Part shown: positions 1-64,000 of the stretch, piece by piece
How positions within the stretch are numbered: position 1 is the stretch's first letter
Layout: each line of letters starts with the position of its first letter
Source of the DNA: a virus
Virus record (IMG/VR): IMGVR_UViG_3300037521_000345
Location: 1-64,000 of that record
Strand: one strand, 5' to 3'
DNA length: 64,000 nt
The notes under the pieces: generated by a model
Databases searched by the model: none
Seen by the model: only the letters and a program-made list of their open reading frames with translations
Told to the model about the DNA's origin: nothing
Program-made: the position numbers and the translations under genes

Positions 1-534
1 TCTTTAAATAACCACTATTCAACTTTTCATATTTGAAATTATATTTTTTTGCAATTCCTTTAATATAATTTTTAGCATTAAATTTAACTCCAAATTTAGA
101 TTTCATATATTCAACTTTATCTAATAGACATGTTTCTAAAACTGTTGTTCCTTGCTTTCTTTCCATTCCAACAACTCTCATCTTATAAAACATATGTATC
201 ATTTCTTTCTCATCTGGTGTTAAACTATTATGAAAATCTCTTCTTTTTTTCTCAGCTAAAGAAATAACCTTTTTAGGTTTTTTAAGATTTATTTTACTTA
301 AGTTAATACTAACTTTATCAACCTCCACATAACCAAGAATTGAATCTGGTTTATTGATCAGTTTAAAATCTGTAGTAATTTTTACATCAGATTCTTTAAA
401 GAAAACTTTATTAGAAAAATCATAAATTTCACTTATATCTTTTATTCCAACAAATCCAAATGCACTTCCATCCCCTACTTTAAATATATCAGTTACTAAA
501 AGAGTGTTGGAAGATAAACTAATTTCTCTATCAT
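1..534 (-). CDS. hypothetical protein, partial (runs off window start)
   Basis: Manually read open frame MIEKLVYLPTLFLVTDIFKVGDG...; ATG overlaps TGA of the 531..1079 ORF (ATGA coupling). Confidence 0.7.
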
Positions 535-1079
535 GGGTTTTGGTGATTGCTGGATGCCTCCTGTTTTGCTTCGGTAGGGTTTGTGGCATTCTCTTCTTCC
601 TCCTTGTATTCTTCTAAAAATTTCGCCAGTACAACAACGGATTGTTGAAATAACTTTTTCAAATCTTTCACATTATTCTTCTCTGTTTGACTTATTATTA
701 TGTTCTTTATACTTGATAAAAAATACCCAATATCTTCATCTGATATACTTGGAAGATTTAACTTGGCACTTGGACATGTTTCTCCTGCACGAATAGGTGG
801 ATGAATCATCCCACATTCATCACATACACCTCCCATTGCCACCTGGGTGGTCGTTGTAGGGGGTGAGGTATGTGAAGGTGCAGGTGGTGTATTGACAGTA
901 ATATCAGGATTCACCTCTTTTGCTTTAATTTCTAAATCTCTTAATATCGTTTGTTGCTCTGGAGTCATTCCTGCTGGCGCTTGTCCTTGAGTTCCTTGGT
1001 TCTTCAAATCCAATGGCGGTGTGGTATACGTCTGATCATGTTCAGCATTAAATTGTTTCAATTTTTCGTCTTCGTTCAT
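531..1079 (-). CDS. hypothetical protein with CxxC-x3-H-x8-C putative Zn-binding motif
   Basis: 182 aa ORF, AGGAGG Shine-Dalgarno upstream on minus strand, CDECGMIHPPIRAGETC. Confidence 0.75.
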   Translation of the reverse strand: MNEDEKLKQFNAEHDQTYTTPPLDLKNQGTQGQAPAGMTPEQQTILRDLEIKAKEVNPDITVNTPPAPSHTSPPTTTTQVAMGGVCDECGMIHPPIRAGETCPSAKLNLPSISDEDIGYFLSSIKNIIISQTEKNNVKDLKKLFQQSVVVLAKFLEEYKEEEENATNPTEAKQEASSNHQNP

Positions 1080-1108
1080 AAAATTCCTCCTGAATATATT
1101 CTTTGTAT

Positions 1109-1116
1109 TTTGTTCT
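1109..1116 (-). promoter_or_regulatory. recurring intergenic motif B (AGAACAAA), minus strand
   Basis: TAAGAACAAAATAC on minus strand just upstream of the 531..1079 gene. Confidence 0.5.
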
Positions 1117-1141
1117 TATTAATAGGTTATAGCATCCAAAA

Positions 1142-1157
1142 CTATATATATTAATAA
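1142..1157 (+). promoter_or_regulatory. recurring phage promoter-like motif A CTATATATATTAATAA
   Basis: Identical 16-mer at 1142, 29830, 31093, 41231, all intergenic. Confidence 0.7.
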
Positions 1158-1187
1158 TAAATGAGATAGTTTCTATAATTAATTTTT

Positions 1188-1195
1188 AGAACAAA
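1188..1195 (+). promoter_or_regulatory. recurring intergenic motif B AGAACAAA
   Basis: TTAGAACAAA upstream of the helicase operon; recurs in several intergenic gaps. Confidence 0.55.
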
Positions 1196-1222
1196 CACGT
1201 TAACAATCAACAAAGGAGATAT

Positions 1223-2485
1223 ATGGGAAAACAACAAGACGATGCAAGACAGAATATATTAGATACTATTAGACATAGTGGAGTTAGTACCACAGCGAGT
1301 TCGATCTTGACTGCTAACTCCTTTGTGACTACTCTGGGTGGGTTTGCTGGAACAGGTAAAACCCACCTTATTAAAGAGTTAAGAAGAGATATCAAAAAAT
1401 ATTTTTTTAGACTGAAAATTGCATTTTGCACTTTCACAGGAAAAGCATCTTCAGTTTTAGCATCGAAATTAAATGAACCCAACCTCCTTGGTCCTAATGA
1501 TTATATTGGAACTATACATAGTCTCATCTATAAACCAAAAGTTAGATATGATAAAAAGCTAAAAATCTATATCAATGTAACTTGGGTTTTGAAAGAGAAA
1601 TATGAGATGTATTATGATCTGATAATAGTTGATGAGGCGTCAATGGTTTCAAAAGATATTTGGGATGATTTAATATCATATGATATTCCAATAATTGCTG
1701 TTGGAGATCATGGACAGTTGGGACCAGTTGCAGATGATTCATTCAATCTTATGAAAAGACCAGATCAAGTTTTAACTGATATACAAAGACAGTTAAAGGG
1801 TTCAGCAATAATTGATCTTTCAATTAAGGCGAGAAGGAGATTACCAATTCCTAACAACACAGTATTTCAAAGTGATCCTCCTGTATTGAAACTACAATGG
1901 AATAGTTCTCAATGTCAAAAAATTTGGAATGGATTAAAATTTGATAGTGAAGTAATGGCAATATGTAACTATAACATATCAAGAAATTATATTAACAGAT
2001 TGGTAAGAAAGAAACTAGAATATAAGAGGGTTGAACCTTATCCTGGTGAAAGAGTAGTGTGTCTTCAAAATAATAAGGATCTTGGAATTATGAATGGTCA
2101 AACAGGAACCGTTTATTTTTTGATGCCTGAAAAATATAAAAACACTTACAGGTTATCATTACAAGTGGATGGACAAGAGAATTATACTGAAGCATTCACT
2201 GATGGAACAACTTTTGATCAGGTCAAATATACAATATATGATGATAAAGAAAGAAGATCAATGTTATATAAATATTCACTTAAACATAATCTCTATGGTA
2301 TAAACTATTTTGATTATGCATATTGTATTTCAGTTCACAAATCACAAGGAAGTGAATGGGAAAAAATTGTATTATTTGATCAAAGAAATTCCTACCAGGA
2401 TGATGAAGCGTATGCTCGTTGGTTATACACAGGAATAACTCGAGCAAAGTCAAAGTTACTTATTGTAACTGATTTTTACTTTTAA
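1223..2485 (+). CDS. SF1B DNA helicase, Dda/RecD-like
   Basis: GFAGTGKT Walker A, VDEASM, VGDHGQL, HKSQGSEW, YTGITRAK. Confidence 0.9.
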   Translation: MGKQQDDARQNILDTIRHSGVSTTASSILTANSFVTTLGGFAGTGKTHLIKELRRDIKKYFFRLKIAFCTFTGKASSVLASKLNEPNLLGPNDYIGTIHSLIYKPKVRYDKKLKIYINVTWVLKEKYEMYYDLIIVDEASMVSKDIWDDLISYDIPIIAVGDHGQLGPVADDSFNLMKRPDQVLTDIQRQLKGSAIIDLSIKARRRLPIPNNTVFQSDPPVLKLQWNSSQCQKIWNGLKFDSEVMAICNYNISRNYINRLVRKKLEYKRVEPYPGERVVCLQNNKDLGIMNGQTGTVYFLMPEKYKNTYRLSLQVDGQENYTEAFTDGTTFDQVKYTIYDDKERRSMLYKYSLKHNLYGINYFDYAYCISVHKSQGSEWEKIVLFDQRNSYQDDEAYARWLYTGITRAKSKLLIVTDFYF

Positions 2486-2507
2486 AAAAGAAAGAGGTGA
2501 ACTGTAA

Positions 2508-2822
2508 ATGGGAACAAATACTTATAAACAAGAGCTTCAAAAGATGATGACTTACTTGATTGAAAATCAATCTGTTCTTATTAGTAAATGTTATAGAAAA
2601 ATTAAGGAAACTGATTTATTTCAACACTGCTCAAGGGCGATGTTAATGGATGAAGTATGTGATCCAGGACCTTTGTGTAGTTGTTATATGAGTCCATATT
2701 CCAAATGGCGACTTGGAGATTGTCCAATGGCAGATAAGTTTTTACAAAAAGAATATGATGCACCAAAAGAAAAAGTAAGAACTGGTCAACAAAAAGGTAA
2801 GAAAAAAAGAGGTCGTCAATAA
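2508..2822 (+). CDS. hypothetical Cys-containing protein with basic tail
   Basis: 104 aa ORF, GAGGTG SD, in operon. Confidence 0.7.
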   Translation: MGTNTYKQELQKMMTYLIENQSVLISKCYRKIKETDLFQHCSRAMLMDEVCDPGPLCSCYMSPYSKWRLGDCPMADKFLQKEYDAPKEKVRTGQQKGKKKRGRQ

Positions 2823-3007
2823 TGAGCGCACATCCATTACAAACCAACACAGAAAATTATTGTGTTAAGGAATGTAATGGATGTGTATTCTGTATAAAAA
2901 TAATTTGGTCAAAAGGTAATTTTTTTTGCGCAAGATTTTCTCGACCTGACGCTGAATGGTATATTTATCCTCCCTGTACTATGTATGAACATGAACTTAT
3001 AAATTGA
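2822..3007 (+). CDS. small Cys-rich hypothetical protein
   Basis: 61 aa, TAATG coupling, CxxCxxC-like cluster. Confidence 0.6.
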   Translation: MSAHPLQTNTENYCVKECNGCVFCIKIIWSKGNFFCARFSRPDAEWYIYPPCTMYEHELIN

Positions 3008-3069
3008 GATATTAATTTAAATAAAAGGAACAAAATAATAAATACATATTTTTATTGGAGGTCTTGTCA

Positions 3070-3471
3070 ATGAGCGAAATTTGCGGATTAATTAAACACA
3101 AATTAAATGAGTATGGATATGAAATATACGAAATAACAGAAACTTCATATAATCGAGAATTTTGTATTATGGCAGAATCGGTAATGATATTTGTCAATGA
3201 ACTTGAAAAGTCTTTAACATTATCGTTTGAATGTACTTTAGAACCAGAGAAAGTAGCACAAAGAATAATGGTTATTAATGAAATTGATGAAGTAAGTTTA
3301 GTTTATATTTCAGAATCCTATATATTTGATAAAGTAACTGAAAAATATATAGTTGGTGATCATGCTAAACAAGTAGCATGTGAAATGGAACAATCCAAAC
3401 TATTAAAGGAGATTACTAGGAAACGACTTTATTGTCATATTTTGAAAACACAGAAATGTCACGAATGTTAG
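3070..3471 (+). CDS. hypothetical protein
   Basis: ORF track 3055..3471; GGAGG SD favours ATG at 3070. Confidence 0.7.
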   Translation: MSEICGLIKHKLNEYGYEIYEITETSYNREFCIMAESVMIFVNELEKSLTLSFECTLEPEKVAQRIMVINEIDEVSLVYISESYIFDKVTEKYIVGDHAKQVACEMEQSKLLKEITRKRLYCHILKTQKCHEC

Positions 3472-3485
3472 AAAGGAGTTTGTGA

Positions 3486-4472
3486 ATGGATGAATTTTTA
3501 GATTCTGTATGGGTAGAAAAATACAGACCAAGAAGATTGAATGATCTAGTTCTTCCTGAACAGTATAGAAGAGACTTTGAAATAATGTTGGGTAAACAGA
3601 AAATTTCAAGTCTTTTATTTTCAGGACCTCCAGGAGGAGGAAAAACCACATTAGCTAGAATCATATGTTCAAAAGAAGGTGTATTACAAAATAGAAAAGA
3701 TAATCTATTAATGGCAAATGGTTCAGCTAAATCCACAAGAAGTATTCACTTCGTAGATTCTGTTATAGAACCATTCCTGAAACATCCACCTTCAAGAGAC
3801 AAATATAAAATTGTATTTATTGATGAAGCAGATAAATTAACTCCAGAAGCTTTTGATTCATTCAGAGGAATCATAGAAAAATATCAAGCAGCTTATGGAA
3901 GATTTATTTGGACTTGTAACTACATCTATAAGATTCCTGATCCAGTTCAAAGTAGATTTACAATTTATAAATTCAAACAGATTTCAAAAGAATTTATTTT
4001 TGATTATTGTAAAAATATATTGACACTGGAGAATATTAAATTTGATGACGAATCAATATACTTGATTATCAATAGTCTCTATCCAGATGTAAGAAAAATT
4101 GTTACAACAGCAGCACAATGTTCATTAGAAGGTTCGTTGAAAGTATCAGAAAAAGATGTTATAACAGCAGAGAAAGTTGCAATCTCACATATCATTGAAA
4201 TAATTAGTTTAATTGAACAAGAGAAAATTACAAGAATTGGAAGAGAAATTAAAAGTTTAAGTGATATATTATCCAAAACTGATTTGGAATATTATAGAGT
4301 TTATAATGAGCTCTTTTTTATGGATAAGATACCAATGCCTGCAAAGATAATGATCAATAGATATTCGCTGGATCATCAATCGTGTTTATCACCACAGATG
4401 CATTTCATGGCAATGGTGTTTGATATTATCAAAACATTAAGAGACTACAAATTAGCAAGGATGAAAAAATGA
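3486..4472 (+). CDS. clamp loader AAA+ subunit (RFC small / T4 gp44-like)
   Basis: WVEKYRP, GPPGGGKTT, IDEAD, SRF. Confidence 0.9.
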   Translation: MDEFLDSVWVEKYRPRRLNDLVLPEQYRRDFEIMLGKQKISSLLFSGPPGGGKTTLARIICSKEGVLQNRKDNLLMANGSAKSTRSIHFVDSVIEPFLKHPPSRDKYKIVFIDEADKLTPEAFDSFRGIIEKYQAAYGRFIWTCNYIYKIPDPVQSRFTIYKFKQISKEFIFDYCKNILTLENIKFDDESIYLIINSLYPDVRKIVTTAAQCSLEGSLKVSEKDVITAEKVAISHIIEIISLIEQEKITRIGREIKSLSDILSKTDLEYYRVYNELFFMDKIPMPAKIMINRYSLDHQSCLSPQMHFMAMVFDIIKTLRDYKLARMKK

Positions 4473-5449
4473 TTGGAATCTATCAAGATAATTTTATAGA
4501 TTATTTAAAAGATAGATTAGGAGATCATATAAAAATAACTGCCAAGAATATTATAGTTCCATGTCCTTGGTGTGAATATCAAAAAGATAAAGATCATTAT
4601 CATTTATATATAGGATTGGATATTCCAATATTCAATTGCTTTGGTCCAGTTTGTAATAAGCATGGTTTTATTGGAAAATTTGTAAGTAAAATAGAAGGAC
4701 ATGATATAACAGATAAATTTGTAAATAAAAATTCATTACAGTTAGCAGCTAAATCAAGAAAAGAATTTAGAAATGATGAACAAATAAAGAAGCTGACAAT
4801 ACCAGAAATCAATTTAGATTCTTTTCCAAATAAACATCTTTATATTCAAAAGAGATTAAAATTTGCAAATATTTCAACTAAATATATTAAAGGTTTAATT
4901 TTTGATGTTCACGAATTTTTGAATATCAATAACATTCCAATTGATGAAACTCTTGGACGATTGAGAAACTATCTACATAGCAATTTTGTTGGGTTTGTTA
5001 CAGAAAAACATTCAATGGTAATCTTTAGAAATATTGATCACTCTCAATCTATGGCGCATTATAAATTACATATACAACTAACAAATTTTTTAGACTACTA
5101 TAAATTATTAGGAAATAAAAAAGACTCTAATCAAATAGTTCTTGCTGAAGGAATATTTGATATTTATACAGAACACATATTTGATTTTCTAAACATTAAA
5201 CATGATGTTGCTTTATATGCTTCAGTTCATTCTTCAAGATATCTCTCTTTGATAAAAAGTATAGTGTTTAATGAACAGATTTTTAGACCTGATGTAGTAA
5301 TATTGTCAGATAATAATATTGATGAAAAGCAATATAAGAATCTGAAAAAATATAATCCACATTTATTTAATTCACTTAAAGTTTATTATAATAAATATGG
5401 TAAAGATTTTAATGAAACACCTGTTATACCAGAAGAGAATATCATCTAA
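4469..5449 (+). CDS. DNA primase (Zn finger + TOPRIM)
   Basis: CPWC...FNCFGPVC, AEGIFD, LSDNN, KDFNE; replication gene context. Confidence 0.75.
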   Translation: MIGIYQDNFIDYLKDRLGDHIKITAKNIIVPCPWCEYQKDKDHYHLYIGLDIPIFNCFGPVCNKHGFIGKFVSKIEGHDITDKFVNKNSLQLAAKSRKEFRNDEQIKKLTIPEINLDSFPNKHLYIQKRLKFANISTKYIKGLIFDVHEFLNINNIPIDETLGRLRNYLHSNFVGFVTEKHSMVIFRNIDHSQSMAHYKLHIQLTNFLDYYKLLGNKKDSNQIVLAEGIFDIYTEHIFDFLNIKHDVALYASVHSSRYLSLIKSIVFNEQIFRPDVVILSDNNIDEKQYKNLKKYNPHLFNSLKVYYNKYGKDFNETPVIPEENII

Positions 5450-5464
5450 AGGAGATAAATAACA

Positions 5465-5854
5465 ATGAGCTATATTCAAGAGAAATTACAGGAAGTCTTT
5501 GAAACCACAATAGAATCAGATCAAGAGTATAACGGACCAATTGATATGATTGATTATTACTCACTTTTTTGTAAAGCAGCTTCTAATGATAATTTATTTA
5601 AATTGATGGGAAATAATTTTTGTATGTTCAAGCATTTTTATGAAAAACAAGATGCAGTTATGATTATGTTTTCAATTCCAATCAATAGTCGAGAAGAAAT
5701 AGTGGGTTCAAAAAATGTGGCAGAAAGAGTTATGGAAGTAGTTGAAGCAACAGAAAAATCTTTTATAACTATTGACAGTATGAAATCTGAAGAAATAAAA
5801 GAAGATAAATTTGTATATGTAACGATGGTTAAGGTTTTGGAAGGAGGTGTTTAA
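5465..5854 (+). CDS. hypothetical protein
   Basis: 129 aa ORF with AGGAG SD. Confidence 0.7.
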   Translation: MSYIQEKLQEVFETTIESDQEYNGPIDMIDYYSLFCKAASNDNLFKLMGNNFCMFKHFYEKQDAVMIMFSIPINSREEIVGSKNVAERVMEVVEATEKSFITIDSMKSEEIKEDKFVYVTMVKVLEGGV

Positions 5855-6082
5855 ATGAATGGAAGGCGAAGTAGGTGGATTGCAAAACTTTTTATTGCTG
5901 CAGATCCAGGTTTGATTCTTTCTATGAACAGTATCTATGGAAAAGATCAGACTAAAATGCAACCAAGAAAATTGCATAGAAGAGCAAAAAGGATGTGGAG
6001 TCAACATGATCCAGCAACAAAAACTTGGGGAAAAATGTCGGACGTAAAACTAAACAAGAAAGGAATGAAAAATGACAGATAG
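5855..6082 (+). CDS. small basic hypothetical protein
   Basis: 75 aa ORF, GGAGGTG SD. Confidence 0.65.
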   Translation: MNGRRSRWIAKLFIAADPGLILSMNSIYGKDQTKMQPRKLHRRAKRMWSQHDPATKTWGKMSDVKLNKKGMKNDR

Positions 6083-6848
6083 AGCGTTAGATCTTAATCA
6101 AGAAGAATATGGAAACTTTATTAGATGTTTGAATAATTTAAAAGAGATATGTAATGACATTGATATTCGTGAGGGAATAATTCGTCAAAGAAGTAATGAT
6201 CGTTCTTGTATCTTTGAGTTTGATATGCAGAATATTTTAACAGATGTTACCATGCCCATATCTGATATTAAAAAGAAATTAGATTTATTAAAATCATTTG
6301 TAGGACAAGAAAGTGTTAAAATTGATATTCATAGAGAACAAGAAGAGTCTGAATCTTATTTTATAGTATCAGATGAATATTCATCAATTAAATTCATGTT
6401 TCCTGCAATGCAATTTATTGATAATAGTTTTATGTCACAAGCAGAACTTGATGGTGTTTTGATTGTTAATGAAGATGAACTTCTTTTAGAAACTGTATTA
6501 ACTAATTTGATAACTGATAGAATTAGAATCATCACAGACAACTTCAATTCAACTGCTATACAAGTTATATTTAATGAGGATAGAGCAACAATTCAAACTC
6601 AAACTCAATCGAAAGATCAATATGCAACTTTTATGAGAGACATACCAACTAATATTATACTTGAACCTTGTTCTGTTAATTTAGTAACGATGCTATTTAA
6701 AATGGAGCATGATACAAGGGTTTCTTTTAAAATGTATAAAGATGCTGAAAGACCTATTACAGTAAATAAACTTGAAACAAATGTTGGAGAAATTGAGGTA
6801 AAAATATTTTCAAGGTCTTCAATCATTTCACAGGAAGATGAAGAATAA
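6072..6848 (+). CDS. probable sliding clamp (gp45/PCNA-like)
   Basis: 258 aa acidic protein of clamp size near clamp loader and exonuclease; inferred from size and context. Confidence 0.5.
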   Translation: MTDRALDLNQEEYGNFIRCLNNLKEICNDIDIREGIIRQRSNDRSCIFEFDMQNILTDVTMPISDIKKKLDLLKSFVGQESVKIDIHREQEESESYFIVSDEYSSIKFMFPAMQFIDNSFMSQAELDGVLIVNEDELLLETVLTNLITDRIRIITDNFNSTAIQVIFNEDRATIQTQTQSKDQYATFMRDIPTNIILEPCSVNLVTMLFKMEHDTRVSFKMYKDAERPITVNKLETNVGEIEVKIFSRSSIISQEDEE

Positions 6849-7975
6849 TGCATCCATCAAGTCTCTTAAGCTACTATCCAACGTATAATATTTTAGATCA
6901 AATAGTTTCATATAATAGTTATAAAAAACTAAATATTTTTATTGATTTAAAAAATACATTACAAACTACTTATATGGAACATGCGATTGTTAATATAGTT
7001 GAGAATTCAAAAAATACAAGACATCTTGATACGTCAGTTTTTTCATCTGTCATTTCATTTCTAGCATTTCATAAAATGTATGCAATGAAGCGAGGAATTG
7101 ATGTTGAGTTTATTATTTTTTTTGAATCTGGAAAGTCATCTTATCATAAAAACATATCAAAAAAATATAAAATATCTAGAAAGATAGATGACTTATATGG
7201 TCTCGATAGAGTTGATAGAGAATTATTTTTTAATGTTTTAATGGCAAACTTTCGATTAATTGAAAATGCGCTTAATAAGATGCCTTCTATAAAAGTTATT
7301 CGTTTACCAGAATTAGAAGCTGACTTTATTCCTTATTATCTTTTGAGTCGTGGTCATGTTCCTGTTGATGGTTCAGTTGCTAATATAACATACTCTAATG
7401 ACCACGACTTATGGCAATGTGCTGCTGATCATTCTTATATTTATTCCAAGACTGCAAAATATAGAAAGATTATAAAAGCAGGAACTATTATGAATCTTAT
7501 ATTTAAAAAAGAAAATGATATTCCTGATATTTATGCTCCATTAGCTATGGCAGTAATAGGAGATCCAGGAGATGATATTGATGGAATTAATGGAGTTGGA
7601 CCAGTAGGTTGCCTTAAAATCTTTGATCAACTAATCGCTTTAACAGGAAGTATGGGAGATATATATAAAAAACTTCAAAACAATAAAGATCTATTTACAA
7701 CAACTCCTGCTAATGTAGTTAATAAAACATTGAAGAAGGTTGTTGAACAAGAGAATAATACAAAGGTTTTATCAAAAGCTATTAGACTCATATCATTTGA
7801 AATGCTCTCCAGAGCATTGGACGATCCAAATACAACAGAAATGTTAGATAAAAAAAGACTGATTGAAAAGAAAATGAGTGAAAAAGAAATTGCTCCTCTG
7901 GAATCTATGAAAACTGCTTTGATTAAGAATGGAGTCTTTTTAGAAGAGAGTTCAATAGATTTTTTATATATATAA
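6848..7975 (+). CDS. 5'-3' exonuclease / flap endonuclease (T4 RNase H-like)
   Basis: LEADFI, SNDHDLWQ, GDPGDDIDGINGVG helix-3-turn-helix motif. Confidence 0.85.
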   Translation: MHPSSLLSYYPTYNILDQIVSYNSYKKLNIFIDLKNTLQTTYMEHAIVNIVENSKNTRHLDTSVFSSVISFLAFHKMYAMKRGIDVEFIIFFESGKSSYHKNISKKYKISRKIDDLYGLDRVDRELFFNVLMANFRLIENALNKMPSIKVIRLPELEADFIPYYLLSRGHVPVDGSVANITYSNDHDLWQCAADHSYIYSKTAKYRKIIKAGTIMNLIFKKENDIPDIYAPLAMAVIGDPGDDIDGINGVGPVGCLKIFDQLIALTGSMGDIYKKLQNNKDLFTTTPANVVNKTLKKVVEQENNTKVLSKAIRLISFEMLSRALDDPNTTEMLDKKRLIEKKMSEKEIAPLESMKTALIKNGVFLEESSIDFLYI

Positions 7976-7990
7976 CCATAACTTTATTTT

Positions 7991-7998
7991 AGAACAAA
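7991..7998 (+). promoter_or_regulatory. recurring intergenic motif B AGAACAAA
   Basis: TTTAGAACAAA upstream of neck gene. Confidence 0.55.
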
Positions 7999-8029
7999 TT
8001 AAAAATATGGTATATATGAGGAAAAATAA

Positions 8030-8749
8030 ATGTTAAATCAATCAGATGTTTTAGATTTTGTTAAATCTAATCTAGGTTTTCCTTTCATGCATCTTGAACT
8101 AGAGGATGATCAAATAATAGATTATATAAACAAAAATACTAGAAAAACGTTCTCATATTATATCCCTCAAAAAGTAATGACCTCGTTAAATACCGTAGTT
8201 GAATCTAATAGAGTTCCCGGAAAAGCAAATGAATATTATATTACAGAACCAGATGGTTTAGAAATATTAAATGTGGTTGATATTTATACAACTTCTGGTG
8301 AACTCTATATGTTTGGTCACCCGCCTTTAGGAGTATTTTCACATGGTGAATTAAAAGAGTGGGCATTAGCTGTAAGTATGGCAATGGACACTAAAATGTT
8401 TTCTTCATTTGATTATACATTTGAATTTAGACATCCAAATATATTAAGAATCTCTCCTGTATCCTCTGCGCTTGGTTGGATTACTGTTGAGTATGAGAGG
8501 ATGCAACCAGAAGATTTAGGAGGTGTTCCAAATGATATTCAAGAAGATTTTAAAAATCTAGCTCTTGCAGATATTATGTTAGTGATTGGAAGAATTAGAA
8601 AAAGATATGGAGGAGGAACTCTTAGAACCCCCTTTGGAGAAATCCCATTAGAGAGTGATATCTTTGATGAGGGAAAAGAGTTGAGGAGGGAAATAATAGA
8701 GAAGTTGGAGAGATTGTTTATTCCCAACGTTAGAATTGATCACGGATAA
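8030..8749 (+). CDS. neck protein, T4 gp13-like
   Basis: N-terminal LGFPFMHLELEDDQI resembles gp13 LGAP..VELT.DQI; C-terminal GRIRKRYG...IFDEG. Confidence 0.65.
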   Translation: MLNQSDVLDFVKSNLGFPFMHLELEDDQIIDYINKNTRKTFSYYIPQKVMTSLNTVVESNRVPGKANEYYITEPDGLEILNVVDIYTTSGELYMFGHPPLGVFSHGELKEWALAVSMAMDTKMFSSFDYTFEFRHPNILRISPVSSALGWITVEYERMQPEDLGGVPNDIQEDFKNLALADIMLVIGRIRKRYGGGTLRTPFGEIPLESDIFDEGKELRREIIEKLERLFIPNVRIDHG

Positions 8750-8766
8750 TTTAAGGAGAAAGAAAA

Positions 8767-9144
8767 ATGAAAAAAACTGTAATATTATCAGTAATCTTTT
8801 TGTTATTATGTTCACCTGTTTTCGCAACAACGTTTGCATGGGATCAACATACAGATAATTCTGTAATAGGATATTTACTACAATGGTCTGAAACCAATAA
8901 TCCACCAGAAATTTTCAGCATGAACGTTCCTGGCATTACTTCAACTCAAAAAGAAATATCAGATAATCTTTTCAAATTGGACACACAATATGATATTTGG
9001 GTAAAAGCATATAATACTGCCGGTGAGAGTGGTAAATCAAATACAGTGAACGCAACTAGAACAGCATATACACCACCTGCTGATAATATGCCAACTCAAA
9101 CATATGATGCTCCTGGTGCAGTAATGAATTTTACCAATCAATAA
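8767..9144 (+). CDS. secreted fibronectin type III domain protein
   Basis: Signal peptide MKKTVILSVIFLLLCSPVFA; FAWD...GY...Y.IWVKAYNTAGES..SN FN3 pattern. Confidence 0.75.
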   Translation: MKKTVILSVIFLLLCSPVFATTFAWDQHTDNSVIGYLLQWSETNNPPEIFSMNVPGITSTQKEISDNLFKLDTQYDIWVKAYNTAGESGKSNTVNATRTAYTPPADNMPTQTYDAPGAVMNFTNQ

Positions 9145-9184
9145 AGTAATGAATTAGAGAGAAAGAAGAAAAGGATATTAGCTA

Positions 9185-9715
9185 ATGTCGAAAGTAAATC
9201 AAGTTATTAGAGATGAAGAAGAGTGTACAATCGAAAGGAGTTGTATATCAGATCCTAAATTTGTTGGACTTGATCTATCGTATGTTGGAACTGGTGTAAT
9301 CGTTCTTGATAGCAATGGAATAATTTTAGAACAAAAACTTGTAAGCACCAAATCTGAATTTGATACAGAAGAAAGAATAATTCAAATTGAAAATGAAATT
9401 AAATTTATTCCAACTATAGTTGGACTAAAAAGAGTTTGTATTGAAGGTCCTTCTTATTCAAGTGTAGGAAATCAAATGCTTCAAATGGGTGCTTTGAATT
9501 TCTTTGTTCGTATTTTTTTACGTAAAAGAAATATTGATTATAGAGTTATAGCTCCACCAACACTCAAGAAATGGGTTGCAGGAACTGGAAGAGCTGCAAA
9601 GGAAATGATGTTGCTCCACATATATAAAAGGTGGGGAATTGAGTTCAAAAATAATAATTTAGCAGATGCCTACGGATTGGCACGCATTGCAATGGAGGAA
9701 AGTCATAATGAGTAA
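9185..9715 (+). CDS. ruvC: Holliday junction resolvase, RuvC-like
   Basis: VGLDLS, CIEG, PPTLKKWVAGTGRAAK, NLADAY. Confidence 0.8.
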   Translation: MSKVNQVIRDEEECTIERSCISDPKFVGLDLSYVGTGVIVLDSNGIILEQKLVSTKSEFDTEERIIQIENEIKFIPTIVGLKRVCIEGPSYSSVGNQMLQMGALNFFVRIFLRKRNIDYRVIAPPTLKKWVAGTGRAAKEMMLLHIYKRWGIEFKNNNLADAYGLARIAMEESHNE

Positions 9716-10415
9716 AATTGATGAAGTATTACAAGAGATTTATCTAGAAATGGAACTAGAAGAGATGGATGAAATTCTAGAACAAGGGGAACTTATTCTT
9801 CAAGAAGCTACAGGGGCAGGTGCAGCTGGAATTGATCCACATATAAAAATTCTTCAAGGAAAAATTCCTCAACTGTTATCAAAACTGAAAGATGCTACTG
9901 GACCAGCTAAGGAAGCTCTTTTAAAACAACTTGCAGCAGCGAAAACTCAACTGGCAAGTCTTAAAACTGCAGCTACTGGAATGGCTAGTAAAGTAGTTTC
10001 AAAAGGTCAAAAGTTAGCAACTAAAGGTCAAGAACTGGTTGCTGGAGCTTCATCAGGACAAAAAATGGCAGTTGCTGGTGCTGCAGTTGCTGTTGCCGCT
10101 GTTGCCGCTGGTGTTGTTATGTATAAAAAGTTCTTCAGTCAAGCAGCTAAAGCTTGTAAAGGTAAAAAAGGTCCTGATAAGAAAAACTGTGTAACTAGCT
10201 TTAAAGTCAAGGGTCTACAAGCAGCTAAAGCTAAAGTTGCTGCTGGAATGGCCAAATGTAAAGATGCAAAATGTAAAGCTAAATTGCAGTCTAAAGTGCA
10301 AGGGTTTGATGCAAAGATCAACTCTATGAAAGGTAGTGTTGCAGAATCTACTATCAATCAATATGTTGGTGATTACGTTTCAGAGTTATTTCTAGAGAAT
10401 TTATCAAAAAACTAA
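9708..10415 (+). CDS. Ala/Lys-rich protein with hydrophobic segment and Cys module (possible virion protein)
   Basis: GGAGG SD supports ATG 9708; AVAGAAVAVAAVAAGVVMYKKFFSQAAKACKG module shared with 10827 ORF. Confidence 0.7.
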   Translation: MSKIDEVLQEIYLEMELEEMDEILEQGELILQEATGAGAAGIDPHIKILQGKIPQLLSKLKDATGPAKEALLKQLAAAKTQLASLKTAATGMASKVVSKGQKLATKGQELVAGASSGQKMAVAGAAVAVAAVAAGVVMYKKFFSQAAKACKGKKGPDKKNCVTSFKVKGLQAAKAKVAAGMAKCKDAKCKAKLQSKVQGFDAKINSMKGSVAESTINQYVGDYVSELFLENLSKN

Positions 10416-10453
10416 ACGAGGCAGTCTCATACGAACCTAAGAAGGGTGATACG

Positions 10454-10822
10454 ATGCACTGCCACGTGTGTGGTCGTAAAGCGCACGTTTTGAATAACGG
10501 AAAAGGTCCCCTTATATGCTGTGGCCAACCAATGTCAAAGGTAGCAATTGCTGAGGCAGAAGGTTGGTCCAGCACACCGAAAGGATGGACAAGTGGTAGT
10601 ATTAAAAAGTTTGGACAATCCCTCGTTAAAGGTGGAGCAAAGAAAGAAAAGTTTTTTGAAAAGTGCGTTAAAAAAATGACAGGTAAAGTTGATAACCCAG
10701 AAGGATTTTGCGCTGGATTGAAAGATGAAGTTTCCGGTTCGACTTACTGGCGAGGAAAAGGAAAAACTCCACAACAAGCTGGTAAAGATGTTAAAGCACA
10801 TCAGAATGTTAGGAGGGGATAA
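10454..10822 (+). CDS. desulforedoxin-like FeS4 domain fused to unknown domain
   Basis: CHVCGRKAHVLNNGKGPLICCGQPM matches desulfoferrodoxin N-terminal CxxCG...CCGxPM. Confidence 0.75.
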   Translation: MHCHVCGRKAHVLNNGKGPLICCGQPMSKVAIAEAEGWSSTPKGWTSGSIKKFGQSLVKGGAKKEKFFEKCVKKMTGKVDNPEGFCAGLKDEVSGSTYWRGKGKTPQQAGKDVKAHQNVRRG

Positions 10823-10826
10823 TATA

Positions 10827-12059
10827 GTGTATAAATTATTAGATAATAAAGCTTACTTATCTGAATTAAAACAATTAAGTGTTTATGAAAACTTTATTAA
10901 AGAAGATAAAAAAGATGTTATAGATTTATATTTTGATGAAACTGATTATAAAAGTTATGCTAAAAGATTCAAAAAAGCAGTAGAAAAAGGATCAAACGTA
11001 TATAAAGATTTTAAAAAAGATGCAAGTCCACCTTTCACTACTTTAGATAAGGCAATTCAAGATAGAAATAAAAAAGCAGTTAAAAGTTCGATGGGTAAAG
11101 GAATAGCAATTGGAGTTGCTGCTGCTGTAATTATATATGCAGCATATCAAATATATAAGAGATTTTTAAGTAAAGCAGCTAAAGCTTGTAAAGGACAATC
11201 AGATAATGAAAAAACTTTATGTATGTATCAATATAAAATTAAAGCATTAGAAGCTGCTAGAAATGAGTTGACTAAAGGATTATCTAAATGTAAAGATGAT
11301 AAATGTCAAAGTATGGTTAAATCTAAAATAACAGCACACGTTTCTAAAATAAAGAAGTATAAATTAAAGTTGAGAGAAGATCAACCAATGAATTTTGTTG
11401 ATGGTTATTTAGAATATCTCAATGAGGATAGAGGACTTAATCTACCAATTGAAAGAGATGAAAAACCAAACTATATTAGAATGTGTATGATGCAAGAAGA
11501 TGATAGAGTTAAGATTCGTTGTCTTAGAAAAATAAAAGAGTTGACAGCAATGAATCCTTTTTATCAATATCGTATTGATAGATTTGTTGATGCTATTACA
11601 AATACTTATGAAGCAACTACTGAACCTGGATTCAATGAATATAATTTAGAGGAATCATTAAATATTCTTAATGAAACACTATCAACATCAGTTAAGAAAA
11701 AACTATTAAAAAGAAATAAAGTTGAAAAAATATCTTCTAATGAAATAGCAAAAGCTGAAAAAATATTACGAGTTAAATTTCATCCAGATTATAGATGGAT
11801 TGTTGAAAATTTTGGTTTTATTGACGAACCTAATATTGTTATATCTGGTCTTGGTGCACTCGATCAATTTGAAAATATTATTTTTTTAAATATAAAAATA
11901 ATAAAAAGTAAATTACCTCCTGATCATATTGCTATATCATATGAGAATAAATATAAAATGATTTTAGTCTTGAATAATAATAATGGTAAAATAGTTGATC
12001 TTAAAAATACAAAAGTTTTATTTGATAGTTTAAATGATTTGTTGTTGAGGACTTTATAA
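10827..12059 (+). CDS. multidomain protein: TM+Cys module, unknown domain, C-terminal SMI1/KNR4 (SUKH) domain
   Basis: AGGAGG SD before GTG 10827; YKRFLSKAAKACKG module; EIAKAEKILRVKFHPDYRWIVENFG SMI1/KNR4 signature. Confidence 0.7.
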   Translation: MYKLLDNKAYLSELKQLSVYENFIKEDKKDVIDLYFDETDYKSYAKRFKKAVEKGSNVYKDFKKDASPPFTTLDKAIQDRNKKAVKSSMGKGIAIGVAAAVIIYAAYQIYKRFLSKAAKACKGQSDNEKTLCMYQYKIKALEAARNELTKGLSKCKDDKCQSMVKSKITAHVSKIKKYKLKLREDQPMNFVDGYLEYLNEDRGLNLPIERDEKPNYIRMCMMQEDDRVKIRCLRKIKELTAMNPFYQYRIDRFVDAITNTYEATTEPGFNEYNLEESLNILNETLSTSVKKKLLKRNKVEKISSNEIAKAEKILRVKFHPDYRWIVENFGFIDEPNIVISGLGALDQFENIIFLNIKIIKSKLPPDHIAISYENKYKMILVLNNNNGKIVDLKNTKVLFDSLNDLLLRTL

Positions 12060-12595
12060 TGACTAAATCGGAATTTGTCATAATGGAACATAAAGCAAAG
12101 AGAGCAGGTCTACATTTTGACTTACGTTTTAAGATGCCAAAGTCAAATATGTGGGCATCATTTGCAGTTCCTAAAGGAATTCCAACTGAACCTGGTAAGA
12201 AAGTTTTAGCGATACGAACAACAGATCATACAAAAAAGGAAGCTTTATTCACAGGTGTTATTGATGATGGATATGGAGCTGGCAAATTAAATAAATGGGA
12301 TAGTGGTCGATGTGTTATATTGAAATACTCTACAATGCATATAGCAATAGACTTCAAGGGTAATAAAGTTCAAGGGTTATACCATCTTATTTCTACAACT
12401 AGAGCTGGTGATAAAGATAAAAAGAGTTATTTCTTATTTAAAAGTAAACCTGCTGATAAAATATATGAAGCTACTGGAATGATAAGTCGAATTCCATCAG
12501 GAGGAATAGTAGAAGATACTGAGGAGGATATAGGAGAGTTAACAACTCCAGATTTACCTTGGGATAAAACCCCCAGAACAGTGGGAAAGGAGTGA
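12059..12595 (+). CDS. stand-alone LigD 3'-phosphoesterase domain protein
   Basis: FVIMEHKAKRAGLHFDLRF, SFAVPKG, TTDH, YGAG...WDSG. Confidence 0.85.
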   Translation: MTKSEFVIMEHKAKRAGLHFDLRFKMPKSNMWASFAVPKGIPTEPGKKVLAIRTTDHTKKEALFTGVIDDGYGAGKLNKWDSGRCVILKYSTMHIAIDFKGNKVQGLYHLISTTRAGDKDKKSYFLFKSKPADKIYEATGMISRIPSGGIVEDTEEDIGELTTPDLPWDKTPRTVGKE

Positions 12596-12599
12596 GATA

Positions 12600-13106
12600 A
12601 TGGAGAGGTGTATTGTGCTCAATGGAGATTTTACATTCTTGAACACAGTGAGTTGGAAAAGAGCAATCTGTTTATTAATCAAAGAAAAAGCTGAAATATT
12701 AAAAGAATCAAATATATGTGTGAGAAATGGAGAAGGTGAAATATTTTGTAATATTCCTTTGGTTATAAAACTTATTAAAGTAATACGACTGATTTACAAG
12801 AATAGAGTTCCATTTAGTAAACGCAATATTATGGTTAGAGATGAATATAAATGTATGTATTGCGGCACATCTACCTCCTTAACAATAGATCATCTTATTC
12901 CAATTTCAAAAGGTGGTAAAAGTAATTTTGAAAATTGTGTTACTTCTTGTCAACCTTGTAATAATAAAAAAGGTAAACATACTCCTTCTGAAGTAAAAAT
13001 GTTTTTAAGAAAACAACCATACGCTCCAACTATATCAGAGTTTATAAGATTGAAAATGAAAAAACTTAAAATTGATGATTTCCTAAAAGAGCTGGGAGTA
13101 TATTAA
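12600..13106 (+). CDS. HNH endonuclease (McrA-like)
   Basis: RDEYKCMYCG, TIDHLIPISKGG, NCVTSCQPCNNKKG. Confidence 0.9.
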   Translation: MERCIVLNGDFTFLNTVSWKRAICLLIKEKAEILKESNICVRNGEGEIFCNIPLVIKLIKVIRLIYKNRVPFSKRNIMVRDEYKCMYCGTSTSLTIDHLIPISKGGKSNFENCVTSCQPCNNKKGKHTPSEVKMFLRKQPYAPTISEFIRLKMKKLKIDDFLKELGVY

Positions 13107-13540
13107 TGAACAAGCAAGATTATATAAATAATTTAAAAAAGACTGACTTACGTCCAGATAAAGTCAGAATTAAAGAACGACAAGAAGTAATTTTAATGGA
13201 AGATAAAACTTTAGTAGAACCAAAGTTACTTCAAGAGCTCTTTATTAAACTAGGTGAAATCACAGCTATGTCAAAAAATCCTAGAAAGGATATGGCAATT
13301 TTAAGATTAGCTGTTGTTGCTGAATATGATGCTGCTAGTTTATATGAACAAATGGCACAGCAAGTTTCCGCTCCTGAAATTAAAAAAGTTTTATTAGAAG
13401 TTGCAAATGAAGAGAAAGCACACATAGGAGAATTTGAATTTCTACTTGAGAAGATAGACCCAGATCATGAGAAACGAGAAAATGAAGGTGAGTCAGAAGC
13501 TATGAATCTGACTGGTTGGGATGAAGCACCAAGTGAATAA
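13106..13540 (+). CDS. ferritin-like / rubrerythrin-type diiron protein
   Basis: AEYDAASLYEQ...EVANEEKAHIGEF (ExxH ligands). Confidence 0.8.
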   Translation: MNKQDYINNLKKTDLRPDKVRIKERQEVILMEDKTLVEPKLLQELFIKLGEITAMSKNPRKDMAILRLAVVAEYDAASLYEQMAQQVSAPEIKKVLLEVANEEKAHIGEFEFLLEKIDPDHEKRENEGESEAMNLTGWDEAPSE

Positions 13541-13566
13541 AAAGTGAGATAATTTTAGTATTATTT

Positions 13567-13574
13567 AGAACAAA
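13567..13574 (+). promoter_or_regulatory. recurring intergenic motif B AGAACAAA
   Basis: TTTAGAACAAA upstream of 13608 gene. Confidence 0.55.
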
Positions 13575-13607
13575 TTAATACTAAAATGAATTGTAAGGAG
13601 GAATCTA

Positions 13608-14477
13608 GTGCGAATTTATGAAACTGTATTTAACATATCTGAAGAGTTTCTAAAAGAAGGACTACCAGTTTCCATCAATAATCAAGGAATTCAATACACT
13701 GCAAAAAAGATGCTTAGAGAAGGCATCGAAAAATTCCCCATTAAACAAATCACACAAGATCATATCTATCAAGCTGTACTTCAAGAATTTGTTGGTTGCT
13801 CAATAAACTATTGTTATTGGTATGGTACATCAAATATTAGACCATATAAATCTTCTTCCGGTAAAATGTATTCATTAGTAGAGAGTGCGTTTAAAAATTA
13901 TCAACGTGGTGATAATTTTGAGATTTGTATTCATAAATTAATTGAATATCTTTCTATTAATAGATTTCCCTTATTGGAGGAAAGAGAAAAACATTTAAAA
14001 GAGTTAATTACAGATGGTGAAGATTTTTGTATTGATATTTCTAATACTATTTTTTATAAAGATACAGATGATTATTATCCCTTCTTTGAACAATTGATTA
14101 CAACATTTCCAGGATATGCATCAGACATATTCCTTAAAAGAGCATCTCTTTTTTTTCTTCAAATGAATAGGCAATATGATTGGTTTAATTCAGTGAATAA
14201 TGAATTACCTGTTCCAGCAGATTATCAACTTCCCAAGATACTAAAAGAATTTAAATGTATTGAGTATGTTCCATATTTAAATATGTTAATTGAAAATGAA
14301 ATATTAATTCCAAAAGGATCCAAGGAAGAATGCTCTATTAGATCTGCAACAATCATAGCTTGTAAAGAATTACAAAGAGAGACTGGATGGGGAATTGCTG
14401 ATGTTGATGGTTGGTTGTGGTTAAAAAGAAAACAAATAAATACTCCATTCCATCTTACAATTACATCAGATTACTAA
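13608..14477 (+). CDS. queuosine salvage family hydrolase (DUF2419/QNG1-like)
   Basis: FLKRASL, PADYQLPKIL, IRSATI, VDGWLW, PFHLTITSDY. Confidence 0.7.
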   Translation: MRIYETVFNISEEFLKEGLPVSINNQGIQYTAKKMLREGIEKFPIKQITQDHIYQAVLQEFVGCSINYCYWYGTSNIRPYKSSSGKMYSLVESAFKNYQRGDNFEICIHKLIEYLSINRFPLLEEREKHLKELITDGEDFCIDISNTIFYKDTDDYYPFFEQLITTFPGYASDIFLKRASLFFLQMNRQYDWFNSVNNELPVPADYQLPKILKEFKCIEYVPYLNMLIENEILIPKGSKEECSIRSATIIACKELQRETGWGIADVDGWLWLKRKQINTPFHLTITSDY

Positions 14478-14487
14478 GGAGATAAAT

Positions 14488-16299
14488 ATGAAAGAGGTAA
14501 CACTATCGGAAAATGCATTAACTGTTGCAAAAAGTAGATATTTTATGAATGGTGAAGACTGGTTTGAATGTACCAAAAGAGCTGCTAATACTGTTGGAAT
14601 GCCAGAGATAGTTGATAAGAAAAAAACAACAGAATCATTTCATGAAATGATTTACAATAAAGATTTTATTCCAGGAGGTAGAATTTTAAGAAATAGTGCA
14701 AGACCAAGAGGGTCTTTATTCAATTGTTATCATTTACCCATTGGAGATTCTATTGAAGAGATTGGACAATTTTATAAGGATGCTTTAACACTCTGGTCAG
14801 AGGGAGGTGGTGTGGGCGTAAACTTCTCATCTCTTAGACCAAAGAACGATCAAATATTTGGTAAGGGTGGAAAGTCATCAGGTATGGTTAGTTTTATGGG
14901 AGGAGCTGATTTTATATCGAGACTAATTGAAAGCGGTGGAAGTAGACGTGCTGCTGCTATTGGTCATATTGATGTCTCACATCCTGAGTTGTTGGACTTC
15001 ATTGATGCAAAAATATCAAAACCAGATGTGGGCAAATGGTTAAAGGATGGAACCCCAGCAGAAATTCGTGAATATGTTAAGGAGAATGTAGATGTAGGAT
15101 CTCTATCTCATTTTAATATTTCTGTTATGGTGAATCATGAATTTCTTGAAAAAGTTGAAGGAGATAAAGATTGGTCATTTAAATTCAAACAAAAGAATTA
15201 TGGAACTGTTAAAGCAAGAGATATATGGAATAAAATAATTACCAATATGATAAACTGTGCTGAACCAGGATTGATTAATTGGTCAACCTTTTCAAAAAAT
15301 AACTCATATTATTTCGAACCAGTTCTTGGAACAAATCCTTGTGGAGAAACAACTCTTGGACCTTATGGTGTTTGTGATCTTGGTTCATTAGTCCTACCTA
15401 ATTTTATCACTGGTAATGTTAATACAAATTGGAAAAAACTTGAATATGTAATAAAGTTAGCAGTTCGTTTTTTAGATAATGTAATTGAAGTTAATAAATA
15501 TGTATTGAAAGAGATTGATATTAATGCTCATAAATCAAGACGTATTGGGATTGGAGTTATAGGACTTGCTGAATATCTATTTGCAAAAGGAACTAGATAC
15601 GGATCTCAAAAAGCAGTTCGTGAGACTGAAGCATTGATGCAATTTATTCGTAACACTGTTTATCAGGCATCAGTTGAATTGGCAATTGAAAAAGGAGCGT
15701 TTCCTCAATTTGATTCAATGCCATATGGTAAAGCATCATTTATTAGAAAACTACCAGCTCAATTAAGAATGGATATTAAAAAATATGGAGTTCGAAATTG
15801 TACATTAATGGCACTAGCTCCAACTGGAACAATTTCTCTGTTAGCTGATTATACCAGTGCAATAGAACCACTGTTTGCAAAAGCAATGAAACGTAATGAT
15901 AGAGTTAGTAGTAGAGTATATATTCATCCAAGGTATAAAGAGTTTATTGAAAGTAAAGAAGAGATACCTGAATGGTTTGTTGATTCATTTGATCTTGAAC
16001 CTAAAGATCATTTTGAAATGCAAGTAGCATGTCAAAGATATTGTGATGCTTCAGTAAGTAAGACAATCAATTTACCAAGTGATACAAAAGAAGAAGATTT
16101 AAGTGCTTTATTACTTGAATATATTTATGATCTTAAAGGTGTAACTGTATATCGTGATGGATCAAAGACGGGACAGATATTAAATAGAATGAATGAACAT
16201 GCTGTAAGGAACTATTTAACAACAAAAAATGCAAAGAATGTTGAAGTTAATTTAGATGTAGATCAAGTTCAATGTGCAACTGGCACATGCGATTTATAA
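14488..16299 (+). CDS. nrdJ: ribonucleotide reductase, probably class II (adenosylcobalamin-dependent)
   Basis: PGGRIL, LFNCY, GGGVG, TNPCGE, APTGT, SKTIN, C-terminal CATGTC; no small subunit gene nearby. Confidence 0.85.
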   Translation: MKEVTLSENALTVAKSRYFMNGEDWFECTKRAANTVGMPEIVDKKKTTESFHEMIYNKDFIPGGRILRNSARPRGSLFNCYHLPIGDSIEEIGQFYKDALTLWSEGGGVGVNFSSLRPKNDQIFGKGGKSSGMVSFMGGADFISRLIESGGSRRAAAIGHIDVSHPELLDFIDAKISKPDVGKWLKDGTPAEIREYVKENVDVGSLSHFNISVMVNHEFLEKVEGDKDWSFKFKQKNYGTVKARDIWNKIITNMINCAEPGLINWSTFSKNNSYYFEPVLGTNPCGETTLGPYGVCDLGSLVLPNFITGNVNTNWKKLEYVIKLAVRFLDNVIEVNKYVLKEIDINAHKSRRIGIGVIGLAEYLFAKGTRYGSQKAVRETEALMQFIRNTVYQASVELAIEKGAFPQFDSMPYGKASFIRKLPAQLRMDIKKYGVRNCTLMALAPTGTISLLADYTSAIEPLFAKAMKRNDRVSSRVYIHPRYKEFIESKEEIPEWFVDSFDLEPKDHFEMQVACQRYCDASVSKTINLPSDTKEEDLSALLLEYIYDLKGVTVYRDGSKTGQILNRMNEHAVRNYLTTKNAKNVEVNLDVDQVQCATGTCDL

Positions 16300-16309
16300 G
16301 GAGATTATT

Positions 16310-16846
16310 ATGCCTGGTAACACTATTAGAATTAACGAAAGTGATGATTTAGATTGGTATATTGGCGATAGTAAAATGGAAGAATTAATTGAATGGTTGG
16401 ATAAGAATGGAGTTAAAGTTGAAGCTAAAGTATGTAACTGTGGACCAGGTGATGGTTGTGATATATGTGTAAGTGAAAAAACATCTAAAATGTATTCATT
16501 AGATTTATGGATGGAAAAATTAATATATCCAGGTAAAGTTAAATACTTTTTTAAAGAGATTAAAGGATTTATTTCAGATGGACATCTTCATAGGGAATTT
16601 TGTCTTTTTACTGATCAATTTAAATATAGAATATATGCAATAGATAGACCCAATGAGGGAGGTTATTTAGGATGTCAAGTATCTTCTAGAAAAATGAGAG
16701 CAGGTGAAGATTGGTCAAGAGGAAATGATTTATCTGATGGTCCTTTTGTAATAGAGACTTGGTTTAAAATCTTAAATTCTATTGTTAATTATGAATTAGT
16801 GAAATTATCAGAATTCAAACAACCAGATTCTATACCTAGTGAATAA
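16310..16846 (+). CDS. hypothetical protein
   Basis: AAGGAG SD supports ATG 16310 within ORF 16274..16846. Confidence 0.7.
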   Translation: MPGNTIRINESDDLDWYIGDSKMEELIEWLDKNGVKVEAKVCNCGPGDGCDICVSEKTSKMYSLDLWMEKLIYPGKVKYFFKEIKGFISDGHLHREFCLFTDQFKYRIYAIDRPNEGGYLGCQVSSRKMRAGEDWSRGNDLSDGPFVIETWFKILNSIVNYELVKLSEFKQPDSIPSE

Positions 16847-16853
16847 GAACAAA
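16846..16853 (+). promoter_or_regulatory. recurring intergenic motif B AGAACAAA
   Basis: TAAGAACAAA before 16874 gene. Confidence 0.5.
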
Positions 16854-16873
16854 CATAAAAAGGGGTATAATTT

Positions 16874-17341
16874 ATGAAAGATGATACTACAGGAATGACT
16901 CAATTTGAAAAAAAGGTTCATGAATTACTTGTTATCTTTGAACATAACAGAACTGCAATTATGGATATGATAGGGGATCTAGAAAAAATGAAAGATAAAC
17001 TAGATACTATCTTTCCAGAAACAACTGATGCTCGTCATATGAGATTTTTTGAAGAGAAGGTTAAAGCTGTTTCAAGTTTTTTTAATGTTTTGCTTGATAT
17101 GAGAAAGGAGATTAATAAAAGTTTAAAAGATGAAATAGATATGAGAAGAAAAACTGAAGGTAAAGAAGATACTATAGATATTGAAAGTTTATTTGATATT
17201 CGTCAAGCAACAAGAACCATTGAGAAATTTAAAAGAAGTGCTGATAAAATCAAAGAAAAAAGATTAACTAATATAAGGGGTATGGAACTTCCAGAAGGAG
17301 TTAAAGTACCAGGAATAAACGCAAGTGAGGAAGGAGTATAA
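16874..17341 (+). CDS. hypothetical coiled-coil protein
   Basis: 155 aa ORF with SD. Confidence 0.7.
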   Translation: MKDDTTGMTQFEKKVHELLVIFEHNRTAIMDMIGDLEKMKDKLDTIFPETTDARHMRFFEEKVKAVSSFFNVLLDMRKEINKSLKDEIDMRRKTEGKEDTIDIESLFDIRQATRTIEKFKRSADKIKEKRLTNIRGMELPEGVKVPGINASEEGV

Positions 17342-17344
17342 AAT

Positions 17345-18577
17345 ATGGTAGATACAATTCAGGATGAGAATGGAGAAATCGGTGAAGGTACAATTTTAAA
17401 AAATTATACAGAAGAAGCAACAAAAGAAATGTTAGAAAGTGTGAAATTGAAAGAAGGTGGAGAACAAAAAATTGTTGAAAAAGAATCTATCAAGATTATA
17501 AAAGGACATGAAATAGTTGAAGATGTTGTAAAGACACAAGAGTTGTATGCAGACTTTAGTTCTTTTTTAGAAACTAAAGTAGAAATTGTAGCAGACGATG
17601 GACTCAAGGGAACTATTTCAACAGGCATTGATTTAGCAGATGCTATTTTAGGTGGTGGTTTTGCTATTGGTGCATTGAACATTATTGTTGGTCAACCTGG
17701 AAGTGGAAAGACTATGCTAGCTGCACAGACATTGGGCGAAGGACAAAAACAGCATAAAGGAAAATTATTAGGTGGATTTTTAGATTCAGAAGAAGCAACA
17801 ACATCAATGAGATTGGCAGCATTAGGAGTTAAATATCCAACCATCAAACCATATGTTGATATAACAGTTGAGAAAGTTTTTAAATTTCTTGAAGGTTTAT
17901 GTTTATTTAAACAGACTAAAAAAATAGTTGATACACCTTCTGTAGTTGTTTGGGATAGTATTGCAAATACATTATCACAAAAAGAAAGAGAAGCTGAAGA
18001 TGTTAATTCTGTTATTGGATATAAAGCAAGAATGCTTTCTATTTTAATTCCAAAGTATGTGGCGAAATGTGCTCAAAATAATATTTGTTTTATAGCAGTT
18101 AATCAATTAAGAGATGTTATCAAGATTGGTCAATTCGCTCCAGCAAAAGATTTAAAATTTATGACCGCTTCAAAGGATATGCCAGGAGGTAATGTTTTAA
18201 AATTTAATGCATTTCACTTAATAGAGATGAAAGTTAAATCTGTTATTGATCGTGATAAGATGGGGTTTGATGGTGTTGTTGCTAAAATGAAATGTGTTAA
18301 AAATAAACTGTTCGCACCAAATATTGAAATAGAAATAGTTGGTTCATTTACTGGAGGTTTTTCAAACTTTTGGACTAATTACAATTTTATGAATATAAAT
18401 AAAAGACTACAAACAGGTGCATGGAATTATTTAATTTCTTTACCAGATAAGAAATTTAGAACTAAAGATGCTTATACATTATATAAAGATGATGAAGTAT
18501 TTAGAAATGCGTTTGATGTGTCTTCCAAAGAAACAATTCAAACTGAAATAGTTGATAAATATAGTCAAACAATATAA
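17345..18577 (+). CDS. recA: RecA/UvsX recombinase
   Basis: STGIDLAD..LGGG, GQPGSGKT, DSE, VWDSIA, NQLRD, PGGNVLKF, VKNK. Confidence 0.9.
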   Translation: MVDTIQDENGEIGEGTILKNYTEEATKEMLESVKLKEGGEQKIVEKESIKIIKGHEIVEDVVKTQELYADFSSFLETKVEIVADDGLKGTISTGIDLADAILGGGFAIGALNIIVGQPGSGKTMLAAQTLGEGQKQHKGKLLGGFLDSEEATTSMRLAALGVKYPTIKPYVDITVEKVFKFLEGLCLFKQTKKIVDTPSVVVWDSIANTLSQKEREAEDVNSVIGYKARMLSILIPKYVAKCAQNNICFIAVNQLRDVIKIGQFAPAKDLKFMTASKDMPGGNVLKFNAFHLIEMKVKSVIDRDKMGFDGVVAKMKCVKNKLFAPNIEIEIVGSFTGGFSNFWTNYNFMNINKRLQTGAWNYLISLPDKKFRTKDAYTLYKDDEVFRNAFDVSSKETIQTEIVDKYSQTI

Positions 18578-18595
18578 AGATGTGTTCCTGTATTT

Positions 18596-18603
18596 AGAAC
18601 AAA
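18596..18603 (+). promoter_or_regulatory. recurring intergenic motif B AGAACAAA
   Basis: TTTAGAACAAA before KH gene. Confidence 0.55.
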
Positions 18604-18645
18604 ATATAAAGTTATATATTTGAAGGATAGAACCGAGAAGGAGAA

Positions 18646-18963
18646 ATGGTTATGGGTGATATGGCAAGACTATTACAAGAACAAGTTGAGAATTTTACAA
18701 AATTAGTTGTTGATTCCCCACGTGAAGTAGAAGTATCAACATCAATATCTACAAAAGCAGTTATTATACAAGTAAGGGTTGAAAAAGAAGATTGTGGAAA
18801 AATCATTGGTAAAAGGGGAAGAACTATTGAGTCTCTCAAAGTTCTTTGTCTAGCAGTAAAAAATACACAGTTTCCAGAAGATTCAAGGAGAGTTTTGCTT
18901 GAGGTTTTGGAAGACGAAAATTCTAGTTTTACATACAGTAGATCTACGAGGGAGGAAGATTAA
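18646..18963 (+). CDS. khpA: KH-domain RNA-binding protein, KhpA-like
   Basis: LVVDSPREVEV...DCGKIIGKRGRTIESL (GxxG loop), size typical of KhpA. Confidence 0.8.
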   Translation: MVMGDMARLLQEQVENFTKLVVDSPREVEVSTSISTKAVIIQVRVEKEDCGKIIGKRGRTIESLKVLCLAVKNTQFPEDSRRVLLEVLEDENSSFTYSRSTREED

Positions 18964-18965
18964 AG

Positions 18966-19526
18966 ATGTTAACTAAAGAATCTAAAATAAAAGTTCTTGA
19001 AGGTTTCTATGGAATTGATTATGCTATCTTTGGCAAATCATTAGGAAAGGTACCTAATTGCTGTCCTGTTATTAAAGAAGAATTTGTTTCTATTAAAGGT
19101 GCTCTTCTTTCTGTTTATATTGAGATGCTAAAATTAATGAAACATACACCAGCAGCATTAGAAGAAAAGATTAATATGGTAGCATTAAGAAATAATGCTA
19201 AACAATCTGCTATTTCAGCAAGAGAAGCTTCAAGAAAAGTTGTAACAACTGAAAAAGCAAGAGCTGATATTAAAGCTGAATTGAAAGAAGCATTAGCAGA
19301 GAATAAAAAACTTGATATTACAGTTCTAGTTGAAACCAAGATTAGAGAGAAAGCATTTAGATTAGCAGTTGATAATATTCTAGTAGCGCAAGCATTGCGT
19401 GAGGCACAAGATTTAGATTCTATGAAATCTTGGGAAGGAGAAATCATTGAAGATTCATATAAAATATTAAGAGATAGTTTATGTGAAACAGCAATGATGA
19501 TCCTGGATAATGACCAATCTGAGTAA
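18966..19526 (+). CDS. hypothetical protein
   Basis: 186 aa ORF with GGAGG SD. Confidence 0.7.
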   Translation: MLTKESKIKVLEGFYGIDYAIFGKSLGKVPNCCPVIKEEFVSIKGALLSVYIEMLKLMKHTPAALEEKINMVALRNNAKQSAISAREASRKVVTTEKARADIKAELKEALAENKKLDITVLVETKIREKAFRLAVDNILVAQALREAQDLDSMKSWEGEIIEDSYKILRDSLCETAMMILDNDQSE

Positions 19527-20481
19527 TGAATATGATAAACTCTTATCTTATTTAGATGCAAACTCATTTAAAACGCCTGTTAAGCGTAAGAAAGAAATAA
19601 GTTTTAAAGATAAAAAAGAAGCTGTTAAAAAATCAACTAAAAAATTAATTGAAGAATCTCAAATACATAGTTATATACCGCCATCAGCGGATCCGATTTT
19701 TCAACAGTATAATAAATCAGTTGGTTTTGATGTTATAGCATTTGAAAAAGGAATGAGACAAAAATTAATTGAAGAATATAAGAAAGTACAAACGTATGAA
19801 AGACCTTATATTTCTGTTACAGAGATTTGCAGCTGTATAAGGTCTAATTTTTATAATAGAATGAAGTATAAGATAGATCTAAAAAAGAAATTTAGATTTT
19901 CATATTTATACTTGATACAAAGAATCGGTAATGAAATTCATAACGTTGTTCAGGATCTCTACAACTTTAACGAGACTGAAAAAACAATAGTAAGTGAAAC
20001 GTTTAAAGTTAAAGGAAGAGTTGATGGGATTCGAGAGAGTTATCTATATGAACTCAAAAGTATAGATGAAGACAAATTAAAAGGAAAGCATATAGTAGAA
20101 CATTATCATCAAGGTATAATATATGCTTATATTTTAAATACGGAATATGAATATAAAATTAAAAAAATTGTTATTGTATATTTTATAAGAAATCTAAAGA
20201 AGGTTATTCCTTTTGATTTACCCTTGGATAACTCCCTTGCAAAATCCCTCCTTGAAAGAGCTATTATTCTTAAATCTTCCCTTAATAAAAATGAAGTTCC
20301 GGATCCATTAGGAGCAACTAATGATCAATGCCACTGGTGTTTATTTAAGACATACTGTGAAAGCGATAAGTGTCACCAAGTGCTGCAACCATGGAAAAAA
20401 TCTAAAAAAGTTAAGGAACAGAAGAAAGACAGTCCAACAGAAGTTAAAAGAAATAAAAAAGAGGCAGTCTTCCTTCTATAA
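19510..20481 (+). CDS. Cas4-like PD-(D/E)XK exonuclease
   Basis: ISVTEICSC, GRVDG, YELKS, QGIIY, CHWCLFKTYC Fe-S staple. Confidence 0.8.
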   Translation: MTNLSNEYDKLLSYLDANSFKTPVKRKKEISFKDKKEAVKKSTKKLIEESQIHSYIPPSADPIFQQYNKSVGFDVIAFEKGMRQKLIEEYKKVQTYERPYISVTEICSCIRSNFYNRMKYKIDLKKKFRFSYLYLIQRIGNEIHNVVQDLYNFNETEKTIVSETFKVKGRVDGIRESYLYELKSIDEDKLKGKHIVEHYHQGIIYAYILNTEYEYKIKKIVIVYFIRNLKKVIPFDLPLDNSLAKSLLERAIILKSSLNKNEVPDPLGATNDQCHWCLFKTYCESDKCHQVLQPWKKSKKVKEQKKDSPTEVKRNKKEAVFLL

Positions 20482-20496
20482 TTGGAGGAATGATAA

Positions 20497-21801
20497 ATGA
20501 TTGTTGTATACCCAATGATGGTATCAAATGCGGTATCTGAAAATACGCTTCCTGCACTTGGTAAAATGATGGAGCTATATATTTTAATTTATATGCAAGA
20601 TGATGTTTTGGGTTCAATGAATGGTAAGTTTGGAGGACCAAGACCAAAATTGAGATATAAAGTTAAAGGAAAAAAAATAATAGGTGAATCCATTGAGTTG
20701 ACTGAAGCTAATGATGATGATGTATTATATGGAGGTGAAACTCCAGGAACTAAAGGTGAAGACAATATTAATAGACAAGATTATGAAGATGCAAAAAGAG
20801 TAAGAAAAAAAGGGTCAGAAGAGTTTAAAAAAATATATGCAGCAAGAGAAGAATTAAGAAAAGAGAAAGAAGATTTACAAAAAGAAAAAGAAAAATTAGA
20901 AAGAACAGAAGCAGAAGCAAAAAAAATAATTAAAGATTTAAAAGTTGCACAAAATAAAGAAAAAAGAGAAGATGAAAAACTTAGAATAGATCAAGAAAGG
21001 ATGAGACAACAAACAGTTATTAATAAAAGTAGAGAGGAACAAGATAAAAATAAATTAGCTCATCAACAAAATATGGATAAACAAAAATTACTCATCGCAC
21101 AAGCTAAAGAGGAAAGAGAAAAAAGAAAAGAAGCAGAAGAAAGAAAAGATAAAGCTGCTAAAGTTAGAATACAAATGTCAGATAGACAGATTACAATAGA
21201 ACCAACTTGGATGACAGTGGAAACTGATAAATTTGGAAGTCAATTGATTGGAATTAAAGTCGTTCCCTATCGAGTTAAATCAGATGCTAAATTATCTCAT
21301 TTAATAATGCACGATACAAAAATTAAAGGAATTAGTGCATTAACTATTCCACTTGGTAGAAAAATTATAGGAATAATGTTAAGATTAACCCATAAAGGAC
21401 CTGTAACAGGAGATCCTAAAAGAGATATTATTTATAGAACAACATCTCATAGAGCAGAAACATTTGTAGTTCTTGAAAAAAATCATGATGTTGATGAATA
21501 TTTTCTTAACAATACAGGAAAAATAAATAGATTATTTAAATTAGGTTGGGGTAATTTCATTATTGCTGATGATGTACTCCAAATAGCTCATTTCTGTATG
21601 CGAGCACAAAAGGGAATATGTCAAGGAATGAGTTACAGAATGATGTATAAAACGTTAGGTCAATCAGGAATTTATGAAGATCTAGAAGATGTAAGAAAAC
21701 AAAATGCATCATTATTTAAAATGAAAAGAGTTCGATTTACCAAACTGCTGGGAGAATCTAAAGCAGAAGATAAATTAATAAATTACCAGGAGAGGCAATA
21801 A
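20497..21801 (+). CDS. hypothetical protein with long charged coiled coil
   Basis: 434 aa ORF, E/K/R-rich central region. Confidence 0.75.
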   Translation: MIVVYPMMVSNAVSENTLPALGKMMELYILIYMQDDVLGSMNGKFGGPRPKLRYKVKGKKIIGESIELTEANDDDVLYGGETPGTKGEDNINRQDYEDAKRVRKKGSEEFKKIYAAREELRKEKEDLQKEKEKLERTEAEAKKIIKDLKVAQNKEKREDEKLRIDQERMRQQTVINKSREEQDKNKLAHQQNMDKQKLLIAQAKEEREKRKEAEERKDKAAKVRIQMSDRQITIEPTWMTVETDKFGSQLIGIKVVPYRVKSDAKLSHLIMHDTKIKGISALTIPLGRKIIGIMLRLTHKGPVTGDPKRDIIYRTTSHRAETFVVLEKNHDVDEYFLNNTGKINRLFKLGWGNFIIADDVLQIAHFCMRAQKGICQGMSYRMMYKTLGQSGIYEDLEDVRKQNASLFKMKRVRFTKLLGESKAEDKLINYQERQ

Positions 21802-21802
21802 A

Positions 21803-22474
21803 ATGGAATATGATATCTTAGTTGAGGATTATATTGAAACCTTATATGTATGTGAAGAGTTTCAATATCTTGATGAATCCTTTAAAGAATTTTTTAGTAA
21901 ACTAACACCTCCAAAAATGAAACAAATTTTATCTAAAACTTATGAAAAAGCAGCATCAAAAGATTTACAAGGATTTTTGAACTTAGCAAAAAAGTTTGGA
22001 TTAGATATAAATAAGATTAAACCAAAAGATATAAAAAATGTTGCTAATCAACTTCCAGAGGAAATTCAAAAAGGAGCTGAATTTTCTAGAAGAGTTATTA
22101 GAAATTCAATTCCAAAAGCTTCAAAAAGTGGTGTTAATGCTGCATCTTATTTTGTTGCAGTTTTAGCTAAATATAAGAGTCAAAAAACAGCAAATTATAT
22201 GGGATCTTTAAAAACTGAATTAAAAGGTTTTGTTGGTAAAGTGCAACAATTTTATGAAGAAGCAGAAGAAAAAGCAAGTCAAGCTGGAGAAAGAGTTCTT
22301 CCAGAAGATATAGCAGATATGGCAATTGCAATTGGAACTGTCGTTGCTTTATCAGCACTTACTGTTATGGCTGTACTTGCCACATATGCTATCCTTCAAG
22401 TCGTAGTTTGGTTTGTTATAATTGCTGTTGGAGTTGCTTTAATGAGGTGGGCAATGGCAGCTGGAACATATTAG
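21803..22474 (+). CDS. hypothetical membrane protein
   Basis: 223 aa with C-terminal hydrophobic hairpin. Confidence 0.7.
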   Translation: MEYDILVEDYIETLYVCEEFQYLDESFKEFFSKLTPPKMKQILSKTYEKAASKDLQGFLNLAKKFGLDINKIKPKDIKNVANQLPEEIQKGAEFSRRVIRNSIPKASKSGVNAASYFVAVLAKYKSQKTANYMGSLKTELKGFVGKVQQFYEEAEEKASQAGERVLPEDIADMAIAIGTVVALSALTVMAVLATYAILQVVVWFVIIAVGVALMRWAMAAGTY

Positions 22475-22491
22475 TAATAAGGAATAATAAA

Positions 22492-23103
22492 ATGGAATCA
22501 AAAACAATAAGTTCAAACGTAGAAAAATTAGAACTATATAGTGATGAACATCCATTTAGTTTACGTCTTCGTATAAGAAATTTTGAAAGTGAAACTTTAT
22601 ATAAAAAATTTGTAAAAAATACTGAAATGTTAGTTAGAAGATGTAGTGAATATAAATTATGGACAAGCTATATTAAAGAAGTTTTACAGCAAAATTGCTG
22701 TATGATTACAAATGAAACAAATTTTGAAGTTACTGTTGAAGTTCATCATCATATCCCATCAATGTTCGTTCTCGTTTCAGCATTAGTCAACCAAAAGATT
22801 GAAGAAAATATTGATTTCTGTAGCTTTGACATTGCCTCCGAAGCTATAAAATTACATTTTGAAAATCGTATTGGTTATGTTTGTTTAGTTAAGACAATAC
22901 ATGAGAAATTTCATAATGGATATTTAACAATACCACATGAATTTATTAAAGGAAATTATAGATATTTTGTCGATAACTATACAAGATATTTAGATGAATT
23001 GGATCTTGATGAAATACATCAAAGAATGACAATAAACGAGAGTAATTGTACCTGGAGTAGAGATGAATATCCAATTCAAATTCATGGAGGAATTAATGGA
23101 TAA
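22492..23103 (+). CDS. hypothetical protein, possible His-Me finger (HNH-like)
   Basis: SD supports ATG 22492; CCMIT...EVHHH...HEKFHNG. Confidence 0.6.
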   Translation: MESKTISSNVEKLELYSDEHPFSLRLRIRNFESETLYKKFVKNTEMLVRRCSEYKLWTSYIKEVLQQNCCMITNETNFEVTVEVHHHIPSMFVLVSALVNQKIEENIDFCSFDIASEAIKLHFENRIGYVCLVKTIHEKFHNGYLTIPHEFIKGNYRYFVDNYTRYLDELDLDEIHQRMTINESNCTWSRDEYPIQIHGGING

Positions 23104-23504
23104 TGCCATTCACTATTGATAAAGAAGCTAGAACTAGAGCGAGAACAGCTATTGACTTTGAAAAGTTGAGTGATCGTCTTAAAACAAATAATAATTATTT
23201 TACGTTTCCTGATCCTAATTTAGAAACTCTTGAAAAAAATATTTATTATCTTTTAAAAAATTCACAGGAAGTTGTTTTTGATAATTCGAGATATAAATAT
23301 AGACCCGACTATGTAAGTTTTGATTATTATGGAACTCCTGCTTTAGATAAGGTATTAATGTTTGTGAATGGAATAACAACAGTTGAAGATTTTGTTAACT
23401 TAACAGTTATTGTTATTCCTAGTTTAACTTCTATTACTTTTATGTTAAAAGATAATTTTGATCCAGGTAAAGATATTGAAGACCTGGAATCAGTGGGGTG
23501 GTAA
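23103..23504 (+). CDS. baseplate wedge protein, gp53/LysM-like
   Basis: YKYRPDYVSFDYYG...LMFVNGI motif; adjacent to gp5-like hub. Confidence 0.65.
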   Translation: MPFTIDKEARTRARTAIDFEKLSDRLKTNNNYFTFPDPNLETLEKNIYYLLKNSQEVVFDNSRYKYRPDYVSFDYYGTPALDKVLMFVNGITTVEDFVNLTVIVIPSLTSITFMLKDNFDPGKDIEDLESVGW

Positions 23505-24401
23505 ATGATAGTAATTAAAGATAACTTTAGATTAGTTAGTAATGTTCCCAATGTAATAAAATTATCTCCCGCTATGATTAAAAATTATACGTATGAGGAA
23601 AATAGTCCGCGTCATATTTTTGCATTTTTGGAGTTGAAGAGAAAGAGTATTCCTCATTTTACAAATAATACAATATTTAAATTAATTTCAAATAAAAAAT
23701 TACGTGAAACGGTACAGGTTGTAGATCTAGAACAATATCCTCTTCACGTTTCATATAATATTCCAACTAAAGGAATGATTACAAATTTAAATCCATTTGG
23801 TGTAAAAGAGATTTCAAGTTTAAGTGCTAATGATTTATACGCTTGTTTGGTATATTCATATGCATTTTCAAAGTTGGTTACAAAAAAATTTAAAATATCT
23901 GAATCCTATTCTAAACATATCATTGACTTTTTACTATCTATGTATGTTCAATTATTTGGAAGAAAGTATGGATTATTAGCAACATATTCATCTGGTATTT
24001 CAAAGTTAAAGTTTTTACTTGCTTGCTATATATATGCTGCTTTCTTTGGATATAAAAATGGAATACAATTATTTAAAACTGCATCCAGAGCAGCTCCATA
24101 TTTATATAATAATGAAATAGATTTATTATTAAAATATGACTTTAGTAAAATTGAAGATTTTGTTAAAGCTTTATCTGAAACAAAAGTTATGCCCGGTATT
24201 AATTTAATAAGATTTACAGCAACAATTCACGCTTTTATGAAGATTGAAATGTTAGCAGCATTGGAAGATGTTTCAAGATTTTTTTCTGTTTTATTGACTT
24301 CTAATATTCCAGGAGCAAGAGTGGTTCCAACATTTATTTCAAAATACAATGAAAGAGCTTATTTTAATATTATAGATATTATGCGAGGGATCTTTAAATG
24401 A
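23505..24401 (+). CDS. hypothetical protein
   Basis: 298 aa ORF in operon. Confidence 0.7.
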   Translation: MIVIKDNFRLVSNVPNVIKLSPAMIKNYTYEENSPRHIFAFLELKRKSIPHFTNNTIFKLISNKKLRETVQVVDLEQYPLHVSYNIPTKGMITNLNPFGVKEISSLSANDLYACLVYSYAFSKLVTKKFKISESYSKHIIDFLLSMYVQLFGRKYGLLATYSSGISKLKFLLACYIYAAFFGYKNGIQLFKTASRAAPYLYNNEIDLLLKYDFSKIEDFVKALSETKVMPGINLIRFTATIHAFMKIEMLAALEDVSRFFSVLLTSNIPGARVVPTFISKYNERAYFNIIDIMRGIFK

Positions 24402-25471
24402 AAAGTAAAGAATATTTAAAACAGATACAAGAGATTAAATCTGTTAAGGTCGCTTGGGATCCAAACACTGAATCTAATCTTGCTGGATATAGAATTCATT
24501 ATGGAACATCTCCAGGAAAATATAGTCAAACCATTGATGTTGGAAATCCAATTAATAAAGAAAACACATTATGCGAGACAACAATTGATTTAGTTCCAGG
24601 AACTAAATATTTTATATCAATTTCAGCTTATGATACAAACAATAAAGAATCTGCATATTCAAAAGAAATAGTTAAAGAAATTGCTGTTGATACAGCAATC
24701 CTATATGGAGCGGTTGTTGCTACAGTTCTAATTGTAAAAGAGTTAATATTATTTTTTATATTTATAGCTCAAATAGCAGCTCAAACTAAAGTAGATAAAA
24801 GAAGATCAAAACAAATAAATGATATAATTAAAAAAATGGGTGTTAAGAGAATAATTTCAGTTCATATAGTTCCTCATAAAGAACCAAATGCATTTACTCC
24901 TGGAGGAAAGTATATCTATATTACGTCTGGTCTTTTAAAAATGTTAACTGAAAGAGAGTCTATGGCAGTTCTTTTACATGAAGTTTATCATACTATTGAT
25001 CATCATATTATTAAAAGAATGGCAACTGAATTTCCCTTATATTATATAGCAGCTCCGATAGCTATTACAGCAGCTCTATCAGTTGGATCATCAATAATAT
25101 TTATATCAATAACATCTATGATTGTTTTTATTATAACTATGTCATTTTTAAAGATTCCCTTAACACTTTTACTTTATAGAAAGCATGAGTATGATGCTGA
25201 TAATTATGCTATAAAAGCTGGATACGGAAAAGAAATTGCATCCTCATTATCTAAATTAGAAAAAGCATATATTAAAGCAACACAAGGTCATAAGTGTGGA
25301 GTAATTTGTAAAGTTATTAGACGTATTGAAGAAGCAATGGATGAGCATCCGCCAATACGTAAAAGGATTGAACAAGCATTAAAAAATGTAGAGCTTATGA
25401 AAGCTATAGCAAAAGCAAAGATATCATCTATCACTATTATAGTAAAAAACTTTTTTGGTAAAGGAAAATAA
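24398..25471 (+). CDS. FN3 domain + M48 (HtpX-like) membrane zinc metalloprotease
   Basis: VAWDPNTESNLAGYRIHYG FN3; PNAF, LLHEVYH, HEYDAD, HPP..KRI; TM segments. Confidence 0.85.
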   Translation: MKSKEYLKQIQEIKSVKVAWDPNTESNLAGYRIHYGTSPGKYSQTIDVGNPINKENTLCETTIDLVPGTKYFISISAYDTNNKESAYSKEIVKEIAVDTAILYGAVVATVLIVKELILFFIFIAQIAAQTKVDKRRSKQINDIIKKMGVKRIISVHIVPHKEPNAFTPGGKYIYITSGLLKMLTERESMAVLLHEVYHTIDHHIIKRMATEFPLYYIAAPIAITAALSVGSSIIFISITSMIVFIITMSFLKIPLTLLLYRKHEYDADNYAIKAGYGKEIASSLSKLEKAYIKATQGHKCGVICKVIRRIEEAMDEHPPIRKRIEQALKNVELMKAIAKAKISSITIIVKNFFGKGK

Positions 25472-26434
25472 ATGGACGATGGTGTTGTTAATAGACTGTA
25501 TGGAAATTATCGTGCTGAAGTTATTGATAATAAAGATACAGAAAAATTTGGGAGAGTTAAAATATGGATTCCCGATTTGATGCCTGAAATAGAAAAACAA
25601 AAAGGACTGTGGGCGAGACCTGCAAATAATCCAATTGGAGGTCGAAATACAGAAGGTGATACTGAAAGTCATTATATGGGAACTTCATATATTCCAAAGA
25701 AAGGTTCATGGGTTTGGATTTTTTTCGAGACGGGTAATATAAATAGACCTTATTATTTTGGAGCTCTTGATTTACAAAATACTAAAGTGTTACCCGAGAA
25801 TCAAGTGGGAACTAACTATGAAGATAAGTGGACAATATTTAAAAGTCATAAGGGACGAACTATCATTATCTCTGATGATCCTTATGATCGAAGAGTTGAA
25901 ATAACAGGTCGTAAAATAAAATTAACTGGTAATGCTCCCACTGGTGGAATAGATTCTGTATATGAAATTGACGCAAATCAAAATACTATTCTATTAGATG
26001 AACGAAAAGATAAAGAAAAGATTTTAATTAGGACGTATAAGGGTGACTTTATTCATATAGATATTGATGAACAAAAACTTCAAATGTATTTTAAAAACGA
26101 TATTATCATAAAGACAGATGGTTCATTATATCTTGAAGCAAAAGAAGATATGCATATCAGAGCAACAACTGGTGATATAAAAGTAGAAGCTAGTTCAAAG
26201 GATGTTAATATTAAAGCTGCTGGAGATCTCAAATCATCTGCTGGAAATAGCATACAAGAGTTATCTGGTAGAGATCATAACGTTCAAGCTTTATATAATA
26301 TAAATAGACAAGCTGGTACTAATATTAATCATGATGCTGGAACTCTTGTTAATGAACAAGCAGGTGCTTCACCACCAGCAGAGCAAGGAGTATCACCGGA
26401 ACCAGCAGATCCGAAAGGAGAAAGGGATACATAA
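25472..26434 (+). CDS. baseplate hub/spike protein, gp5/VgrG OB-fold
   Basis: YRAEVIDNKDTEKFGRVKIWIP, WARP, P..GSWVWIFFE.GN..RPYYFG; beta-helix-like C-terminus. Confidence 0.8.
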   Translation: MDDGVVNRLYGNYRAEVIDNKDTEKFGRVKIWIPDLMPEIEKQKGLWARPANNPIGGRNTEGDTESHYMGTSYIPKKGSWVWIFFETGNINRPYYFGALDLQNTKVLPENQVGTNYEDKWTIFKSHKGRTIIISDDPYDRRVEITGRKIKLTGNAPTGGIDSVYEIDANQNTILLDERKDKEKILIRTYKGDFIHIDIDEQKLQMYFKNDIIIKTDGSLYLEAKEDMHIRATTGDIKVEASSKDVNIKAAGDLKSSAGNSIQELSGRDHNVQALYNINRQAGTNINHDAGTLVNEQAGASPPAEQGVSPEPADPKGERDT

Positions 26435-27177
26435 TGGCAATATTACCTGTTGAAAGATCAATGTGTAATAAAATGGTGTTTGATTTTACCGGATTAATTT
26501 CACCATCACAATCAATAGAAAGTATAATAAGAGGTAAATCAAATCAGATCCAAGCTCTTTTAAATGGTTTGATTTCATCCCCACAGTCAGCAATTGATGC
26601 TGCCATATCTAATTTAACAGGCATGGTAGATAATGTAATACCAACTGCTACATTAAGTGATATGAGAGCACTAAAAAGATTTATTGAAGAATGTGAGTAT
26701 CTAAGTGGACTTTCAGCAATTGCAGCAATGTTAGGAGCATTAAACTCAATATATGATAAGATAAATGGATTCTTTGATAATATTGGTGCCACTCTTCCAG
26801 AGTTTGATATTAGTAAAATTGCCAGTATAATAAATGATTTATTAGGCGGAAGAGGAATGAATATCTCAAATCTATTAAAAGATTTAGATAAATTACTCAA
26901 CTGTATTGCATTATATTGTGGTGGAGAATATCCAAATCAATTAACAAATATGACTACTGCACTAAATCAAACTTATTCTAATTTGAATATAACAAGTAAT
27001 CCAGGAAGTTCAAGTTATGGAGATTTTGATTTTAAAACATTATATGATGACGCAGGATTATCATTAACACAGATGGGTCAAATTGATCAAGTTACAGCAG
27101 CAGCTGATGGAGAAAAAGATAGAGCTGAATCAACAATCAAAGATGCGATTGATATTTATAAGGAGAATTTATTATAA
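26434..27177 (+). CDS. hypothetical protein (baseplate cluster)
   Basis: 247 aa ORF, translationally coupled. Confidence 0.7.
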   Translation: MAILPVERSMCNKMVFDFTGLISPSQSIESIIRGKSNQIQALLNGLISSPQSAIDAAISNLTGMVDNVIPTATLSDMRALKRFIEECEYLSGLSAIAAMLGALNSIYDKINGFFDNIGATLPEFDISKIASIINDLLGGRGMNISNLLKDLDKLLNCIALYCGGEYPNQLTNMTTALNQTYSNLNITSNPGSSSYGDFDFKTLYDDAGLSLTQMGQIDQVTAAADGEKDRAESTIKDAIDIYKENLL

Positions 27178-27740
27178 TGAGTGATGCTAGTGATAAACTA
27201 AGAGAAATGATTGGTGATGCTGAAACTGAATCAGAGAATTTACAAAGTAGCATATCACAAATTGATGATATTAAAGAGGATGTAACAGAACAAATTTCAG
27301 CAATTGAAGATGGTATGTGTACAGTTGCTGCAGATGATTTAACTACATATTTAACAGATGTTAAACTTCCAGAATTTCAGGTAATTCAACCTACTGCTAT
27401 TTTAAGTTTTGGTGGAGATTATGGAAGTATTGATTATGATGATGGAAATATAACAGATTGGGAAATATATTATATGACTATTGTTATACCACCAGCAGTT
27501 TCAGTAAAAGTTGTATTATATGAATATGAAGGAACTGGTTGGGATAATGATGAAGAAATTATTAAATGGGTTGAAGATTATGATTTTGGAAATGATTATT
27601 TAACAAGACCTTTAGACTCTGGTGCAACATATGGTTTGATTCCATATAAAGAAAATTTAGATTCAGCTCTTGATATTTTAAATAATAATAAAGATAAGGT
27701 TGATGATTCAGTAGCAGCTTTAGGAGATTATGCAACATAA
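27177..27740 (+). CDS. hypothetical acidic protein (baseplate cluster)
   Basis: 187 aa ORF, translationally coupled. Confidence 0.7.
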   Translation: MSDASDKLREMIGDAETESENLQSSISQIDDIKEDVTEQISAIEDGMCTVAADDLTTYLTDVKLPEFQVIQPTAILSFGGDYGSIDYDDGNITDWEIYYMTIVIPPAVSVKVVLYEYEGTGWDNDEEIIKWVEDYDFGNDYLTRPLDSGATYGLIPYKENLDSALDILNNNKDKVDDSVAALGDYAT

Positions 27741-27758
27741 ATATTGGAGTTAAAATAA

Positions 27759-28214
27759 ATGAAAAAATATATTTTTTTAATTTTATTACTAATTATAAGT
27801 TGGAGTTGTTGGGCATGGGCAGAAAGTAAATTATATGTATTTGGAGATGCAGCAGTTCTATCTGGATTTTATGTAATCAATAAAGCAACTGGAGAAAGAA
27901 TAGGTTATATTGCTGTAGGAACGAGTGGTGAATTTGAGATGACAATTGAACTAGAATTAGTTCCAGTTTATATTGCAGATGGTGATAAACCTCCGCCTGA
28001 TCCTACATGGATTCCTAATAAGGAAAATGCTTTTCAAACTAGTTGCAATACTTGTCATAGTCAGGAAACAGAAGATAAATTTGAGTTTGAAAAATGGAAA
28101 ACAAAACTTGTAGATTGGACTAATGATCTTAATGCACCAAATGATGATGGTCATAAAAAGCATATGAAGATAGAGAAACCAGTTGTTTGCACTGCATGCC
28201 ATAGAAGAATTTAA
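27759..28214 (+). CDS. exported putative di-heme c-type cytochrome
   Basis: Signal peptide MKKYIFLILLLIISWSCWAWA; two CxxCH motifs (CNTCH, CTACH). Confidence 0.7.
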   Translation: MKKYIFLILLLIISWSCWAWAESKLYVFGDAAVLSGFYVINKATGERIGYIAVGTSGEFEMTIELELVPVYIADGDKPPPDPTWIPNKENAFQTSCNTCHSQETEDKFEFEKWKTKLVDWTNDLNAPNDDGHKKHMKIEKPVVCTACHRRI

Positions 28215-28231
28215 ATAATTAAAGGAGAATT

Positions 28232-29278
28232 ATGCCATACAGTTCTAGATTGACAGATATATGGACAGGTATTTGCTGTTGTCATAAAAATCCTAAATGT
28301 ATATCAATGAGTGGACCTGTAATAACTGGAGCACCCAAGAATAAATCTGGTAGTTTAATACAAGCATTTTTAACTTCAATGACACAAGGAACTTGTGGTC
28401 ATACAGGAAAAATTATAACAGCGAGTGCTACAGTTAAAACAGCATCTCTTGGTAAAGCTAGAGTTGGAGATATTGTAACCGGTTGTAATATGGGTAAAAT
28501 GATTACAGGATTACCAAAGCATAATGTTGAATCAGGCACTTCAAATGTAATCTCAACCAAGATAACATTTCAAGATCAAATTATTGAGTTTACAGAAGTT
28601 GATTATGGAAATGTTGATGATGATGCAGATACAGATGATGGACTAAATATATTTCCTCCAGTTACAACTAGAGCACCAACACAAGAGGAACAAGATAGAT
28701 CGGATGCATTAGATGTATCTCCAATAACAGAAGTAGCAGAAGATGTAACAGCAACTAATACATCCACTCCACCAATACTATGTGATGAAGTTGGCGATGT
28801 TGCTGATCCTGATTTTCAACTATCAGCTAATTATCAATTGAAAGAGTTATCAACAAAAGCTATTATCTCCCATGATTATGTAAGAGCACAACATAGTTTG
28901 AGTGTTGCTGATATTGTTTGTAATCTTCAAGCAGTAGCACAATTTGTACTTGAACCATTGGTAACAGCATATGGAAAAGAGAACTTTATTATAACATCAG
29001 GATTTAGATCTGGAAGTTCAATATCACAACACGAAAGAGGACAAGCTGTTGATATTCAATTTCCATTATATACAAATGAGCAAGTCTATGATGTTGCAAA
29101 TATAATGAAAAATACATATGACTTTGATCAATTCATTTTGGAGTATGGAGGAAATAGACCCTGGATTCACTGCTCATTCAATCGAGCTGGTAATCGAACA
29201 AATATAGCATCTAATAAATTTGGAACTAGAATATCACCAGGTAATTATATCTGGAGATCAATTAAATATATGACTTAA
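28232..29278 (+). CDS. PAAR-like spike tip domain fused to M15-family peptidoglycan peptidase
   Basis: N-term SRLTD...GICCCH, TCGHTGKII, KARVGD; C-term TSGFRS, SQHERGQAVDI, WIHCS. Confidence 0.75.
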   Translation: MPYSSRLTDIWTGICCCHKNPKCISMSGPVITGAPKNKSGSLIQAFLTSMTQGTCGHTGKIITASATVKTASLGKARVGDIVTGCNMGKMITGLPKHNVESGTSNVISTKITFQDQIIEFTEVDYGNVDDDADTDDGLNIFPPVTTRAPTQEEQDRSDALDVSPITEVAEDVTATNTSTPPILCDEVGDVADPDFQLSANYQLKELSTKAIISHDYVRAQHSLSVADIVCNLQAVAQFVLEPLVTAYGKENFIITSGFRSGSSISQHERGQAVDIQFPLYTNEQVYDVANIMKNTYDFDQFILEYGGNRPWIHCSFNRAGNRTNIASNKFGTRISPGNYIWRSIKYMT

Positions 29279-29291
29279 GAGGTAATTAATT

Positions 29292-29810
29292 ATGAGACTG
29301 CCATTTAAAGCAGCATTATTAAATATCAGACGTGGACCAGTAAAGTGGATTATTATTCATCATACAGCAGAATTATATGAAGCTCCTGAGACACGAATTG
29401 ACAATGCTAAATTTCAATTACCCGGTATCACAAATGGTGTCTTAGAAAAATCAGCTCCAGATATAAATTACAACTATATTATTGAAAAAATCAAAGAAGA
29501 TTATATTCCAATCGTGTGTCGTCCTGTTTCAAGTCTATGTGAATGGGACGACATATCTGATGCTATAAATAAACGAGCTGTTCATATTGCATTAATGGGC
29601 AGTTATGACTTCAAAGTTCCTGAGCGAAGACTATATGAAGTTCTCTCCTATCGCTTAATAAGTCCAATGATAAAAATTTATGGACTCTCTCCATCCCGCG
29701 TCAAGTTTCATAGAGACGTATCTAATAATAAACAATTATCTTGTCCTGGAGATTTCGCTGATCGAGGCAAATTAGAATCGACAATTAAACGTTTTATGAT
29801 AACAAGATAA
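29292..29810 (+). CDS. N-acetylmuramoyl-L-alanine amidase (Amidase_2)
   Basis: IIIHHTA, FHRD, SCPG zinc ligands. Confidence 0.75.
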   Translation: MRLPFKAALLNIRRGPVKWIIIHHTAELYEAPETRIDNAKFQLPGITNGVLEKSAPDINYNYIIEKIKEDYIPIVCRPVSSLCEWDDISDAINKRAVHIALMGSYDFKVPERRLYEVLSYRLISPMIKIYGLSPSRVKFHRDVSNNKQLSCPGDFADRGKLESTIKRFMITR

Positions 29811-29829
29811 TTCATTTTTAAAATCACCT

Positions 29830-29845
29830 CTATATATATTAATAA
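29830..29845 (+). promoter_or_regulatory. recurring phage promoter-like motif A CTATATATATTAATAA
   Basis: Exact copy; flanks (TTCATTTT..AAAA upstream, CT downstream) also resemble the 41231 copy. Confidence 0.7.
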
Positions 29846-29850
29846 CTAAT

Positions 29851-30082
29851 AGAGTGGAACTTCCCTAAAGTAATGAGCGATAGAATAAATAATGATATCT
29901 TGACTGGATGTTATTTTAACTTCTGTCCCTCAAATTCACTCTGTCTTGTGCAGATCAAGTCCTGCTCGGAAAGGCCTCCGGGATCGGAAAGAGGACGTAT
30001 ATGGTGAAAGCAGTAGTTACTCATTTCTGTCTCCGCATAGGTGAGAGAACATCCTGCTTAATCGTCCCACTTGTTCTGCACA
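29851..30082 (+). ncRNA. putative structured non-coding RNA (two folded domains)
   Basis: Gap with no ORF in the track, relatively GC-rich; AGAGTGGA(29851)/TTCACTCT(29942) and TGTGCAGA-T-CAAGT(29947)/ACTTG-T-TCTGCACA(30082) enclosing stems; directly after motif A. Confidence 0.55.
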
Positions 30083-30163
30083 TTTCTTAATGGAAGTAAT
30101 TTAAGATAAAAGGAACAAATACATAATGAGGTATATTAATTTTTTTCTAAACTTTGAAAGGAT

Positions 30164-31090
30164 ATGAAAATGGAATTTAATTTAAAGGGTAAAAATATTC
30201 TTGTAGTTGGGGATATAATGTTAGATCATTATGTGATGGGCGAAGTTGAAAGAATAAGCGCAGAGGCGCCAGTTCCAATAGTTCATGTAGAAAAAGAATA
30301 CTCAACTCTTGGAGGTTGTGGACACGTAGCATCTAGTATAAAAGAATTGGGTGCCAATGTTTTTTGTCTAGCTTCTATTGGTCATGATCAATATGGAAAA
30401 CGAATAGTAGATTTATTGGATGAAATTCAAGCGTTTCCAATGTTAGTTATGGCATCAAAGAATACAATTGTTAAAGAAAGAGTTATTGCAAATCAAAGAA
30501 AAATACAAATGATTCGTATTGATAGAGAAACTATTCAACCAGTTGATTCTTCATTTCCTATTGGTTTTTTAAAAGAATATGATGAAATAACATACGATAT
30601 TATTGTAGTTTCTGATTATGGAAAAGGAATGATTACAAAGGATCTTATGAATTTTCTACACAAATTAGAAATACGAATAATTGTAGATCCTAAACCAAAA
30701 AATTTTAAACTATATAGTGATGTTTTTATGATAACTCCCAATGAAAAAGAATGGGAAGAGATTATTAAAATAACACTTCCAAGATCTCCCAACTCAATGA
30801 ATTATATATTATTAACAGAAGGAAAGAACGGAATGACATTGGTAGATAATCAAGATGAATCTAAAATTAAAATACATTCTGATCCAGTCGAAGTGTATAA
30901 TGTTTCAGGTGCAGGAGATACAGTAGTTTCAATTATGGCAGTCTGTTTATCTATGGGATGGAATGTGATTGATTCTGCTCATATTGCTAATAAATGTGCT
31001 GCATATGTTGTTACTCAAGTTGGAACATCTATAGTTCCAAAAGATTTATTTTTTGAAATTGTTAAAAATTATAAAAAAGGAATAATTTAA
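30164..31090 (+). CDS. rfaE: D-glycero-beta-D-manno-heptose-7-phosphate kinase (HldE/RfaE domain I, PfkB family)
   Basis: VVGDIMLDHY.GEVERISAEAPVP, SDYGKG, VDPK, TPNEKE, VSGAGDTV. Confidence 0.9.
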   Translation: MKMEFNLKGKNILVVGDIMLDHYVMGEVERISAEAPVPIVHVEKEYSTLGGCGHVASSIKELGANVFCLASIGHDQYGKRIVDLLDEIQAFPMLVMASKNTIVKERVIANQRKIQMIRIDRETIQPVDSSFPIGFLKEYDEITYDIIVVSDYGKGMITKDLMNFLHKLEIRIIVDPKPKNFKLYSDVFMITPNEKEWEEIIKITLPRSPNSMNYILLTEGKNGMTLVDNQDESKIKIHSDPVEVYNVSGAGDTVVSIMAVCLSMGWNVIDSAHIANKCAAYVVTQVGTSIVPKDLFFEIVKNYKKGII

Positions 31091-31092
31091 TA

Positions 31093-31108
31093 CTATATAT
31101 ATTAATAA
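31093..31108 (+). promoter_or_regulatory. recurring phage promoter-like motif A CTATATATATTAATAA
   Basis: Exact copy upstream of 31155 gene. Confidence 0.7.
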
Positions 31109-31154
31109 TTGAATAGTGATATTTTAACTTTAATCTTGAAAGGAGGAATTTTTA

Positions 31155-32594
31155 TTGCTTAACTTTGAGAAAGTAGCACCTAAACAATGGACATTATCAT
31201 ATGAAGATGAGATAATTCCATTAAAACTTGTAGCATCTACAGTGACAAACAAATATGAGATTGTCACAAATTTTATTTCAAGAGTTGATCAGTTTCATGG
31301 GGAAGAGTTTAGTAATTGGTTTATTACCTTGATAAAGGATTGTCAGGATGTTGACAAGAGAGCTGAAATATTTGTGAATAATATTCATAAGCTCAAAGTA
31401 TATGTGGATGAATATATGGAATCAACCAATGTAGACTACACTAAATTTGTAGATCTAACAAAAGTAAAGAAAAACTCTATATTATTCAGTCCAGATGAGA
31501 TTAAAAATATATTAAGATTATCTTGTTACTTAAAACTTTATTCTGTTATTTCAAATAATGAAGAGATGGCATTTGGCAAAACCCTCCATAAACAAATCTA
31601 TAATAAACTTGCTGATAATGTTATCGAGACAGATATAGCATCAAAATTATTTGATGTTATAAAAACAAAAACATTTAGATATAATTTATCAGATAAGTAT
31701 ATGTGGGATTATATTAAGAAAATTCAATGTAAAGATATTGGTTCCCATATAATCGAGATCTTCAATTTCATAATGAATTATATTATGGTTTTATGTGAAG
31801 ACGATAAAAATCCAATTACTTATTTTGTTGGAGTAATAGATCAAAGTGTAAAATGGATTCTTCGATCTGTCTATAAAGGAACTATTGTTTATGATGATAG
31901 TATATCAACTGAAGATATCCATGGTATCAATATAAATAACTTATTAACTTATTCTTTCAACGATACTCTTGGTAGAATAAAGGCAATAGCATATGAAAAA
32001 ATACATAATCAGTTAGAAAAATCTTCTTCCCTTACAATGGATGAGGAGGTATCAGACAAGGATTTAGTTGATTTTAATAATCGTATTGAACAAATTGAAT
32101 ATATTTCTCCTCTTTGTACATCAATGGTGTTTCCTTTATTATCAAGGATGACTAATATTTCATACGTTCATTTTAAAACTATTTCACCAGATCATGCAAG
32201 CATCTTATCATATTACTTACATAGTCTTTTACAAAAAGCATTTAAAGGAGAATATAGAAATGTATTTCTATTATTACAATATTATCCTTTAAGTCAACCC
32301 TCAATTAATACCACGTATAAGATAAAATCAATTCATGAATATATTAATGTTCAAGATTCTGTTCAAAACTTCTTTGGTTTTAATACCAAAATATTACCCC
32401 ATAAAATTCTTTGTCATTTTATTGGCAGAGTATCTAGAATAAATTTTTGTCATATTCTTACAGGACAGAAATTGTCTGGTATCCCTCTTAGTAAAGTTGA
32501 ATCAGATATGATTAAGTTTTATACTAATCTATTTTCTGGTCAACTAGATGGAAGGATACAACAATTGGTCCGTTTGATGAATCAAGACCTTTAA
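31155..32594 (+). CDS. hypothetical protein (479 aa) near RNA polymerase genes
   Basis: AGGAGG SD before TTG start; long ORF. Confidence 0.75.
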   Translation: MLNFEKVAPKQWTLSYEDEIIPLKLVASTVTNKYEIVTNFISRVDQFHGEEFSNWFITLIKDCQDVDKRAEIFVNNIHKLKVYVDEYMESTNVDYTKFVDLTKVKKNSILFSPDEIKNILRLSCYLKLYSVISNNEEMAFGKTLHKQIYNKLADNVIETDIASKLFDVIKTKTFRYNLSDKYMWDYIKKIQCKDIGSHIIEIFNFIMNYIMVLCEDDKNPITYFVGVIDQSVKWILRSVYKGTIVYDDSISTEDIHGININNLLTYSFNDTLGRIKAIAYEKIHNQLEKSSSLTMDEEVSDKDLVDFNNRIEQIEYISPLCTSMVFPLLSRMTNISYVHFKTISPDHASILSYYLHSLLQKAFKGEYRNVFLLLQYYPLSQPSINTTYKIKSIHEYINVQDSVQNFFGFNTKILPHKILCHFIGRVSRINFCHILTGQKLSGIPLSKVESDMIKFYTNLFSGQLDGRIQQLVRLMNQDL

Positions 32595-32682
32595 ATTAAA
32601 AAATAAATTTATTCATTTAAATATTATAGATAAATACAAGGAGTCATTATGACTACCACACAATTACTTAAAAAGTCATCGA

Positions 32683-32721
32683 GAGTGGGGAATTTTTAAA
32701 TCCCCACTCCAACTTTTTTTT
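32683..32721 (+). terminator. intrinsic terminator
   Basis: GAGTGGGGA/TCCCCACTC stem followed by T8 run. Confidence 0.75.
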
Positions 32722-32733
32722 CATCAGTTTTTT

Positions 32734-32741
32734 AGAACAAA
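32734..32741 (+). promoter_or_regulatory. recurring intergenic motif B AGAACAAA
   Basis: TTTAGAACAAA right after terminator and before the RNAP operon. Confidence 0.6.
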
Positions 32742-32781
32742 TGACAAATAAGGTGATATCCGATTATCTGGAGGAAATAAA

Positions 32782-33231
32782 ATGTCAACAAAAACAATTC
32801 AAGAACGATTTCAAACATTAAATGAATTAATAAGAACAGTAGCAACAAATCTCGAACCACATGATACAATCAAAGCTCTTCAACAAAAACAATTGAGAGA
32901 TAGATTAAGAGGAAAATATCCAAAGTGTTTTCTTTCTATTAAAGCAATGGGTGGACAAGATCCGGATTTTTTTCCAGTCTGTAATACAGCAGGAATGATA
33001 GATGTTAGAGCAATAGAGATATCTCTAAAAGCAGTTTCAAGATTGATGAACGATACCAGTGGAGCATATGATACTAATGATCTATCCATGATGTTAGCAA
33101 AACTTCAAAGGATGAAAGATGTCTATTCTAAGACTATTCCAAAACCACCCAATCAAGCAGGAAGAAAAGCAGTAGTCACCAGAATGATGAATAATGTTAA
33201 AGATCATTTAAAAGTAACTAGGACTGACTAA
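32782..33231 (+). CDS. hypothetical protein, first gene of RNAP operon
   Basis: 149 aa, GGAGG SD, coupled to beta' gene. Confidence 0.75.
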   Translation: MSTKTIQERFQTLNELIRTVATNLEPHDTIKALQQKQLRDRLRGKYPKCFLSIKAMGGQDPDFFPVCNTAGMIDVRAIEISLKAVSRLMNDTSGAYDTNDLSMMLAKLQRMKDVYSKTIPKPPNQAGRKAVVTRMMNNVKDHLKVTRTD

Positions 33232-36200
33232 TGAAAATAAAATTTCTTGATGTTGATAGATTTGTGAGAGGATTAGATCCTGTTACAACTGCTGAATTTA
33301 GAACTAGATCTGGAGAGTTTCATCCAGATGGTTTATTTAGTGAAAAAATATTTGGTGTTGAAAATTCTAGGGATCGAACCCAGACCTACTCATATATAAA
33401 TCTTAGTACTACAGTTATACATCCTGCTGCATTTATTATCTTTAAAAGAATTGATAAAAAACTAATTAATTTTTTTTCAACTGAAAAACTTTTTACAATT
33501 CAAGATAATGGATTATATTTTGAAACTGAAAAAGGGGTAACAGGAATCAAGGAATTTATTAAAGCATTTCCAAAGTTAGAATTTAAAGCTGGAACACCTG
33601 CAAGAGAAGGATTAATTGAAGTTTTGAAAGAGAATTATAAGAATGGTACATTATTCATTGATAAAATTCCGGTTATACCTCCTGAACTTAGACCAGCATA
33701 TATGGATGAAAAGGGTCAATGGATTATTGATGAGCTCAATCCCGTTTATATTGGTCTTTTAAGAAGAGCAACTCAAATAAAAGGTATTGGTAAATCAGGT
33801 GCATTGTTTGATCTGTTAAATTATAACTTACAATTAGCTGTTAATTCACATGATAAATATATTCGAACAAAGATCTCTAAAAAACATGGACTCATTAGAG
33901 ATAAAATGATGGGAAAAAGAGTTGATTTTTCAGCAAGAGCTGTTATTATTCCTGGACCAAAACTAAAAATTAATGATGTGGGATTACCTTTAAGAATAGG
34001 AATTCTTTTATTTCAACCTTTTATTATACACCATATGCTTTATTCTCAAAGATATCCAAGATATGCTGAATTAGAAAGTGAAATTAAAAATTATACTGAT
34101 TCTGAATTATCAGTCGATACAATAAAAAGAGTAATGAAAGGAATCAAGGATGATGATAAAATTCCTGTGTCCTTATATGAGCTATTTTTTGAAGTATGTG
34201 AAATCGTGATGAAAGATAGGGTTGTTATATTAAAACGCGACCCTGCACTACATGACGGTTCATATAGAGCATTTAACCCTATATTAACAAGAGGTAGTGA
34301 AATAGAATTATCAACAATGCAAGTTGCTTCTTTTAATGCAGATTTTGATGGAGATCAAATGGCAGTTTATCATCCTCTTTCAGATCAAGCTCAACAAGAA
34401 GCTAAAGAAAAAATGATGAGAGGAGTTGGAAGTAAAAGTTCAAATTCTATTATGTATGAGATTTCAAAAGAAATGAGTTTGGGTATTTACTTAATGACCA
34501 AAGCAACTAAATTAAAAAGTTCTCCAATAGCAGTAACAATGGATGATTTGAAAAAAGCAAATAATCCATACATCCCTGTTAGATTTAGAGGTCATAATAC
34601 AACAATGGGAAGAGCTATTTTAAATTCTTCATTTCCTTCTGACTTTAAATGGATTGATGGACAAGTTACAAAAAGTGATGTTAATAAATTAATTCCTGAA
34701 GTTATTGATAAATATGGGGATGAAGCTTCAGCTAATATTTTTACAAGTGTTAAGGATGTAGCATTTAAATTTGCAACGATTGGAGCATCTTCATTAACTT
34801 TAGATATATTAGATATACCTGATAGTATATTAAGATTGAAAGAAAAACTTGTAGGGTCATCTCCAGAAGAAGCTGATAAATTATTGAAAGAGATGGAAGT
34901 ATTATTAAAGAAACATTTAAAAGATACTGGTCTATACGATTTGATTGAATCTGGTTCTGCAAAAGGTTGGAGTCAACCAATGCAGATTCTTGTTGCTAAA
35001 GGTATTATTGCTGATACAAGTGGTAAATTGCTCGAACCTATTAAAGGATCATTTTCAGAAGGGTTAACAAATATAGAATATTTTAATGCAGCAGGTGGTG
35101 CTAGAAAAGGAATGGCAGATCGAGCTTTGAATACTGCTACAACTGGATATTTTACAAGACAACTTGTCTATGTATTATCTCCAGTAGAAGCACATCCTAC
35201 ACTAAAAGATTGTAAAACAAAACGAACTATTCAAATAAGATTAAATAATGATCTTATTAAAAGGATGTCAGGTCGATATATTATTAAAAGTGGTAAAATA
35301 GTTTTATTTAAAAAATCAGATTATAAACCAGGGGATGTTGTTAACTTAAGAACATCTATTTATTGTGAGTCTTATAAATTATGTCATACCTGTTATGGGG
35401 ATTTATTGAAACGTCATAAATCTCCTTATGTTGGAGTTCTAGCAGGAGCATCAATTGGAGAACGTGGAACTCAATTAATTATGAGAACATTTCATACTGG
35501 TGGTGCTGCTAGTATAGTTATTCGTGATGTTTTAGCAGATATTATTGATAATGATCCAATGATTGAAGTAGGTAAAACAAAGTTAGGCGAATATTTACAA
35601 CAGGAAGATGATAAATTAATAGCTAAAAAAGAATGTAATATAAAAATTGATCTGTCAACATATGAAGTAGAAAAATCTTATTTAATTGAAGAAGATAATG
35701 TTTGGTTTAATCACCTTGTTTCGCAAGTAGAATTTAATGATATAATTTTTAATATGGCACTTGATTATCCAGTTCATTTATTAAAACAGAATTTTAAAAA
35801 GGTAGGAAAAGAATCACTAATATTTAAGTATTCAATTGGAGATACGATATTAGAAATTCCTTTACAAACAACAGAGATTAAAGAGCAGGTGAATTATGTT
35901 AATAGATTAATTGGAGGTCGAGTAGTTTATAAGGATCCTTCTCATTTGTTAACAAAAGTTATGAAAGTGTATGGCGGAAGTATATCTGATTTAGACTTAT
36001 GCTATTTTGAAGTCCTATGTTCACAAGTTTTAAGAGATAGAAAGAATCAAGTATTACCTGCAAGACTTGGAAAGACTTGGGATCCTGTAATGATGAACAT
36101 TAAAAGCACAGTTTTTAGTACAAGTTTTATTCAGAGTTTAGCATTTGAAAACATCAATAAAGCTATTGAAACTGGATTGATTTCTAAACAAGATGTGCCT

Positions 36201-36248
36201 GCAACAATATTAGAGAAATTAGTGACAGGAGAGGATTTAAGGAAATAA
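33231..36248 (+). CDS. rpoC: phage multisubunit RNA polymerase beta' subunit
   Basis: GLFSEKIFG, GKRVDFSARAVI, KRDPALH, NADFDGDQM, ARKGMADRALNTATTGY, TQLIMRTFHTGG. Confidence 0.95.
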   Translation: MKIKFLDVDRFVRGLDPVTTAEFRTRSGEFHPDGLFSEKIFGVENSRDRTQTYSYINLSTTVIHPAAFIIFKRIDKKLINFFSTEKLFTIQDNGLYFETEKGVTGIKEFIKAFPKLEFKAGTPAREGLIEVLKENYKNGTLFIDKIPVIPPELRPAYMDEKGQWIIDELNPVYIGLLRRATQIKGIGKSGALFDLLNYNLQLAVNSHDKYIRTKISKKHGLIRDKMMGKRVDFSARAVIIPGPKLKINDVGLPLRIGILLFQPFIIHHMLYSQRYPRYAELESEIKNYTDSELSVDTIKRVMKGIKDDDKIPVSLYELFFEVCEIVMKDRVVILKRDPALHDGSYRAFNPILTRGSEIELSTMQVASFNADFDGDQMAVYHPLSDQAQQEAKEKMMRGVGSKSSNSIMYEISKEMSLGIYLMTKATKLKSSPIAVTMDDLKKANNPYIPVRFRGHNTTMGRAILNSSFPSDFKWIDGQVTKSDVNKLIPEVIDKYGDEASANIFTSVKDVAFKFATIGASSLTLDILDIPDSILRLKEKLVGSSPEEADKLLKEMEVLLKKHLKDTGLYDLIESGSAKGWSQPMQILVAKGIIADTSGKLLEPIKGSFSEGLTNIEYFNAAGGARKGMADRALNTATTGYFTRQLVYVLSPVEAHPTLKDCKTKRTIQIRLNNDLIKRMSGRYIIKSGKIVLFKKSDYKPGDVVNLRTSIYCESYKLCHTCYGDLLKRHKSPYVGVLAGASIGERGTQLIMRTFHTGGAASIVIRDVLADIIDNDPMIEVGKTKLGEYLQQEDDKLIAKKECNIKIDLSTYEVEKSYLIEEDNVWFNHLVSQVEFNDIIFNMALDYPVHLLKQNFKKVGKESLIFKYSIGDTILEIPLQTTEIKEQVNYVNRLIGGRVVYKDPSHLLTKVMKVYGGSISDLDLCYFEVLCSQVLRDRKNQVLPARLGKTWDPVMMNIKSTVFSTSFIQSLAFENINKAIETGLISKQDVPATILEKLVTGEDLRK

Positions 36249-36280
36249 CAGTCTGTGGAAGTATTTGGAGATAAACTCAT

Positions 36281-39200
36281 ATGATTAAATTTCAATCTTT
36301 AGTTCAATATTCAAGAGTAGTTGATGGAGTTCGTTTCTTTTCAGATAAGGATAGACCGTTCGTATTATTTTATTTCTCCGAGAATTCAACTCTATATGAA
36401 GATTATCCTAAAATGAATTTAAGAAGAATAGATGCAAGATATATAGTTGTTCCAATAACCCAGATACCTGTCTCTAGATTAACGGGCGATCAAAGAAAAG
36501 TTTATAAATCTTTTGGTTTACTTCCATTTCAATCAAATCAAGTATATCCCTTAAATGCAAATATTATATTCGATACCAGTAAATATGTTTCCTTGATAGA
36601 TAAGATGTATAAACCAACAACATATAGACAAAGAGCAGGTTTTCTTCTAAATAATTTTCTTTATAAATCATTTAATTCGTTTCCTGATAACTATGAAAAA
36701 GTTCTAATTTATACTGTTGATGTTAATAAACCAATCAATTCGTTTATAAATCGAAAGATTTTTCCTATATTAAGAACTATGAAAGGAGATGAAATTTCAT
36801 TTGATCATATGCTTATGGCATTGATTGGAGAGTCGTCAACTAGATATAGACTATTAGTTAAAGACAGAAACTATAAATTTGCAAGAGTTTCTCAATATAT
36901 AAGAAAAGTTAAAATGATTAGTTCAGATGATGAGAAAGAACAAGAAGTTAAAACAGCAACGAACTCATTTGATGAGAAAGATTCTAAAGTTAAAACAGCA
37001 ATTCAAAACTATTTAAATAAAAATGCTAAAGATCTTGAGAAAGTTTCTAATAATGAACTTGATAAAACAGAAAGAGATAGATTAACAATAGCTTCTATCT
37101 TATATAAATTAACAGGAGATTTTCAAAAGTCTCAAAGACTTGCAAAAGCTATTCCTAAAAAAAGTATTAAAACTGCAACTGAAAAGATAAGTCGTTTATA
37201 TAAAGATGACTTATTAACAGGTGAAAAAGCTGTTAGTCTTAGTGAATCATATATTGTTCAGGGAATAAATGTTTCCAGGGTAGTTCAAAATAAAACACCA
37301 GAGCATATATTTGACAAAAGAAGAATTGACTTTCAAACAAATTTAAAAAAGGATATGTCAAATGCTTTTAAAGTTTTAGAAAAAGGAAACGTTCCTATTA
37401 AATTTAATTCATTTAAAATTACTCATAAAAAAGGAAGAGCTGGAGAACTTAAAAAATCAGATGTTTCAATTATAACTGTAAGTATAACAGATGCAGCAGG
37501 AAAGAATCAAACATTTGAGTTTGAAATTCCACAGATTGATCCTGACTCTGGAACATTTAGAGTTAATGGTCAGCGCAAATGTTTAATTAATCAAATAGTG
37601 TTGACTCCAATAAGTTTTCCTAAACCTTATGATTCCAAATTTGAGAGTTCATATGCAAGATTCCATATCTATAGTAAGAAGACAAAGAGATTGTCGTATC
37701 TAGAAGCATACATGGGTTCCTTCCGCCTACCCTTGATGATACTGTTATCATATTGTTTTGGATTTGAAAAAACAGTTAAAAAATTAGGATTACAATATGA
37801 AATTGTAAAAGATAAACCTAATAAGGATGTAGTCTTTACAGAAGTTCCTTCTTCATATATGGTATTTAAAAATTTAGATACTGATTTAAAAAAGGAAATG
37901 GTAACATCATTCACGCACGCTAAAATTAATCAATACAACATTAAAAAAGATTTTTTATCAAAAGATTATTTTGTAGAGTTGATTATACAAATGACTGGAC
38001 GTGTCGATTCAACATATCTGATAAATAATAATATTGATTATATCGTTGATCCAGTTGCAAAACAAATTTTAGTTAATCAATTATTACCATATAAATTAGA
38101 AGATATTATGCATTATATGGCAACTAAATCTGTTGATGGTTATGTTCAAGAAAGAAATGATATTAAATATCAAAGAATTAGAAATTCAGAAATTTTAGTT
38201 CATTTAGCACAAAAACAATTTCTTAGTTCTTATACTGAATATAAAGAACAGTTTTTATCAGGAAATAAAGATGCTAAATTTAATTTTCCTCCAGGAGTTA
38301 TATTAAGTCAATTTACTAACTTAGAGATAGTTCAAAATATGGAGTATGCAAATCCAGTTGAAGAGATGGCAACAATTACAAAGATTTCTCCAGTTGGAAA
38401 AACAGTTGGAGGTATTCCAGATAAGGAAGGATTAAATCTTCAAGCTCGAAATGTTCATAGATCATATTTTGGAAATATTGATCCGGTGGATACAGCAGAA
38501 GGTGGTAACATTGGGGTAACCCAACAGTTGACAGTGGACGCATATTTAACATCCTCCCGTGGATTGTTTGGAATTAAAGATTTAAAAAATGATGAAGGAG
38601 CTGGAATATTATCTACAACACTTTCAATGGTTCCATTTATTGAAAACAATGAAGGTGCAAGAATGATAATGGCAGGTAATCAAGGAAAACAAATGTTACC
38701 TTTAAAAAATCCAGAACCTCCTATAGTTCAAACAGGATATGAGTCATTACTTTCAAATGTTTTGTCTAATAATTTTATCAAGAGATCACCTTGTGCTGGA
38801 AAAGTGACAAAAATTACTGGAGATTTTATTGAAATAGCTTGTAATAAAGGTTCTAAAAAGAAAGTTGTTATCACACCAGTTCAATTAAAATCAGGAGCTG
38901 GAAAAAATACATTGAGCACATTTAAACCATCTGTTGAGGTTGGACAATCAGTTAAAAATAAGCAAGTAATTGCAGAGGGAAGTTGTATTTCTGGCGGAAC
39001 TATTTCATTAGGAAGAAATCTTGCTACTTGTTATATGCCTTATCAAGGATATAATTTTGAAGATGGTCTTGTAATAAATGAACGATTAGTATCTGATGAT
39101 AAATTAACTTCTTTACATGGAATTGATGTTGAGGCAACAGTTGATCGTAAAGATAGAATTTTACATATTATTGATATTGGAGCTAAAACTAAAAAGGGTG

Positions 39201-40345
39201 ACCCTCTAATAAGAAAGACAGCAGGTGAAATTGAAGAACTATTAGGATTTCAAGAAGAAGAGGAAGAAGGAGTTGATGTATATGAGGGTCAAATAATTAC
39301 AAAAAGTCCAGGTGGTCATGTTGTTGATATTGACGTATTTTCTAATATTGATATAGATTCTTTTCCTTCCATTAAAAAGTTAGTTGAAAGAACTAATAAA
39401 AAATATAAAAAACCTACTAAAGAAAAATTTACAACTAGAGGGGTTTCAATTAAAGGGATATTAATTATATTTAGAATTGAACAAGAGTTAAAAATTGGAG
39501 TGGGAGATAAACTCTGTAACCGATATGGAAATAAAGGTATTATATCTTTAGTTCAAAAAGATGAATTAATGCCAAGAACACCTTGGGGTGAAACAGTTGA
39601 TATTATTATGAATCCTCTTGGAGTTACTGGTCGAATGAATATAGGTCAAATATATGAATTGTATTGTGGTCTTATCTCTAAAGAAGTAGCAAATAGAATG
39701 GTTAAATTGAGCAAAGCTCAAGGCATTGCATTGATGAAAGCTGTAATAACAAGACTTGATAATACAAAAAATAAAAAAATTAGTACATCATTGATTGCTA
39801 CAATGACTGCAATGAGCGATGTAAAATATAAAAAGATGTTAGAGCAAATTCAAAAAGATAAGTTTATACCAATAGTTATTCCTCCATTTCAATCTCCTAA
39901 ACATAAAAGTATTTTAGAAGTATTAAAATTATTAAAATTAAAAACAGGATATAAATTAAAACTTCCAGAGTATAATACAAAAACTCAAAATGCGGTTCCA
40001 TTTGGATATGAATATGTTTCTAAATTAGAACATATTTCAGATGCTAAATTACATGCTAGATCAACTGGTCCAACAACTGGAAAAGTTGGTCAACCAACTG
40101 CTGGTAAAAGAAAAGAGGGTGGGCAAAGAATAGGAGAAGGAGATACATGGGCATTAACAAGTTATAATTGTCCTACAATATTATCTGAACTCTTTGGACC
40201 TATGTCTGATGACTTTGTATCTAAAAATGAAATGATGTCAGAAATTATACAAAATGGAAGAACAGATTTTAAAGAAACAAAAATGTCTCCAACTAGAGAT
40301 TTATTAAAAGCATATTTTATTTCTTTAATGCTAGGAGGTCAATAA
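36281..40345 (+). CDS. rpoB: phage multisubunit RNA polymerase beta subunit with N-terminal extension
   Basis: GTFRVNG, DTAEGGNIG, GYNFEDG, GDKLCNRYGNKG, MNPLGVTGRMNIGQ, KLEH, GGQRIGE. Confidence 0.95.
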   Translation: MIKFQSLVQYSRVVDGVRFFSDKDRPFVLFYFSENSTLYEDYPKMNLRRIDARYIVVPITQIPVSRLTGDQRKVYKSFGLLPFQSNQVYPLNANIIFDTSKYVSLIDKMYKPTTYRQRAGFLLNNFLYKSFNSFPDNYEKVLIYTVDVNKPINSFINRKIFPILRTMKGDEISFDHMLMALIGESSTRYRLLVKDRNYKFARVSQYIRKVKMISSDDEKEQEVKTATNSFDEKDSKVKTAIQNYLNKNAKDLEKVSNNELDKTERDRLTIASILYKLTGDFQKSQRLAKAIPKKSIKTATEKISRLYKDDLLTGEKAVSLSESYIVQGINVSRVVQNKTPEHIFDKRRIDFQTNLKKDMSNAFKVLEKGNVPIKFNSFKITHKKGRAGELKKSDVSIITVSITDAAGKNQTFEFEIPQIDPDSGTFRVNGQRKCLINQIVLTPISFPKPYDSKFESSYARFHIYSKKTKRLSYLEAYMGSFRLPLMILLSYCFGFEKTVKKLGLQYEIVKDKPNKDVVFTEVPSSYMVFKNLDTDLKKEMVTSFTHAKINQYNIKKDFLSKDYFVELIIQMTGRVDSTYLINNNIDYIVDPVAKQILVNQLLPYKLEDIMHYMATKSVDGYVQERNDIKYQRIRNSEILVHLAQKQFLSSYTEYKEQFLSGNKDAKFNFPPGVILSQFTNLEIVQNMEYANPVEEMATITKISPVGKTVGGIPDKEGLNLQARNVHRSYFGNIDPVDTAEGGNIGVTQQLTVDAYLTSSRGLFGIKDLKNDEGAGILSTTLSMVPFIENNEGARMIMAGNQGKQMLPLKNPEPPIVQTGYESLLSNVLSNNFIKRSPCAGKVTKITGDFIEIACNKGSKKKVVITPVQLKSGAGKNTLSTFKPSVEVGQSVKNKQVIAEGSCISGGTISLGRNLATCYMPYQGYNFEDGLVINERLVSDDKLTSLHGIDVEATVDRKDRILHIIDIGAKTKKGDPLIRKTAGEIEELLGFQEEEEEGVDVYEGQIITKSPGGHVVDIDVFSNIDIDSFPSIKKLVERTNKKYKKPTKEKFTTRGVSIKGILIIFRIEQELKIGVGDKLCNRYGNKGIISLVQKDELMPRTPWGETVDIIMNPLGVTGRMNIGQIYELYCGLISKEVANRMVKLSKAQGIALMKAVITRLDNTKNKKISTSLIATMTAMSDVKYKKMLEQIQKDKFIPIVIPPFQSPKHKSILEVLKLLKLKTGYKLKLPEYNTKTQNAVPFGYEYVSKLEHISDAKLHARSTGPTTGKVGQPTAGKRKEGGQRIGEGDTWALTSYNCPTILSELFGPMSDDFVSKNEMMSEIIQNGRTDFKETKMSPTRDLLKAYFISLMLGGQ

Positions 40346-40941
40346 TGAGTGGGTTAGAAGCTTTATGCGGTGATTTAATCATTCCACCTGAAATGGATAA
40401 CTATGAAGAAGATGTTGATAAATATCATGATCTCGCCAGTTTCAGGTATGCTGCTCTTGATATAATAAATGTAGTTGGAAAAATTGACTTTAAAGAACTA
40501 TATATTGTTCAAATGGATACTATTAAAAAACAAACAATGTATGTACAGAGAGTATTTCTTATTGAAATGCTACAAAAGATAAGTGAAATTTATGATTGGG
40601 AATTTCCTGATGAATGGAGTTTAGTTGATACTTCATATCAACAAGAACAATTATATAAGTTTATAGAATTTATTGAATTTGATAATTATAGATTTTTATC
40701 CTACGTTTGGAGATTTTTATTAGATGATACTACTAAACTTATAAGATTCGATATTGATAATTTTTGTAAAAAAAATGTTATGAAGATAATTAAAGAGACA
40801 GAAGAACAGTTAGAAACTCATTTTCAAAGCAAGATGATTACTATTTTTCTTAGAACATATTACAAAGAGAAGTTCATTGAATGGTTTAGTTTAATGAGTA
40901 GGAGATATAAAGTAGAAATAATTTCTGAACTTTATGAATAA
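40345..40941 (+). CDS. hypothetical protein
   Basis: 198 aa, coupled to rpoB. Confidence 0.7.
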   Translation: MSGLEALCGDLIIPPEMDNYEEDVDKYHDLASFRYAALDIINVVGKIDFKELYIVQMDTIKKQTMYVQRVFLIEMLQKISEIYDWEFPDEWSLVDTSYQQEQLYKFIEFIEFDNYRFLSYVWRFLLDDTTKLIRFDIDNFCKKNVMKIIKETEEQLETHFQSKMITIFLRTYYKEKFIEWFSLMSRRYKVEIISELYE

Positions 40942-40953
40942 AAGGAGAAAAGA

Positions 40954-41211
40954 ATGGGAGAAGCAACAATTACAATTAAAAAGGGAGTGGTTGTCTTAAA
41001 AGCTCCAAAATCTGAATTAATCGAAGTATCTGAAACTCATGACGGTATAGCTTTTAACTTCAAACGTGGACTACAATTGTATCAAGTTGAACAATATATG
41101 CCATCACATATTAAACAACTTATTAAGAATACAACTGATTCATTTGAAGGAAATAATATCATTATAGATTTAGATGATGCAAAGAAACCAATTATGGTTG
41201 ACGCTACTTAA
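40954..41211 (+). CDS. hypothetical protein
   Basis: 85 aa, AGGAG SD. Confidence 0.7.
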   Translation: MGEATITIKKGVVVLKAPKSELIEVSETHDGIAFNFKRGLQLYQVEQYMPSHIKQLIKNTTDSFEGNNIIIDLDDAKKPIMVDAT

Positions 41212-41230
41212 TTCATTTTAAAAAATACAT

Positions 41231-41246
41231 CTATATATATTAATAA
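41231..41246 (+). promoter_or_regulatory. recurring phage promoter-like motif A CTATATATATTAATAA
   Basis: Exact copy about 30 nt upstream of the RNA array. Confidence 0.7.
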
Positions 41247-41274
41247 CTGATAAAGAGAAAATTGTTTAGTTTTT

Positions 41275-41387
41275 AAGTTCTAAGAAGACTTTATGTGATT
41301 CCAGAGCTGTGTTGGTACAGCATCATACTATAAATGTGAAGTCAGGGTTCGAGTCCCTCATATTACATTTCTTACTTCTTAGAATTT
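41275..41387 (+). ncRNA. array unit 1: Y-RNA-like scaffold carrying tRNA-like D/anticodon(ATA)/T arms
   Basis: TTCTAAGAAG/CTTCTTAGAA outer stem; ATGTGAT/ATTACAT inner stem; GCTG-TGTTGGTA-CAGC, TCATA-CTATAAA-TGTGA, AGGG-TTCGAGT-CCCT. Confidence 0.75.
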
Positions 41388-41397
41388 TTATTTTTTA

Positions 41398-41503
41398 TCT
41401 GGAAAGACTTTATGTGATTTCCGAGCTGTGTTGGTACAGCATCTTACTATTAATAAGAAGCAAGGGTTCAACTCCCTGTAACTTACATCTGCTACTTTCC
41501 AGA
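41398..41503 (+). ncRNA. array unit 2: same scaffold with tRNA-like D/anticodon(ATT)/T arms
   Basis: TCTGGAAAG/CTTTCCAGA; ATGTGA/TTACAT; GCTG-TGTTGGTA-CAGC, TCTTA-CTATTAA-TAAGA, AGGG-TTCAACT-CCCT. Confidence 0.75.
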
Positions 41504-41514
41504 CCTATCAAAAT

Positions 41515-41580
41515 TTTCTAAGAAGACTTTGTGTAATTCCAGATCGATGCATCCAAATTACACCTATTACTTCTTAGAAA
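41515..41580 (+). ncRNA. array unit 3: short scaffold RNA
   Basis: TTTCTAAGAAG/CTTCTTAGAAA; GTGTAATT/AATTACAC; CCAGA motif. Confidence 0.7.
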
Positions 41581-41590
41581 CACAACTTTC

Positions 41591-41690
41591 AGATGAGAAG
41601 ACTATATGTGGTTTCAGAATACAGAAGCAAGTGTTTAATACACACTTAGTCCTTGTAATACCTTTGTCCTACATAAACTACTTCTCATCT
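41591..41690 (+). ncRNA. array unit 4: scaffold RNA with internal hairpin
   Basis: AGATGAGAAG/CTTCTCATCT; TATGTGG/CTACATA; TCAGA; AAGTGT-TTAATAC-ACACTT hairpin. Confidence 0.7.
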
Positions 41691-41697
41691 CATTTTT

Positions 41698-41762
41698 CCT
41701 GAAAGACTTTTTGTAATTTCAGATTTATTGGAAAATCATCAATTACAATTACTACTTTCAGG
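41698..41762 (+). ncRNA. array unit 5: short scaffold RNA
   Basis: CCTGAAAG/CTTTCAGG; TTGTAATT/AATTACAA; TCAGA. Confidence 0.7.
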
Positions 41763-41770
41763 TTTTACTT

Positions 41771-41837
41771 TGTGGGGTCACTCAGTATAGAAAAAAACCT
41801 ATTCGGGGTTCTAAACCTATACTAATAGTACCCCACA
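41771..41837 (+). ncRNA. array unit 6: sequence-divergent hairpin with same geometry
   Basis: TGTGGGGT/ACCCCACA, 5x6 internal loop, AGTATAG/CTATACT, apical AACC/GGTT hairpin. Confidence 0.55.
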
Positions 41838-41845
41838 TCTTTTCT

Positions 41846-41904
41846 AAATGGACTTAATGTGATTTCAGACCTGCATAGTGTTAAGATTACATTTACTTCC
41901 ATTT
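41846..41904 (+). ncRNA. array unit 7: short scaffold RNA
   Basis: AAATGG/CCATTT; ACTT; AATGTGATT/GATTACATT; TCAGA. Confidence 0.65.
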
Positions 41905-42001
41905 TTTTGAAAGGAAATTGATGAAAGATTCTTTTATTCTAAAACATTGGTTATAATTGCTTTACGTCGTCAGAAACATTTAAAGGGAAAGGAGATCTAA
42001 A

Positions 42002-43513
42002 GTGCCAGGAGAGTTAGGATTAATTGATTCAGGTATATTGCAGTTTGCTCCAAAGGGAGCTTATTATGAAGGAAAAGATGAGCAATATAATGCCATCAAT
42101 AGCATGTGGGAAAGTCTATTTAAATATGATAGAACTTTATTTTCTTTGCTAATGTTGTTAAATGGAACAGGTTTTGCAAAGGGATCAATGTCTCACATCT
42201 TATTATCGAATCCATTAGAGGAATCCAAACTTCCAGTATTAGATAACCTACCTTCCCATTTTGAGAAGGATATTATAAACTATGCTCTTTATAAGGAGAG
42301 AACTCCAAGAGCATTGAAAAATTTATTAATGTTAACAGGAGCAGAAGGGCACAGTAAAGTTAATAATTCTAGAACAAGAAAAATGATTTTAGAATTTATA
42401 TTCAATCGAGATAATAATAATCTTGATAATCTTGCTGTGAATTATAAAGGCAAACTTCAAACGCTGATTACACATGCTCTTGGAAAACAAGATCTAGCAA
42501 AAATTCTTGGTGGTGACAAAAAATCATTTGAAAAATTCATTGGAAAATATAATAGACATTCTTTTCCTGTAGTTCTTCATATATTCAATATGGATATTCC
42601 AACTGTGGGAGCTTACTTTCCAATGATTGAAAAATATTATAAACTTCGAAACGCAGCACAAGAGAAAAATATTACAGAATTTAAAAAATTAATGAAGGGC
42701 ATGCCAGAAAGAACAGTCATGGGTATGAGGAATTTATATAAAGTTAACATTCCTATATCTGAATTAAAAGATGAAACTACCAAATCACAAAAGGATAGAA
42801 TTCAAGGACAGGCAGCAGCTAAAAGAGCTGGAACAAAGATAGATATTGATTATAAAAAACAAGATATCTATGACTTATTTAAATTTCTATATTTTAAAAT
42901 CAAAAACAATGATGGTGAGGATTTTAATAAAATATTATATGCCATTGATCACGTTGCAGGCAAACTTCCTAAAATAGATATTGGAGAATGTGTAGTAGTT
43001 ATGGATGCTTCACATTCAATGATGGGAAGTGATGAAAGACCAATGCATCCATTTCTAACTGGACTATCTATTACTGCAACTCTCAAAAATATAAGAGAGT
43101 ATATATATGTTGGAGGAGAAACAGCTAAAATGGAAGGTAATGATTTTCCAGAAATTGTAGTTCCTTGCAATAGTACAGATTTATGGAGAGGATTGATCAA
43201 AGCTGTTAAAACAGGTGTTGAAAATATAGTTATCATTTCAGATGGTTATGAAAACACCATCAAAGGAATGTTCAAACACGTATATGATCACTTAAAAAAG
43301 AATGGATATAAGTTCAAAGTAACTCATATCAATCCTGTATTTTCAGCTTCATCTGTTAATGGTTCAACAAGAAAATTAGCAGATGATATTAAATCTATGC
43401 CAGTAGGAAACTATAAGTATTTAGAAACAGAAGTTATTTTTTCTAGACTTGTAGAGGATAAGGAAATGGTTAAAAAAATATTAATCTCAAAATATAGAAA
43501 TTTACTTCAATAA
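42002..43513 (+). CDS. vWA-domain protein with helical N-terminus, Ro60/TROVE-like
   Basis: GTG start with AAGGAG SD; C-terminal MIDAS VVMDASHSM...STDL...IISDGYEN; 503 aa and architecture like Ro60 (TROVE identity inferred). Confidence 0.65.
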   Translation: MPGELGLIDSGILQFAPKGAYYEGKDEQYNAINSMWESLFKYDRTLFSLLMLLNGTGFAKGSMSHILLSNPLEESKLPVLDNLPSHFEKDIINYALYKERTPRALKNLLMLTGAEGHSKVNNSRTRKMILEFIFNRDNNNLDNLAVNYKGKLQTLITHALGKQDLAKILGGDKKSFEKFIGKYNRHSFPVVLHIFNMDIPTVGAYFPMIEKYYKLRNAAQEKNITEFKKLMKGMPERTVMGMRNLYKVNIPISELKDETTKSQKDRIQGQAAAKRAGTKIDIDYKKQDIYDLFKFLYFKIKNNDGEDFNKILYAIDHVAGKLPKIDIGECVVVMDASHSMMGSDERPMHPFLTGLSITATLKNIREYIYVGGETAKMEGNDFPEIVVPCNSTDLWRGLIKAVKTGVENIVIISDGYENTIKGMFKHVYDHLKKNGYKFKVTHINPVFSASSVNGSTRKLADDIKSMPVGNYKYLETEVIFSRLVEDKEMVKKILISKYRNLLQ

Positions 43514-43530
43514 AGGGAGGATCCAAAAAT

Positions 43531-44502
43531 ATGTCAATATTGAAAACATTAGGATTTACAAATCTTAATGCTGGAACCGTTCAAGTTGTGGATGAAATGA
43601 CAGTAGTGCCCTTAATTAGTGAAGATTTAGGACAAGTTGCTGAACCATTTTCATTGAAATTCAGACGAACAAACACTTATGGTTCCATGATTTATGAGAA
43701 TTTAGATAAGGAATCTCCTGCGATCATTCCCAATAATATTATGGTGAGAGGATTGAGTGCACAGGATCACGCAATGGCAGGATCAGGAGTGGTTAAAGCT
43801 GAAAAATCAAAAACATTCAATAATGCTTGCTGTATTGAATCAAGTCAAGGTGGATATCTAGGTGAAGAAAATAATGAATATGATATCTTGCCTGTTCAGC
43901 TTCGTAAGAAACTTATTCCATTAGATATAAGAAATAAAAAAAGTTATGATAAATTATGGCCAGAAATTACAGCATGGTTGAAAGGTACTATTGATGTATC
44001 TCCTCGTTTCTCAAGTGCCCATCTAAGATATTTCTATGATGATCCTGAAATAAAGAAATCTCTTGAAACATTCTCCGCTGAATTTGAACCTGTATTAAAT
44101 CAAATCGGTGCTATTATATTATTTACAGATAACATTGTTGGTATAGAAGTTATGCCAACTCTTTCACATTGGTATTATTACTGGAAATTATTAATTCGTG
44201 GATGTTATGGAGCTGAATTATTAAGACGTAAAAAATTAAATATAATTAAACCAGCTAAATTGAAACTTCCAAAACTTCCAAAAGATATTGATCAGATATC
44301 TTTAGTTGGCGATACTTATACAGATGGTATTCGTCAAAACATTATTAAAAAATTAGACACTATTAATTTGAAAACAACTTCAACTATTATAGAAAAAGTT
44401 GAAGATATTAATATTATATTATTAAACAGTGAATCAGGTGGTAGCGGTGGAGATTTGATTACTCAAAAAGATAAACCAATATATCTTTCTATAGTGATGT
44501 AA
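43531..44502 (+). CDS. ARPP/DUF6569-like protein
   Basis: N-terminal Q...MTVVPL, AQDH, CCIESSQGG, NQIGAII...VGIEV pattern recalled for this family. Confidence 0.5.
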   Translation: MSILKTLGFTNLNAGTVQVVDEMTVVPLISEDLGQVAEPFSLKFRRTNTYGSMIYENLDKESPAIIPNNIMVRGLSAQDHAMAGSGVVKAEKSKTFNNACCIESSQGGYLGEENNEYDILPVQLRKKLIPLDIRNKKSYDKLWPEITAWLKGTIDVSPRFSSAHLRYFYDDPEIKKSLETFSAEFEPVLNQIGAIILFTDNIVGIEVMPTLSHWYYYWKLLIRGCYGAELLRRKKLNIIKPAKLKLPKLPKDIDQISLVGDTYTDGIRQNIIKKLDTINLKTTSTIIEKVEDINIILLNSESGGSGGDLITQKDKPIYLSIVM

Positions 44503-44669
44503 TGGATAATCAAGAACTTGAGAGACTAATCAAAAAAATAAGGAGAAGATTAGTGGCATTTATACAAAGTCCATCTACTGCTCCTAAAATCATCGTCGCT
44601 ATCGCTCAAGCGTGTGGAATAAAAATCCCACTCGAAGTTGAGAAGAAATACGATTCTAAAGAATCCTAA
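44502..44669 (+). CDS. small hypothetical protein (55 aa), not in ORF track
   Basis: TAATG coupling to 43531 gene; MDNQELERLIKKIRRRLVAFIQSPSTAPKIIVAIAQACGIKIPLEVEKKYDSKES. Confidence 0.6.
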   Translation: MDNQELERLIKKIRRRLVAFIQSPSTAPKIIVAIAQACGIKIPLEVEKKYDSKES

Positions 44670-44864
44670 AAGAACCACCCTGATTGTTTCGATGATCTGT
44701 GGTATTCGCTTTTAGTCTTTATGGTTCATATGAACCCTAAAAGACGCACCCCTGTCATTTCGGTGACCTGTGGTATTTGCTTTTAGTTATTAATTTTAGT
44801 TATTAATTTAACTATTATTAAGACTATTAGCAAATACCACAGGTCATTGGAATGGCAGGGGTGC
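44665..44864. repeat. two 52-bp direct repeats plus an inverted third copy and a 14-bp palindrome
   Basis: Copy A 44665-44716, copy B 44736-44787, inverted copy 44829-44864; GGTTCATATGAACC at 44723-44736. Confidence 0.85.
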
Positions 44865-44917
44865 TATTTAATCTTCTGTTTTGTTGTTCTAAATTTTTTT
44901 ACATTGGGAGCTAATTA

Positions 44918-45517
44918 ATGAGTTTATTAAATGATAGATACATGCGAAGAGTTTCAACTGAAAGATATATTGAACAATTAGGAGCAGAGGTTTATCCTGT
45001 TGCACTTATTAAATTTTTATTAAATAAAAGAAGAATTATGAGTTATTTTTTGGAAGCAATAGATCAAAATTTCAATCCAAAGTTTAAATTCGATTTAGAT
45101 ACCGAGAATTGCGAAGGATGTAAAATGAGAAAAGATGAAGGACTACTTTGTCGCCAACATACATCAATTCGTAGAGTGTTGAATGCTAATTCAGTTGCAT
45201 TTGATTTGGATACATATACTTATCTTTATCAAAATGAAATCTATCGAATGATTGAAAATAAATTAGTAATTATTTACTGTCCACATCCTAAATTAATATC
45301 AGGAGACATAACAGATTCAAAAGTAAGAAGGATAAATCCTATAACAGTTGAGGATCCAAAATTACAAAATCTTCCAATATATAATAAAGTTTGTAATTTT
45401 ATATCATCAGAATTATTAGATGTACATATGAGTTGTTGGTTTAATAATGAATTTACAATAGTGACAATACCCGCAGATAGACATGGGCAAAACTGGTGCC
45501 TGTTTCCAAACAGGTAA
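44918..45517 (+). CDS. hypothetical protein with CxxC...CxxH motif
   Basis: 199 aa, CEGC...LCRQH. Confidence 0.7.
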   Translation: MSLLNDRYMRRVSTERYIEQLGAEVYPVALIKFLLNKRRIMSYFLEAIDQNFNPKFKFDLDTENCEGCKMRKDEGLLCRQHTSIRRVLNANSVAFDLDTYTYLYQNEIYRMIENKLVIIYCPHPKLISGDITDSKVRRINPITVEDPKLQNLPIYNKVCNFISSELLDVHMSCWFNNEFTIVTIPADRHGQNWCLFPNR

Positions 45518-45541
45518 AACTTAATAGGAGGAAAGAGAACT

Positions 45542-46498
45542 ATGACTGGATTTGAAGAGTATGGAGAATTACAAGGAGTTGGATTTCAAGGACAAACAGA
45601 ATCAATACCACCAGAAGAAGAATTTTTCAAGAGTATTTACATTGCTGGTATTACAAGAAAGAATCATATTAATATAGAAGAAATAGCAGGTAAAATACAA
45701 ATTAGAGGATTGGAATATAATCTAACTGAAGTTAATATGATTATTACTCATACAAAACCAATACTTGTTAGAGAACCAGAGAAAGGAACTAGAGATATGT
45801 TCTCTTGCTTCTCATATAAGAATGGTCCTGCACCATGGTTTGGAACAACTCAACTTGAAGATGGAAGACCAAGACCTTGTCCTGCAACAGCTTCCGAAAG
45901 AGCTCTCGTTGATTTCTGTGCTCCTTGTAGAGGACAAATTCTTGTTGCAGGAGTTTATTGTAATCCTGATGGAACACCAGCTACAGATTCAGAAGGAAAA
46001 CCCACATTTATATTTCTAAGGGGTAAAGGGGTAAAGTATGGAAATATATCAGGTTATCTTGATGAAATGTATAAATTAGAATTATCTCCTATTTTTGAAC
46101 CTGTTACAGATCAGAGTCAAGAATTTGAAAGAGTAGTTGTGAATAATAAACGTCACGTCACTCGAATTACAATGGGACAAACCACTACAAGATATGGTGA
46201 TAAAAATGTTTTTGTATTAGAAAAAGGTCCTAAATTAGATAATCAATCTGTAATGAATGTATTAGACGTTACTAAAAAGACTATGGAAAAGTTTAATGAA
46301 AAATTTGACTGGAGTAAAAAACGAAAACCAGCAAGACCTGATGGTGTTCTAGCAATGGATGCTCCAGAAACGGATCATACAGCTCCTGATGAATCAAATA
46401 CTGCTGATCCAAAATCTACAGAACAACCTGCTGAAACATCTGCTGAAACACCTCCACCTTCAGAAAAAACATTTAGCTTTGATAAAATTGAGTTTTAA
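45542..46498 (+). CDS. putative single-stranded DNA-binding protein
   Basis: 318 aa, acidic/Pro-rich tail ending FSFDKIEF typical of phage SSBs; AGGAGG SD; inferred. Confidence 0.5.
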   Translation: MTGFEEYGELQGVGFQGQTESIPPEEEFFKSIYIAGITRKNHINIEEIAGKIQIRGLEYNLTEVNMIITHTKPILVREPEKGTRDMFSCFSYKNGPAPWFGTTQLEDGRPRPCPATASERALVDFCAPCRGQILVAGVYCNPDGTPATDSEGKPTFIFLRGKGVKYGNISGYLDEMYKLELSPIFEPVTDQSQEFERVVVNNKRHVTRITMGQTTTRYGDKNVFVLEKGPKLDNQSVMNVLDVTKKTMEKFNEKFDWSKKRKPARPDGVLAMDAPETDHTAPDESNTADPKSTEQPAETSAETPPPSEKTFSFDKIEF

Positions 46499-46518
46499 AA
46501 TAGAGAGGAATCATTCTA

Positions 46519-46884
46519 ATGAAAACGTTTGAATTAAAATGTGAATGTGGAATGATAATAAAAGAATTAAGTGTTTCAATTATAAAAAAATATAGATCAG
46601 ATTTTATTATACAAGATGGAATTGGTGATAGAAATGCAGATCGTCTTGTCTCTTTATTTGGAAAAAATTCTTTTTTAGATACTTTCCTCTATGAAGAAGG
46701 TAGAGAATATTTTAGTGGAGGAGTAAATAAAATAATGTATAACTGTAAGATCTGTGGCGAAGTTACAATAAATGAACATGATACTCCAAACATAAATGAT
46801 TTTATTAGAGATTCTGAATTTATATTTTTTGGGGATGATATTAAAGAATTTTCATATGGAAAATTAAAAATAAATAAACTTTAA
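46519..46884 (+). CDS. hypothetical Zn-ribbon-like protein
   Basis: CECG...CKICG. Confidence 0.65.
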   Translation: MKTFELKCECGMIIKELSVSIIKKYRSDFIIQDGIGDRNADRLVSLFGKNSFLDTFLYEEGREYFSGGVNKIMYNCKICGEVTINEHDTPNINDFIRDSEFIFFGDDIKEFSYGKLKINKL

Positions 46885-46911
46885 TTAAACTTTGTATCAA
46901 GGAGAGTTTGA

Positions 46912-48132
46912 ATGCCAAGTCAAAATACCCCAGTACAAGAACAAAAATATTATGAAAAACTAAATATTTCGGTCCTCTCTATTAGTCGAATTAAAGAATT
47001 ACTTAAAGATGATATTAAATCAACTCTGATTTGTTGGCAACAAGGAAGAGATGTTGATAGACAATGCTATCGAATTATTGGACCAGCAGGTGTTGGAAAG
47101 ACTCAAATATGCTATCAAATAGTTGAAGAACTATCAGAAGAAGTGGGTATTCCATTTCAACTTATTATGATAAAAGCTCCCGTTCTATCAAGGGATGATT
47201 TTATAATTCCATTTCCTGTTATTAATAATGGAAATGAAAAATTCAAAATGTTGTATTCAGACTTCGTTCCAGAAGGTGATGATACATATGGTTTGTTTGT
47301 CATAGATGAGTGTGGTCGTGGCGATCATGCATTACAACAATTATTATGGCAAGTTCAAAATGAATATTCAATTCATAGATATGACTTTCCAAAACATTGG
47401 TTTGTTATATCAATTGATAATCCAGATGACTCTGAATATTCAATGGATATTATTGAGGATGCTGCAGGTCTTCGTCGAAATCTTCACGTTTATACAGAAG
47501 TAAGTGCTAAAGATTTTCTTGACTATGCTATTAAAAAAGATTTTCATCCATTTGTCATTGAGTATATTCAGACACATCCAGAAAGAGTTTATGATTGGCA
47601 ATCCCAAAAGGTTGGTGCAGTTTATGCTAATCCTGCAAGTTGGGAAAAGATTTCAGATCATCTCTGGAAAATGGAAATAGCACATGGAAAAATAGATTTT
47701 GATAAGTTTGAACCTAAAGCTTCTGGTTTAATTAACACTAATCAAACTCGATTATTTTTAGAATTTGCAAGAGATAAACGAGATATTAATCCAAAAGATA
47801 TTTTCTATAATTTTAATAAAGTAGAAAAACAGATAAAGAATCTTATTAAAAATAACGATAATTCTAAACTTGGTGAACTAATGACAAGTTTTGGAACCTT
47901 TATGGTTACCACAATGCCTTCCTATCAAAGTGATAATCTAAAAAATGTTATTGAATTTCTATTATTAATGCCTGTTGATACAGCAGCATTGTTTATGTCT
48001 CAAATAGATCAATATGAAAGATCATCAAAATCATTTCAATACATGACAAAACTCCACGTAATATTGACTCAAAAATCACATAAATACAAAAGAGAATTCT
48101 ATGATCCACTGGTTGGACTTGGACTAGAATAA
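46912..48132 (+). CDS. AAA+ ATPase (MoxR-like)
   Basis: GPAGVGKT, VIDECGR, LRR, NPASWEK; adjacent to vWA peptidase. Confidence 0.8.
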   Translation: MPSQNTPVQEQKYYEKLNISVLSISRIKELLKDDIKSTLICWQQGRDVDRQCYRIIGPAGVGKTQICYQIVEELSEEVGIPFQLIMIKAPVLSRDDFIIPFPVINNGNEKFKMLYSDFVPEGDDTYGLFVIDECGRGDHALQQLLWQVQNEYSIHRYDFPKHWFVISIDNPDDSEYSMDIIEDAAGLRRNLHVYTEVSAKDFLDYAIKKDFHPFVIEYIQTHPERVYDWQSQKVGAVYANPASWEKISDHLWKMEIAHGKIDFDKFEPKASGLINTNQTRLFLEFARDKRDINPKDIFYNFNKVEKQIKNLIKNNDNSKLGELMTSFGTFMVTTMPSYQSDNLKNVIEFLLLMPVDTAALFMSQIDQYERSSKSFQYMTKLHVILTQKSHKYKREFYDPLVGLGLE

Positions 48133-48153
48133 AACTAATATAAAGGAGTCAGT

Positions 48154-49434
48154 ATGCCAGGTGAACAAACACACCAACGATTTAAAGAGTTATTTGCAAA
48201 ATTTGTTCTCAAGTATAATTACTGGGGGTATTTGTTTTCCAGAATAAGAAGAAAACCATCTGAAAATATTCCATCCATTATGGGAGTAGCTCCTGAAATG
48301 GATGGAACTATAACTTTATGGTATCATCCTAAGTTAGTTGATGGAACAGATGAAAAGAATCTCACAAAAATTCTTGAGCACGAAGGTATGCATTTATTAA
48401 ATAAACATATAGCAAGATTAATAAGAATTATTGCAGATGAAACAGATATAACTAAATTACATATTAAAATAGATTTATGGAATCTAGCAGCTGATGCTGC
48501 CTCTAATCACCAAGCACAATTTGAAGATGATCTTATTGTAGATGGAGAACCTTGGCCACTTATATTTCCAGCAAGTATAGGACTTCCAGAAAATAAAACT
48601 GCTGAATTTTACTATTATGAGTTATTAAAAAAGAATAAAGACGACATGGAAAAATTTGCAAAGGAAATGAAAAAGATATTTAAAATATTAGATAGTCATT
48701 CAGAATGGTCAAAAGGTTTATCAAAAGCTGGTGATCCAAGCACTTTATCAAGAAAGATAGATAGTTTTATTACAGATATTATAAGAGAATCTGTTAAAAG
48801 TTTTTCAAGAGATAAAGGAAATTTGCCAGCACATATACGTGAGTTAGTTGAGCAAGCATTAGGACCTCCAAAGGTTCCATATTATGCTCTTATTAAAAAA
48901 CTTATTAAAGGAAGCAGATTATCTAAATTCAAAAGGTCACATACAAAAGTTAATCGAAAGAGAGGTTATGTATTTGTAATTGGAACAAAGGATGGTATAC
49001 CAGAAATCTCACCTTTTCCAGGAAGAACTAGAGACTTTACATTCAAAATAGGTATCGTGATTGATACATCAGGAAGTATGACAATAGAATGGATTGCAGA
49101 AGGTCTCTCTGGAGTCAAAAATATATTAGAAAAAGATAGACACTGTCATGTTACAGTGATGCAAGTTGATACAGTAGTTGAAAGTGAGTATCAACCCAAG
49201 AAAATTAGAGATATTAGATTTGAAGCAAAAGGAAGAGGTGGAACAGAATTATATCCTGGTTTGAAAAGATGTAGAGAATTAGAAGTTGATGTCTGCCTAG
49301 TATTTACAGATGGACATTGTGAAAATATAAATACAATACCTCGAAAGTTATTACCAAAAAAAATCATTTGGGTTATAACTCCAAGTGGAAGTCCAGATAA
49401 AATTAATAAAACTGGATATGTAATAAGAATTTAA
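48154..49434 (+). CDS. DUF2201-type metallopeptidase-like + vWA protein
   Basis: HEGMHLL..H, WNLAADAASN, IDTSGSM, GRGGT, FTDG. Confidence 0.8.
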   Translation: MPGEQTHQRFKELFAKFVLKYNYWGYLFSRIRRKPSENIPSIMGVAPEMDGTITLWYHPKLVDGTDEKNLTKILEHEGMHLLNKHIARLIRIIADETDITKLHIKIDLWNLAADAASNHQAQFEDDLIVDGEPWPLIFPASIGLPENKTAEFYYYELLKKNKDDMEKFAKEMKKIFKILDSHSEWSKGLSKAGDPSTLSRKIDSFITDIIRESVKSFSRDKGNLPAHIRELVEQALGPPKVPYYALIKKLIKGSRLSKFKRSHTKVNRKRGYVFVIGTKDGIPEISPFPGRTRDFTFKIGIVIDTSGSMTIEWIAEGLSGVKNILEKDRHCHVTVMQVDTVVESEYQPKKIRDIRFEAKGRGGTELYPGLKRCRELEVDVCLVFTDGHCENINTIPRKLLPKKIIWVITPSGSPDKINKTGYVIRI

Positions 49435-49463
49435 TAATTATTTAACGGGAGGATTTGGATAGA

Positions 49464-51248
49464 ATGTCAAAATCTTACGATTCTAAAGACATTAGAGTTT
49501 TAGAAGAGCTTGAGCATATTAGGTTGAATCCAAGTATGTATATTGGGTCAACCACGGATCCAACTCACCTCGTTGAAGAAGCAATTGACAATGCTCTCGA
49601 CGAAGCATTGGCAGGTTATGCAACAATTATAGCTGTAAATATTAATACTAAAAAACATATTTGCAGTATATTAGATAATGGAAGGGGCATCCCAATAACA
49701 GAGGATGTCCCTATTATTATTTCATCTAAACTATTCTCGGGAGCGAAGTTTCAAGATAAGAAAACTGCATATGAAATAAGTTCAGGTCTTCATGGTGTTG
49801 GTTTAGTAGCTGTTAATGCTTTGAGCAGTCAGTATAAAATTGAAATATATAGAGATGGTAAGCATGCTATATTCAATTTTAAAAAAGCAAAGTTAAAAAG
49901 TAAAGTAATTGAACCAAATGGAGACTCACCATTTTCAACAAAAATTGAATTTATGCCAGATAAAAAATTCTTTGAAACTTTAATTCCGAATATAGATAGA
50001 ATAAGAAAAAGATTAATCACAGCATCTGCTGAATTGGATAAAAAGATAACATTCATACTACAAGTAGATGATGAGAAAGAAATTATTAAATTAAGTTTAG
50101 AACAGCATTTCCTGGAAAATTGTTTATCAACAGGTGTGGCGCAAACAATATTACTTTTAAATTCTGAACACAAACCAGAAAGATTCAGAATAATGATGGC
50201 ATATGAAAATGGAGGTTCAATATCTCCCAAAGTATTATCATCAGTTAACTTGTTACCAGTAGAAGGAGGAGGGAGTCATGTAAATTGTTTCTATGATTTA
50301 CTTAGAGATTTCTTTACAGCTAAAGCAAAAAAGCTAGATTATAAATTTCAACCCAACGATGTATTATATGGATTGAGAGCATATCTAATGTTGAGTTTAG
50401 TTGAACCAAAATTCTCTGGACAAACAAAAGATAAATTAACAAATAGAAGAGTTTATTTTGATAGGTTTATGAGAGATTGTAAATATCAATTAGAAGTATT
50501 TGCAAATAATAACTCATCAAAGATTAATGAATTTTTAGAGAGATTTCAATCTTATAGAAAAAAACTTGATGCTAAAAAACTATCAATGAATGGAACAGGT
50601 GGAAGAAGAGCATCAACAAAATTTACAAAGCTCAGGGATTGTACAAGTAGAAATGGTGAGTTATTTGTTGTTGAAGGTGATTCAGCAGGAGGTTCAATCA
50701 TTCAAAGTCGAAATCCAAATCTACATGCTGTATTACCATTGAGAGGAAAATCAATTCCAAACGTTACAGTTAAAAAGAATATCCTCAAGAATAAAGAAGT
50801 CGGGGAATTAGTCATGGCAATTGGAGCAGGAATTGGTCCTCACTTTGACATATCTAAAATGAGATATAGTAAAATTATATGTGCTACAGATGCAGATCAT
50901 GATGGAGCACATATTGCTTGTCTATTAACAATGGTTATGGGAATATTATTACCTGATGTTATTAAAGAGGGAAGATACTATATAGCACAAACTCCACTAT
51001 TTGCAATCAATGAGAAGAAAGCATTTATTCCATTATGGTCAGAAGAAGAATTAGAAAAAGCAAGAACAGCGGGAAGAACTATTCAAAGATATAAAGGATT
51101 AGGTGAGATGAATCCTGCAGAATTAAAGATAAGTTTATTAGATGAAGCTACAAGAAATCTAACTCGAGTTGAATACAGTCATGATATTGAATCTTTAATT
51201 AAACTATTTTCGAGCGCTGAAGAAAAAAGAAAGTTGGTAACTAGATAA
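49464..51248 (+). CDS. type IIA DNA topoisomerase subunit B (GyrB/ParE-like)
   Basis: HIRLNPSMYIGS, EAIDNALDE, DNGRGIP, GLHGVG, VEGDSAG, PLRGK, DADHDG, RYKGLGEM; ATG 49464 fits SD better than TTG 49455. Confidence 0.92.
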   Translation: MSKSYDSKDIRVLEELEHIRLNPSMYIGSTTDPTHLVEEAIDNALDEALAGYATIIAVNINTKKHICSILDNGRGIPITEDVPIIISSKLFSGAKFQDKKTAYEISSGLHGVGLVAVNALSSQYKIEIYRDGKHAIFNFKKAKLKSKVIEPNGDSPFSTKIEFMPDKKFFETLIPNIDRIRKRLITASAELDKKITFILQVDDEKEIIKLSLEQHFLENCLSTGVAQTILLLNSEHKPERFRIMMAYENGGSISPKVLSSVNLLPVEGGGSHVNCFYDLLRDFFTAKAKKLDYKFQPNDVLYGLRAYLMLSLVEPKFSGQTKDKLTNRRVYFDRFMRDCKYQLEVFANNNSSKINEFLERFQSYRKKLDAKKLSMNGTGGRRASTKFTKLRDCTSRNGELFVVEGDSAGGSIIQSRNPNLHAVLPLRGKSIPNVTVKKNILKNKEVGELVMAIGAGIGPHFDISKMRYSKIICATDADHDGAHIACLLTMVMGILLPDVIKEGRYYIAQTPLFAINEKKAFIPLWSEEELEKARTAGRTIQRYKGLGEMNPAELKISLLDEATRNLTRVEYSHDIESLIKLFSSAEEKRKLVTR

Positions 51249-51269
51249 AACAACAAAGGAGAATAAAAA

Positions 51270-51653
51270 ATGGGTCTTGATATTGAAAAAATTAAAGAGT
51301 CTTCAACATGGATTCCTGATAAAAGAGCAATACAATGGACCGAACAATGGATAGGAAATCAATTAAAAAAATCTGAATGCTTTATATGGGTATCATCTTT
51401 TTTCTCAATTAAATTTTCTACAGACTTAAATTATGCTACTATAACTGATGTAAACTTTCCTATTTATGAACCCTCTGAAAAAACTTTTGAAAATTTAGCA
51501 AGAACAATAAAAATATTAGAAAAATTAAACTATAACGTTGATTCTAATGAAAAAATAGTTGCAAATTTAGGTATAGAAACAAGAGTTATTGATGATCGAA
51601 CTATTGATAAATATATATATATACCCAAGTCAAAATATTCTGATAAAAATTAG
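51270..51653 (+). CDS. hypothetical protein
   Basis: 127 aa with AGGAG SD. Confidence 0.65.
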   Translation: MGLDIEKIKESSTWIPDKRAIQWTEQWIGNQLKKSECFIWVSSFFSIKFSTDLNYATITDVNFPIYEPSEKTFENLARTIKILEKLNYNVDSNEKIVANLGIETRVIDDRTIDKYIYIPKSKYSDKN

Positions 51654-51666
51654 TAAGAGGTAAAAT

Positions 51667-52488
51667 ATGATTTATAGTGTTATATCTAGACAAGGTGGAA
51701 AAAGTAGATTAGTAAGATATATTAGACATATCTTTCCTCGTCAACATAAATTTTATGGAGAAGTTTTTGGTGGTGCTGCTTGGATTCTATTAAATAAAGA
51801 ACCATCTCTAATAGAAATATTCAATGATATTGATGGAAATGTTATAAATTTATTTAGAATCATTAGAGATTTTCCTGGAGAATTTGTAAATAGATTTAGA
51901 TATGATATTATAGCAAGAGAAACATTTGATGAATATAAAGATATAGATTTACATCTTCTTGATCCATTTGATCGTGCAGTAAAATATTATTATGTTTATT
52001 GTAATTCGTTTGCCGCAGATATGAATACATTTATTAAGAGAGATAAGAGTACAAATCCAAATAGATTTCATGCAAGATTACCTGATATTGTTGAAAAATT
52101 TACAAACAGGATGCAGAATGTTGTTATAGAAAATTTGGATTTTAGAGAATTTTTTAATAAATACAATGGCAAGGAATGGTTATTTTATTTAGATCCACCC
52201 TATTATGGAGTTGAAGGATATGAAGAACCATTTAATGAACAAGAGCATAAAGATTTAGCATATATTCTCTCTAATAAATTTGAAGGAAAATTTATACTTT
52301 CTTATAATGATACTCCAGAAATTAGAAATTTGTACTCACAATTTAAAATTAGAAATTTAGATATAATATATCAAGCAGCAAATCGACCTCAAGTTAATAA
52401 AGATTTATCTGGACAGAAATCAGAACTTATCATTGCTAATTTTAAAGCTAATTTTGAATTTATTCGCGAAAAACATTTAGATTTTTGA
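51667..52488 (+). CDS. dam: DNA adenine methyltransferase (Dam/D12 class)
   Basis: GGKSRL, EVFGGAA, NDID, YLDPPY, LSYND. Confidence 0.85.
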   Translation: MIYSVISRQGGKSRLVRYIRHIFPRQHKFYGEVFGGAAWILLNKEPSLIEIFNDIDGNVINLFRIIRDFPGEFVNRFRYDIIARETFDEYKDIDLHLLDPFDRAVKYYYVYCNSFAADMNTFIKRDKSTNPNRFHARLPDIVEKFTNRMQNVVIENLDFREFFNKYNGKEWLFYLDPPYYGVEGYEEPFNEQEHKDLAYILSNKFEGKFILSYNDTPEIRNLYSQFKIRNLDIIYQAANRPQVNKDLSGQKSELIIANFKANFEFIREKHLDF

Positions 52489-52500
52489 AAGGAAAAAATA

Positions 52501-53436
52501 ATGAAGGGAAAAGTAATTCAAATTATACGAACATTTCCACATGGTAATAAATTGTATAGACGTTCAGAAGGTCATCCAGAAGAAAAACCATTATTACAAC
52601 AACTAAAATCAGCTTATATAATTTGGAAAAATAGTTGTCTCAAAGTTACTATCACTAATGAAAATGACTTAAAACAAATTATTCAATATACAAATAATTA
52701 TATAGATTTCTGGCATCAAGAAATATTTGATAAGATAAGAAACAATGGACAAAGTCAATTATATCCTTCAGTTCTTGAGGAAACAATGTACTATCTTTTT
52801 AATACTATTGTTAAACCACCTTTAGTCTGTGGAACTCGTACAATTTGTATTAGTTCATATATAAAACCATATAATGAACTTAATTTTAATGCCTTTTATG
52901 AAGACAATTTGTGTTTTGAAACAATGGATGCAGATTTTGTTATTGGTATGTTAATAGATTCTATGATTACTAAAAAGAAAGAAATTATTCCATTTGTAAT
53001 TATAGAAAATAAAAAATATGCTGATAAAACTATGCGAGGGAGAGGGGAAGATATAAAATTAAAACTAAAAAGATTTTCTACAGACTGTTTATATGCATTT
53101 GTAGTAGATATATTAAGAGGTGGTTCAATTTCAAAAGACTTCAATCCAAACCTATGCACAATAGATCAAATTTATGGTGTAAGAGAATGGAACGATGATA
53201 GCAAAAATGAACTAAAAGAAAATGTAGTTTTTACATTATTTTCAGATGTAGTATATCACTTACATAAAATTAAAAAAGAGAGTATATCTATGGAAGAAAG
53301 ATTTAATAGGGGATTTATGATGGATCGATATACACCACCCCTACCTGAAGTGTTTCAGATTGTAGAAGAGTTTCAAAAAATTAAACCTATCACCGAACAA
53401 CCAATAATAATGTTTAATAAGGAAAATATCACATGA
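52501..53436 (+). CDS. putative type II restriction endonuclease (PD-(D/E)XK)
   Basis: DADFVIG...IIENKKYADKTM catalytic pattern; directly downstream of methyltransferase. Confidence 0.55.
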   Translation: MKGKVIQIIRTFPHGNKLYRRSEGHPEEKPLLQQLKSAYIIWKNSCLKVTITNENDLKQIIQYTNNYIDFWHQEIFDKIRNNGQSQLYPSVLEETMYYLFNTIVKPPLVCGTRTICISSYIKPYNELNFNAFYEDNLCFETMDADFVIGMLIDSMITKKKEIIPFVIIENKKYADKTMRGRGEDIKLKLKRFSTDCLYAFVVDILRGGSISKDFNPNLCTIDQIYGVREWNDDSKNELKENVVFTLFSDVVYHLHKIKKESISMEERFNRGFMMDRYTPPLPEVFQIVEEFQKIKPITEQPIIMFNKENIT

Positions 53437-53597
53437 GGCAAAAAACCTTAACAAAACAGTGTGACAACTGTAGCTTCTGTATAATGAATGATAAAAACCA
53501 ATTATGTTGTGGTTGGGGTAATAGTAAAAGTATTAAAATATTGAATACTCCAAAAAGAAAAAAAGGTTATCCAGAATGTAATCTTATCAAGAGTTAA
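53433..53597 (+). CDS. small Cys-rich hypothetical protein (54 aa), not in ORF track
   Basis: ATGA overlap; MRQKTLTKQCDNCSFC...CCGWG...PEC. Confidence 0.55.
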   Translation: MRQKTLTKQCDNCSFCIMNDKNQLCCGWGNSKSIKILNTPKRKKGYPECNLIKS

Positions 53598-53618
53598 CAT
53601 TTAAATAGGAGTTTAATA

Positions 53619-54068
53619 ATGGGAACAAGAGCAGATTTCTATATTGATAATAAGGGAGATATGACGTGGATGGGTAGTATATATAATGATGGTGAACCCT
53701 GGCATATGCCAATCACGTTGTTAGCACAAATTAACCCTGTAATGTTTGCAGAACAATTGAGTGAATTTCTTGAAAAGATTAGACATACAGATCAAATGTG
53801 GCCATGGACATGGGAAGATAGTCGTTCAACAGATTACTCATATATTCTTGATTGTGAAAGGGGCAGAGTAGTTGGATTTTCTTCATCAGATAAAATGATC
53901 TTTGATCCATTGAGAGTAACAGTTGGAGAGGATTTAAACTCATCAAAGATTGCAAATGCTATACCAAATTTTCCAAAACTAGGAGATGGAAATGGATCGA
54001 AATCTTCCAAACCTTTACAGAGAATACGGGACATATTCAAATTACAGAAATTTCCCTTTAGATCTTGA
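53619..54068 (+). CDS. hypothetical protein
   Basis: 149 aa, AGGAG SD, MGTRADFY start. Confidence 0.65.
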   Translation: MGTRADFYIDNKGDMTWMGSIYNDGEPWHMPITLLAQINPVMFAEQLSEFLEKIRHTDQMWPWTWEDSRSTDYSYILDCERGRVVGFSSSDKMIFDPLRVTVGEDLNSSKIANAIPNFPKLGDGNGSKSSKPLQRIRDIFKLQKFPFRS

Positions 54069-55308
54069 TGGATTAAAACCCGTTGAGAGAAGAGTTTTAT
54101 TATCAGCATTTAAAATTGCAAGAACTAAATTTGCTAAATGCAGACAAGTTGACACTTATACTTGTGGTCATTATCATCCACACGGAGAATGCTATGGAAC
54201 AATAGTTCAATTAGTTAAACAAGGATTCTTAACAGGTCAAGGAAATTTTGGTACAAACGTTGGAATTGAAACTGTTGGACCAGCAGCTCCAAGATATACA
54301 GAATGTAAAATAAATGACTATACATTAAACCTGGCATTTAAGCTGGTCAAATATGTTCCATGGATTCAAACGGAACTTGATGATAAAGAACCAGCTTATC
54401 TTCCAACAATGTTTCCAGTATGTTTGATGGGAAAAGAATACACTCAAGGTATTGGATTTGGATATAAAACATTTATTCCTTGTTATGAAGTTAAAGATTT
54501 ATATAAAAGATTATTATGGTTACTAAATAAACGAAAAACAAAACCCACAATTAAACCAATTACCGACTGTGTAATATTATCAGGTAATGATACATTAGAA
54601 CAATTGTTGACAACTGGAAAAGCAAAAATTGATGTGAGGGGAATAATTCAAGAAGAACCCACAAGAAATAAAGCTATATTAAAATCGTGGCCACCTGGAA
54701 AGAGATTTGAAACAATTTTAAATAGACTTTCAAAACATTTTGAAAACGCTGATATTGGATTTACAGATTTATCAGTAACAGATACACAAATTGTATTTCA
54801 AGTTTTGAAAAATAGAAATAGAGATATAATGTATCGAAGATTTGTAAAAGATTTAAAAGAATCAGTTAATGGTTCAATTTCATTTGAAACTATAACAGTT
54901 AATACAAATGAAAATCAAAGAGTAGTACATAAATCAATAGATCAATTATTATTAGATACATATTCTGCTTATTGTAAAACAACAGAAATAATGATCAGGC
55001 AAGAAATTGAAAGACATGCTCAACTTATTAAAGAATATGAAGCATTGAGAAAAATTAGACCAGTTATCGCAAGTGGAGTTTCGAATAAATTATCACAAGA
55101 AAATATATTAGATGAAATTAAAAGATTAACAGATGTATCTAAAAAAATTGCTAAAGAATTAATGAATAAATATAAAATAAGTAAGTTATTAACATTAGAT
55201 ATAGATACAAATGAAATAAACAATCAAATGAATCAACTAAATCGACTAATCAAACAAATAGTTCCATACGTATTAAAGGGATATGATGATTTCCTTAAGT
55301 TAAAATAA
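53992..55308 (+). CDS. type IIA DNA topoisomerase subunit A (GyrA/ParC-like, no C-terminal pinwheel)
   Basis: DGLKPVERR, YHPHG, GQGNFG, APRYTE active-site Tyr, GIGFG; about 440 aa. Confidence 0.9.
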   Translation: MDRNLPNLYREYGTYSNYRNFPLDLDGLKPVERRVLLSAFKIARTKFAKCRQVDTYTCGHYHPHGECYGTIVQLVKQGFLTGQGNFGTNVGIETVGPAAPRYTECKINDYTLNLAFKLVKYVPWIQTELDDKEPAYLPTMFPVCLMGKEYTQGIGFGYKTFIPCYEVKDLYKRLLWLLNKRKTKPTIKPITDCVILSGNDTLEQLLTTGKAKIDVRGIIQEEPTRNKAILKSWPPGKRFETILNRLSKHFENADIGFTDLSVTDTQIVFQVLKNRNRDIMYRRFVKDLKESVNGSISFETITVNTNENQRVVHKSIDQLLLDTYSAYCKTTEIMIRQEIERHAQLIKEYEALRKIRPVIASGVSNKLSQENILDEIKRLTDVSKKIAKELMNKYKISKLLTLDIDTNEINNQMNQLNRLIKQIVPYVLKGYDDFLKLK

Positions 55309-55757
55309 TGGAGGATATTAATATGTTTCGTATTGAAAAAAGATTTACAATACCCATTGGACATAGATTGAGCAAACATAAAGGAAGATGTTCATCAATT
55401 CATGGTCATAATTTTACAATCCTTGTTGGAATAGCAAATTTTGAGTTAGATGAGAATGATATGCTCATTGATTTTTCAGAATTAAAATCATTGGTAAATA
55501 ATATAATTGATTCCTATGATCATGCATTATTAGTCAATAAAACTGATTTAGAATGGTTAGGACCATTAACAGAAAAATTAAATCTTCGAGCACATAAGTT
55601 TGATAATAAAAATTATGATCCAACAGCTGAAAGACTATCAGAACAATTATTTTTAAAATTAAAAGCTATTTTTACACCATATAGTTTTAGACTTGATTAT
55701 GTAACAGTTTATGAAAATGAAAATTCTAAAGCAACTTACTCTGAGGAATGGTCATGA
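55308..55757 (+). CDS. queD: 6-carboxy-5,6,7,8-tetrahydropterin synthase
   Basis: HRL..HKGRCSSIHGHN, IDFSELK, DH, PTAE, VYEN; alternative start 55323. Confidence 0.88.
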   Translation: MEDINMFRIEKRFTIPIGHRLSKHKGRCSSIHGHNFTILVGIANFELDENDMLIDFSELKSLVNNIIDSYDHALLVNKTDLEWLGPLTEKLNLRAHKFDNKNYDPTAERLSEQLFLKLKAIFTPYSFRLDYVTVYENENSKATYSEEWS

Positions 55758-56236
55758 ATACTTCTCAATATGGATTGTTTAGAATATTAAAAAAAATGGA
55801 TGACATTAGAGAAAGAAAAAAAATTATTTCCTATGATAAACTAGTAAAATTTTGTGAGCAGTATCTTCTAACTATAGAAAATTCAATTATATTTACTGGT
55901 ATGTATGATGGTTGTTGGAATTTCAAAACTAATACTAGTTATAAAAATTATAGATATAATTTTTATTCATTATCAAGATACATTGATGATGAAATTATGA
56001 AAAAGAAAGATGTAGAATCAATATTTAATCTCTATGATAAAAAAATGGAGTATATTTTAAATCTTACTATTATAGAAAATAAAATTTTATATGATAAATT
56101 TAATGAATTAAGAGAAAAATATCTTAAAGAAGATGATATTTTTAATTTCGATTCATTACAAAAACCAGATTCAGGAATAAAAGTAAAACAAATAGTTAAA
56201 TATAAATTTGATCCAACAAATTTATTGACAGCATGA
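55748..56236 (+). CDS. hypothetical protein
   Basis: 162 aa ORF in operon. Confidence 0.65.
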   Translation: MVMNTSQYGLFRILKKMDDIRERKKIISYDKLVKFCEQYLLTIENSIIFTGMYDGCWNFKTNTSYKNYRYNFYSLSRYIDDEIMKKKDVESIFNLYDKKMEYILNLTIIENKILYDKFNELREKYLKEDDIFNFDSLQKPDSGIKVKQIVKYKFDPTNLLTA

Positions 56237-56246
56237 GGAGAAAGGT

Positions 56247-57650
56247 ATGAATATTATTAAAAGATCTGGTTTACTCATTCCAAAAAAATATAAACAACAT
56301 CAATTTTATCGAATGATTGTAAACCATCTTATAAGAAGAATAAAGAATTTTCAAAATTCTACCTATGATACAAATATTTTTTATTTAGAATCAGATGACT
56401 ATTTAATGATACCAAGATGTTTTCCTATCAAAGATTATATATCTAATATTCAAATAGAGGATATAAGACATGAGGGAGCAGATATTAAAATTGAACATAA
56501 CATTGTTCCAAGAAGTGAAGCACAAAAAAGAGCAATGGCACAAATGCTAAATTCTGAAAATTGTATTCTTCAATTATCTCCTGGTGTTGGTAAAACTGTT
56601 GTTTCAATCCATACTATTGCAGTCAGAAAAAAGAAAAGTTTTATTTTAGTTCATAGAGATGCATTAGCAGAACAATGGCAAAAAAGAATAAAATCATTTA
56701 CTAATCTTGAAGATGAAGAAGTTGCAAGACTAACATCAGCAACCTTTGAAAAAGATTTAGATAAATCAATAATTGTTGCTACAACACAAACATTTATATC
56801 TCTTTTAAAAAGAAATAGAACTAAATTTTTAACAGCACTGAATGAAGCAAATATTGGAATCTTTATTGCTGATGAGGTTCATACATCAGTTGGAGCTCCA
56901 ACATTTTCAGAATGTTCTATCCATATGCCATCAAAATATGCATATGGATTAAGTGCTACTCCATATAGATATGATGGTAATGGAGATATAATTGAATATC
57001 ACTTGGGAGAAATCTTTTCTGATGATGATATAGAAGGGACTATGGGCGCAAAAGTAACTGCTATACTACTTGATTATCAAATTGATACTCCCAAAAGATA
57101 TACTTATATTAGATGGGGTGGTGATTTTCAAAGAGCAAGATATTTTAATTTAATGAAAAAATCTGAAACATTTATGAGAGTTATAAAAGGATTATTAATA
57201 AAATTAAAAGAAAATAGAGATTTAATATGTATCTCGGAACGAATTAAATTGATTGAAGAACTTTATAACTGGTTACCATCAGAAAGTAAATCAAAATTTT
57301 GTGGATCAGCTAAATTAGATCAGTTAGAATATAAAATGACATTTGCAACACCAGGTAAGTGTAGAGATGGCATTGATGTTCCACAAAAAGATTGTGTTAT
57401 TATGACTTCACCAATTACAAATATTGAGCAATTGACTGGCAGAGTTACCAGAAATCATCCAAATAAAAAGACTCCAATAATAATTGATATGATAGATTAT
57501 GGTTGTAGAGAAATGTCAAGGACAATGCACAATCGAATTAAATTTTATGATAAAAAGGGGTGGCCAGTTCAATTTCTTCTAGCAACAAAGGATAAAATAA
57601 TTCAACTAGATCAAGAACGTGCATATGAAATTATCAATGGAAAAGTATAA
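56247..57650 (+). CDS. SF2 DNA helicase (UvsW-like)
   Basis: PGVGKT, DEVH, GLSATP, GIDVP, QLTGRVTR. Confidence 0.88.
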   Translation: MNIIKRSGLLIPKKYKQHQFYRMIVNHLIRRIKNFQNSTYDTNIFYLESDDYLMIPRCFPIKDYISNIQIEDIRHEGADIKIEHNIVPRSEAQKRAMAQMLNSENCILQLSPGVGKTVVSIHTIAVRKKKSFILVHRDALAEQWQKRIKSFTNLEDEEVARLTSATFEKDLDKSIIVATTQTFISLLKRNRTKFLTALNEANIGIFIADEVHTSVGAPTFSECSIHMPSKYAYGLSATPYRYDGNGDIIEYHLGEIFSDDDIEGTMGAKVTAILLDYQIDTPKRYTYIRWGGDFQRARYFNLMKKSETFMRVIKGLLIKLKENRDLICISERIKLIEELYNWLPSESKSKFCGSAKLDQLEYKMTFATPGKCRDGIDVPQKDCVIMTSPITNIEQLTGRVTRNHPNKKTPIIIDMIDYGCREMSRTMHNRIKFYDKKGWPVQFLLATKDKIIQLDQERAYEIINGKV

Positions 57651-57949
57651 TGAGAATCAAAATAGATTTTACAACCAATAGTTCATCAGCTTCTTTTATG
57701 ATACCAAAGTCATGTTTAACTGAACAACAGATGATGATGATAAGAGATCATATTGAAACAGCTCTTTATCTGATGAAAAAGGATGACTCATATAAGTTTA
57801 GTTATGTTAATGAACGTACAGGATGGACAATATTTGAATCAAAGCATTCAATTCAGGGTTCAACGTCAATGGATAATTTTGATATGTTTGAATTTTTAAT
57901 TGCTATAGGAGTGGAGGGTCCAGAGATTCATTATGAAAAATGCGGTTGA
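57650..57949 (+). CDS. hypothetical protein (DFxTNSSS family)
   Basis: MRIKIDFTTNSSSASF start. Confidence 0.7.
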   Translation: MRIKIDFTTNSSSASFMIPKSCLTEQQMMMIRDHIETALYLMKKDDSYKFSYVNERTGWTIFESKHSIQGSTSMDNFDMFEFLIAIGVEGPEIHYEKCG

Positions 57950-58124
57950 TATAGAGAAAGGACCAATACAATACATTTATTATATGACTCAATTAGAAGA
58001 TAGTCCTTGTCAAATATGTTTAGTTCAAGCATTATGTTCTAAATCATTTCTTGACAATAGCGCATGTGATTTATTTACTGAATTTATTGAAAAGAAAGAA
58101 AAAGACGTAATGGAGAAAGAATGA
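57933..58124 (+). CDS. small Cys-rich protein, paralog of next gene
   Basis: DSPCQICLVQALCSKS....AC. Confidence 0.65.
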   Translation: MKNAVDIEKGPIQYIYYMTQLEDSPCQICLVQALCSKSFLDNSACDLFTEFIEKKEKDVMEKE

Positions 58125-58345
58125 AATTAACCGATGAAGGACCAATACAATTTATCCGTGAAAAACAATCAATGTATTTTTACTATTATATGACAAAGCT
58201 AACCGATAGTCCTTGTCAGATATGTATTGTTCAACTAATGTGTTCTAAATCAGTTTTTAAAGATACCGCATGTAATTTATTTGTAGAATTTATCAACAAG
58301 AAAGAAAAGGAAGTAGAAAAAGAGGGTATATGGATTTATACATGA
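58121..58345 (+). CDS. small Cys-rich protein, paralog of previous gene
   Basis: DSPCQICIVQLMCSKS....AC. Confidence 0.65.
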   Translation: MKLTDEGPIQFIREKQSMYFYYYMTKLTDSPCQICIVQLMCSKSVFKDTACNLFVEFINKKEKEVEKEGIWIYT

Positions 58346-58366
58346 GAAAGAAAAAATGGAGGAAAA

Positions 58367-58708
58367 ATGAGTAGTCATGCAATAACATATACAGTTTGTA
58401 TTCCTCATAATTTTCATCCTAGTCGTGGAGAAGCAATACAAATAAATAATGATACATCGTTTCATGATATAGGAATTTCAAATAAAGAACTCTTTCCAAA
58501 GATGCTTGAATATATAAAAATTCTGAAGGAGGGAGGTCATATTTGGTATTATGGAGAACATGGTATCAATCCACAATTATTTCATATTATAGTTAAGATA
58601 TGTTATCGCTATAAATATATTTTATCAGAGATAGACAATGGAGGAACTGATATTATACAAGGAGTATTACCCAAAGTTTTAAAGAGAATATTAGAAGAGG
58701 AGATATAA
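58367..58708 (+). CDS. hypothetical protein
   Basis: 113 aa, GGAGG SD. Confidence 0.65.
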   Translation: MSSHAITYTVCIPHNFHPSRGEAIQINNDTSFHDIGISNKELFPKMLEYIKILKEGGHIWYYGEHGINPQLFHIIVKICYRYKYILSEIDNGGTDIIQGVLPKVLKRILEEEI

Positions 58709-59728
58709 ATGAAATTTGCAATTACAGCAGATATACATCTATCAAGATATGGGCAAGATCCAATTAATCACGAATCAGGTCTACCAGAAAGACTACACGG
58801 AATAGTTCATGCTTTAGATTCAATGGTTACGCATTGTTTAGAAAATGATATTTCTACTTTAGTAATTGGTGGTGATATACTTCACGGTAAGTCAATCATT
58901 TATGCATTAGCTCAAAATATAATGCTTGAGTTTTTTAATGAATATAAAAATATGAATTTTTGGGTTATTGATGGAAACCATGATTTATCTGGAAAGGGCG
59001 ATGACGCTGTTTCTGCATTAAGATCATTGAAAAGTGTTCCAAATGTTGAATGGGTAACTAAAGAACCAAAGAGACAAGACAATATATTATTTATTCCTTA
59101 TTCTACAAAGGTTGCTGATCAAGTTAAACATCGTTCAGCAGATATTTTAATATCTCATTTTGGACTTAGTGAAGGCATATTAAATTCAGGAATAAGTATT
59201 GTTTCAAAGATTAATATGACTGATTTAAGATCGAGATACAAACTTGCTCTATTGGGTCATTATCATAAACCACAAGAAATAATTGAAAAAGATGTTTCAA
59301 TGTATTATGTAGGATCACCAACTCAATTAGATTGGGGAGAGAAAGGAGATAAAAAAAGATTTTTAATCGTTGATACAGATACATTAAAAGTAGAATCAGT
59401 TTTAACAAAAGGTTATAAAAAATTTATTGAAGTCGAATTGACATCTAAAAATAAAGAAGAAGCTATGAAGATGGCAAAGGATGCATATGATAGAGGAGAT
59501 TATATTAAAGTTTTACAAACAGAAAAGGTTGATATTTCAGGATTTGAAGATTATAATGTTATTGATAAAACTGAAACTGATGTGACTGATAGGGGCATTA
59601 CAAGTACAATGTCTCAAAAAGAAAAATTAGAAAGATATCTTGAAATAAAAGAAATTCCAGAAAATCAAATACAAGAATATTTAGAAATAGGACTTCAAAT
59701 AATTGATGCTTGTGAGGTGAATCAATGA
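58709..59728 (+). CDS. sbcD: Mre11/SbcD-like nuclease (gp47-like)
   Basis: ADIH, GGD, GNHD, SH, GHYH metallophosphoesterase motifs. Confidence 0.88.
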   Translation: MKFAITADIHLSRYGQDPINHESGLPERLHGIVHALDSMVTHCLENDISTLVIGGDILHGKSIIYALAQNIMLEFFNEYKNMNFWVIDGNHDLSGKGDDAVSALRSLKSVPNVEWVTKEPKRQDNILFIPYSTKVADQVKHRSADILISHFGLSEGILNSGISIVSKINMTDLRSRYKLALLGHYHKPQEIIEKDVSMYYVGSPTQLDWGEKGDKKRFLIVDTDTLKVESVLTKGYKKFIEVELTSKNKEEAMKMAKDAYDRGDYIKVLQTEKVDISGFEDYNVIDKTETDVTDRGITSTMSQKEKLERYLEIKEIPENQIQEYLEIGLQIIDACEVNQ

Positions 59729-61920
59729 GAGAAATAGACCTTTATGAAGTTGGAATGGAGAATTATGGACCATATATTGATCCAATGATTCTACCATTTA
59801 AAAATGATAACATTACATTATTAACAGGACCCAATGGTGTTGGTAAAACAATGGCACTAGATGCAATACCTTTTACATTATTTGGAATAACTAGCAAGGG
59901 ATTAAAAGGAGATGACGTTATTAATAACGTTGTTGAAAAAAATTGTTATACTTGGGTTAAGTTTATTCTTAATAGTGATAAATACTTTGTTAAAAGATAC
60001 CAAGGATATTCAAAATTTGGAGGTAATAATGTTGTATTGAATAAAAATGGTATTGATATTAAATCAGGTTCTAAAGAAGTTATTCCAGAAATTGAAAGAC
60101 TGTGGTGCTCTCAAAGAAGTTTTATGAATACTTTGATGTTTGGACAGAAAGTAAAAGACTTCTTTACAGATTTAACTGACTCAAAACAAAAAGAGATATT
60201 TAGAAAGCTACTGGGTCTTGATAATTATGTTGACTATTATAAACAAGCAGACTCTGTGATGAAGATAATATTTAAAGCTCTTCAAGACTGGATCCAAGAG
60301 ATTGCAATTAATCAAGGATTAATTGGAGAAACAAATGATAGAATAGAAGAATTGAAAAAAGTAAAAATTCAATATGAAGTTGATAAATTAAATAGAATGA
60401 AAGAGCTTGATAGATCGCTTGCACAGTGTAATCGTATTATTAGAGTCTGGAAAGATAATATATCCAAACTAAAATTAAAGGAATTTGATTCATCTACAAT
60501 TCAAATAAAAATAGCTAGTTTACAAAAATCTTTTGATAACACTCAAAAAGAAAAAGAACGTGAAGAAGGTGAATTAAAAACTAAAAAAGAACTTAAAAAA
60601 TATGAGTTATCGAGTCAAGCATCTAAAAAAAATAAAGAATTTATTGATGAATATAATAAATTGAAAGACGAAAAAGCAGTTAAGTGGAGAAAAGATGAAA
60701 CAAAAATAGATAAATATATTAAATTATTAATAGAAGATAAACATAGACTTCAATTAAATACCCAAGTAGTTGAAGGAAGTAAAAATCAAGTTTTAACATT
60801 TATTGATAAAATTAATAAAAGTGTATTTGAAGCAGAAATATCATCTTGTCCAGTTTGTCTTCAAGAAATCACAGAGGATGTTAAAACGCATCTTGAAGGT
60901 GAAATTAAAAAATGTAAAACTGATATAGCAGACCGTAATGAAAGTATAAAGATATTAAATAATGATGTTTTATTATTAGATTTAAAAATAACTGATGAAC
61001 GAAAAAAGAAAAATACTATTAATATTACTTATGATGTTGAATTTAAAGCATTGAAGAAAACGTATGAAGAATACATTGAAAATATAAAGAACAGACTTGA
61101 AGATGTTCTTAAAAAAGTTGAAAATGCTGCAACTGAACAATTAAAAATTCTTCAAACTAAAACAGCTGAACATATTGAACAGTTGACTAAAACTATAAAG
61201 GAATGTCAAGAGAAAAAATTAGAGATTGATGAAGTTAAAGAAGAAATTGATTCAGCTGAAGAATCATTAAAAGGAGCAGAAAATGGAGAGGTATTTGTTT
61301 TAAGAGAAATAAAACAATTAGAAGAGGATGAATATGATGAAACGCAATTAAATGGTTATAAGGGTAGAGTAATTGAATTTCAAAAAGAAATTGATTCAAT
61401 TATTAAGATATCTTCAGAAGCAAAAAGAAGATATGATATTAATGAATTTTGGAAAGCAGCTTATTCACCAACTGGTATTCCATCAACATTGATTGATGAA
61501 GCTATACCATTTATGAATAAAAGAGTGGGTGAGTATTTAGATCAAATGTCAAATGGTCGATACATTGTTTCATTTGATACACAGGATACAATTAAGTCAG
61601 GAGAAATGAGAGATAAAATTTCAGTCAGAGTTTTAGATACTCACACAAGAGCAAATAAAAGAAAACAATTATCAGGTGGTCAAACAAGATTGGTTGATAT
61701 TGCAACAGTATTAACTCTTGGTGATTTACAATCAAAGAATTTAGGAATGAAAGTAAATCTATTAATATTTGATGAAATCTTTGATAGTTTGGATATTCAG
61801 AATATTGATTATGTTTCTAAAGTATTGACAAGATTGAAAAAAGGAAAATCAATATATTTAATTTCTCATACCCATCAAGATCAATTAGAAGCAGATGAAG
61901 TGCTTGAGTTTAAAGCATAA
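59725..61920 (+). CDS. sbcC: Rad50/SbcC-like ATPase (gp46-like)
   Basis: GPNGVGKT, coiled coil, CPVC zinc hook, LSGGQ, FDEIFDSLD, ISH. Confidence 0.9.
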   Translation: MREIDLYEVGMENYGPYIDPMILPFKNDNITLLTGPNGVGKTMALDAIPFTLFGITSKGLKGDDVINNVVEKNCYTWVKFILNSDKYFVKRYQGYSKFGGNNVVLNKNGIDIKSGSKEVIPEIERLWCSQRSFMNTLMFGQKVKDFFTDLTDSKQKEIFRKLLGLDNYVDYYKQADSVMKIIFKALQDWIQEIAINQGLIGETNDRIEELKKVKIQYEVDKLNRMKELDRSLAQCNRIIRVWKDNISKLKLKEFDSSTIQIKIASLQKSFDNTQKEKEREEGELKTKKELKKYELSSQASKKNKEFIDEYNKLKDEKAVKWRKDETKIDKYIKLLIEDKHRLQLNTQVVEGSKNQVLTFIDKINKSVFEAEISSCPVCLQEITEDVKTHLEGEIKKCKTDIADRNESIKILNNDVLLLDLKITDERKKKNTINITYDVEFKALKKTYEEYIENIKNRLEDVLKKVENAATEQLKILQTKTAEHIEQLTKTIKECQEKKLEIDEVKEEIDSAEESLKGAENGEVFVLREIKQLEEDEYDETQLNGYKGRVIEFQKEIDSIIKISSEAKRRYDINEFWKAAYSPTGIPSTLIDEAIPFMNKRVGEYLDQMSNGRYIVSFDTQDTIKSGEMRDKISVRVLDTHTRANKRKQLSGGQTRLVDIATVLTLGDLQSKNLGMKVNLLIFDEIFDSLDIQNIDYVSKVLTRLKKGKSIYLISHTHQDQLEADEVLEFKA

Positions 61921-61929
61921 GGAGGTTAA

Positions 61930-62952
61930 ATGATAAGACTAGTAAATTGGCTGCTCACTCGTAGATGTAATCTCAAATGTGAGTATTGCTCAATTACAAA
62001 AAATTATTCTGACATACCAAAAGAATATCCCAATATGGATCATTATATAAAAAATGAAATGACCACAGAGTATGTTTTAAAAGGATTGGAAAGACTTAAT
62101 AAACATAATCCAGATTGTTTTCATATCTTTTATGGAGGTGAACCACTTTTAAGAAAAGATTTATCACAAATTATTAATTACTGTAATGAAAATGATATTC
62201 ACTACACAATAATATCAAACAATACAGATCAGATTCGTCCACTAATTGATAAATTATTTGAAGAAGTTGATTATATTCAAGGATTTACTGCATCTGTTGA
62301 TCCATCCTTTAATGAGAAAAATACAGATGATAGAATAGTTAAAAGTGCAGCAGGATTTGTAAATCTATTAAGATTAAAAGATCGTGTTAAAGATCTTGTT
62401 GCTGAAATAACTGTTATGAAACATAATGTAAAATATTTATATGAACTTGTTGGGGCATTAACAGTAAGTGGTATAAGTAGTGATATAACATTTATTGATA
62501 TAGCAAAAAGTCCATATTATGATTTCTCGAATATGAGTGATAAAAATTTATTAGTTGAACAGAGTGATGAAGTATCTAAAATATTTCAACGATTGATTAA
62601 TAGTGATTTTGATATTCATATGAAAAATGTTCTACTTCCAATGATTTATAAAATACTTCCATCGAATTTAGATTGTGAATTAGAAAAAGGAGTTCATAAT
62701 ATTACCGTTGATGCAGATGGAACTATTAGATTATGTTTGAGAATAAGAGGTACTCATGCTCCAAAGTTAGTTAAGATACCAAATTTGATTAATGATAATG
62801 ATAAGGTATCATTTATTGCTGAAAAGGCAATTGCAAAAGATAAAGAGATTTATTGTTTGGGATGTAATCATACATGCTTATTAATGAGTATGTATATTGA
62901 TAAAACAGATCGAGGAAGTGAGGATTTAATTCACGTCAATAGGAGGGAATAA
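61930..62952 (+). CDS. radical SAM protein
   Basis: CNLKCEYC, GGEPLL, C-terminal Cys cluster. Confidence 0.85.
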   Translation: MIRLVNWLLTRRCNLKCEYCSITKNYSDIPKEYPNMDHYIKNEMTTEYVLKGLERLNKHNPDCFHIFYGGEPLLRKDLSQIINYCNENDIHYTIISNNTDQIRPLIDKLFEEVDYIQGFTASVDPSFNEKNTDDRIVKSAAGFVNLLRLKDRVKDLVAEITVMKHNVKYLYELVGALTVSGISSDITFIDIAKSPYYDFSNMSDKNLLVEQSDEVSKIFQRLINSDFDIHMKNVLLPMIYKILPSNLDCELEKGVHNITVDADGTIRLCLRIRGTHAPKLVKIPNLINDNDKVSFIAEKAIAKDKEIYCLGCNHTCLLMSMYIDKTDRGSEDLIHVNRRE

Positions 62953-62954
62953 AA

Positions 62955-63278
62955 ATGGCAGTAGAAGAACTTATTAGAAATGCTGTAAAATTTTGGGAGA
63001 CTTTATATGATGCTGGAGAAGCTACAGTTAGATTTACTAAAAAAAGTGGTGAAGCAAGAAATATGAAATGCACTTTAGATTTTAATAAAATTCCACAGAG
63101 ACATCATCCTAAGACTGTTAATCTGCCAAAAATATTAAAACTGATGCAGAAGAGCGGAATAATCCATGTTTATGATTTAGATAAAGAAGATTGGAGATCA
63201 GTTCCTTTTGAAAGAGTTGATTGGATAGAGACACCAGATCAAAGATTTAAAGTCGTACCATTCAAAAATAGGAGTTAG
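62955..63278 (+). CDS. SH3/Sm-like fold protein (WYL_2/DUF2693-like)
   Basis: VRFTKKSGEARNMKCTL...VYDLDKEDWRS. Confidence 0.65.
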   Translation: MAVEELIRNAVKFWETLYDAGEATVRFTKKSGEARNMKCTLDFNKIPQRHHPKTVNLPKILKLMQKSGIIHVYDLDKEDWRSVPFERVDWIETPDQRFKVVPFKNRS

Positions 63279-63280
63279 AT

Positions 63281-63661
63281 ATGGGAGAAATTATAGAAGA
63301 ACTTTTAAAAAAAATTCCATCAAATGAAATTCTTGTACAGATTAGAGAAATCTGTAAAGAAATTTGGGAAGAAGAAAAAGAAGCAATTGAATATCATCAG
63401 GCATTACCAAAAGGAGCTAATATATTTCTTGCGATAAGAGTACCTTCTAAACATATAGGAGATATATCATTTCTAACAATTGAAAGAGATCCAATGGAAG
63501 AATATGTCTCAAGTTATTACTCAATCAAAATAAAGTATATTGAAAATATAGATCATCCTCAAATGCCAAGAAAATATCAATCTCATAAACTTGAAGGAAG
63601 ATCCGCAATAAAAATCTTAAGTGAATTTGCGAAACTTGTAAAATTTTATAGAGGGGAATAA
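63281..63661 (+). CDS. hypothetical protein
   Basis: 126 aa, AGGAG SD. Confidence 0.65.
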   Translation: MGEIIEELLKKIPSNEILVQIREICKEIWEEEKEAIEYHQALPKGANIFLAIRVPSKHIGDISFLTIERDPMEEYVSSYYSIKIKYIENIDHPQMPRKYQSHKLEGRSAIKILSEFAKLVKFYRGE

Positions 63662-63663
63662 TT

Positions 63664-64000
63664 ATGCAGCGTGTTAAAGATGATTTTGAAGATTATGATA
63701 TTCGTATAAATAGTAGTTTTGCTTCTTTATTACTTTCAAATTTACAAGAAATAGACTCAACAAAAGATCATAAAAAAGCAACACCAGTAAGACGACTAAA
63801 AGTATTACCAACAGAAGAATATCTTAAAAAATATTCAAAGCTAACATCATATGCTTCAACGATTCTCCCTCCTGGATGTAGATATGTTGAACCTCTTCCA
63901 AATGGTGGTAAAATATTTATTATTGAAGAACAACCACAATTTAGAACAATTGCAATGAATATAAAATTTGATATTATGTATGAAGAGATCAAAGCACAGA
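63664..64000 (+). CDS. hypothetical protein, partial (runs off window end)
   Basis: Open frame MQRVKDDFEDYDIRINSS... with GAGGGG SD. Confidence 0.65.
   Translation, partial: MQRVKDDFEDYDIRINSSFASLLLSNLQEIDSTKDHKKATPVRRLKVLPTEEYLKKYSKLTSYASTILPPGCRYVEPLPNGGKIFIIEEQPQFRTIAMNIKFDIMYEEIKAQ

What the first reader, a model, noticed from the sequence alone, without database searches (positions are those of the whole stretch)
41231..44669. Candidate phage ribonucleoprotein system: RNA array + Ro60/TROVE-like vWA protein + ARPP-like protein + small ORF
Seen: one apparent transcription unit running promoter motif A, 7 RNAs, 503-aa protein with C-terminal MIDAS vWA (DASHS...T...SDG), 323-aa protein, coupled 55-aa ORF. 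Established: Ro60/Rsr proteins are a helical TROVE ring plus C-terminal vWA, bind the terminal stem of Y RNAs encoded next to the gene, and some bacterial Y RNAs carry tRNA-like modules. Inference: a divergent Ro-like protein loaded with several distinct RNAs, with the ARPP/DUF6569-like partner as effector. Possible roles are RNA repair, decoy or counter-defence. The scaffold sequence differs from the canonical Y RNA Ro-binding helix, and I do not recognise a seven-member array with this partner as described.
Basis: partly seen in the sequence, partly recalled or inferred. Interest (0 to 1): 0.9.

Follow-up and report, generated by a model that had tools for sequence, protein, structure and literature searches.

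The report
Phage Ro60-like particle with RNA array
A large uncultured phage carries a row of small RNAs that share one handle (two display tRNA look-alikes), followed by a very diverged relative of the RNA-surveillance protein Ro60 and its constant enzyme-like partner ARPP, which together form a widespread, undescribed branch of the Ro60/Y-RNA machines that usually sits beside tRNA genes.

Summary
Window 41212-42001 carries six hairpin RNAs built on one handle (custom covariance model E 4e-13 to 3e-6, nowhere else in 64 kb) and one different hairpin. RNAs 1 and 2 carry tRNA-like cores. The 503-aa protein has no TROVE sequence match. Its model (pLDDT 81.8) matches only Ro60 structures over its full length (phage phiLo Ro60, Z 14.5 and 13.0). 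Its N-terminal half alone points to TROVE clusters in the ESM Atlas. The 323-aa protein is ARPP-1 (E 2e-16).

In 131 of 131 distinct loci from phages, bacteria and archaeal bins, the Ro-like gene is followed directly by an ARPP-1 or ARPP-2 gene. One fused protein exists. tRNA genes or handle-borne tRNA mimics usually lie just upstream on the same strand, up to 38 per locus. The handle recurs in diverged form in Planctomycetota, Myxococcota and other phages. Among Pirellulaceae the RNA is nearly identical except in its anticodon loop.

Best reading: a Ro60/Y-RNA-type particle aimed at tRNA biology, with ARPP as the enzymatic subunit. RNA binding and chemistry are untested. This is a new variant of a known kind. 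Earlier follow-ups in this scan found the same system on other genomes. I found no paper describing it.

The parts
41230..41245 (+). Conserved AT-rich motif TCTATATATATTAATA, the likely phage promoter of the unit
   Evidence: Four copies with at most 1 mismatch in the window, all + strand and intergenic. Conserved ahead of the array in 10 of 11 related loci. Function inferred.
41280..41382 (+). RNA 1: handle plus tRNA-like module (core 41305-41358; anticodon-position triplet AUA)
   Evidence: R1 hit E 1.1e-7. Rfam tRNA 29.0 bits over model positions 9-63. No ARAGORN call. Anticodon arm.
41399..41502 (+). RNA 2: handle plus tRNA-like module (core 41416-41485; triplet AUU)
   Evidence: R1 hit E 3.3e-6. 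Rfam tRNA 29.9 bits with mismatched acceptor pairs. Anticodon arm.
41518..41577 (+). RNA 3: handle with a short apical loop
   Evidence: R1 hit E 5.3e-10; fold.
41593..41688 (+). RNA 4: handle with a long non-tRNA hairpin module
   Evidence: R1 hit E 2.7e-7; fold.
41698..41762 (+). RNA 5: handle with a short apical loop
   Evidence: R1 hit E 3.9e-13.
41771..41837 (+). RNA 6: separate long hairpin without the handle
   Evidence: Fold. Hairpins of the same build at the same place in L003 (4756-4832) and L004.
41844..41906 (+). RNA 7: last handle unit, followed by a run of U
   Evidence: R1 hit E 4.3e-8; sequence.
42002..43513 (+). Ro60-like protein: helical N-terminal domain plus C-terminal MIDAS vWA domain (503 aa)
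   Evidence: AlphaFold2 pLDDT 81.8, pTM 0.74. Foldseek top 11 all Ro60. VIA Z 14.5 to 9kop (379 aligned) and Z 13.0 to 9l5y. hhalign probability 91.6% to the Ro60 vWA region. ESM Atlas TROVE score 0.91 for residues 1-322. No Pfam TROVE hit.
43531..44502 (+). ARPP-1 protein (323 aa), the constant partner
   Evidence: Pfam PF20208 E 2.3e-16. An ARPP-family gene lies directly downstream in 131 of 131 distinct loci. Invariant Q18, Y50, Q78, C101, G108, E186, Y226, G227. Model pLDDT 91.7 with no solved relative.
44502..44669 (+). Small basic protein (55 aa), an accessory found only in this clade
   Evidence: Conserved in 10 of 11 clade loci and absent from about 150 other loci.
44746..44866 (+). 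Long near-perfect hairpin followed by a U-rich tract, terminator-like end of the unit
   Evidence: dG -103.9 kcal/mol, z -13.8. A hairpin plus U-tract at the same place in all 11 clade loci.

Best explanation
This is one transcription unit of a jumbo-type phage that encodes a Ro60/Y-RNA-type ribonucleoprotein. The 503-aa protein is a very diverged Ro60: a helical ring closed by a MIDAS vWA domain. I infer that it binds the shared handle of each array RNA. The handle is a basal stem, an internal loop (5' ACUNN, 3' ..CUA), a 7-bp upper stem, and then UUCAGA. The variable apical module is what the particle displays. It is a tRNA look-alike in RNAs 1 and 2 and another hairpin elsewhere. It would tether or bait a tRNA-recognising factor, as the effector module of known Y RNAs does. 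ARPP-1 is always encoded next to the Ro-like gene and is sometimes fused to it. I take it to be the enzymatic subunit, probably docked on the vWA/MIDAS face and acting on RNA sugar or end chemistry. The module lives in or beside tRNA gene arrays in cells, and the anticodon loop of its tRNA mimic changes fastest. The most likely job is therefore tRNA-directed surveillance, repair or protection: in phages, counter-defence against tRNA-targeting nucleases. Shown: the folds, the gene coupling, RNA structure and conservation, and the tRNA context. Inferred: RNA binding, ARPP docking, chemistry and biological role.
For: Ro60-like fold: (only Ro60 chains align over 363-404 residues). hhalign to the Ro60 vWA region gives probability 91.6% and E 8e-7. 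The N-terminal half alone returns TROVE clusters. ARPP-1. ARPP coupling: 128 of 131 distinct loci carry ARPP-1 and the other 3 carry ARPP-2, with a median gap of 12 nt. A fused protein, P0242 (884 aa), exists. Handle RNAs: 95.1% of cells paired against 72% in shuffles, 14 of 17 pairs with compensatory changes; 93.6% paired over 55 hits. The related loci carry 3-9 units each, all upstream on the same strand. A diverged handle occurs in Planctomycetota, Myxococcota, Bacteroidota, an archaeal bin and other phages. The motif ACT.{10,14}CAG sits 5' of 34 of 55 nearest-upstream tRNA-like calls against 40 of 449 other tRNA calls. tRNA context: 110 of 147 loci hold ARAGORN calls, all on the gene's strand, up to 38 per locus. 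Hypervariable anticodon loop. Precedents: Thermus phage phiLo Ro60 binds Yrl1 and Yrl2 encoded upstream and recruits host PNPase (PMC12135203); YrlA RNAs mimic tRNA (PMC4201824).
Against: No sequence search links the helical domain to TROVE: Pfam found nothing, and a profile of 87 family members did not find Ro60 in PDB sequences. The structural match is loose (rmsd 5.9-7.8 A, TM 0.36-0.50). The vWA domain alone scores Z about 10-11, so the helical part adds little Z. The handle lacks the bacterial Ro-binding motif GNCGAAN0-1G. No Rfam Y_RNA or YrlA match was found. Much of the synteny comes from one phage clade. ARPP has no solved relative, so its chemistry is unknown. Nothing here shows that the protein binds RNA.
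Confidence: 0.65

Rival explanations
1. The two proteins form a tRNA-handling pair that serves the neighbouring tRNA genes, for example as chaperone plus modifying or repair enzyme for array tRNAs. The handle RNAs would then be substrates or processing intermediates rather than stable scaffold partners. The likeness to Ro60 would be only architectural.
For: Large co-oriented tRNA arrays surround the pair in many cellular and some phage loci. Some embedded modules have an acceptor-like stem followed by ACCA and are called as tRNAs by ARAGORN. The helical domain shows no sequence link to TROVE.
Against: The 99-kb phage contig has no tRNA genes at all, yet it keeps six handle units. Three window units carry no tRNA-like module. 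The handle itself is conserved and covaries across phyla. Anticodon triplets include non-decoding types such as A34 and UUA. The full-length fold matches are Ro60 only.
Confidence: 0.17
2. The RNA array and the protein genes are functionally unrelated neighbours in a conserved phage gene order. The hairpins would then be transcription or processing signals, or regulatory leaders for the downstream genes.
For: The strict handle model finds strong hits only in one phage clade with conserved synteny. The last unit ends in a U-run like a terminator.
Against: Handle-borne tRNA mimics lie directly upstream of the pair in unrelated genomes that share no other neighbour gene. Six to nine units with exchangeable apical modules are far more than a leader needs. 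The tRNA-like cores score as tRNA in Rfam.
Confidence: 0.08
3. The handle units are guide-type RNAs: repeat-like handles with variable 'spacer' loops that direct the protein pair to complementary nucleic acids.
For: The array has a repeated handle with variable inserts. tRNA-associated arrays with variable spacers have been noted as candidate systems (PMC10910872).
Against: The apical loops have no matches in the 99-kb contig beyond chance. Many modules are folded tRNA-like domains rather than open guides. No nuclease or Cas-like domain was found in either protein.
Confidence: 0.05

Closest known systems
Thermus phage phiLo Ro60 with Yrl1 and Yrl2 (PDB 9KOP, 9L5Y; PMC12135203)
   Same: It is phage-encoded. 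It has a helical ring plus vWA architecture and is the best structural match (Z 14.5 and 13.0). Its partner RNAs are encoded just upstream of the gene and have a stem / internal loop / stem build.
   Different: phiLo Ro60 is recognisable as TROVE and its RNAs carry the CGAA motif. It has two RNAs rather than an array of six or seven, no ARPP partner is described, and its effector is host PNPase. Here the sequence link to TROVE is lost, the handle is different (ACU..../..CUA), and an ARPP gene is always attached.
Bacterial Rsr (Ro60) with YrlA/YrlB or Yrn1 Y RNAs (Salmonella rsr-yrlBA-rtcBA; Deinococcus Rsr-Yrn1-PNPase; PMC4201824)
   Same: A ring protein is paired with adjacent modular RNAs, one module of which mimics tRNA D and T arms. 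There is a link to tRNA damage and repair biology.
   Different: YrlA is permuted: its T arm comes first, its acceptor-like stem is closed, and the Ro stem takes the place of the anticodon arm. Here the order is D arm, anticodon arm, T arm, and the handle replaces the acceptor stem. The GNCGAAN0-1G motif is absent. The partner genes are ARPP rather than RtcB/RtcA. A canonical Ro60 coexists with the Ro-like/ARPP pair in one tRNA array of Minicystis rosea, so the two are not redundant.
ARPP domain proteins of ARG-centred ADP-ribose conflict systems (Iyer et al. 2022, PMC9503650)
   Same: The same Pfam family (ARPP-1), the same invariant Cys and Gln, and a predicted beta-rich fold with no known relative.
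   Different: That paper lists ARG, HIRAN, WYL and deacetylase neighbourhoods. The paper does not mention a vWA or Ro-like partner, or tRNA arrays (the word TROVE occurs 0 times). No ARG or macro domain was found beside the gene here.
Long tRNA gene arrays of bacteria and phages (PMC8421152, PMC4758250)
   Same: Cellular and some phage copies of the pair lie inside co-oriented arrays of 16-38 tRNA genes. In Anabaena such arrays are induced by translational stress and are linked to RNA-processing genes.
   Different: The sections of those papers that I read name HNH endonuclease, RtcB and DpsA as linked genes, and not a Ro-like/ARPP pair. The window's phage has no ordinary tRNA genes in its 99 kb.

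Membership tests
Ro60 / TROVE (Rsr) proteins | N-terminal TROVE domain recognisable by sequence (Pfam PF05731) | tested here: not met
   No hit at E up to 10 for the protein or in the six-frame scan of the contig. Ten distant relatives also gave none. A profile of 87 members did not find Ro60 among PDB sequences.
Ro60 / TROVE (Rsr) proteins | Fold: helical-repeat ring followed by a C-terminal vWA domain | tested here: met
   Foldseek top 11 are all Ro60, E 6e-5 to 8e-4. VIA gives Z 14.5 (379 aligned, rmsd 5.9) and Z 13.0. In the scan of all 48,161 chains, only the three Ro60 chains align beyond the vWA domain. The ESM Atlas search with residues 1-322 returns TROVE clusters at 0.91 (a lead only).
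Ro60 / TROVE (Rsr) proteins | Ro60-type vWA domain with MIDAS residues | tested here: met
   D335, S339 and D414 are invariant across 87 diverse members. S337 is invariant in the 30-member A1 and at least 90% conserved among the 87. T391 is the majority residue. hhalign to the Ro60 alignment gives probability 91.6% and E 8.4e-7 over the last helix plus vWA.
Ro60 / TROVE (Rsr) proteins | Binds adjacent structured non-coding RNAs | not testable with these tools
   Conserved handle RNAs lie directly upstream. Binding needs a pull-down or EMSA.
Bacterial Y RNAs (YrlA/YrlB, Yrn1) | Ro-binding module with the GNCGAAN0-1G motif or the conserved bulged helix | tested here: not met
   No GNCGAA at 41212-42001. 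No Rfam Y_RNA or YrlA match at E up to 10.
Bacterial Y RNAs (YrlA/YrlB, Yrn1) | Modular build: terminal stem with internal loop plus an effector module resembling tRNA D and T arms | tested here: met
   Two helices with covariation. The Rfam tRNA model scores 29.9 and 29.0 bits on RNAs 2 and 1. The arm order, D then anticodon then T, differs from YrlA.
ARPP-1 (Pfam PF20208) | Profile match above the curated cut-off and the invariant Cys and Gln | tested here: met
   60.4 bits against a cut-off of 27. C101, Q78 and Q18 are invariant and Q106 nearly so in 32 diverse partners.
ARPP-1 (Pfam PF20208) | Neighbourhood with ARG or rhodanese-phosphatase genes, the context that named the family | tested here: not met
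   Flanking ORFs have no Pfam family. The only neighbour shared across loci is the Ro-like gene.
tRNA genes | Complete cloverleaf with a 7-bp acceptor stem that can be called as a tRNA | tested here: not met
   ARAGORN finds 0 tRNAs in the window and in the 99-kb contig. The Rfam alignment marks non-standard acceptor pairs.
Known anti-phage defence systems (PADLOC-DB) | Match to a defence-system protein model | tested here: not met
   No PADLOC or NCBIfam family for any of the three proteins or their neighbours.

The most novel reading that the evidence does not exclude
The module is a programmable tRNA-guarding particle. The fast-changing anticodon loop of the handle-borne tRNA mimic would set which tRNA-targeting nuclease or which tRNA species is engaged. 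The Ro-like ring would hold the bait. ARPP would carry out a so far unknown reaction on the RNA sugar or end, such as repair, removal of an adduct like ADP-ribose, or trapping of the attacker. Phages would then multiply the handle into arrays as a multiplexed counter-defence, and cells would keep one copy with their spare tRNA arrays.
Probability: 0.22. Interest if true: 0.9.

Novelty: new variant of a known kind. Interest (0 to 1): 0.72.

Why it matters
Ro60 and its Y RNAs are a classic but still poorly understood RNA-surveillance system. What the tRNA-like module of bacterial Y RNAs is for remains an open question.

This branch adds three handles on that question. It has an obligate enzyme-like partner (ARPP) of unknown chemistry. 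Its RNA handle can be recognised across phyla. Its genomic setting is inside tRNA arrays, with a hypervariable anticodon loop. Together these point to tRNA attack and defence as the selective force.

The branch also gives ARPP, so far known only from ADP-ribose conflict contexts, a concrete RNA-linked partner. It gives tRNA arrays a conserved pair of protein genes. All of this is directly testable with pull-downs, structures and tRNA-nuclease challenge in laboratory strains.

Tried and rejected
- Sequence searches of the 503-aa protein found nothing: Pfam, PHROGs, NCBIfam and PADLOC, PDB sequences by phmmer and by a profile of 87 members, and a six-frame TROVE scan of the contig.
- hhalign against a single Ro60 reached only 33% probability. 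Against an alignment it reached 91.6%, but only for the vWA region.
- The ARPP model has no solved relative: Foldseek gave nothing at E up to 1e-3, and the best VIA match was Z 5.7 over 42 residues.
- The strict handle model R1 finds only weak hits outside the window's clade. A strict ungapped handle finder also failed there. The diverged handle had to be read from alignments.
- A flank-duplex energy test was confounded by acceptor bases and GC-rich genomes. I do not rely on it.
- Guide-RNA idea: the apical loops have no targets in the contig beyond chance.
- An excess of A at anticodon position 34 was considered and dropped (5 of 20 triplets).
- No neighbour family other than ARPP is shared between cellular and phage loci.
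- Sigma-70 promoter and intrinsic terminator scans show no enrichment.
- megablast against GenBank phages found nothing, and tblastn found one huge phage.
- Apparent Ro-ARPP 'fusions' in GC-rich Myxococcota loci may be artefacts of my ORF caller. I do not claim them; only P0242 is cited.


Full report
**Setting.** The window is the first 64 kb of a 99-kb IMG/VR virus contig that CheckV rates 32% complete, so the phage is probably about 300 kb. Genes are dense on the + strand. The two ORFs just upstream (33231-40345) match phage multisubunit RNA polymerase beta-type subunits.

**The RNAs.**
- The 790-nt gap 41212-42001 folds into a row of hairpins.
- Six share a handle. It consists of a 6-11 bp basal stem ending in G-C, an internal loop (5' ACUUU, 3' NNNCUA), a 7-8 bp upper stem (AUGUGAU/AUUACAU) and then UUCAGA, followed by a variable apical module.
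- A seventh hairpin (41771-41837) lacks the handle. It has counterparts at the same place in L003 and L004.
- On 15 short units from the window and related loci, the two helices are 95.1% paired against 72% in shuffles and 35-49% when slid. Fourteen of 17 pairs carry compensatory changes. The basal stem was partly selected for pairing by my extraction script. The upper stem was not, and it is 97% paired.
- A covariance model of the handle finds exactly the six units in the window (E 4e-13 to 3e-6) and nothing else on the + strand of 64 kb. It finds 3-9 units in each of 11 related viral loci, always between the same two genes and on the same strand. Those 55 hits are 93.6% paired, with 14 of 15 pairs compensatory. 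That alignment is fitted to the model.
- RNAs 1 and 2 contain tRNA-like cores that reach the Rfam tRNA gathering score (29.0 and 29.9 bits). They have D, anticodon and T arms, but their acceptor pairs are non-standard. ARAGORN calls no tRNA in the window or in the whole contig.
- The array has no GNCGAA motif and no Rfam Y_RNA or YrlA match.

**The 503-aa protein.**
- Sequence searches give nothing.
- It has hundreds of unannotated relatives: 367 clusters at 50% identity.
- An AlphaFold2 model from 30 homologues (pLDDT 81.8, pTM 0.74) is helical over residues 1-321 and a vWA domain over 325-503.
- Foldseek's first 11 PDB hits are all Ro60/TROVE structures aligned over the full length: phage phiLo, Xenopus, human and Deinococcus.
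- VIA gives Z 14.5 (379 aligned, rmsd 5.9 A) and Z 13.0 for the phiLo entries.
- In a scan of all 48,161 PDB representatives that does not depend on Foldseek, only the three Ro60 chains align beyond the vWA domain.
- Caveats: vWA-only hits already reach Z 10-11, and rmsd is high, so the helical match is loose.
- Profile-profile comparison with a Ro60 alignment gives 91.6% probability, but only for the last helix plus vWA.
- An ESM Atlas search with residues 1-322 alone returns TROVE and DUF2828/TROVE clusters at 0.91 (a lead, not proof).
- The MIDAS residues are conserved.

**The partner.**
- The 323-aa protein is ARPP-1. It keeps the invariant Cys and Gln residues that Iyer et al. describe (PMC9503650).
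- Its model is confident (pLDDT 91.7) but has no solved relative.

**Coupling.**
- I collected 163 loci with relatives of the Ro-like protein: 71 from bacterial and archaeal genomes and the rest viral.
- Of these, 131 are distinct loci with enough downstream sequence. ARPP-1 follows directly on the same strand in 128 of them, with a median gap of 12 nt (64 viral, 64 cellular).
- The other three loci carry ARPP-2 in that position.
- One database protein (P0242, 884 aa) fuses the two.
- No other neighbour family is shared between cellular and viral loci.

**tRNA context.**
- ARAGORN finds tRNA calls in 110 of 147 loci, and every call is on the Ro-like gene's strand. Counts reach 38 per locus: Minicystis rosea 38, a 192-kb phage 34, Rhodopirellula 24.
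- In Minicystis a canonical Ro60 (TROVE E 5e-43 plus vWA_Ro60) lies about 4 kb upstream in the same array.
- The call nearest to the gene is usually not an ordinary tRNA. It sits inside a diverged version of the same handle: basal stem, (G/A)ACU, upper stem, (U)NCAG, tRNA-like core, upper stem strand, loop ending ..CUA, basal stem. This is seen in Planctomycetota, Myxococcota, Bacteroidota, an archaeal bin and several phage groups.
- The motif ACT.{10,14}CAG lies just 5' of 34 of 55 nearest calls against 40 of 449 other calls.
- Among 12 Pirellulaceae loci the roughly 130-nt RNA is almost identical except for its anticodon loop (CUU, AUU, AUG, UAG, UUU). More distant relatives show compensatory changes in the basal stem.
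- In the window's clade the anticodon-position triplets also differ from phage to phage.

**The unit.**
- The motif TCTATATATATTAATA precedes the array. It recurs at three other + strand intergenic sites in the window and is conserved in the clade.
- A 48-61 aa basic protein follows ARPP in 10 of 11 clade loci, and only there.
- A long hairpin with a U-tract ends the unit in every clade locus.

**Reading.**
- The anatomy fits a Ro60/Y-RNA-type particle: a ring protein, handle RNAs with exchangeable display modules, and an added constant enzyme-like subunit.
- The tRNA mimicry, the tRNA-array setting and the fast-changing anticodon loop point to tRNA-directed surveillance, repair or protection.
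- Binding, docking and chemistry are inferred.
- Known precedents are phiLo Ro60 with the upstream Yrl RNAs (PMC12135203) and bacterial YrlA (PMC4201824).
- The ARPP paper does not list this context. The tRNA-array papers I read do not name the pair. Five literature searches found no description.
- Earlier follow-ups of this scan reached the same reading on other genomes. I reached the tRNA-array link before reading those notes.

Noticed in passing
L165:1378-3075 (Minicystis rosea, about 4 kb upstream of the Ro-like gene of L028): A canonical Ro60 (TROVE plus vWA_Ro60, 565 aa) sits in the same tRNA array as the Ro-like/ARPP pair. The two Ro types therefore coexist in one locus. The NCBI record names this protein 'Prophage Clp protease-like protein'.
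   Followed up: partly
window 33231-40345: Two large ORFs (1005 and 1354 aa) match phage multisubunit RNA polymerase beta-type subunits. They lie directly upstream of the RNA array in all clade loci.
   Followed up: partly
window 1141-1156, 29829-29844, 31092-31107: Three further near-exact copies of the motif TCTATATATATTAATA, all + strand and intergenic. They are candidate promoters of this phage's own polymerase.
   Followed up: partly
window 44674-44712 and 44746-44866: A partial direct copy of the left arm of the long terminator-like hairpin lies about 70 nt before the hairpin. Several clade loci share a CACAUAGUGG-like core in their hairpins.
   Followed up: no
L126, L128, L132, L133 about 5665-6228; L125, L136, L137: In one phage group a NUMOD4/HNH homing endonuclease gene is inserted between the Ro-like and ARPP genes, giving a gap of about 570 nt.
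   Followed up: partly
L122:44-2719: The conserved upstream neighbour in the second phage group is a DnaB-type helicase interrupted by a LAGLIDADG (intein-type) domain.
   Followed up: no
L040, L047, L085, L093, L100 (nearest-upstream ARAGORN calls): Several handle-borne tRNA mimics are called with 2-nt 'anticodons' (tc, tt), meaning their anticodon loops have a non-standard size. L085 also has two calls with 4-nt anticodons (ggga) downstream of ARPP.
   Followed up: no
L019-L030 (Pirellulaceae), about 100 nt before the tRNA mimic: A tRNA-Cys(GCA) gene always directly precedes the handle-borne tRNA mimic.
   Followed up: no
window 44918-46498: The two ORFs after the unit (199 and 318 aa) are conserved in all clade loci. 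They have no family in Pfam, PHROGs, PADLOC or NCBIfam.
   Followed up: partly

What the first reader, a model, noticed from the sequence alone, without database searches (positions are those of the whole stretch)
41275..41904. Tandem array of seven structured ncRNAs with a conserved covarying scaffold and swappable apical cargo
Seen: the ~630-nt gap holds six units that align as [outer stem]-ACT(T/A)N-[inner stem]-YCAGA-cargo-[inner stem']-N(3-4)TA-[outer stem'] (unit 2 has TCCGA, unit 7 has TT for TA). The outer stems differ in sequence yet each pairs perfectly: TTCTAAGAAG/CTTCTTAGAA, TCTGGAAAG/CTTTCCAGA, TTTCTAAGAAG/CTTCTTAGAAA, AGATGAGAAG/CTTCTCATCT, CCTGAAAG/CTTTCAGG, AAATGG/CCATTT. The inner stem shows compensatory changes (ATGT/ACAT, GTGT/ACAC, TTGT/ACAA). 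G-U pairs work only on the + strand, units are joined by 7-11 nt mostly U-rich linkers, and promoter motif A lies ~30 nt upstream. Inference: a polycistronic precursor processed into a family of small RNAs with a common protein-binding handle and different payloads. It is not CRISPR, because the conserved part brackets the variable part as a paired stem.
Basis: partly seen in the sequence, partly recalled or inferred. Interest (0 to 1): 0.95.

Follow-up and report, generated by a model that had tools for sequence, protein, structure and literature searches.

The report
Phage Ro60-linked scaffolded small-RNA array
A jumbo phage carries a row of small RNAs that share one conserved, base-paired "handle" around different inserts (tRNA-like cores or hairpins), just upstream of a very divergent Ro60-like RNA-binding protein gene; it looks like a new, expanded version of the known Ro60/Y-RNA partnership.

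Summary
Window 41278-41904 (+) has six units with one scaffold and one odd hairpin. The scaffold is an outer stem ending in G, then ACU, an inner stem, UUC(A/C)GA, the cargo, the inner-stem return, a short loop ending in UA, and the outer-stem return.

A covariance model finds about 57 such units in 12 related phages. All lie on the gene strand, just upstream of homologs of the 503-aa gene. All 13 modelled pairs show compensatory changes (96% paired, against 37-52% with slid partners).

Cargos are acceptor-less tRNA cores (window units 1 and 2), complete tRNAs with encoded CCA (relatives), or short hairpins.

The 503-aa protein folds as Ro60: helical repeats plus a vWA domain with a MIDAS motif. 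Its best structural matches are Ro60/TROVE proteins, including one from a Thermus phage. Pfam TROVE does not hit it. It is always paired with an ARPP-1 gene, and the two are fused in one homolog.

Diverged versions of the scaffold sit upstream of homologs only 22-28% identical. The 27 ordinary tRNA genes of a related phage lack it.

Best reading (about 0.6): Y-RNA-like partners of a phage Ro60-like protein. This is a new variant of a known kind. Binding and expression are untested. Another first-stage note on this genome proposed the same reading.

The parts
41231..41245 (+). Conserved promoter-like 15-mer heading the array
   Evidence: Four exact + strand copies in the window. The same motif, or a copy with at most 2 mismatches, lies 43-204 nt upstream of the first unit in all 11 related loci. 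Promoter function is inferred.
41278..41384 (+). Unit 1: scaffold with an acceptor-less tRNA-like core (41305-41358; anticodon-loop triplet AUA)
   Evidence: fold; Rfam tRNA 29.0 bits, model positions 9-63; model R1, 45.9 bits; anticodon loop; ARAGORN finds none.
41398..41503 (+). Unit 2: scaffold (UUUCCGA variant) with a tRNA-like core (41416-41485; anticodon-loop triplet AUU)
   Evidence: Rfam tRNA 29.9 bits, two mismatched acceptor pairs; R1, 29.9 bits.
41515..41580 (+). Unit 3: scaffold with a short hairpin cargo
   Evidence: 54.6 bits; z -5.1.
41591..41690 (+). Unit 4: scaffold with a ~52-nt hairpin cargo capped by a 7-nt loop
   Evidence: 36.2 bits; z -3.5.
41698..41762 (+). Unit 5: scaffold with a short hairpin cargo
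   Evidence: 61.1 bits; z -4.9.
41771..41838 (+). Unit 6: divergent hairpin of similar geometry. It keeps ACU in the 5' internal loop but lacks the rest of the motif.
   Evidence: z -4.8. Not matched by R1. No sequence counterpart in relatives.
41846..41910 (+). Unit 7: scaffold with a short cargo. Its outer stem runs into a U tract, so it may end the transcript.
   Evidence: 63.3 bits, best hit; z -3.6 on +, -0.7 on -; U tract. The last units of four relatives (L003, L005, L011, L013) share the AUGG/CCAU outer stem. Terminator role is inferred.
42002..43513 (+). 503-aa Ro60-like protein: N-terminal helical repeats and a C-terminal vWA domain with MIDAS motif
   Evidence: DxSxS and SDGYEN invariant in 32 homologs; AF2 model, pLDDT 81.5; Foldseek top 11 all Ro60/TROVE, full length; Z 13.6 and 12.7 to Thermus phage phiLo Ro60, 10.7-11.5 to animal and Deinococcus Ro60; nearest named Atlas clusters are TROVE/vWA_Ro60, 0.96. 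No Pfam TROVE hit.
43531..44502 (+). 323-aa ARPP-1 domain protein, constant partner of the Ro60-like gene
   Evidence: PF20208, E 2.3e-16. Directly downstream in all relatives, including those whose Ro60-like protein is 28% and 22% identical. Fused to a Ro60-like protein in P0249.

Best explanation
The gap holds one transcription unit of seven small non-coding RNAs. I read them as the RNA partners of the Ro60-like protein encoded directly downstream, that is, a phage version of the Ro60/Y-RNA ribonucleoprotein.

Shown:
- Each unit is closed by pairing of its own 5' and 3' ends (outer stem).
- A small asymmetric internal loop follows (5' AC opposite about 3 nt ending in UA), then an inner stem, then a nearly invariant UUC(A/U)GA junction that leads into a variable insert.
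- Both stems covary, while G-ACU and UUC-GA are almost invariant across paralogs and across phages. That pattern is what a sequence-specific protein-binding site would show.

Inferred:
- The array is transcribed from the conserved 15-mer upstream and ends at the U tract after unit 7.
- It is cut in the 7-13-nt A/U-rich linkers.
- Each stem-closed RNA binds the Ro60-like protein through the scaffold. The insert (tRNA-like core with exposed anticodon loop, complete tRNA in relatives, or small hairpin) projects outward as the working module, as the effector-tethering or tRNA-like module does in known Y RNAs.
- The ARPP-1 protein acts in the same complex or pathway.
For: (1) RNA family and structure. 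Model R1 finds 57 units in the window and 11 related loci, all on the gene strand in the gap upstream of the homologous gene. All 13 pairs have double changes. Cells are 96.3% paired, against 37-52% with slid partners, and 0 of 500 shuffles reach this. An extra covarying pair and a conserved U-U mismatch extend the inner stem. G, A, C, U and UUC-GA are 91-100% conserved.

(2) The protein is Ro60-like.

(3) The link is specific within genomes. A 248-kb relative has 27 ordinary tRNA genes and a tmRNA about 80 kb away. None carries the scaffold even at E<=10, while four units next to the Ro60-like gene match R1 (a fifth, the tRNA-Ile(AAU) unit, shows the scaffold by eye but is not matched).

(4) The link persists across divergence.
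- A homolog 28% identical (L002) has tRNA-Leu with CCA inside a GGAGA-ACU...ACAGA / ...UUA-UCUCC scaffold, and two more motif copies upstream.
- A homolog 22% identical (L065) has a unit with G-ACUU, a 9-bp inner stem and a 3' loop ending CUA.
- In 80 metagenome loci of the distant subfamily, scaffold-like leader-trailer tRNAs cluster within 800 nt upstream of the gene (34 of 65, against 29 of 151 other tRNAs).
- In 35 of those units there are 31 distinct inner 7-mers. Sixteen are fully complementary to their own trailer (46%), against 9% for other units' trailers.

(5) An exact-pattern scan of IMG/VR followed by R1 found real units only on contigs that carry the Ro60-like gene, plus one 4.7-kb fragment.

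(6) Precedent. Bacterial and phage Y RNAs lie upstream of Ro60 on the same strand, are closed by a 5'/3' stem, come in sets of two or more cut from one precursor, and carry tRNA-like modules (PMC4201824). Thermus phage phiLo Ro60 binds two upstream Y-like RNAs (PMC12135203).
Against: - No expression, processing or binding data.
- The motifs that define known Ro60 sites (GGUCCGA, GNCGAA, CGAA) are absent from the array. Only u2 has UCCGA.
- No Rfam family other than tRNA matches.
- The protein fails Pfam TROVE and a profile search of PDB sequences. TM-scores to Ro60 are only 0.31-0.46.
- All loci come from huge-phage lineages, so part of the adjacency could be inherited synteny.
- One unit (L024) sits on a fragment with no Ro60-like gene within 3.5 kb downstream.
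- In relatives the cargo can be a complete tRNA with CCA, which also fits a pure maturation signal.
Confidence: 0.6

Rival explanations
1. The scaffold is a maturation signal, not a Ro60 handle. It would be a leader-trailer duplex recognised by a host or phage endoribonuclease (an RNase III-type cut in a bulged ~20-bp stem, or guidance of RNase P and 3' processing) that releases a special set of phage tRNAs and small RNAs. On this view the Ro60-like gene is only a neighbour.
For: In relatives the cargo is often a complete tRNA (45-67 bits), frequently with encoded CCA. The tRNA 5' end falls at or next to the conserved UC|(W)GA, and an A-rich linker follows the CCA. The combined stems give about 17-23 bp with an internal loop.
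Against: - Window units 1 and 2 have no acceptor end to release, and most units carry only small hairpins.
- The 27 canonical tRNAs of the same phage type lack the scaffold.
- The near-invariant sequence and the persistence next to the Ro60-like gene from 66% down to 22% identity are not needed for RNase III.
- The two readings are not exclusive.
Confidence: 0.2
2. The units are free-standing tRNA decoys or spare tRNAs. They would be tRNA look-alikes with unusual (often A34) anticodons, stabilised by a closing stem, that soak up or bypass host tRNA-targeting defences or serve the phage's U-ending codons, without needing the Ro60-like protein.
For: A34 anticodon loops occur in u1 (AUA) and u2 (AUU) and in about 8 of about 22 tRNA-like cargos of close relatives. 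In distant loci, A34 occurs in 10 of 65 scaffold-like tRNAs against 5 of 151 other tRNAs. The genome is 30% G+C.
Against: - About half of all units have no tRNA-like part.
- This reading does not explain the invariant scaffold sequence or the constant Ro60-like/ARPP neighbours.
- Anticodons are otherwise diverse.
Confidence: 0.12
3. The units are a DNA-level repeat (recombination site, mobile-element ends, replication or packaging signal) with no RNA role.
For: Several window units fold about as well on the minus strand.
Against: - Compensatory changes keep pairing while the sequence drifts.
- G-U pairs fit one strand only.
- The tRNA-like cores and complete tRNAs are oriented with the scaffold.
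- Strand and position relative to the promoter-like motif and the gene are fixed.
Confidence: 0.02

Closest known systems
Bacterial and phage Y RNAs (YrlA/YrlB, Yrn1/Yrn2; Yrl1/Yrl2 of Thermus phage phiLo) with Ro60/Rsr
   Same: - Small RNAs encoded just upstream of a Ro60-type gene on the same strand.
- Closed by pairing of their 5' and 3' ends, with a bulged or looped stem.
- Several per locus, cut from one precursor.
- One class has a tRNA-like module and another is a plain hairpin (PMC4201824; PMC12135203).
   Different: - The defining Ro60-site motifs (GGUCCGA / GNCGAA / CGAA) are absent. A different, nearly invariant G-ACU ... UUC(A/U)GA scaffold takes their place.
- Arrays hold at least 3 model-matched units per phage (up to 9) instead of 2-4.
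- The tRNA-like part is in natural order (D, anticodon, T), with its acceptor end continued into the scaffold and the anticodon loop exposed. In YrlA the order is permuted, the acceptor stem is capped and the anticodon stem is replaced by the Y stem.
- Relatives embed complete tRNAs with CCA.
- The protein is not detectable as TROVE by sequence.
- It is partnered with ARPP-1 rather than RtcB/RtcA.
Ro60 / TROVE proteins (Xenopus and human Ro60, Deinococcus Rsr, phage phiLo Ro60)
   Same: About 500 aa, with N-terminal helical repeats and a C-terminal vWA domain carrying a MIDAS motif. Full-length structural matches. The nearest protein-language-model clusters are TROVE/vWA_Ro60.
   Different: - No Pfam TROVE or PDB-sequence profile match.
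- Only 9-15% identity in the structural alignments.
- It forms its own family of at least 443 cluster representatives, tied to ARPP-1 and in one case fused to it.
vWA + ARPP pairs of ARG-centred ADP-ribose conflict systems (Iyer et al. 2022, PMC9503650)
   Same: An ARPP-1 protein next to a vWA-domain protein.
   Different: There the vWA is read as a peptide-binding chaperone and no RNA partner is described. Here the vWA protein has a Ro60-like N-terminal domain and is preceded by structured RNAs. Pfam found no domain in the three ORFs directly downstream of the ARPP gene or the two directly upstream of the array.
Phage tRNA gene clusters with co-transcribed small stable RNAs (T4 type; recalled, not tested)
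   Same: Polycistronic arrays mixing tRNAs and small structured RNAs.
   Different: No conserved leader-trailer scaffold is known for such clusters. In these phages the ordinary tRNA cluster is elsewhere and lacks the scaffold.

Membership tests
Y RNA (Ro60-associated ncRNA, incl. YrlA/YrlB) | Encoded close to, and on the same strand as, a Ro60 ortholog | tested here: met
   The array ends about 100 nt before the Ro60-like gene. The arrangement is the same in 11 relatives and, with a diverged scaffold, in homologs 22-28% identical.
Y RNA (Ro60-associated ncRNA, incl. YrlA/YrlB) | 5' and 3' ends pair into a long stem interrupted by a bulge or internal loop | tested here: met
Y RNA (Ro60-associated ncRNA, incl. 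YrlA/YrlB) | Conserved Ro60-site motif on the 5' strand (GGUCCGA in animals, GNCGAAN0-1G / CGAA in bacteria and phages) | tested here: not met
   None of these motifs occurs in 41212-42001. Only u2 has UCCGA. A different conserved motif takes its place.
Y RNA (Ro60-associated ncRNA, incl. YrlA/YrlB) | Match to a curated Y RNA model | tested here: not met
   No Rfam family but tRNA matches at E<=10 in 40500-42500 or at gathering score in the whole window.
Y RNA (Ro60-associated ncRNA, incl. YrlA/YrlB) | Physically bound by Ro60 | not testable with these tools
   Needs EMSA or co-immunoprecipitation.
YrlA subfamily | Permuted tRNA-like domain (V, T, capped acceptor stem, D), with the Y stem in place of the anticodon stem | tested here: not met
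   Here the order is D, anticodon arm, T, with the scaffold continuing the acceptor stem. Description of YrlA from PMC4201824.
Ro60 / TROVE protein | Helical-repeat ring domain followed by a vWA domain with MIDAS motif | tested here: met
   MIDAS DxSxS is invariant. AF2 model pLDDT 81.5. Full-length matches to Ro60 structures, Z 10.7-13.6 over 375-393 residues. Foldseek top 11 are all Ro60.
Ro60 / TROVE protein | Sequence match to Pfam TROVE (PF05731) | tested here: not met
   No hit for the protein, for 32 homologs or for 10 distant relatives. The PDB profile search was also negative. Atlas features point to TROVE clusters at 0.96.
tRNA (RF00005) | Full cloverleaf with a 7-bp acceptor stem and free 3' end, called by tRNA finders | tested here: not met
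   Window u1 matches model positions 9-63 only. u2 scores 29.9 bits with two mismatched acceptor pairs. ARAGORN finds none. In relatives some cargos are complete tRNAs.
CRISPR array | Direct repeats separated by unique spacers, with repeats not paired around the spacer | tested here: not met
   The conserved halves are complementary and bracket each insert.
RNase III processing signal (T7 type) | Cleavage by RNase III within a bulged ~20-bp stem | not testable with these tools
   The geometry is compatible.

The most novel reading that the evidence does not exclude
The Ro60-like/ARPP pair and its scaffold RNAs form a new tRNA-centred ribonucleoprotein system of huge phages. The scaffold would hold tRNAs or tRNA cores 'caged', with the acceptor end and CCA buried in an internal loop and the anticodon loop exposed, on a Ro60-like ring. 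The RNP would then present anticodon loops (often A34 variants) as bait, sensor or protected reserve against host tRNA-directed attack. ARPP-1, a predicted enzyme linked elsewhere to ADP-ribose chemistry, would act on the RNA or its ends.
Probability: 0.15. Interest if true: 0.85.

Novelty: new variant of a known kind. Interest (0 to 1): 0.7.

Why it matters
Ro60 and Y RNAs are conserved from bacteria to humans, yet what the RNA modules do is still poorly understood.

This locus offers a natural series of one constant handle carrying many different modules, including genuine tRNAs in their normal topology. The series recurs across a large family (at least 443 cluster representatives) of Ro60-like proteins that sequence models do not recognise.

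If the handle binds the protein, three things follow:
- The scaffold defines a new Ro60 recognition code.
- The known Ro60 world gains a large hidden branch in huge phages.
- Ro60 becomes linked to the uncharacterised ARPP-1 enzyme family, and possibly to phage-host conflicts over tRNA.

The scaffold is also a ready search tool for annotating these RNAs, which no Rfam model covers.

Tried and rejected
- DNA similarity search of the array against GenBank phages: no match.
- Protein tblastn against the same set: only one distant record.
- Single-sequence scan of IMG/VR with the protein: nothing. The alignment-based scan worked.
- Model R1 does not detect the diverged units of L002, even with filters off. 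They were found by eye and by regex. No broader model was built.
- MAFFT alignment of distant tRNA-bearing units (A5) aligned the 5' scaffold and the tRNA but not the 3' trailers. Pair counts on it were therefore replaced by an own-versus-other trailer complementarity test, which has a high background.
- The sigma-70 promoter and terminator scan gave nothing above shuffles in the array.
- PHROGs gave no annotation for the neighbouring proteins.
- Unit 6 has no sequence counterpart in relatives.
- A guide-RNA reading of the cargos was set aside without a search against host or phage sequences, because the cargos are tRNA-like cores or small hairpins often capped by UUCG-type loops.
- Retron, ribozyme and CRISPR readings were set aside: there is no Rfam hit, Pfam found no reverse-transcriptase or cas domain in the ORFs flanking the array, and the repeat geometry is wrong for CRISPR.
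- Complex prediction was not used, because no protein-protein binding claim is made beyond the observed fusion.
Full report
**Source and setting.** The window is the first 64 kb of a 99-kb IMG/VR virus record estimated at 32% complete, so it comes from a jumbo phage. It is 30% G+C. Upstream of the finding lies a large RNA polymerase beta-like gene, 36281-40345. Downstream lie a 503-aa ORF (42002-43513) and a 323-aa ORF (43531-44502). The second matches Pfam ARPP-1 at E 2.3e-16.

**The observation.** Reading 41000-42200 and folding the units confirms six units of common design:
- u1 41278-41384
- u2 41398-41503
- u3 41515-41580
- u4 41591-41690
- u5 41698-41762
- u7 41846-41904

A hairpin of similar geometry but different sequence, u6, lies at 41771-41838. 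The 19-nt 5' motif occurs six times without mismatch, only here in the 99-kb record and only on the + strand. Linkers are 7-13 nt and A/U-rich, and a U tract follows u7. Folding energies beat nearly all shuffles (z -2.3 to -5.1).

**The cargo.** Rfam matches tRNA inside u1 (model positions 9-63, 29.0 bits) and u2 (29.9 bits, two mismatched acceptor pairs). ARAGORN calls no tRNA in the window. In these two units the D arm, anticodon arm and T arm are grafted directly onto the scaffold's inner stem. The anticodon-loop triplets are AUA and AUU. u3, u5 and u7 carry short hairpins, and u4 a longer hairpin with a 7-nt loop.

**Relatives.**
- The 503-aa protein has 227 scored homologs at 50-97% identity in metagenomes, many on contigs of 100-250 kb.
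- An alignment-based scan of IMG/VR gave 11 loci with 50-66% protein identity.
- Every one has 3-5 copies of the motif on the gene strand just upstream of the gene, with outer and inner stems that differ in sequence but pair.
- A covariance model built from 12 short units (A2, R1) finds 57 units in the arrays of the window and these loci, all on the gene strand, 3 to 9 per phage.
- On the model alignment all 13 pairs show changes on both sides. Cells are 96.3% paired, against 37-52% when partners are slid, and no shuffle reaches the observed values.
- Adding three candidate pairs shows one more covarying pair, a conserved U-U mismatch and a U-A pair. The true internal loop is therefore small: 5' AC opposite about three nucleotides ending in UA.
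- G, A, C, U after the outer stem and UUC-GA after the inner stem are 91-100% conserved.
- The alignment is fitted to the model, which favours the structure. The slid-partner control and the raw stems show the signal is real.

**Cargos in relatives.**
- Many units enclose complete tRNAs (45-67 bits), often with encoded CCA.
- The tRNA 5' end falls at or next to the conserved UC|(W)GA. After the CCA comes a short A-rich linker and then the inner-stem return. The acceptor end is thus buried in an internal loop of a longer helix.
- Other units hold acceptor-less cores like u1 and u2, and about half hold only small hairpins.
- Anticodons are varied. About 8 of about 22 have A at position 34.

**The protein.**
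- The alignment of 32 homologs shows an invariant MIDAS motif and the second vWA motif in the C-terminal third.
- The AlphaFold model (pLDDT 81.5) has about 320 residues of helical repeats followed by an alpha/beta domain.
- The eleven best Foldseek matches are all full-length Ro60/TROVE structures.
- VIA-align gives Z 13.6 and 12.7 to the Ro60 of Thermus phage phiLo, and 10.7-11.5 to Xenopus, human and Deinococcus Ro60, over 375-393 residues. vWA-only matches score 10-11 over about 130 residues.
- The Z values are in the range where helical repeats can match by arrangement alone. What carries weight is that only Ro60 proteins match both domains in order.
- Independently, the nearest named ESM Atlas clusters are TROVE/vWA_Ro60 (0.96, 21 of 30 hits).
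- By sequence it is not a recognisable TROVE protein.
- A profile search of 1.8 billion representatives finds 443 relatives. Ten sampled ones lack a TROVE hit. One, P0249 (884 aa), is a fusion of the Ro60-like protein with an ARPP-1 domain.
- The ARPP gene follows the Ro60-like gene in all loci examined, including those whose Ro60-like protein is 28% and 22% identical.

**Is the link between RNA and protein more than inherited neighbourhood?** There are three tests.

*Within a genome.* A 248-kb relative has 27 canonical tRNA genes and a tmRNA at 53-83 kb. None has the scaffold even at E<=10. The four R1 matches (plus a fifth unit, tRNA-Ile(AAU), seen by eye) lie next to the Ro60-like gene at 164 kb, and that unit duplicates the canonical GAU species.

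*Across divergence.*
- In LR756500 (28% identity) a tRNA-Leu with CCA sits inside an 11-bp outer stem, ACU, a 7-bp inner stem and ACAGA. Two further motif copies lie nearby, while three other tRNAs in the locus have no scaffold.
- In a Microscillaceae MAG contig (22% identity) the 650 nt before the gene hold a unit with G-ACUU, a 9-bp inner stem and a 3' loop ending CUA, plus three more AAG-ACUU starts.
- In 80 metagenome loci of the distant subfamily, the loose motif is enriched on the gene strand upstream (62 against 25 on the other strand).
- In those loci, tRNAs with strong leader-trailer pairing and the RAC(U/G) motif concentrate within 800 nt upstream (34 of 65, against 29 of 151 others).
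- In 35 such units there are 31 different inner 7-mers. Of these, 46% are fully complementary to their own trailer, against 9% for other units' trailers.
- The classifier used is crude and includes some false positives in G+C-rich tRNA clusters.

*By scaffold alone.* An exact-pattern scan of IMG/VR followed by R1 recovers real units only on contigs that carry the Ro60-like gene. The exception is one unit on a 4.7-kb fragment without the gene in the 3.5 kb downstream.

**Transcription signals.** The exact 15-mer at 41231-41245 has three more exact + strand copies in the window. It, or a copy with at most 2 mismatches, lies 43-204 nt upstream of the first unit in all 11 relatives, although the proteins are only 50-66% identical. 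I read it as a phage promoter. This is inference. The last unit's outer stem runs into a U tract, and its AUGG/CCAU stem recurs in four relatives (L003, L005, L011, L013), so it may end the transcript.

**Comparison with what is known.**
- Chen et al. 2014 (PMC4201824) showed that bacterial and some phage Ro60 genes are preceded on the same strand by Y RNAs.
- In their account, a 5' strand motif (GGUCCGA in animals, GNCGAAN0-1G in bacteria) marks the Ro60 site.
- At least one Y RNA per species carries a tRNA-like domain, and another is a plain hairpin.
- The RNAs can be cut from a polycistronic precursor that may include a real tRNA.
- M. smegmatis YrlA is cut by RNase P and receives CCA.
- The phiLo study (PMC12135203) showed a phage Ro60 binding two upstream Y-like RNAs found through a CGAA motif.
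- Iyer et al. 2021 (PMC7824862) noted TROVE proteins in a subset of jumbo phages.

The present locus has the same logic but differs in defined ways:
- The known motifs are absent and another invariant motif is present.
- The arrays are larger.
- The tRNA-like part is in natural rather than permuted order, and can be a whole tRNA.
- The protein is a sequence-divergent branch.
- The constant partner is ARPP-1. Iyer et al. 2022 (PMC9503650) described ARPP-1 as a probable enzyme of ADP-ribose-centred conflict systems that often has a vWA neighbour.

Literature searches found no description of this scaffold.

**Verdict.** The RNA family and its structure are established by comparative evidence. Its tie to the Ro60-like/ARPP gene pair is well supported. 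I rate the reading that the scaffold is the binding site of the Ro60-like protein at about 0.6; it rests on association and precedent only. The main rival is a maturation signal for a special tRNA set (0.2), and it is not exclusive. I class the finding as a new variant of a known kind, with interest 0.7.

Another first-stage note on the same genome (e1-6005423) had proposed the Y-RNA/Ro60 reading. I tested it independently here.

Noticed in passing
window 1142-1156, 29830-29844, 31093-31107, 41231-41245 (+): Four exact copies of the 15-mer CTATATATATTAATA, all on the + strand. The same motif heads the RNA arrays of all 11 related phages. It is probably a promoter of this phage group.
   Followed up: partly
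window 44665-44870: Two ~52-nt direct copies closed by CUAAAAG/CUUUUAG stems, plus an inverted partial copy, directly after the ARPP gene and a 55-aa ORF. The design differs from the array scaffold (no ACU motif). Possibly another small-RNA element of the same locus.
   Followed up: partly
L002 (LR756500.1) 2810-2950 and 3205-3345: Two tRNA-like elements in which a 7-bp acceptor stem with a 3' CCA closes a long insertion placed between the acceptor 5' strand and the rest. The insertion contains the ACU...ACAG scaffold motif, so the topology differs from the window's units.
   Followed up: partly
P0249 (884 aa; protein): Natural fusion of a Ro60-like protein (residues 36-482) with an ARPP-1 domain (565-823). 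This argues that the two neighbouring genes work together.
   Followed up: partly
L014/L015 (G001 53-84 kb): The 248-kb relative carries 27 canonical tRNA genes, a tmRNA and a tRNA with anticodon CUA (amber-reading), all far from the Ro60-like locus. The CUA tRNA may hint at stop-codon suppression or recoding.
   Followed up: no
L024 1181-1256 (reverse strand of the locus): A single good scaffold unit (51.3 bits) on a 4.7-kb viral fragment with no Ro60-like or ARPP gene in the 3.5 kb downstream.
   Followed up: partly
window 41309-41521 and 41529-41702 (+): Two ORFs of 70 and 57 aa listed by the ORF finder lie entirely within the RNA array and are most likely not genes.
   Followed up: no
(relatives): Scaffolded tRNAs of different anticodon identity all begin with (C/U)(A/U)GA. 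The first acceptor-stem pairs are therefore constrained by the scaffold rather than by tRNA identity, and several have a mismatched 1-72 pair.
   Followed up: no

What the first reader, a model, noticed from the sequence alone, without database searches (positions are those of the whole stretch)
41301..41480. tRNA mimics lacking an acceptor end and carrying A34 anticodons (ATA, ATT)
Seen: units 1 and 2 contain a D arm (GCTG-TGTTGGTA-CAGC, with GG), 5-bp anticodon stems with 7-nt loops CT-ATA-AA and CT-ATT-AA (stems covary TCATA/TGTGA vs TCTTA/TAAGA), a short variable loop and a T arm (GGTTCRANTCC). There is no 7-bp acceptor stem or CCA and U8/A14 is lost; the scaffold stem replaces the acceptor arm. 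Unit 4 also has a 7-nt loop hairpin reading TT-AAT-AC. Established: bacterial Tyr/Asn tRNAs use G34/Q34 (GUA, GUU), and A34 is essentially restricted to tRNA-Arg(ACG). As I recall, YrlA Y RNAs replace the anticodon arm rather than the acceptor arm, so this topology would differ. Inference: non-translating decoys or baits for anticodon nucleases, tRNA-modifying toxins or tRNA enzymes. Tyr and Asn are queuosine families, and the window encodes QueD and a Q-salvage enzyme.
Basis: partly seen in the sequence, partly recalled or inferred. Interest (0 to 1): 0.8.

Follow-up and report, generated by a model that had tools for sequence, protein, structure and literature searches.

The report
tRNA-shaped heads of phage Y-like RNAs
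The two acceptor-less tRNA look-alikes are real and conserved, but they are best read as the tRNA-shaped heads of two members of a six-unit array of Y-RNA-like small RNAs that a jumbo phage encodes just upstream of a very diverged Ro60-type RNA-binding ring protein; their odd A34 "anticodons" look like drift, not a designed feature.

Summary
Observation confirmed. Units 1 and 2 (41278-41384, 41397-41504) each carry D, anticodon-like and T arms on a two-helix scaffold, with no acceptor stem or CCA. They score 29.0 and 29.9 bits on Rfam tRNA, and ARAGORN calls nothing. They are not decaying pseudogenes: across 20 homologues, 22 of 28 pairs show compensatory changes.

They belong to an array of six scaffold units plus one odd hairpin, behind a phage promoter-like motif. 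Downstream lie a 503-aa protein and an ARPP-1 gene. The protein has no Pfam hit, but its model matches Ro60 (TROVE+vWA) along its whole length. The same RNA array, Ro60-like gene and ARPP-1 gene recur together in about 75 related phage loci.

Best reading: a new branch of Ro60/Y-RNA particles. The scaffold would be the protein handle and the tRNA-shaped head the adaptor.

The A34/queuosine-decoy idea is not supported as a family feature. Among 74 distinct homologous heads the triplet is hypervariable and changes about as fast as the variable loop, while U33 and R37 are kept. A34 occurs in 17 of 74, and in only 3 of 22 heads of the window's own class. One oddity remains: no GUN triplet was seen.

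This scan has already noted the same kind of module on other genomes. I found no paper describing it.

The parts
41230..41245 (+). Promoter-like motif TCTATATATATTAATA ahead of the array
   Evidence: Four copies in the window, all on the + strand (1141, 29829, 31092, 41230), against 0.73 expected. The same motif precedes the array in all 11 IMG/VR relatives read.
41278..41384 (+). Unit 1: scaffold (9-bp outer stem, internal loop ACUUU/UUCUUA, 7-bp inner stem, junction UCCAGA) carrying an acceptor-less tRNA-like head
   Evidence: Model R1 scores 97.2 bits, E 2.8e-21. Stems as extracted.
41306..41359 (+). tRNA-like head of unit 1: D arm, anticodon-like arm (loop CUAUAAA, triplet AUA), T arm
   Evidence: Rfam tRNA 29.0 bits, model positions 9-63. 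Parsed.
41397..41504 (+). Unit 2: the same scaffold with a paralogous acceptor-less tRNA-like head
   Evidence: Model R1 scores 99 bits, E 1e-21. The minimum-free-energy fold reproduces the scaffold plus three arms.
41425..41478 (+). tRNA-like head of unit 2: D arm, anticodon-like arm (loop CUAUUAA, triplet AUU), T arm
   Evidence: Rfam tRNA 29.9 bits. It is 86% identical to unit 1 over 74 nt.
41516..41579 (+). Unit 3: scaffold with a short hairpin head
   Evidence: R1 51.5 bits. Fold z-score -5.1.
41591..41690 (+). Unit 4: scaffold with a 55-nt head that includes a 5-bp stem with the 7-nt loop UUAAUAC
   Evidence: R1 46.8 bits. Fold.
41696..41764 (+). Unit 5: scaffold with a short hairpin head
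   Evidence: R1 49.4 bits. Fold z-score -4.3.
41771..41837 (+). Odd hairpin of a second RNA type (GGGG...AUUCGGGGUUC...CCCC), without the scaffold motifs
   Evidence: Fold -26.5 kcal/mol, z-score -4.7. Similar hairpins sit in the relatives' arrays. R1 does not match it.
41842..41908 (+). Unit 6: scaffold with a short head, followed by a U run
   Evidence: R1 33.9 bits, E 7.7e-6.
42002..43513 (+). Diverged Ro60-like protein (helical TROVE-like ring plus vWA domain with a DxSxS MIDAS motif, DASHS)
   Evidence: No Pfam, PHROG or PDB sequence hit. AF2 model pLDDT 83. The top 12 Foldseek PDB hits are all Ro60. In an unbiased search of 48,161 chains the only full-length matches are Ro60 (Z 12.3, 11.4, 11.2). 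ESM Atlas neighbours are TROVE clusters.
43531..44502 (+). ARPP-1 domain protein, the invariable downstream partner
   Evidence: PF20208, E 2.3e-16. A homologue starts 13-62 nt after the Ro60-like gene in 74 of 74 loci with enough sequence.

Best explanation
Units 1 and 2 are two paralogous members of a tandem array of Y-RNA-like small RNAs of a jumbo phage.

Shown:
- Each RNA closes its 5' and 3' ends into a conserved two-helix scaffold. The order is outer stem, internal loop with invariant ACU, inner stem with a conserved UGU/ACA core, then the junction UUCAGA. A swappable head sits on top.
- In units 1 and 2 the head is a tRNA body without the acceptor arm. The D/T-loop elbow (GG in the D loop, UUCRA in the T loop) and the anticodon-loop shape (U33, purine 37) are conserved. 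The triplet is free to vary.
- The array lies behind a phage promoter-like motif, on the same strand as, and directly upstream of, a diverged Ro60-like (TROVE+vWA) gene and an ARPP-1 gene. This three-part module is conserved across a whole clade of large phages.

Inferred:
- The array is transcribed and cut at the U-rich linkers.
- The scaffold binds the Ro60-like ring, as Y RNA stems bind Ro60.
- The tRNA-shaped head acts as an adaptor. It would bring a factor that recognises tRNA shape (an exoribonuclease such as PNPase, RNase P, or a tRNA repair or modification enzyme), or tRNA substrates, to the Ro60-like/ARPP-1 particle during infection.
- The A34 triplets AUA and AUU are products of unconstrained drift at positions 34-36, not a functional design.
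For: 1. Protein. The fold of the 503-aa protein matches Ro60 along its whole length: 9kop/9l5y phage phiLo Ro60, 2nvo Rsr and 1yvp Xenopus Ro. An unbiased search of 48,161 chains gave the same result, as did the ESM Atlas.

2. Linkage.
- All 11 IMG/VR loci carry the scaffold motif just upstream of the homologue.
- Model R1 gives 267 hits in 65 of 67 loci, all on the gene's strand and upstream of it.
- No real unit was found elsewhere in the own genome or in IMG/VR pattern hits.
- A 28%-identical homologue in the 462-kb phage LR756500.1 also has a scaffolded tRNA upstream.

3. RNA selection. 22 of 28 pairs show compensatory changes, and every control was beaten. Scaffold stems covary across 270 distinct units, while ACU and UUCAGA stay nearly invariant.

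4. Precedent.
- Bacterial and phage Ro60 genes have adjacent Y RNAs whose effector module mimics tRNA (PMC4201824).
- Phage phiLo has Yrl1 and Yrl2 upstream of its Ro60, and they form complexes with host PNPase (PMC12135203).
- D. radiodurans Yrn1 has an anticodon-arm-like hairpin and a different orientation from YrlA.

5. Free triplet. More than 25 different triplets occur in 74 heads, with U33 and R37 kept. The triplet's rate is close to that of the variable loop.
Against: - No sequence-level link to TROVE exists. There was no Pfam hit at E<=10, and a family profile searched against PDB sequences found nothing. The Ro60 assignment rests on predicted structure, with high rmsd (7.6-11 A) and Z values near the tool's caution zone for helical repeats.
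- The bacterial Ro-binding motif GNCGAAN0-1G is absent from the scaffold.
- No Rfam Y-RNA family matches.
- Binding, transcription and processing are all untested.
- The two most distant loci of the protein family (L083, L084) have no array upstream.
- Relatives carry complete tRNAs with an encoded CCA inside the same scaffold, so part of the family could still feed translation.
Confidence: 0.6

Rival explanations
1. Decoys or baits. The heads would present anticodon loops to host anticodon nucleases, tRNA-modifying toxins or TGT. AUN triplets would be uncleavable or unmodifiable versions of the queuosine-family GUN loops. This could also be the specific job of a Ro60-like particle rather than an alternative to it.
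For: The anticodon-loop shape (U33, R37/A38) is conserved while the triplet varies fast, as an arms race could produce. In 74 distinct heads there are 11 AUN triplets against about 6.8 expected, and no GUN against about 4 expected. The partner ARPP-1 belongs to conflict-system contexts (PMC9503650). The window encodes QueD and a Q_salvage fragment.
Against: - The triplet rate (0.43) is not clearly above the variable-loop rate (0.35), so neutral drift is enough to explain it.
- A34 (23%) is below the background A content of 33%.
- The window's class has mostly ordinary triplets: UGA, GAU, UGU, GCU.
- The classic nuclease target UUU (Lys) never appears.
- The GUN/AUN statistic is post hoc and is not corrected for shared ancestry.
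- No TGT lies in the 99-kb record.
Confidence: 0.15
2. Remnants of a phage tRNA gene cluster. The scaffold would be only a processing cassette (leader-trailer pairing) for real tRNAs, and units 1 and 2 would be decayed copies that lost the acceptor arm.
For: Relatives hold complete tRNAs in the same scaffold: up to 67 bits on Rfam tRNA, with 25 of 25 showing at least 5 of 7 acceptor pairs and mostly an encoded NCCA. U34 is over-represented (55%), as in real tRNA sets.
Against: - Acceptor-less heads form a conserved class (22 distinct) whose three arms and scaffold are kept by compensatory changes. That is not decay.
- Most units carry no tRNA-like head at all.
- Triplets include the stop-reading UUA in loci whose genes read normally in code 11.
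- The strict linkage to the Ro60-like gene is left unexplained.
Confidence: 0.1
3. A cis-acting structured leader. The array would be the 5' UTR of the Ro60-like/ARPP-1 operon and regulate it, for example by autoregulatory binding or by sensing tRNA-binding factors, rather than supply trans-acting RNAs.
For: No strong terminator lies between the array and the gene. The array sits on the same strand with a single upstream promoter-like motif in the window. A further conserved element lies just before the start codon.
Against: The number of units (2-8) and their heads vary freely between relatives. Some relatives have a second promoter motif inside the array (L001). U-rich linkers follow the units. 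A distant relative has four ORFs between its scaffolded tRNA and the gene.
Confidence: 0.07

Closest known systems
YrlA-type Y RNAs with bacterial or phage Ro60 (Rsr); Chen et al. 2014 (PMC4201824); YrlA structure (10.1101/312249)
   Same: The small RNA genes lie next to a Ro60-type gene. The 5' and 3' ends pair into a long stem interrupted by an internal loop. The apical module mimics tRNA with a conserved D/T elbow. There is no free CCA and no decoding role. Such RNAs are also present in phages.
   Different: YrlA runs T arm, closed acceptor loop, D arm; the Ro stem sits at the anticodon-stem position and there is no anticodon loop. Here the order is D, anticodon arm, T, and the scaffold takes the acceptor position. 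The scaffold lacks the GNCGAA motif, and no Rfam Y-RNA family matched. Here there are 3-8 units in tandem with swappable heads. The protein is not recognisable as TROVE by sequence.
Deinococcus radiodurans Yrn1 (PMC4201824)
   Same: It can be drawn with a T arm, D-loop features and an anticodon-arm-like 5-bp hairpin between them, so the Ro-binding stem lies on the acceptor side.
   Different: Yrn1 has a 6-nt loop, no variable region and an unconvincing D arm. The window's units have a full D arm, a 7-nt loop with U33/R37 and a variable region. Yrn1 keeps the metazoan-like Ro-binding helix.
Thermus phage phiLo Ro60 with Yrl1/Yrl2 (PMC12135203; PDB 9KOP, 9L5Y)
   Same: It is the best structural match of the protein (Z 12.3-13.7). 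It is phage-encoded, and its Y-like RNA genes lie directly upstream of the Ro60 gene.
   Different: phiLo has two RNAs with a CGAA bulge and no tRNA-like head is described. Sequence identity to the window's protein is about 14%. No ARPP-1 partner is reported.
Canonical tRNA (Rfam RF00005)
   Same: D, anticodon and T arms with the GG and UUCRA elbow, U33 and R37. The scores just reach the gathering score.
   Different: No acceptor stem, no CCA, G at position 8 and U at 14. ARAGORN rejects them. The triplet is unconstrained among homologues.
Dictyostelid Class I RNAs (PMC7919456)
   Same: A short terminal stem joins the 5' and 3' ends, with a conserved single-stranded motif just 3' of the 5' strand and a variable remainder. 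The resemblance was raised by earlier notes of this scan.
   Different: Only a 5-6-nt likeness, which I recall rather than tested: the paper's text as held does not print the motif. Those are eukaryotic RNAs with no Ro60 link. No Rfam hit was found.

Membership tests
Ro60/Y-RNA ribonucleoprotein (Y RNA in the broad sense) | The ncRNA gene(s) lie adjacent to a Ro60 (TROVE+vWA) gene | tested here: met
   The array ends 94 nt before the gene. The protein's fold matches Ro60 full-length. The linkage holds in 65 of 67 loci.
Ro60/Y-RNA ribonucleoprotein (Y RNA in the broad sense) | The protein carries the TROVE sequence signature (PF05731) | tested here: not met
   No Pfam hit at E<=10. A family profile against PDB sequences found no Ro60. 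The similarity is at fold level only.
Ro60/Y-RNA ribonucleoprotein (Y RNA in the broad sense) | The 5' and 3' ends pair into a stem-internal loop-stem handle with a variable apical module | tested here: met
Ro60/Y-RNA ribonucleoprotein (Y RNA in the broad sense) | Conserved Ro-binding motif (bacterial GNCGAAN0-1G, or the metazoan bulged helix) | tested here: not met
   The conserved scaffold elements are G-ACU, UGU/ACA and UUCAGA. There is no CGAA in the handle.
Ro60/Y-RNA ribonucleoprotein (Y RNA in the broad sense) | The RNA physically binds the Ro60 protein | not testable with these tools
YrlA (Rfam Y-RNA-like family) | Match to the family's covariance model | tested here: not met
   A scan of all 4227 Rfam families at E<=10 over 40900-42100 gave only tRNA and chance hits. 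The same held in 7 relatives.
YrlA (Rfam Y-RNA-like family) | Permuted order T arm, closed acceptor loop, D arm, with the Ro stem at the anticodon position and no anticodon loop | tested here: not met
   The window's units run D arm, anticodon arm with a 7-nt loop, T arm.
Canonical tRNA | 7-bp acceptor stem with a 3' NCCA or a site for its addition | tested here: not met
   Unit 1 aligns only to model positions 9-63. Unit 2 has 5 of 7 pairs with two mismatches and no CCA. ARAGORN calls none.
Canonical tRNA | Anticodon conserved among orthologues | tested here: not met
tRNA pseudogene | The arms decay without compensation among homologues | tested here: not met
   93.4% of cells pair, and 22 of 28 pairs have changes on both sides.

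The most novel reading that the evidence does not exclude
The Ro60-like/ARPP-1 particle would be a phage counter-defence that displays tRNA anticodon-loop look-alikes on a protein-bound handle. Its loops would diversify, and avoid G34-U35, in an arms race with host anticodon nucleases or tRNA-modifying toxins. That would make it a programmable tRNA-decoy system, with the window's AUA and AUU heads as uncleavable Tyr/Asn baits.
Probability: 0.15. Interest if true: 0.85.

Novelty: new variant of a known kind. Interest (0 to 1): 0.6.

Why it matters
Ro60/Y-RNA particles are known from animals, bacteria and a few phages, but what their tRNA-like modules bind is still open.

This clade offers a natural experiment. 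One handle carries many heads: tRNA bodies without an acceptor, with a closed CCA-loop acceptor, or complete with CCA. All are tied to a Ro60 relative too diverged for sequence annotation and to an uncharacterised enzyme-like partner, ARPP-1.

It shows that the tRNA elbow and the anticodon-loop shape are under selection, while the anticodon itself is not. That narrows the search for the partner to factors that recognise tRNA shape.

It also warns against reading meaning into odd 'anticodons' of tRNA mimics taken from a single genome.

Tried and rejected
Loci came from the search for related loci instead.
The Ro60-like/ARPP-1 contact was not tested, although alignments A1 and A3 were prepared.

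Searches that found nothing:
- Sequence searches of the 503-aa protein: Pfam at E<=10, PHROGs, phmmer and a family profile against PDB.
- blastn of the array against GenBank phages.
- GTDB genome contigs hold no relative of this protein subfamily, so no host clue.
- The exact-pattern scan of IMG/VR for the scaffold motif gave 29 stretches. Outside the already known contigs only one marginal model hit appeared (23 bits, a GC-rich unrelated contig), so these are chance matches.
- Rfam gave no Y-RNA, tmRNA or other family at the array. One 22-bit tmRNA partial hit in L007 is the T arm.

Ideas tested and dropped:
- A34/queuosine reading. A34 is not enriched, AUN is only mildly over expectation, and the absence of GUN is post hoc. 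There is no TGT in the record.
- Diversifying selection on the triplet. It is not distinguishable from the variable-loop rate.
- Class I RNA likeness. It was not pursued beyond reading the paper.

One caveat on folding: unit 1's minimum-free-energy fold does not give the cloverleaf. The comparative structure does.

Full report
**1. What is there**

The 790-nt gap between an 85-aa ORF (40954-41211) and a 503-aa ORF (42002-43513) holds six units that share a 5' motif, consensus AGAAGACTTTATGTGATTYCAGA, and a matching 3' half. Each unit closes into four parts:
- an outer stem of about 9 bp;
- an internal loop, 5' ACUUU against about 6 nt ending in UA;
- a 7-bp inner stem with a UGU/ACA core;
- a single-stranded junction, UUCAGA.

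A variable insert of 19-63 nt sits on top. A seventh hairpin (41771-41837) is of another type.

In units 1 and 2 the insert is a tRNA body with D, anticodon-like and T arms but no acceptor arm. Rfam tRNA gives 29.0 bits over model positions 9-63 for unit 1 and 29.9 bits for unit 2, against a gathering score of 29. ARAGORN reports no tRNA in the window. The two units are tandem paralogues, 86% identical over 74 nt.

**2. The neighbour is a hidden Ro60**

The 503-aa protein has no Pfam, PHROG or PDB sequence match. It does carry a DxSxS MIDAS-like motif, DASHS.
- An AlphaFold2 model built from 25 homologues has pLDDT 83 and pTM 0.77.
- The 12 best Foldseek hits in the PDB are all Ro60/TROVE proteins at probability 1.0: Thermus phage phiLo, D. 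radiodurans Rsr, Xenopus and human.
- VIA-align gives Z 11-13.7 over residues 3-502.
- In a Foldseek-independent search of 48,161 representative chains, the only full-length matches are the three Ro60 representatives (Z 12.3, 11.4, 11.2; 378-381 residues aligned). Every other row is a vWA domain alone.
- The ESM Atlas places it among TROVE/vWA_Ro60 clusters, with cosine 0.95-0.96 and TM 0.76-0.77.

The rmsd values are high (7.6-11 A), and helical repeats can give inflated Z. I therefore call it Ro60-like by fold and architecture, not a sequence-level TROVE member.

The next gene (43531-44502) is an ARPP-1 domain protein (PF20208, E 2.3e-16).

**3. The module is conserved**

The protein has more than 226 homologues, all from metagenomes and on contigs up to 248 kb. 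I fetched 11 IMG/VR loci and 80 metagenome loci.
- Every IMG/VR locus has the scaffold motif in a run just upstream of the homologue. The run is preceded by the same promoter-like motif, TCTATATATATTAATA. In the window that motif occurs four times, all on the + strand.
- A script found 314 units, 270 of them distinct, in 77 loci.
- A covariance model built from 20 acceptor-less homologues (A2, R1) finds the six window units and nothing else in the 99-kb genome record.
- The same model gives 267 hits in 65 of 67 loci, all on the gene's strand and upstream of it.
- ARPP-1 follows the Ro60-like gene within 13-62 nt in 74 of 74 loci.
- An exact-pattern scan of IMG/VR found no genuine unit outside these contigs.
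- A 28%-identical homologue in the 462-kb phage LR756500.1 has one scaffolded tRNA-Leu(UAA) 1.4 kb upstream.
- The two most diverged loci (L083, L084) lack an array upstream.

The genome record is a virus fragment that CheckV estimates as 32% complete, so the phage is probably about 300 kb. It encodes its own unsplit RNA polymerase beta' and beta just upstream.

**4. The heads are under selection, so they are not pseudogenes**

On the 20 acceptor-less homologues RNAalifold recovers the outer stem, inner stem, D, anticodon and T helices, and 22 of 28 pairs have compensatory changes. Counting on that structure:

| Measure | Observed | Control |
|---|---|---|
| Cells paired | 93.4% | 70.5% shuffled; 39-49% slid |
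| Covariation score | 0.614 | 0.178 (0 of 500 shuffles as high) |

All five anticodon-arm pairs change on both sides. The GG of the D loop and U55 and A58 of the T loop are invariant or nearly so, so the tRNA elbow is preserved.

**5. Three head topologies**

Among 74 distinct cloverleaf heads:
- **Class A2 (22 heads, including the window's two).** No acceptor; 2-11 nt link the T stem to the scaffold.
- **Class A1 (24 heads).** In 18 of them a hairpin of at least 6 of 7 bp follows the T stem, and its loop starts with NCCA or holds it one base away. This is a closed acceptor: a tRNA permuted at position 7/8.
- **Class B (25 heads).** A normal acceptor stem (at least 5 of 7 pairs in all 25), usually an encoded NCCA, then an A-rich linker back to the scaffold. 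These score up to 67 bits on Rfam tRNA.

In some class B units the conserved UUCAGA junction itself forms part of the acceptor's 5' strand.

**6. The anticodon**
- Positions 33 (U in about 95%) and 37 (purine) are conserved. Positions 34-36 have near-maximal entropy.
- Identical anticodon stems carry up to 8 different loops.
- A34 occurs in 17 of 74 heads (23%), against 33% A in the inserts, and in only 3 of 22 heads of class A2. AUN occurs 11 times against about 6.8 expected. GUN never occurs against about 4 expected.
- In 33 pairs of close homologues (no more than 3 of 28 stem differences), the per-site differences were as follows:

| Region | Per-site difference |
|---|---|
| Stems | 0.058 |
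| T loop | 0.13 |
| D loop | 0.16 |
| Variable loop | 0.35 |
| Triplet (34-36) | 0.43 |

The triplet therefore behaves like an unconstrained position, while the loop's shape is kept. A34 is not a family trait. The window's two A34 heads trace to one duplication.

The absence of GUN is an unexplained oddity. It is post hoc and uncorrected for shared ancestry.

**7. Comparison with the known**
- Bacterial and phage Ro60 genes are flanked by Y RNAs whose effector module mimics tRNA. YrlA is modified by TruB and DusA, and M. smegmatis YrlA is cut by RNase P and receives CCA (PMC4201824).
- YrlA runs T arm, closed acceptor loop, D arm, with the Ro-binding stem in place of the anticodon stem and no anticodon loop (10.1101/312249).
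- D. radiodurans Yrn1 was modelled with an anticodon-arm-like hairpin and the opposite orientation. It is the nearest topological precedent.
- Phage phiLo has two Y-like RNAs upstream of its Ro60, and they form complexes with host PNPase (PMC12135203).
- Jumbo phages are known to carry TROVE proteins occasionally (PMC7824862).
- ARPP is an uncharacterised, probably enzymatic domain from conflict systems. A Ro60 context is not among those described for it (PMC9503650).
- The scaffold lacks the bacterial GNCGAA motif, and no Rfam Y-RNA family matches.

I therefore file this as a new variant of the Ro60/Y-RNA kind, not as a YrlA member.

**8. Mechanism**

Shown: the anatomy, the covariation, the linkage to the Ro60-like and ARPP-1 genes, and the free triplet with a conserved loop shape.

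Inferred: transcription from the upstream motif, cutting at the U-rich linkers, binding of the handle to the Ro60-like ring, and the head acting as an adaptor for a factor that recognises tRNA shape.

The rivals are a decoy for anticodon-directed enzymes, a decayed tRNA cassette, and a cis-acting leader. They are weighed in their own sections.

**9. Context of this scan**

Earlier notes of this scan describe the same kind of module (handle-tagged tRNA mimics beside a hidden Ro60, often with ARPP-1) on several other genomes, and a sister note covers this genome. They are AI notes, not independent evidence. I re-derived each point used here. My literature searches found no paper describing this family.

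**10. Limits**

There are no expression data and no binding test. The Ro60 assignment rests on predicted structure. The unit finder required at least 6 paired positions per stem, which inflates the pairing figures but not those. The head parser is strict and misses irregular heads.

Noticed in passing
window 41771-41837; also L001:3757-3840, L004:3345-3410: A second conserved hairpin type sits inside the arrays (GGGG...AUUCGGGGUUC...CCCC). It has the same stem-loop-stem geometry but none of the scaffold motifs, and model R1 does not match it.
   Followed up: partly
window 41925-41975; relatives about 100 nt before the Ro60-like start: A conserved nucleotide element lies between the last unit and the ribosome-binding site: AAAA(A/C)ATTGG(A/T)TAT...TTACGT(C/T)G. 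The reading frame is not kept between relatives, so it looks like an RNA or DNA signal rather than a leader peptide.
   Followed up: no
window 1141, 29829, 31092, 41230 (+ strand): The promoter-like motif TCTATATATATTAATA occurs four times, against 0.73 expected. It may be the promoter of the phage's own RNA polymerase. The copy at 29829 precedes another ORF-free stretch.
   Followed up: partly
L002:3680-3797, L020:489-618, L030:2178-2303, L037:2174-2303, L038:2174-2303, L065:2104-2234, L066:2108-2238: Seven distinct relatives carry, inside the scaffold, a complete tRNA with the stop-reading triplet UUA. In most an NCCA-like end (ACCA or GCCA) is encoded; L030 and L066 deviate. Their Ro60-like genes nonetheless read through normally in code 11.
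   Followed up: partly
L004:3480-3525, L007:3478-3522, L009:3047-3095: A further nearly identical hairpin (TATGCCGG.GATACACATGTTTATCCATGTGCCGGCTCCAT) is shared by three otherwise diverged arrays.
   Followed up: no
L127 (LR756500.1, 462-kb uncultured phage) 1300-1428 and 2872-5483: A 28%-identical Ro60-like gene is followed by a 345-aa ORF. One scaffolded tRNA-Leu(UAA) lies 1.4 kb upstream (R1 48.7 bits), separated from the gene by four small ORFs.
   Followed up: partly
window 33231-40345: Unsplit phage RNA polymerase beta' (1005 aa) and beta (1354 aa), in the order beta' then beta, lie just upstream of the array's operon.
   Followed up: no
window 13608-14477: A 289-aa phage ORF matches only positions 168-240 of the Q_salvage family (PF10343, 46 bits). 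That family gave no match in any of the 14 control prokaryote genomes.
   Followed up: no
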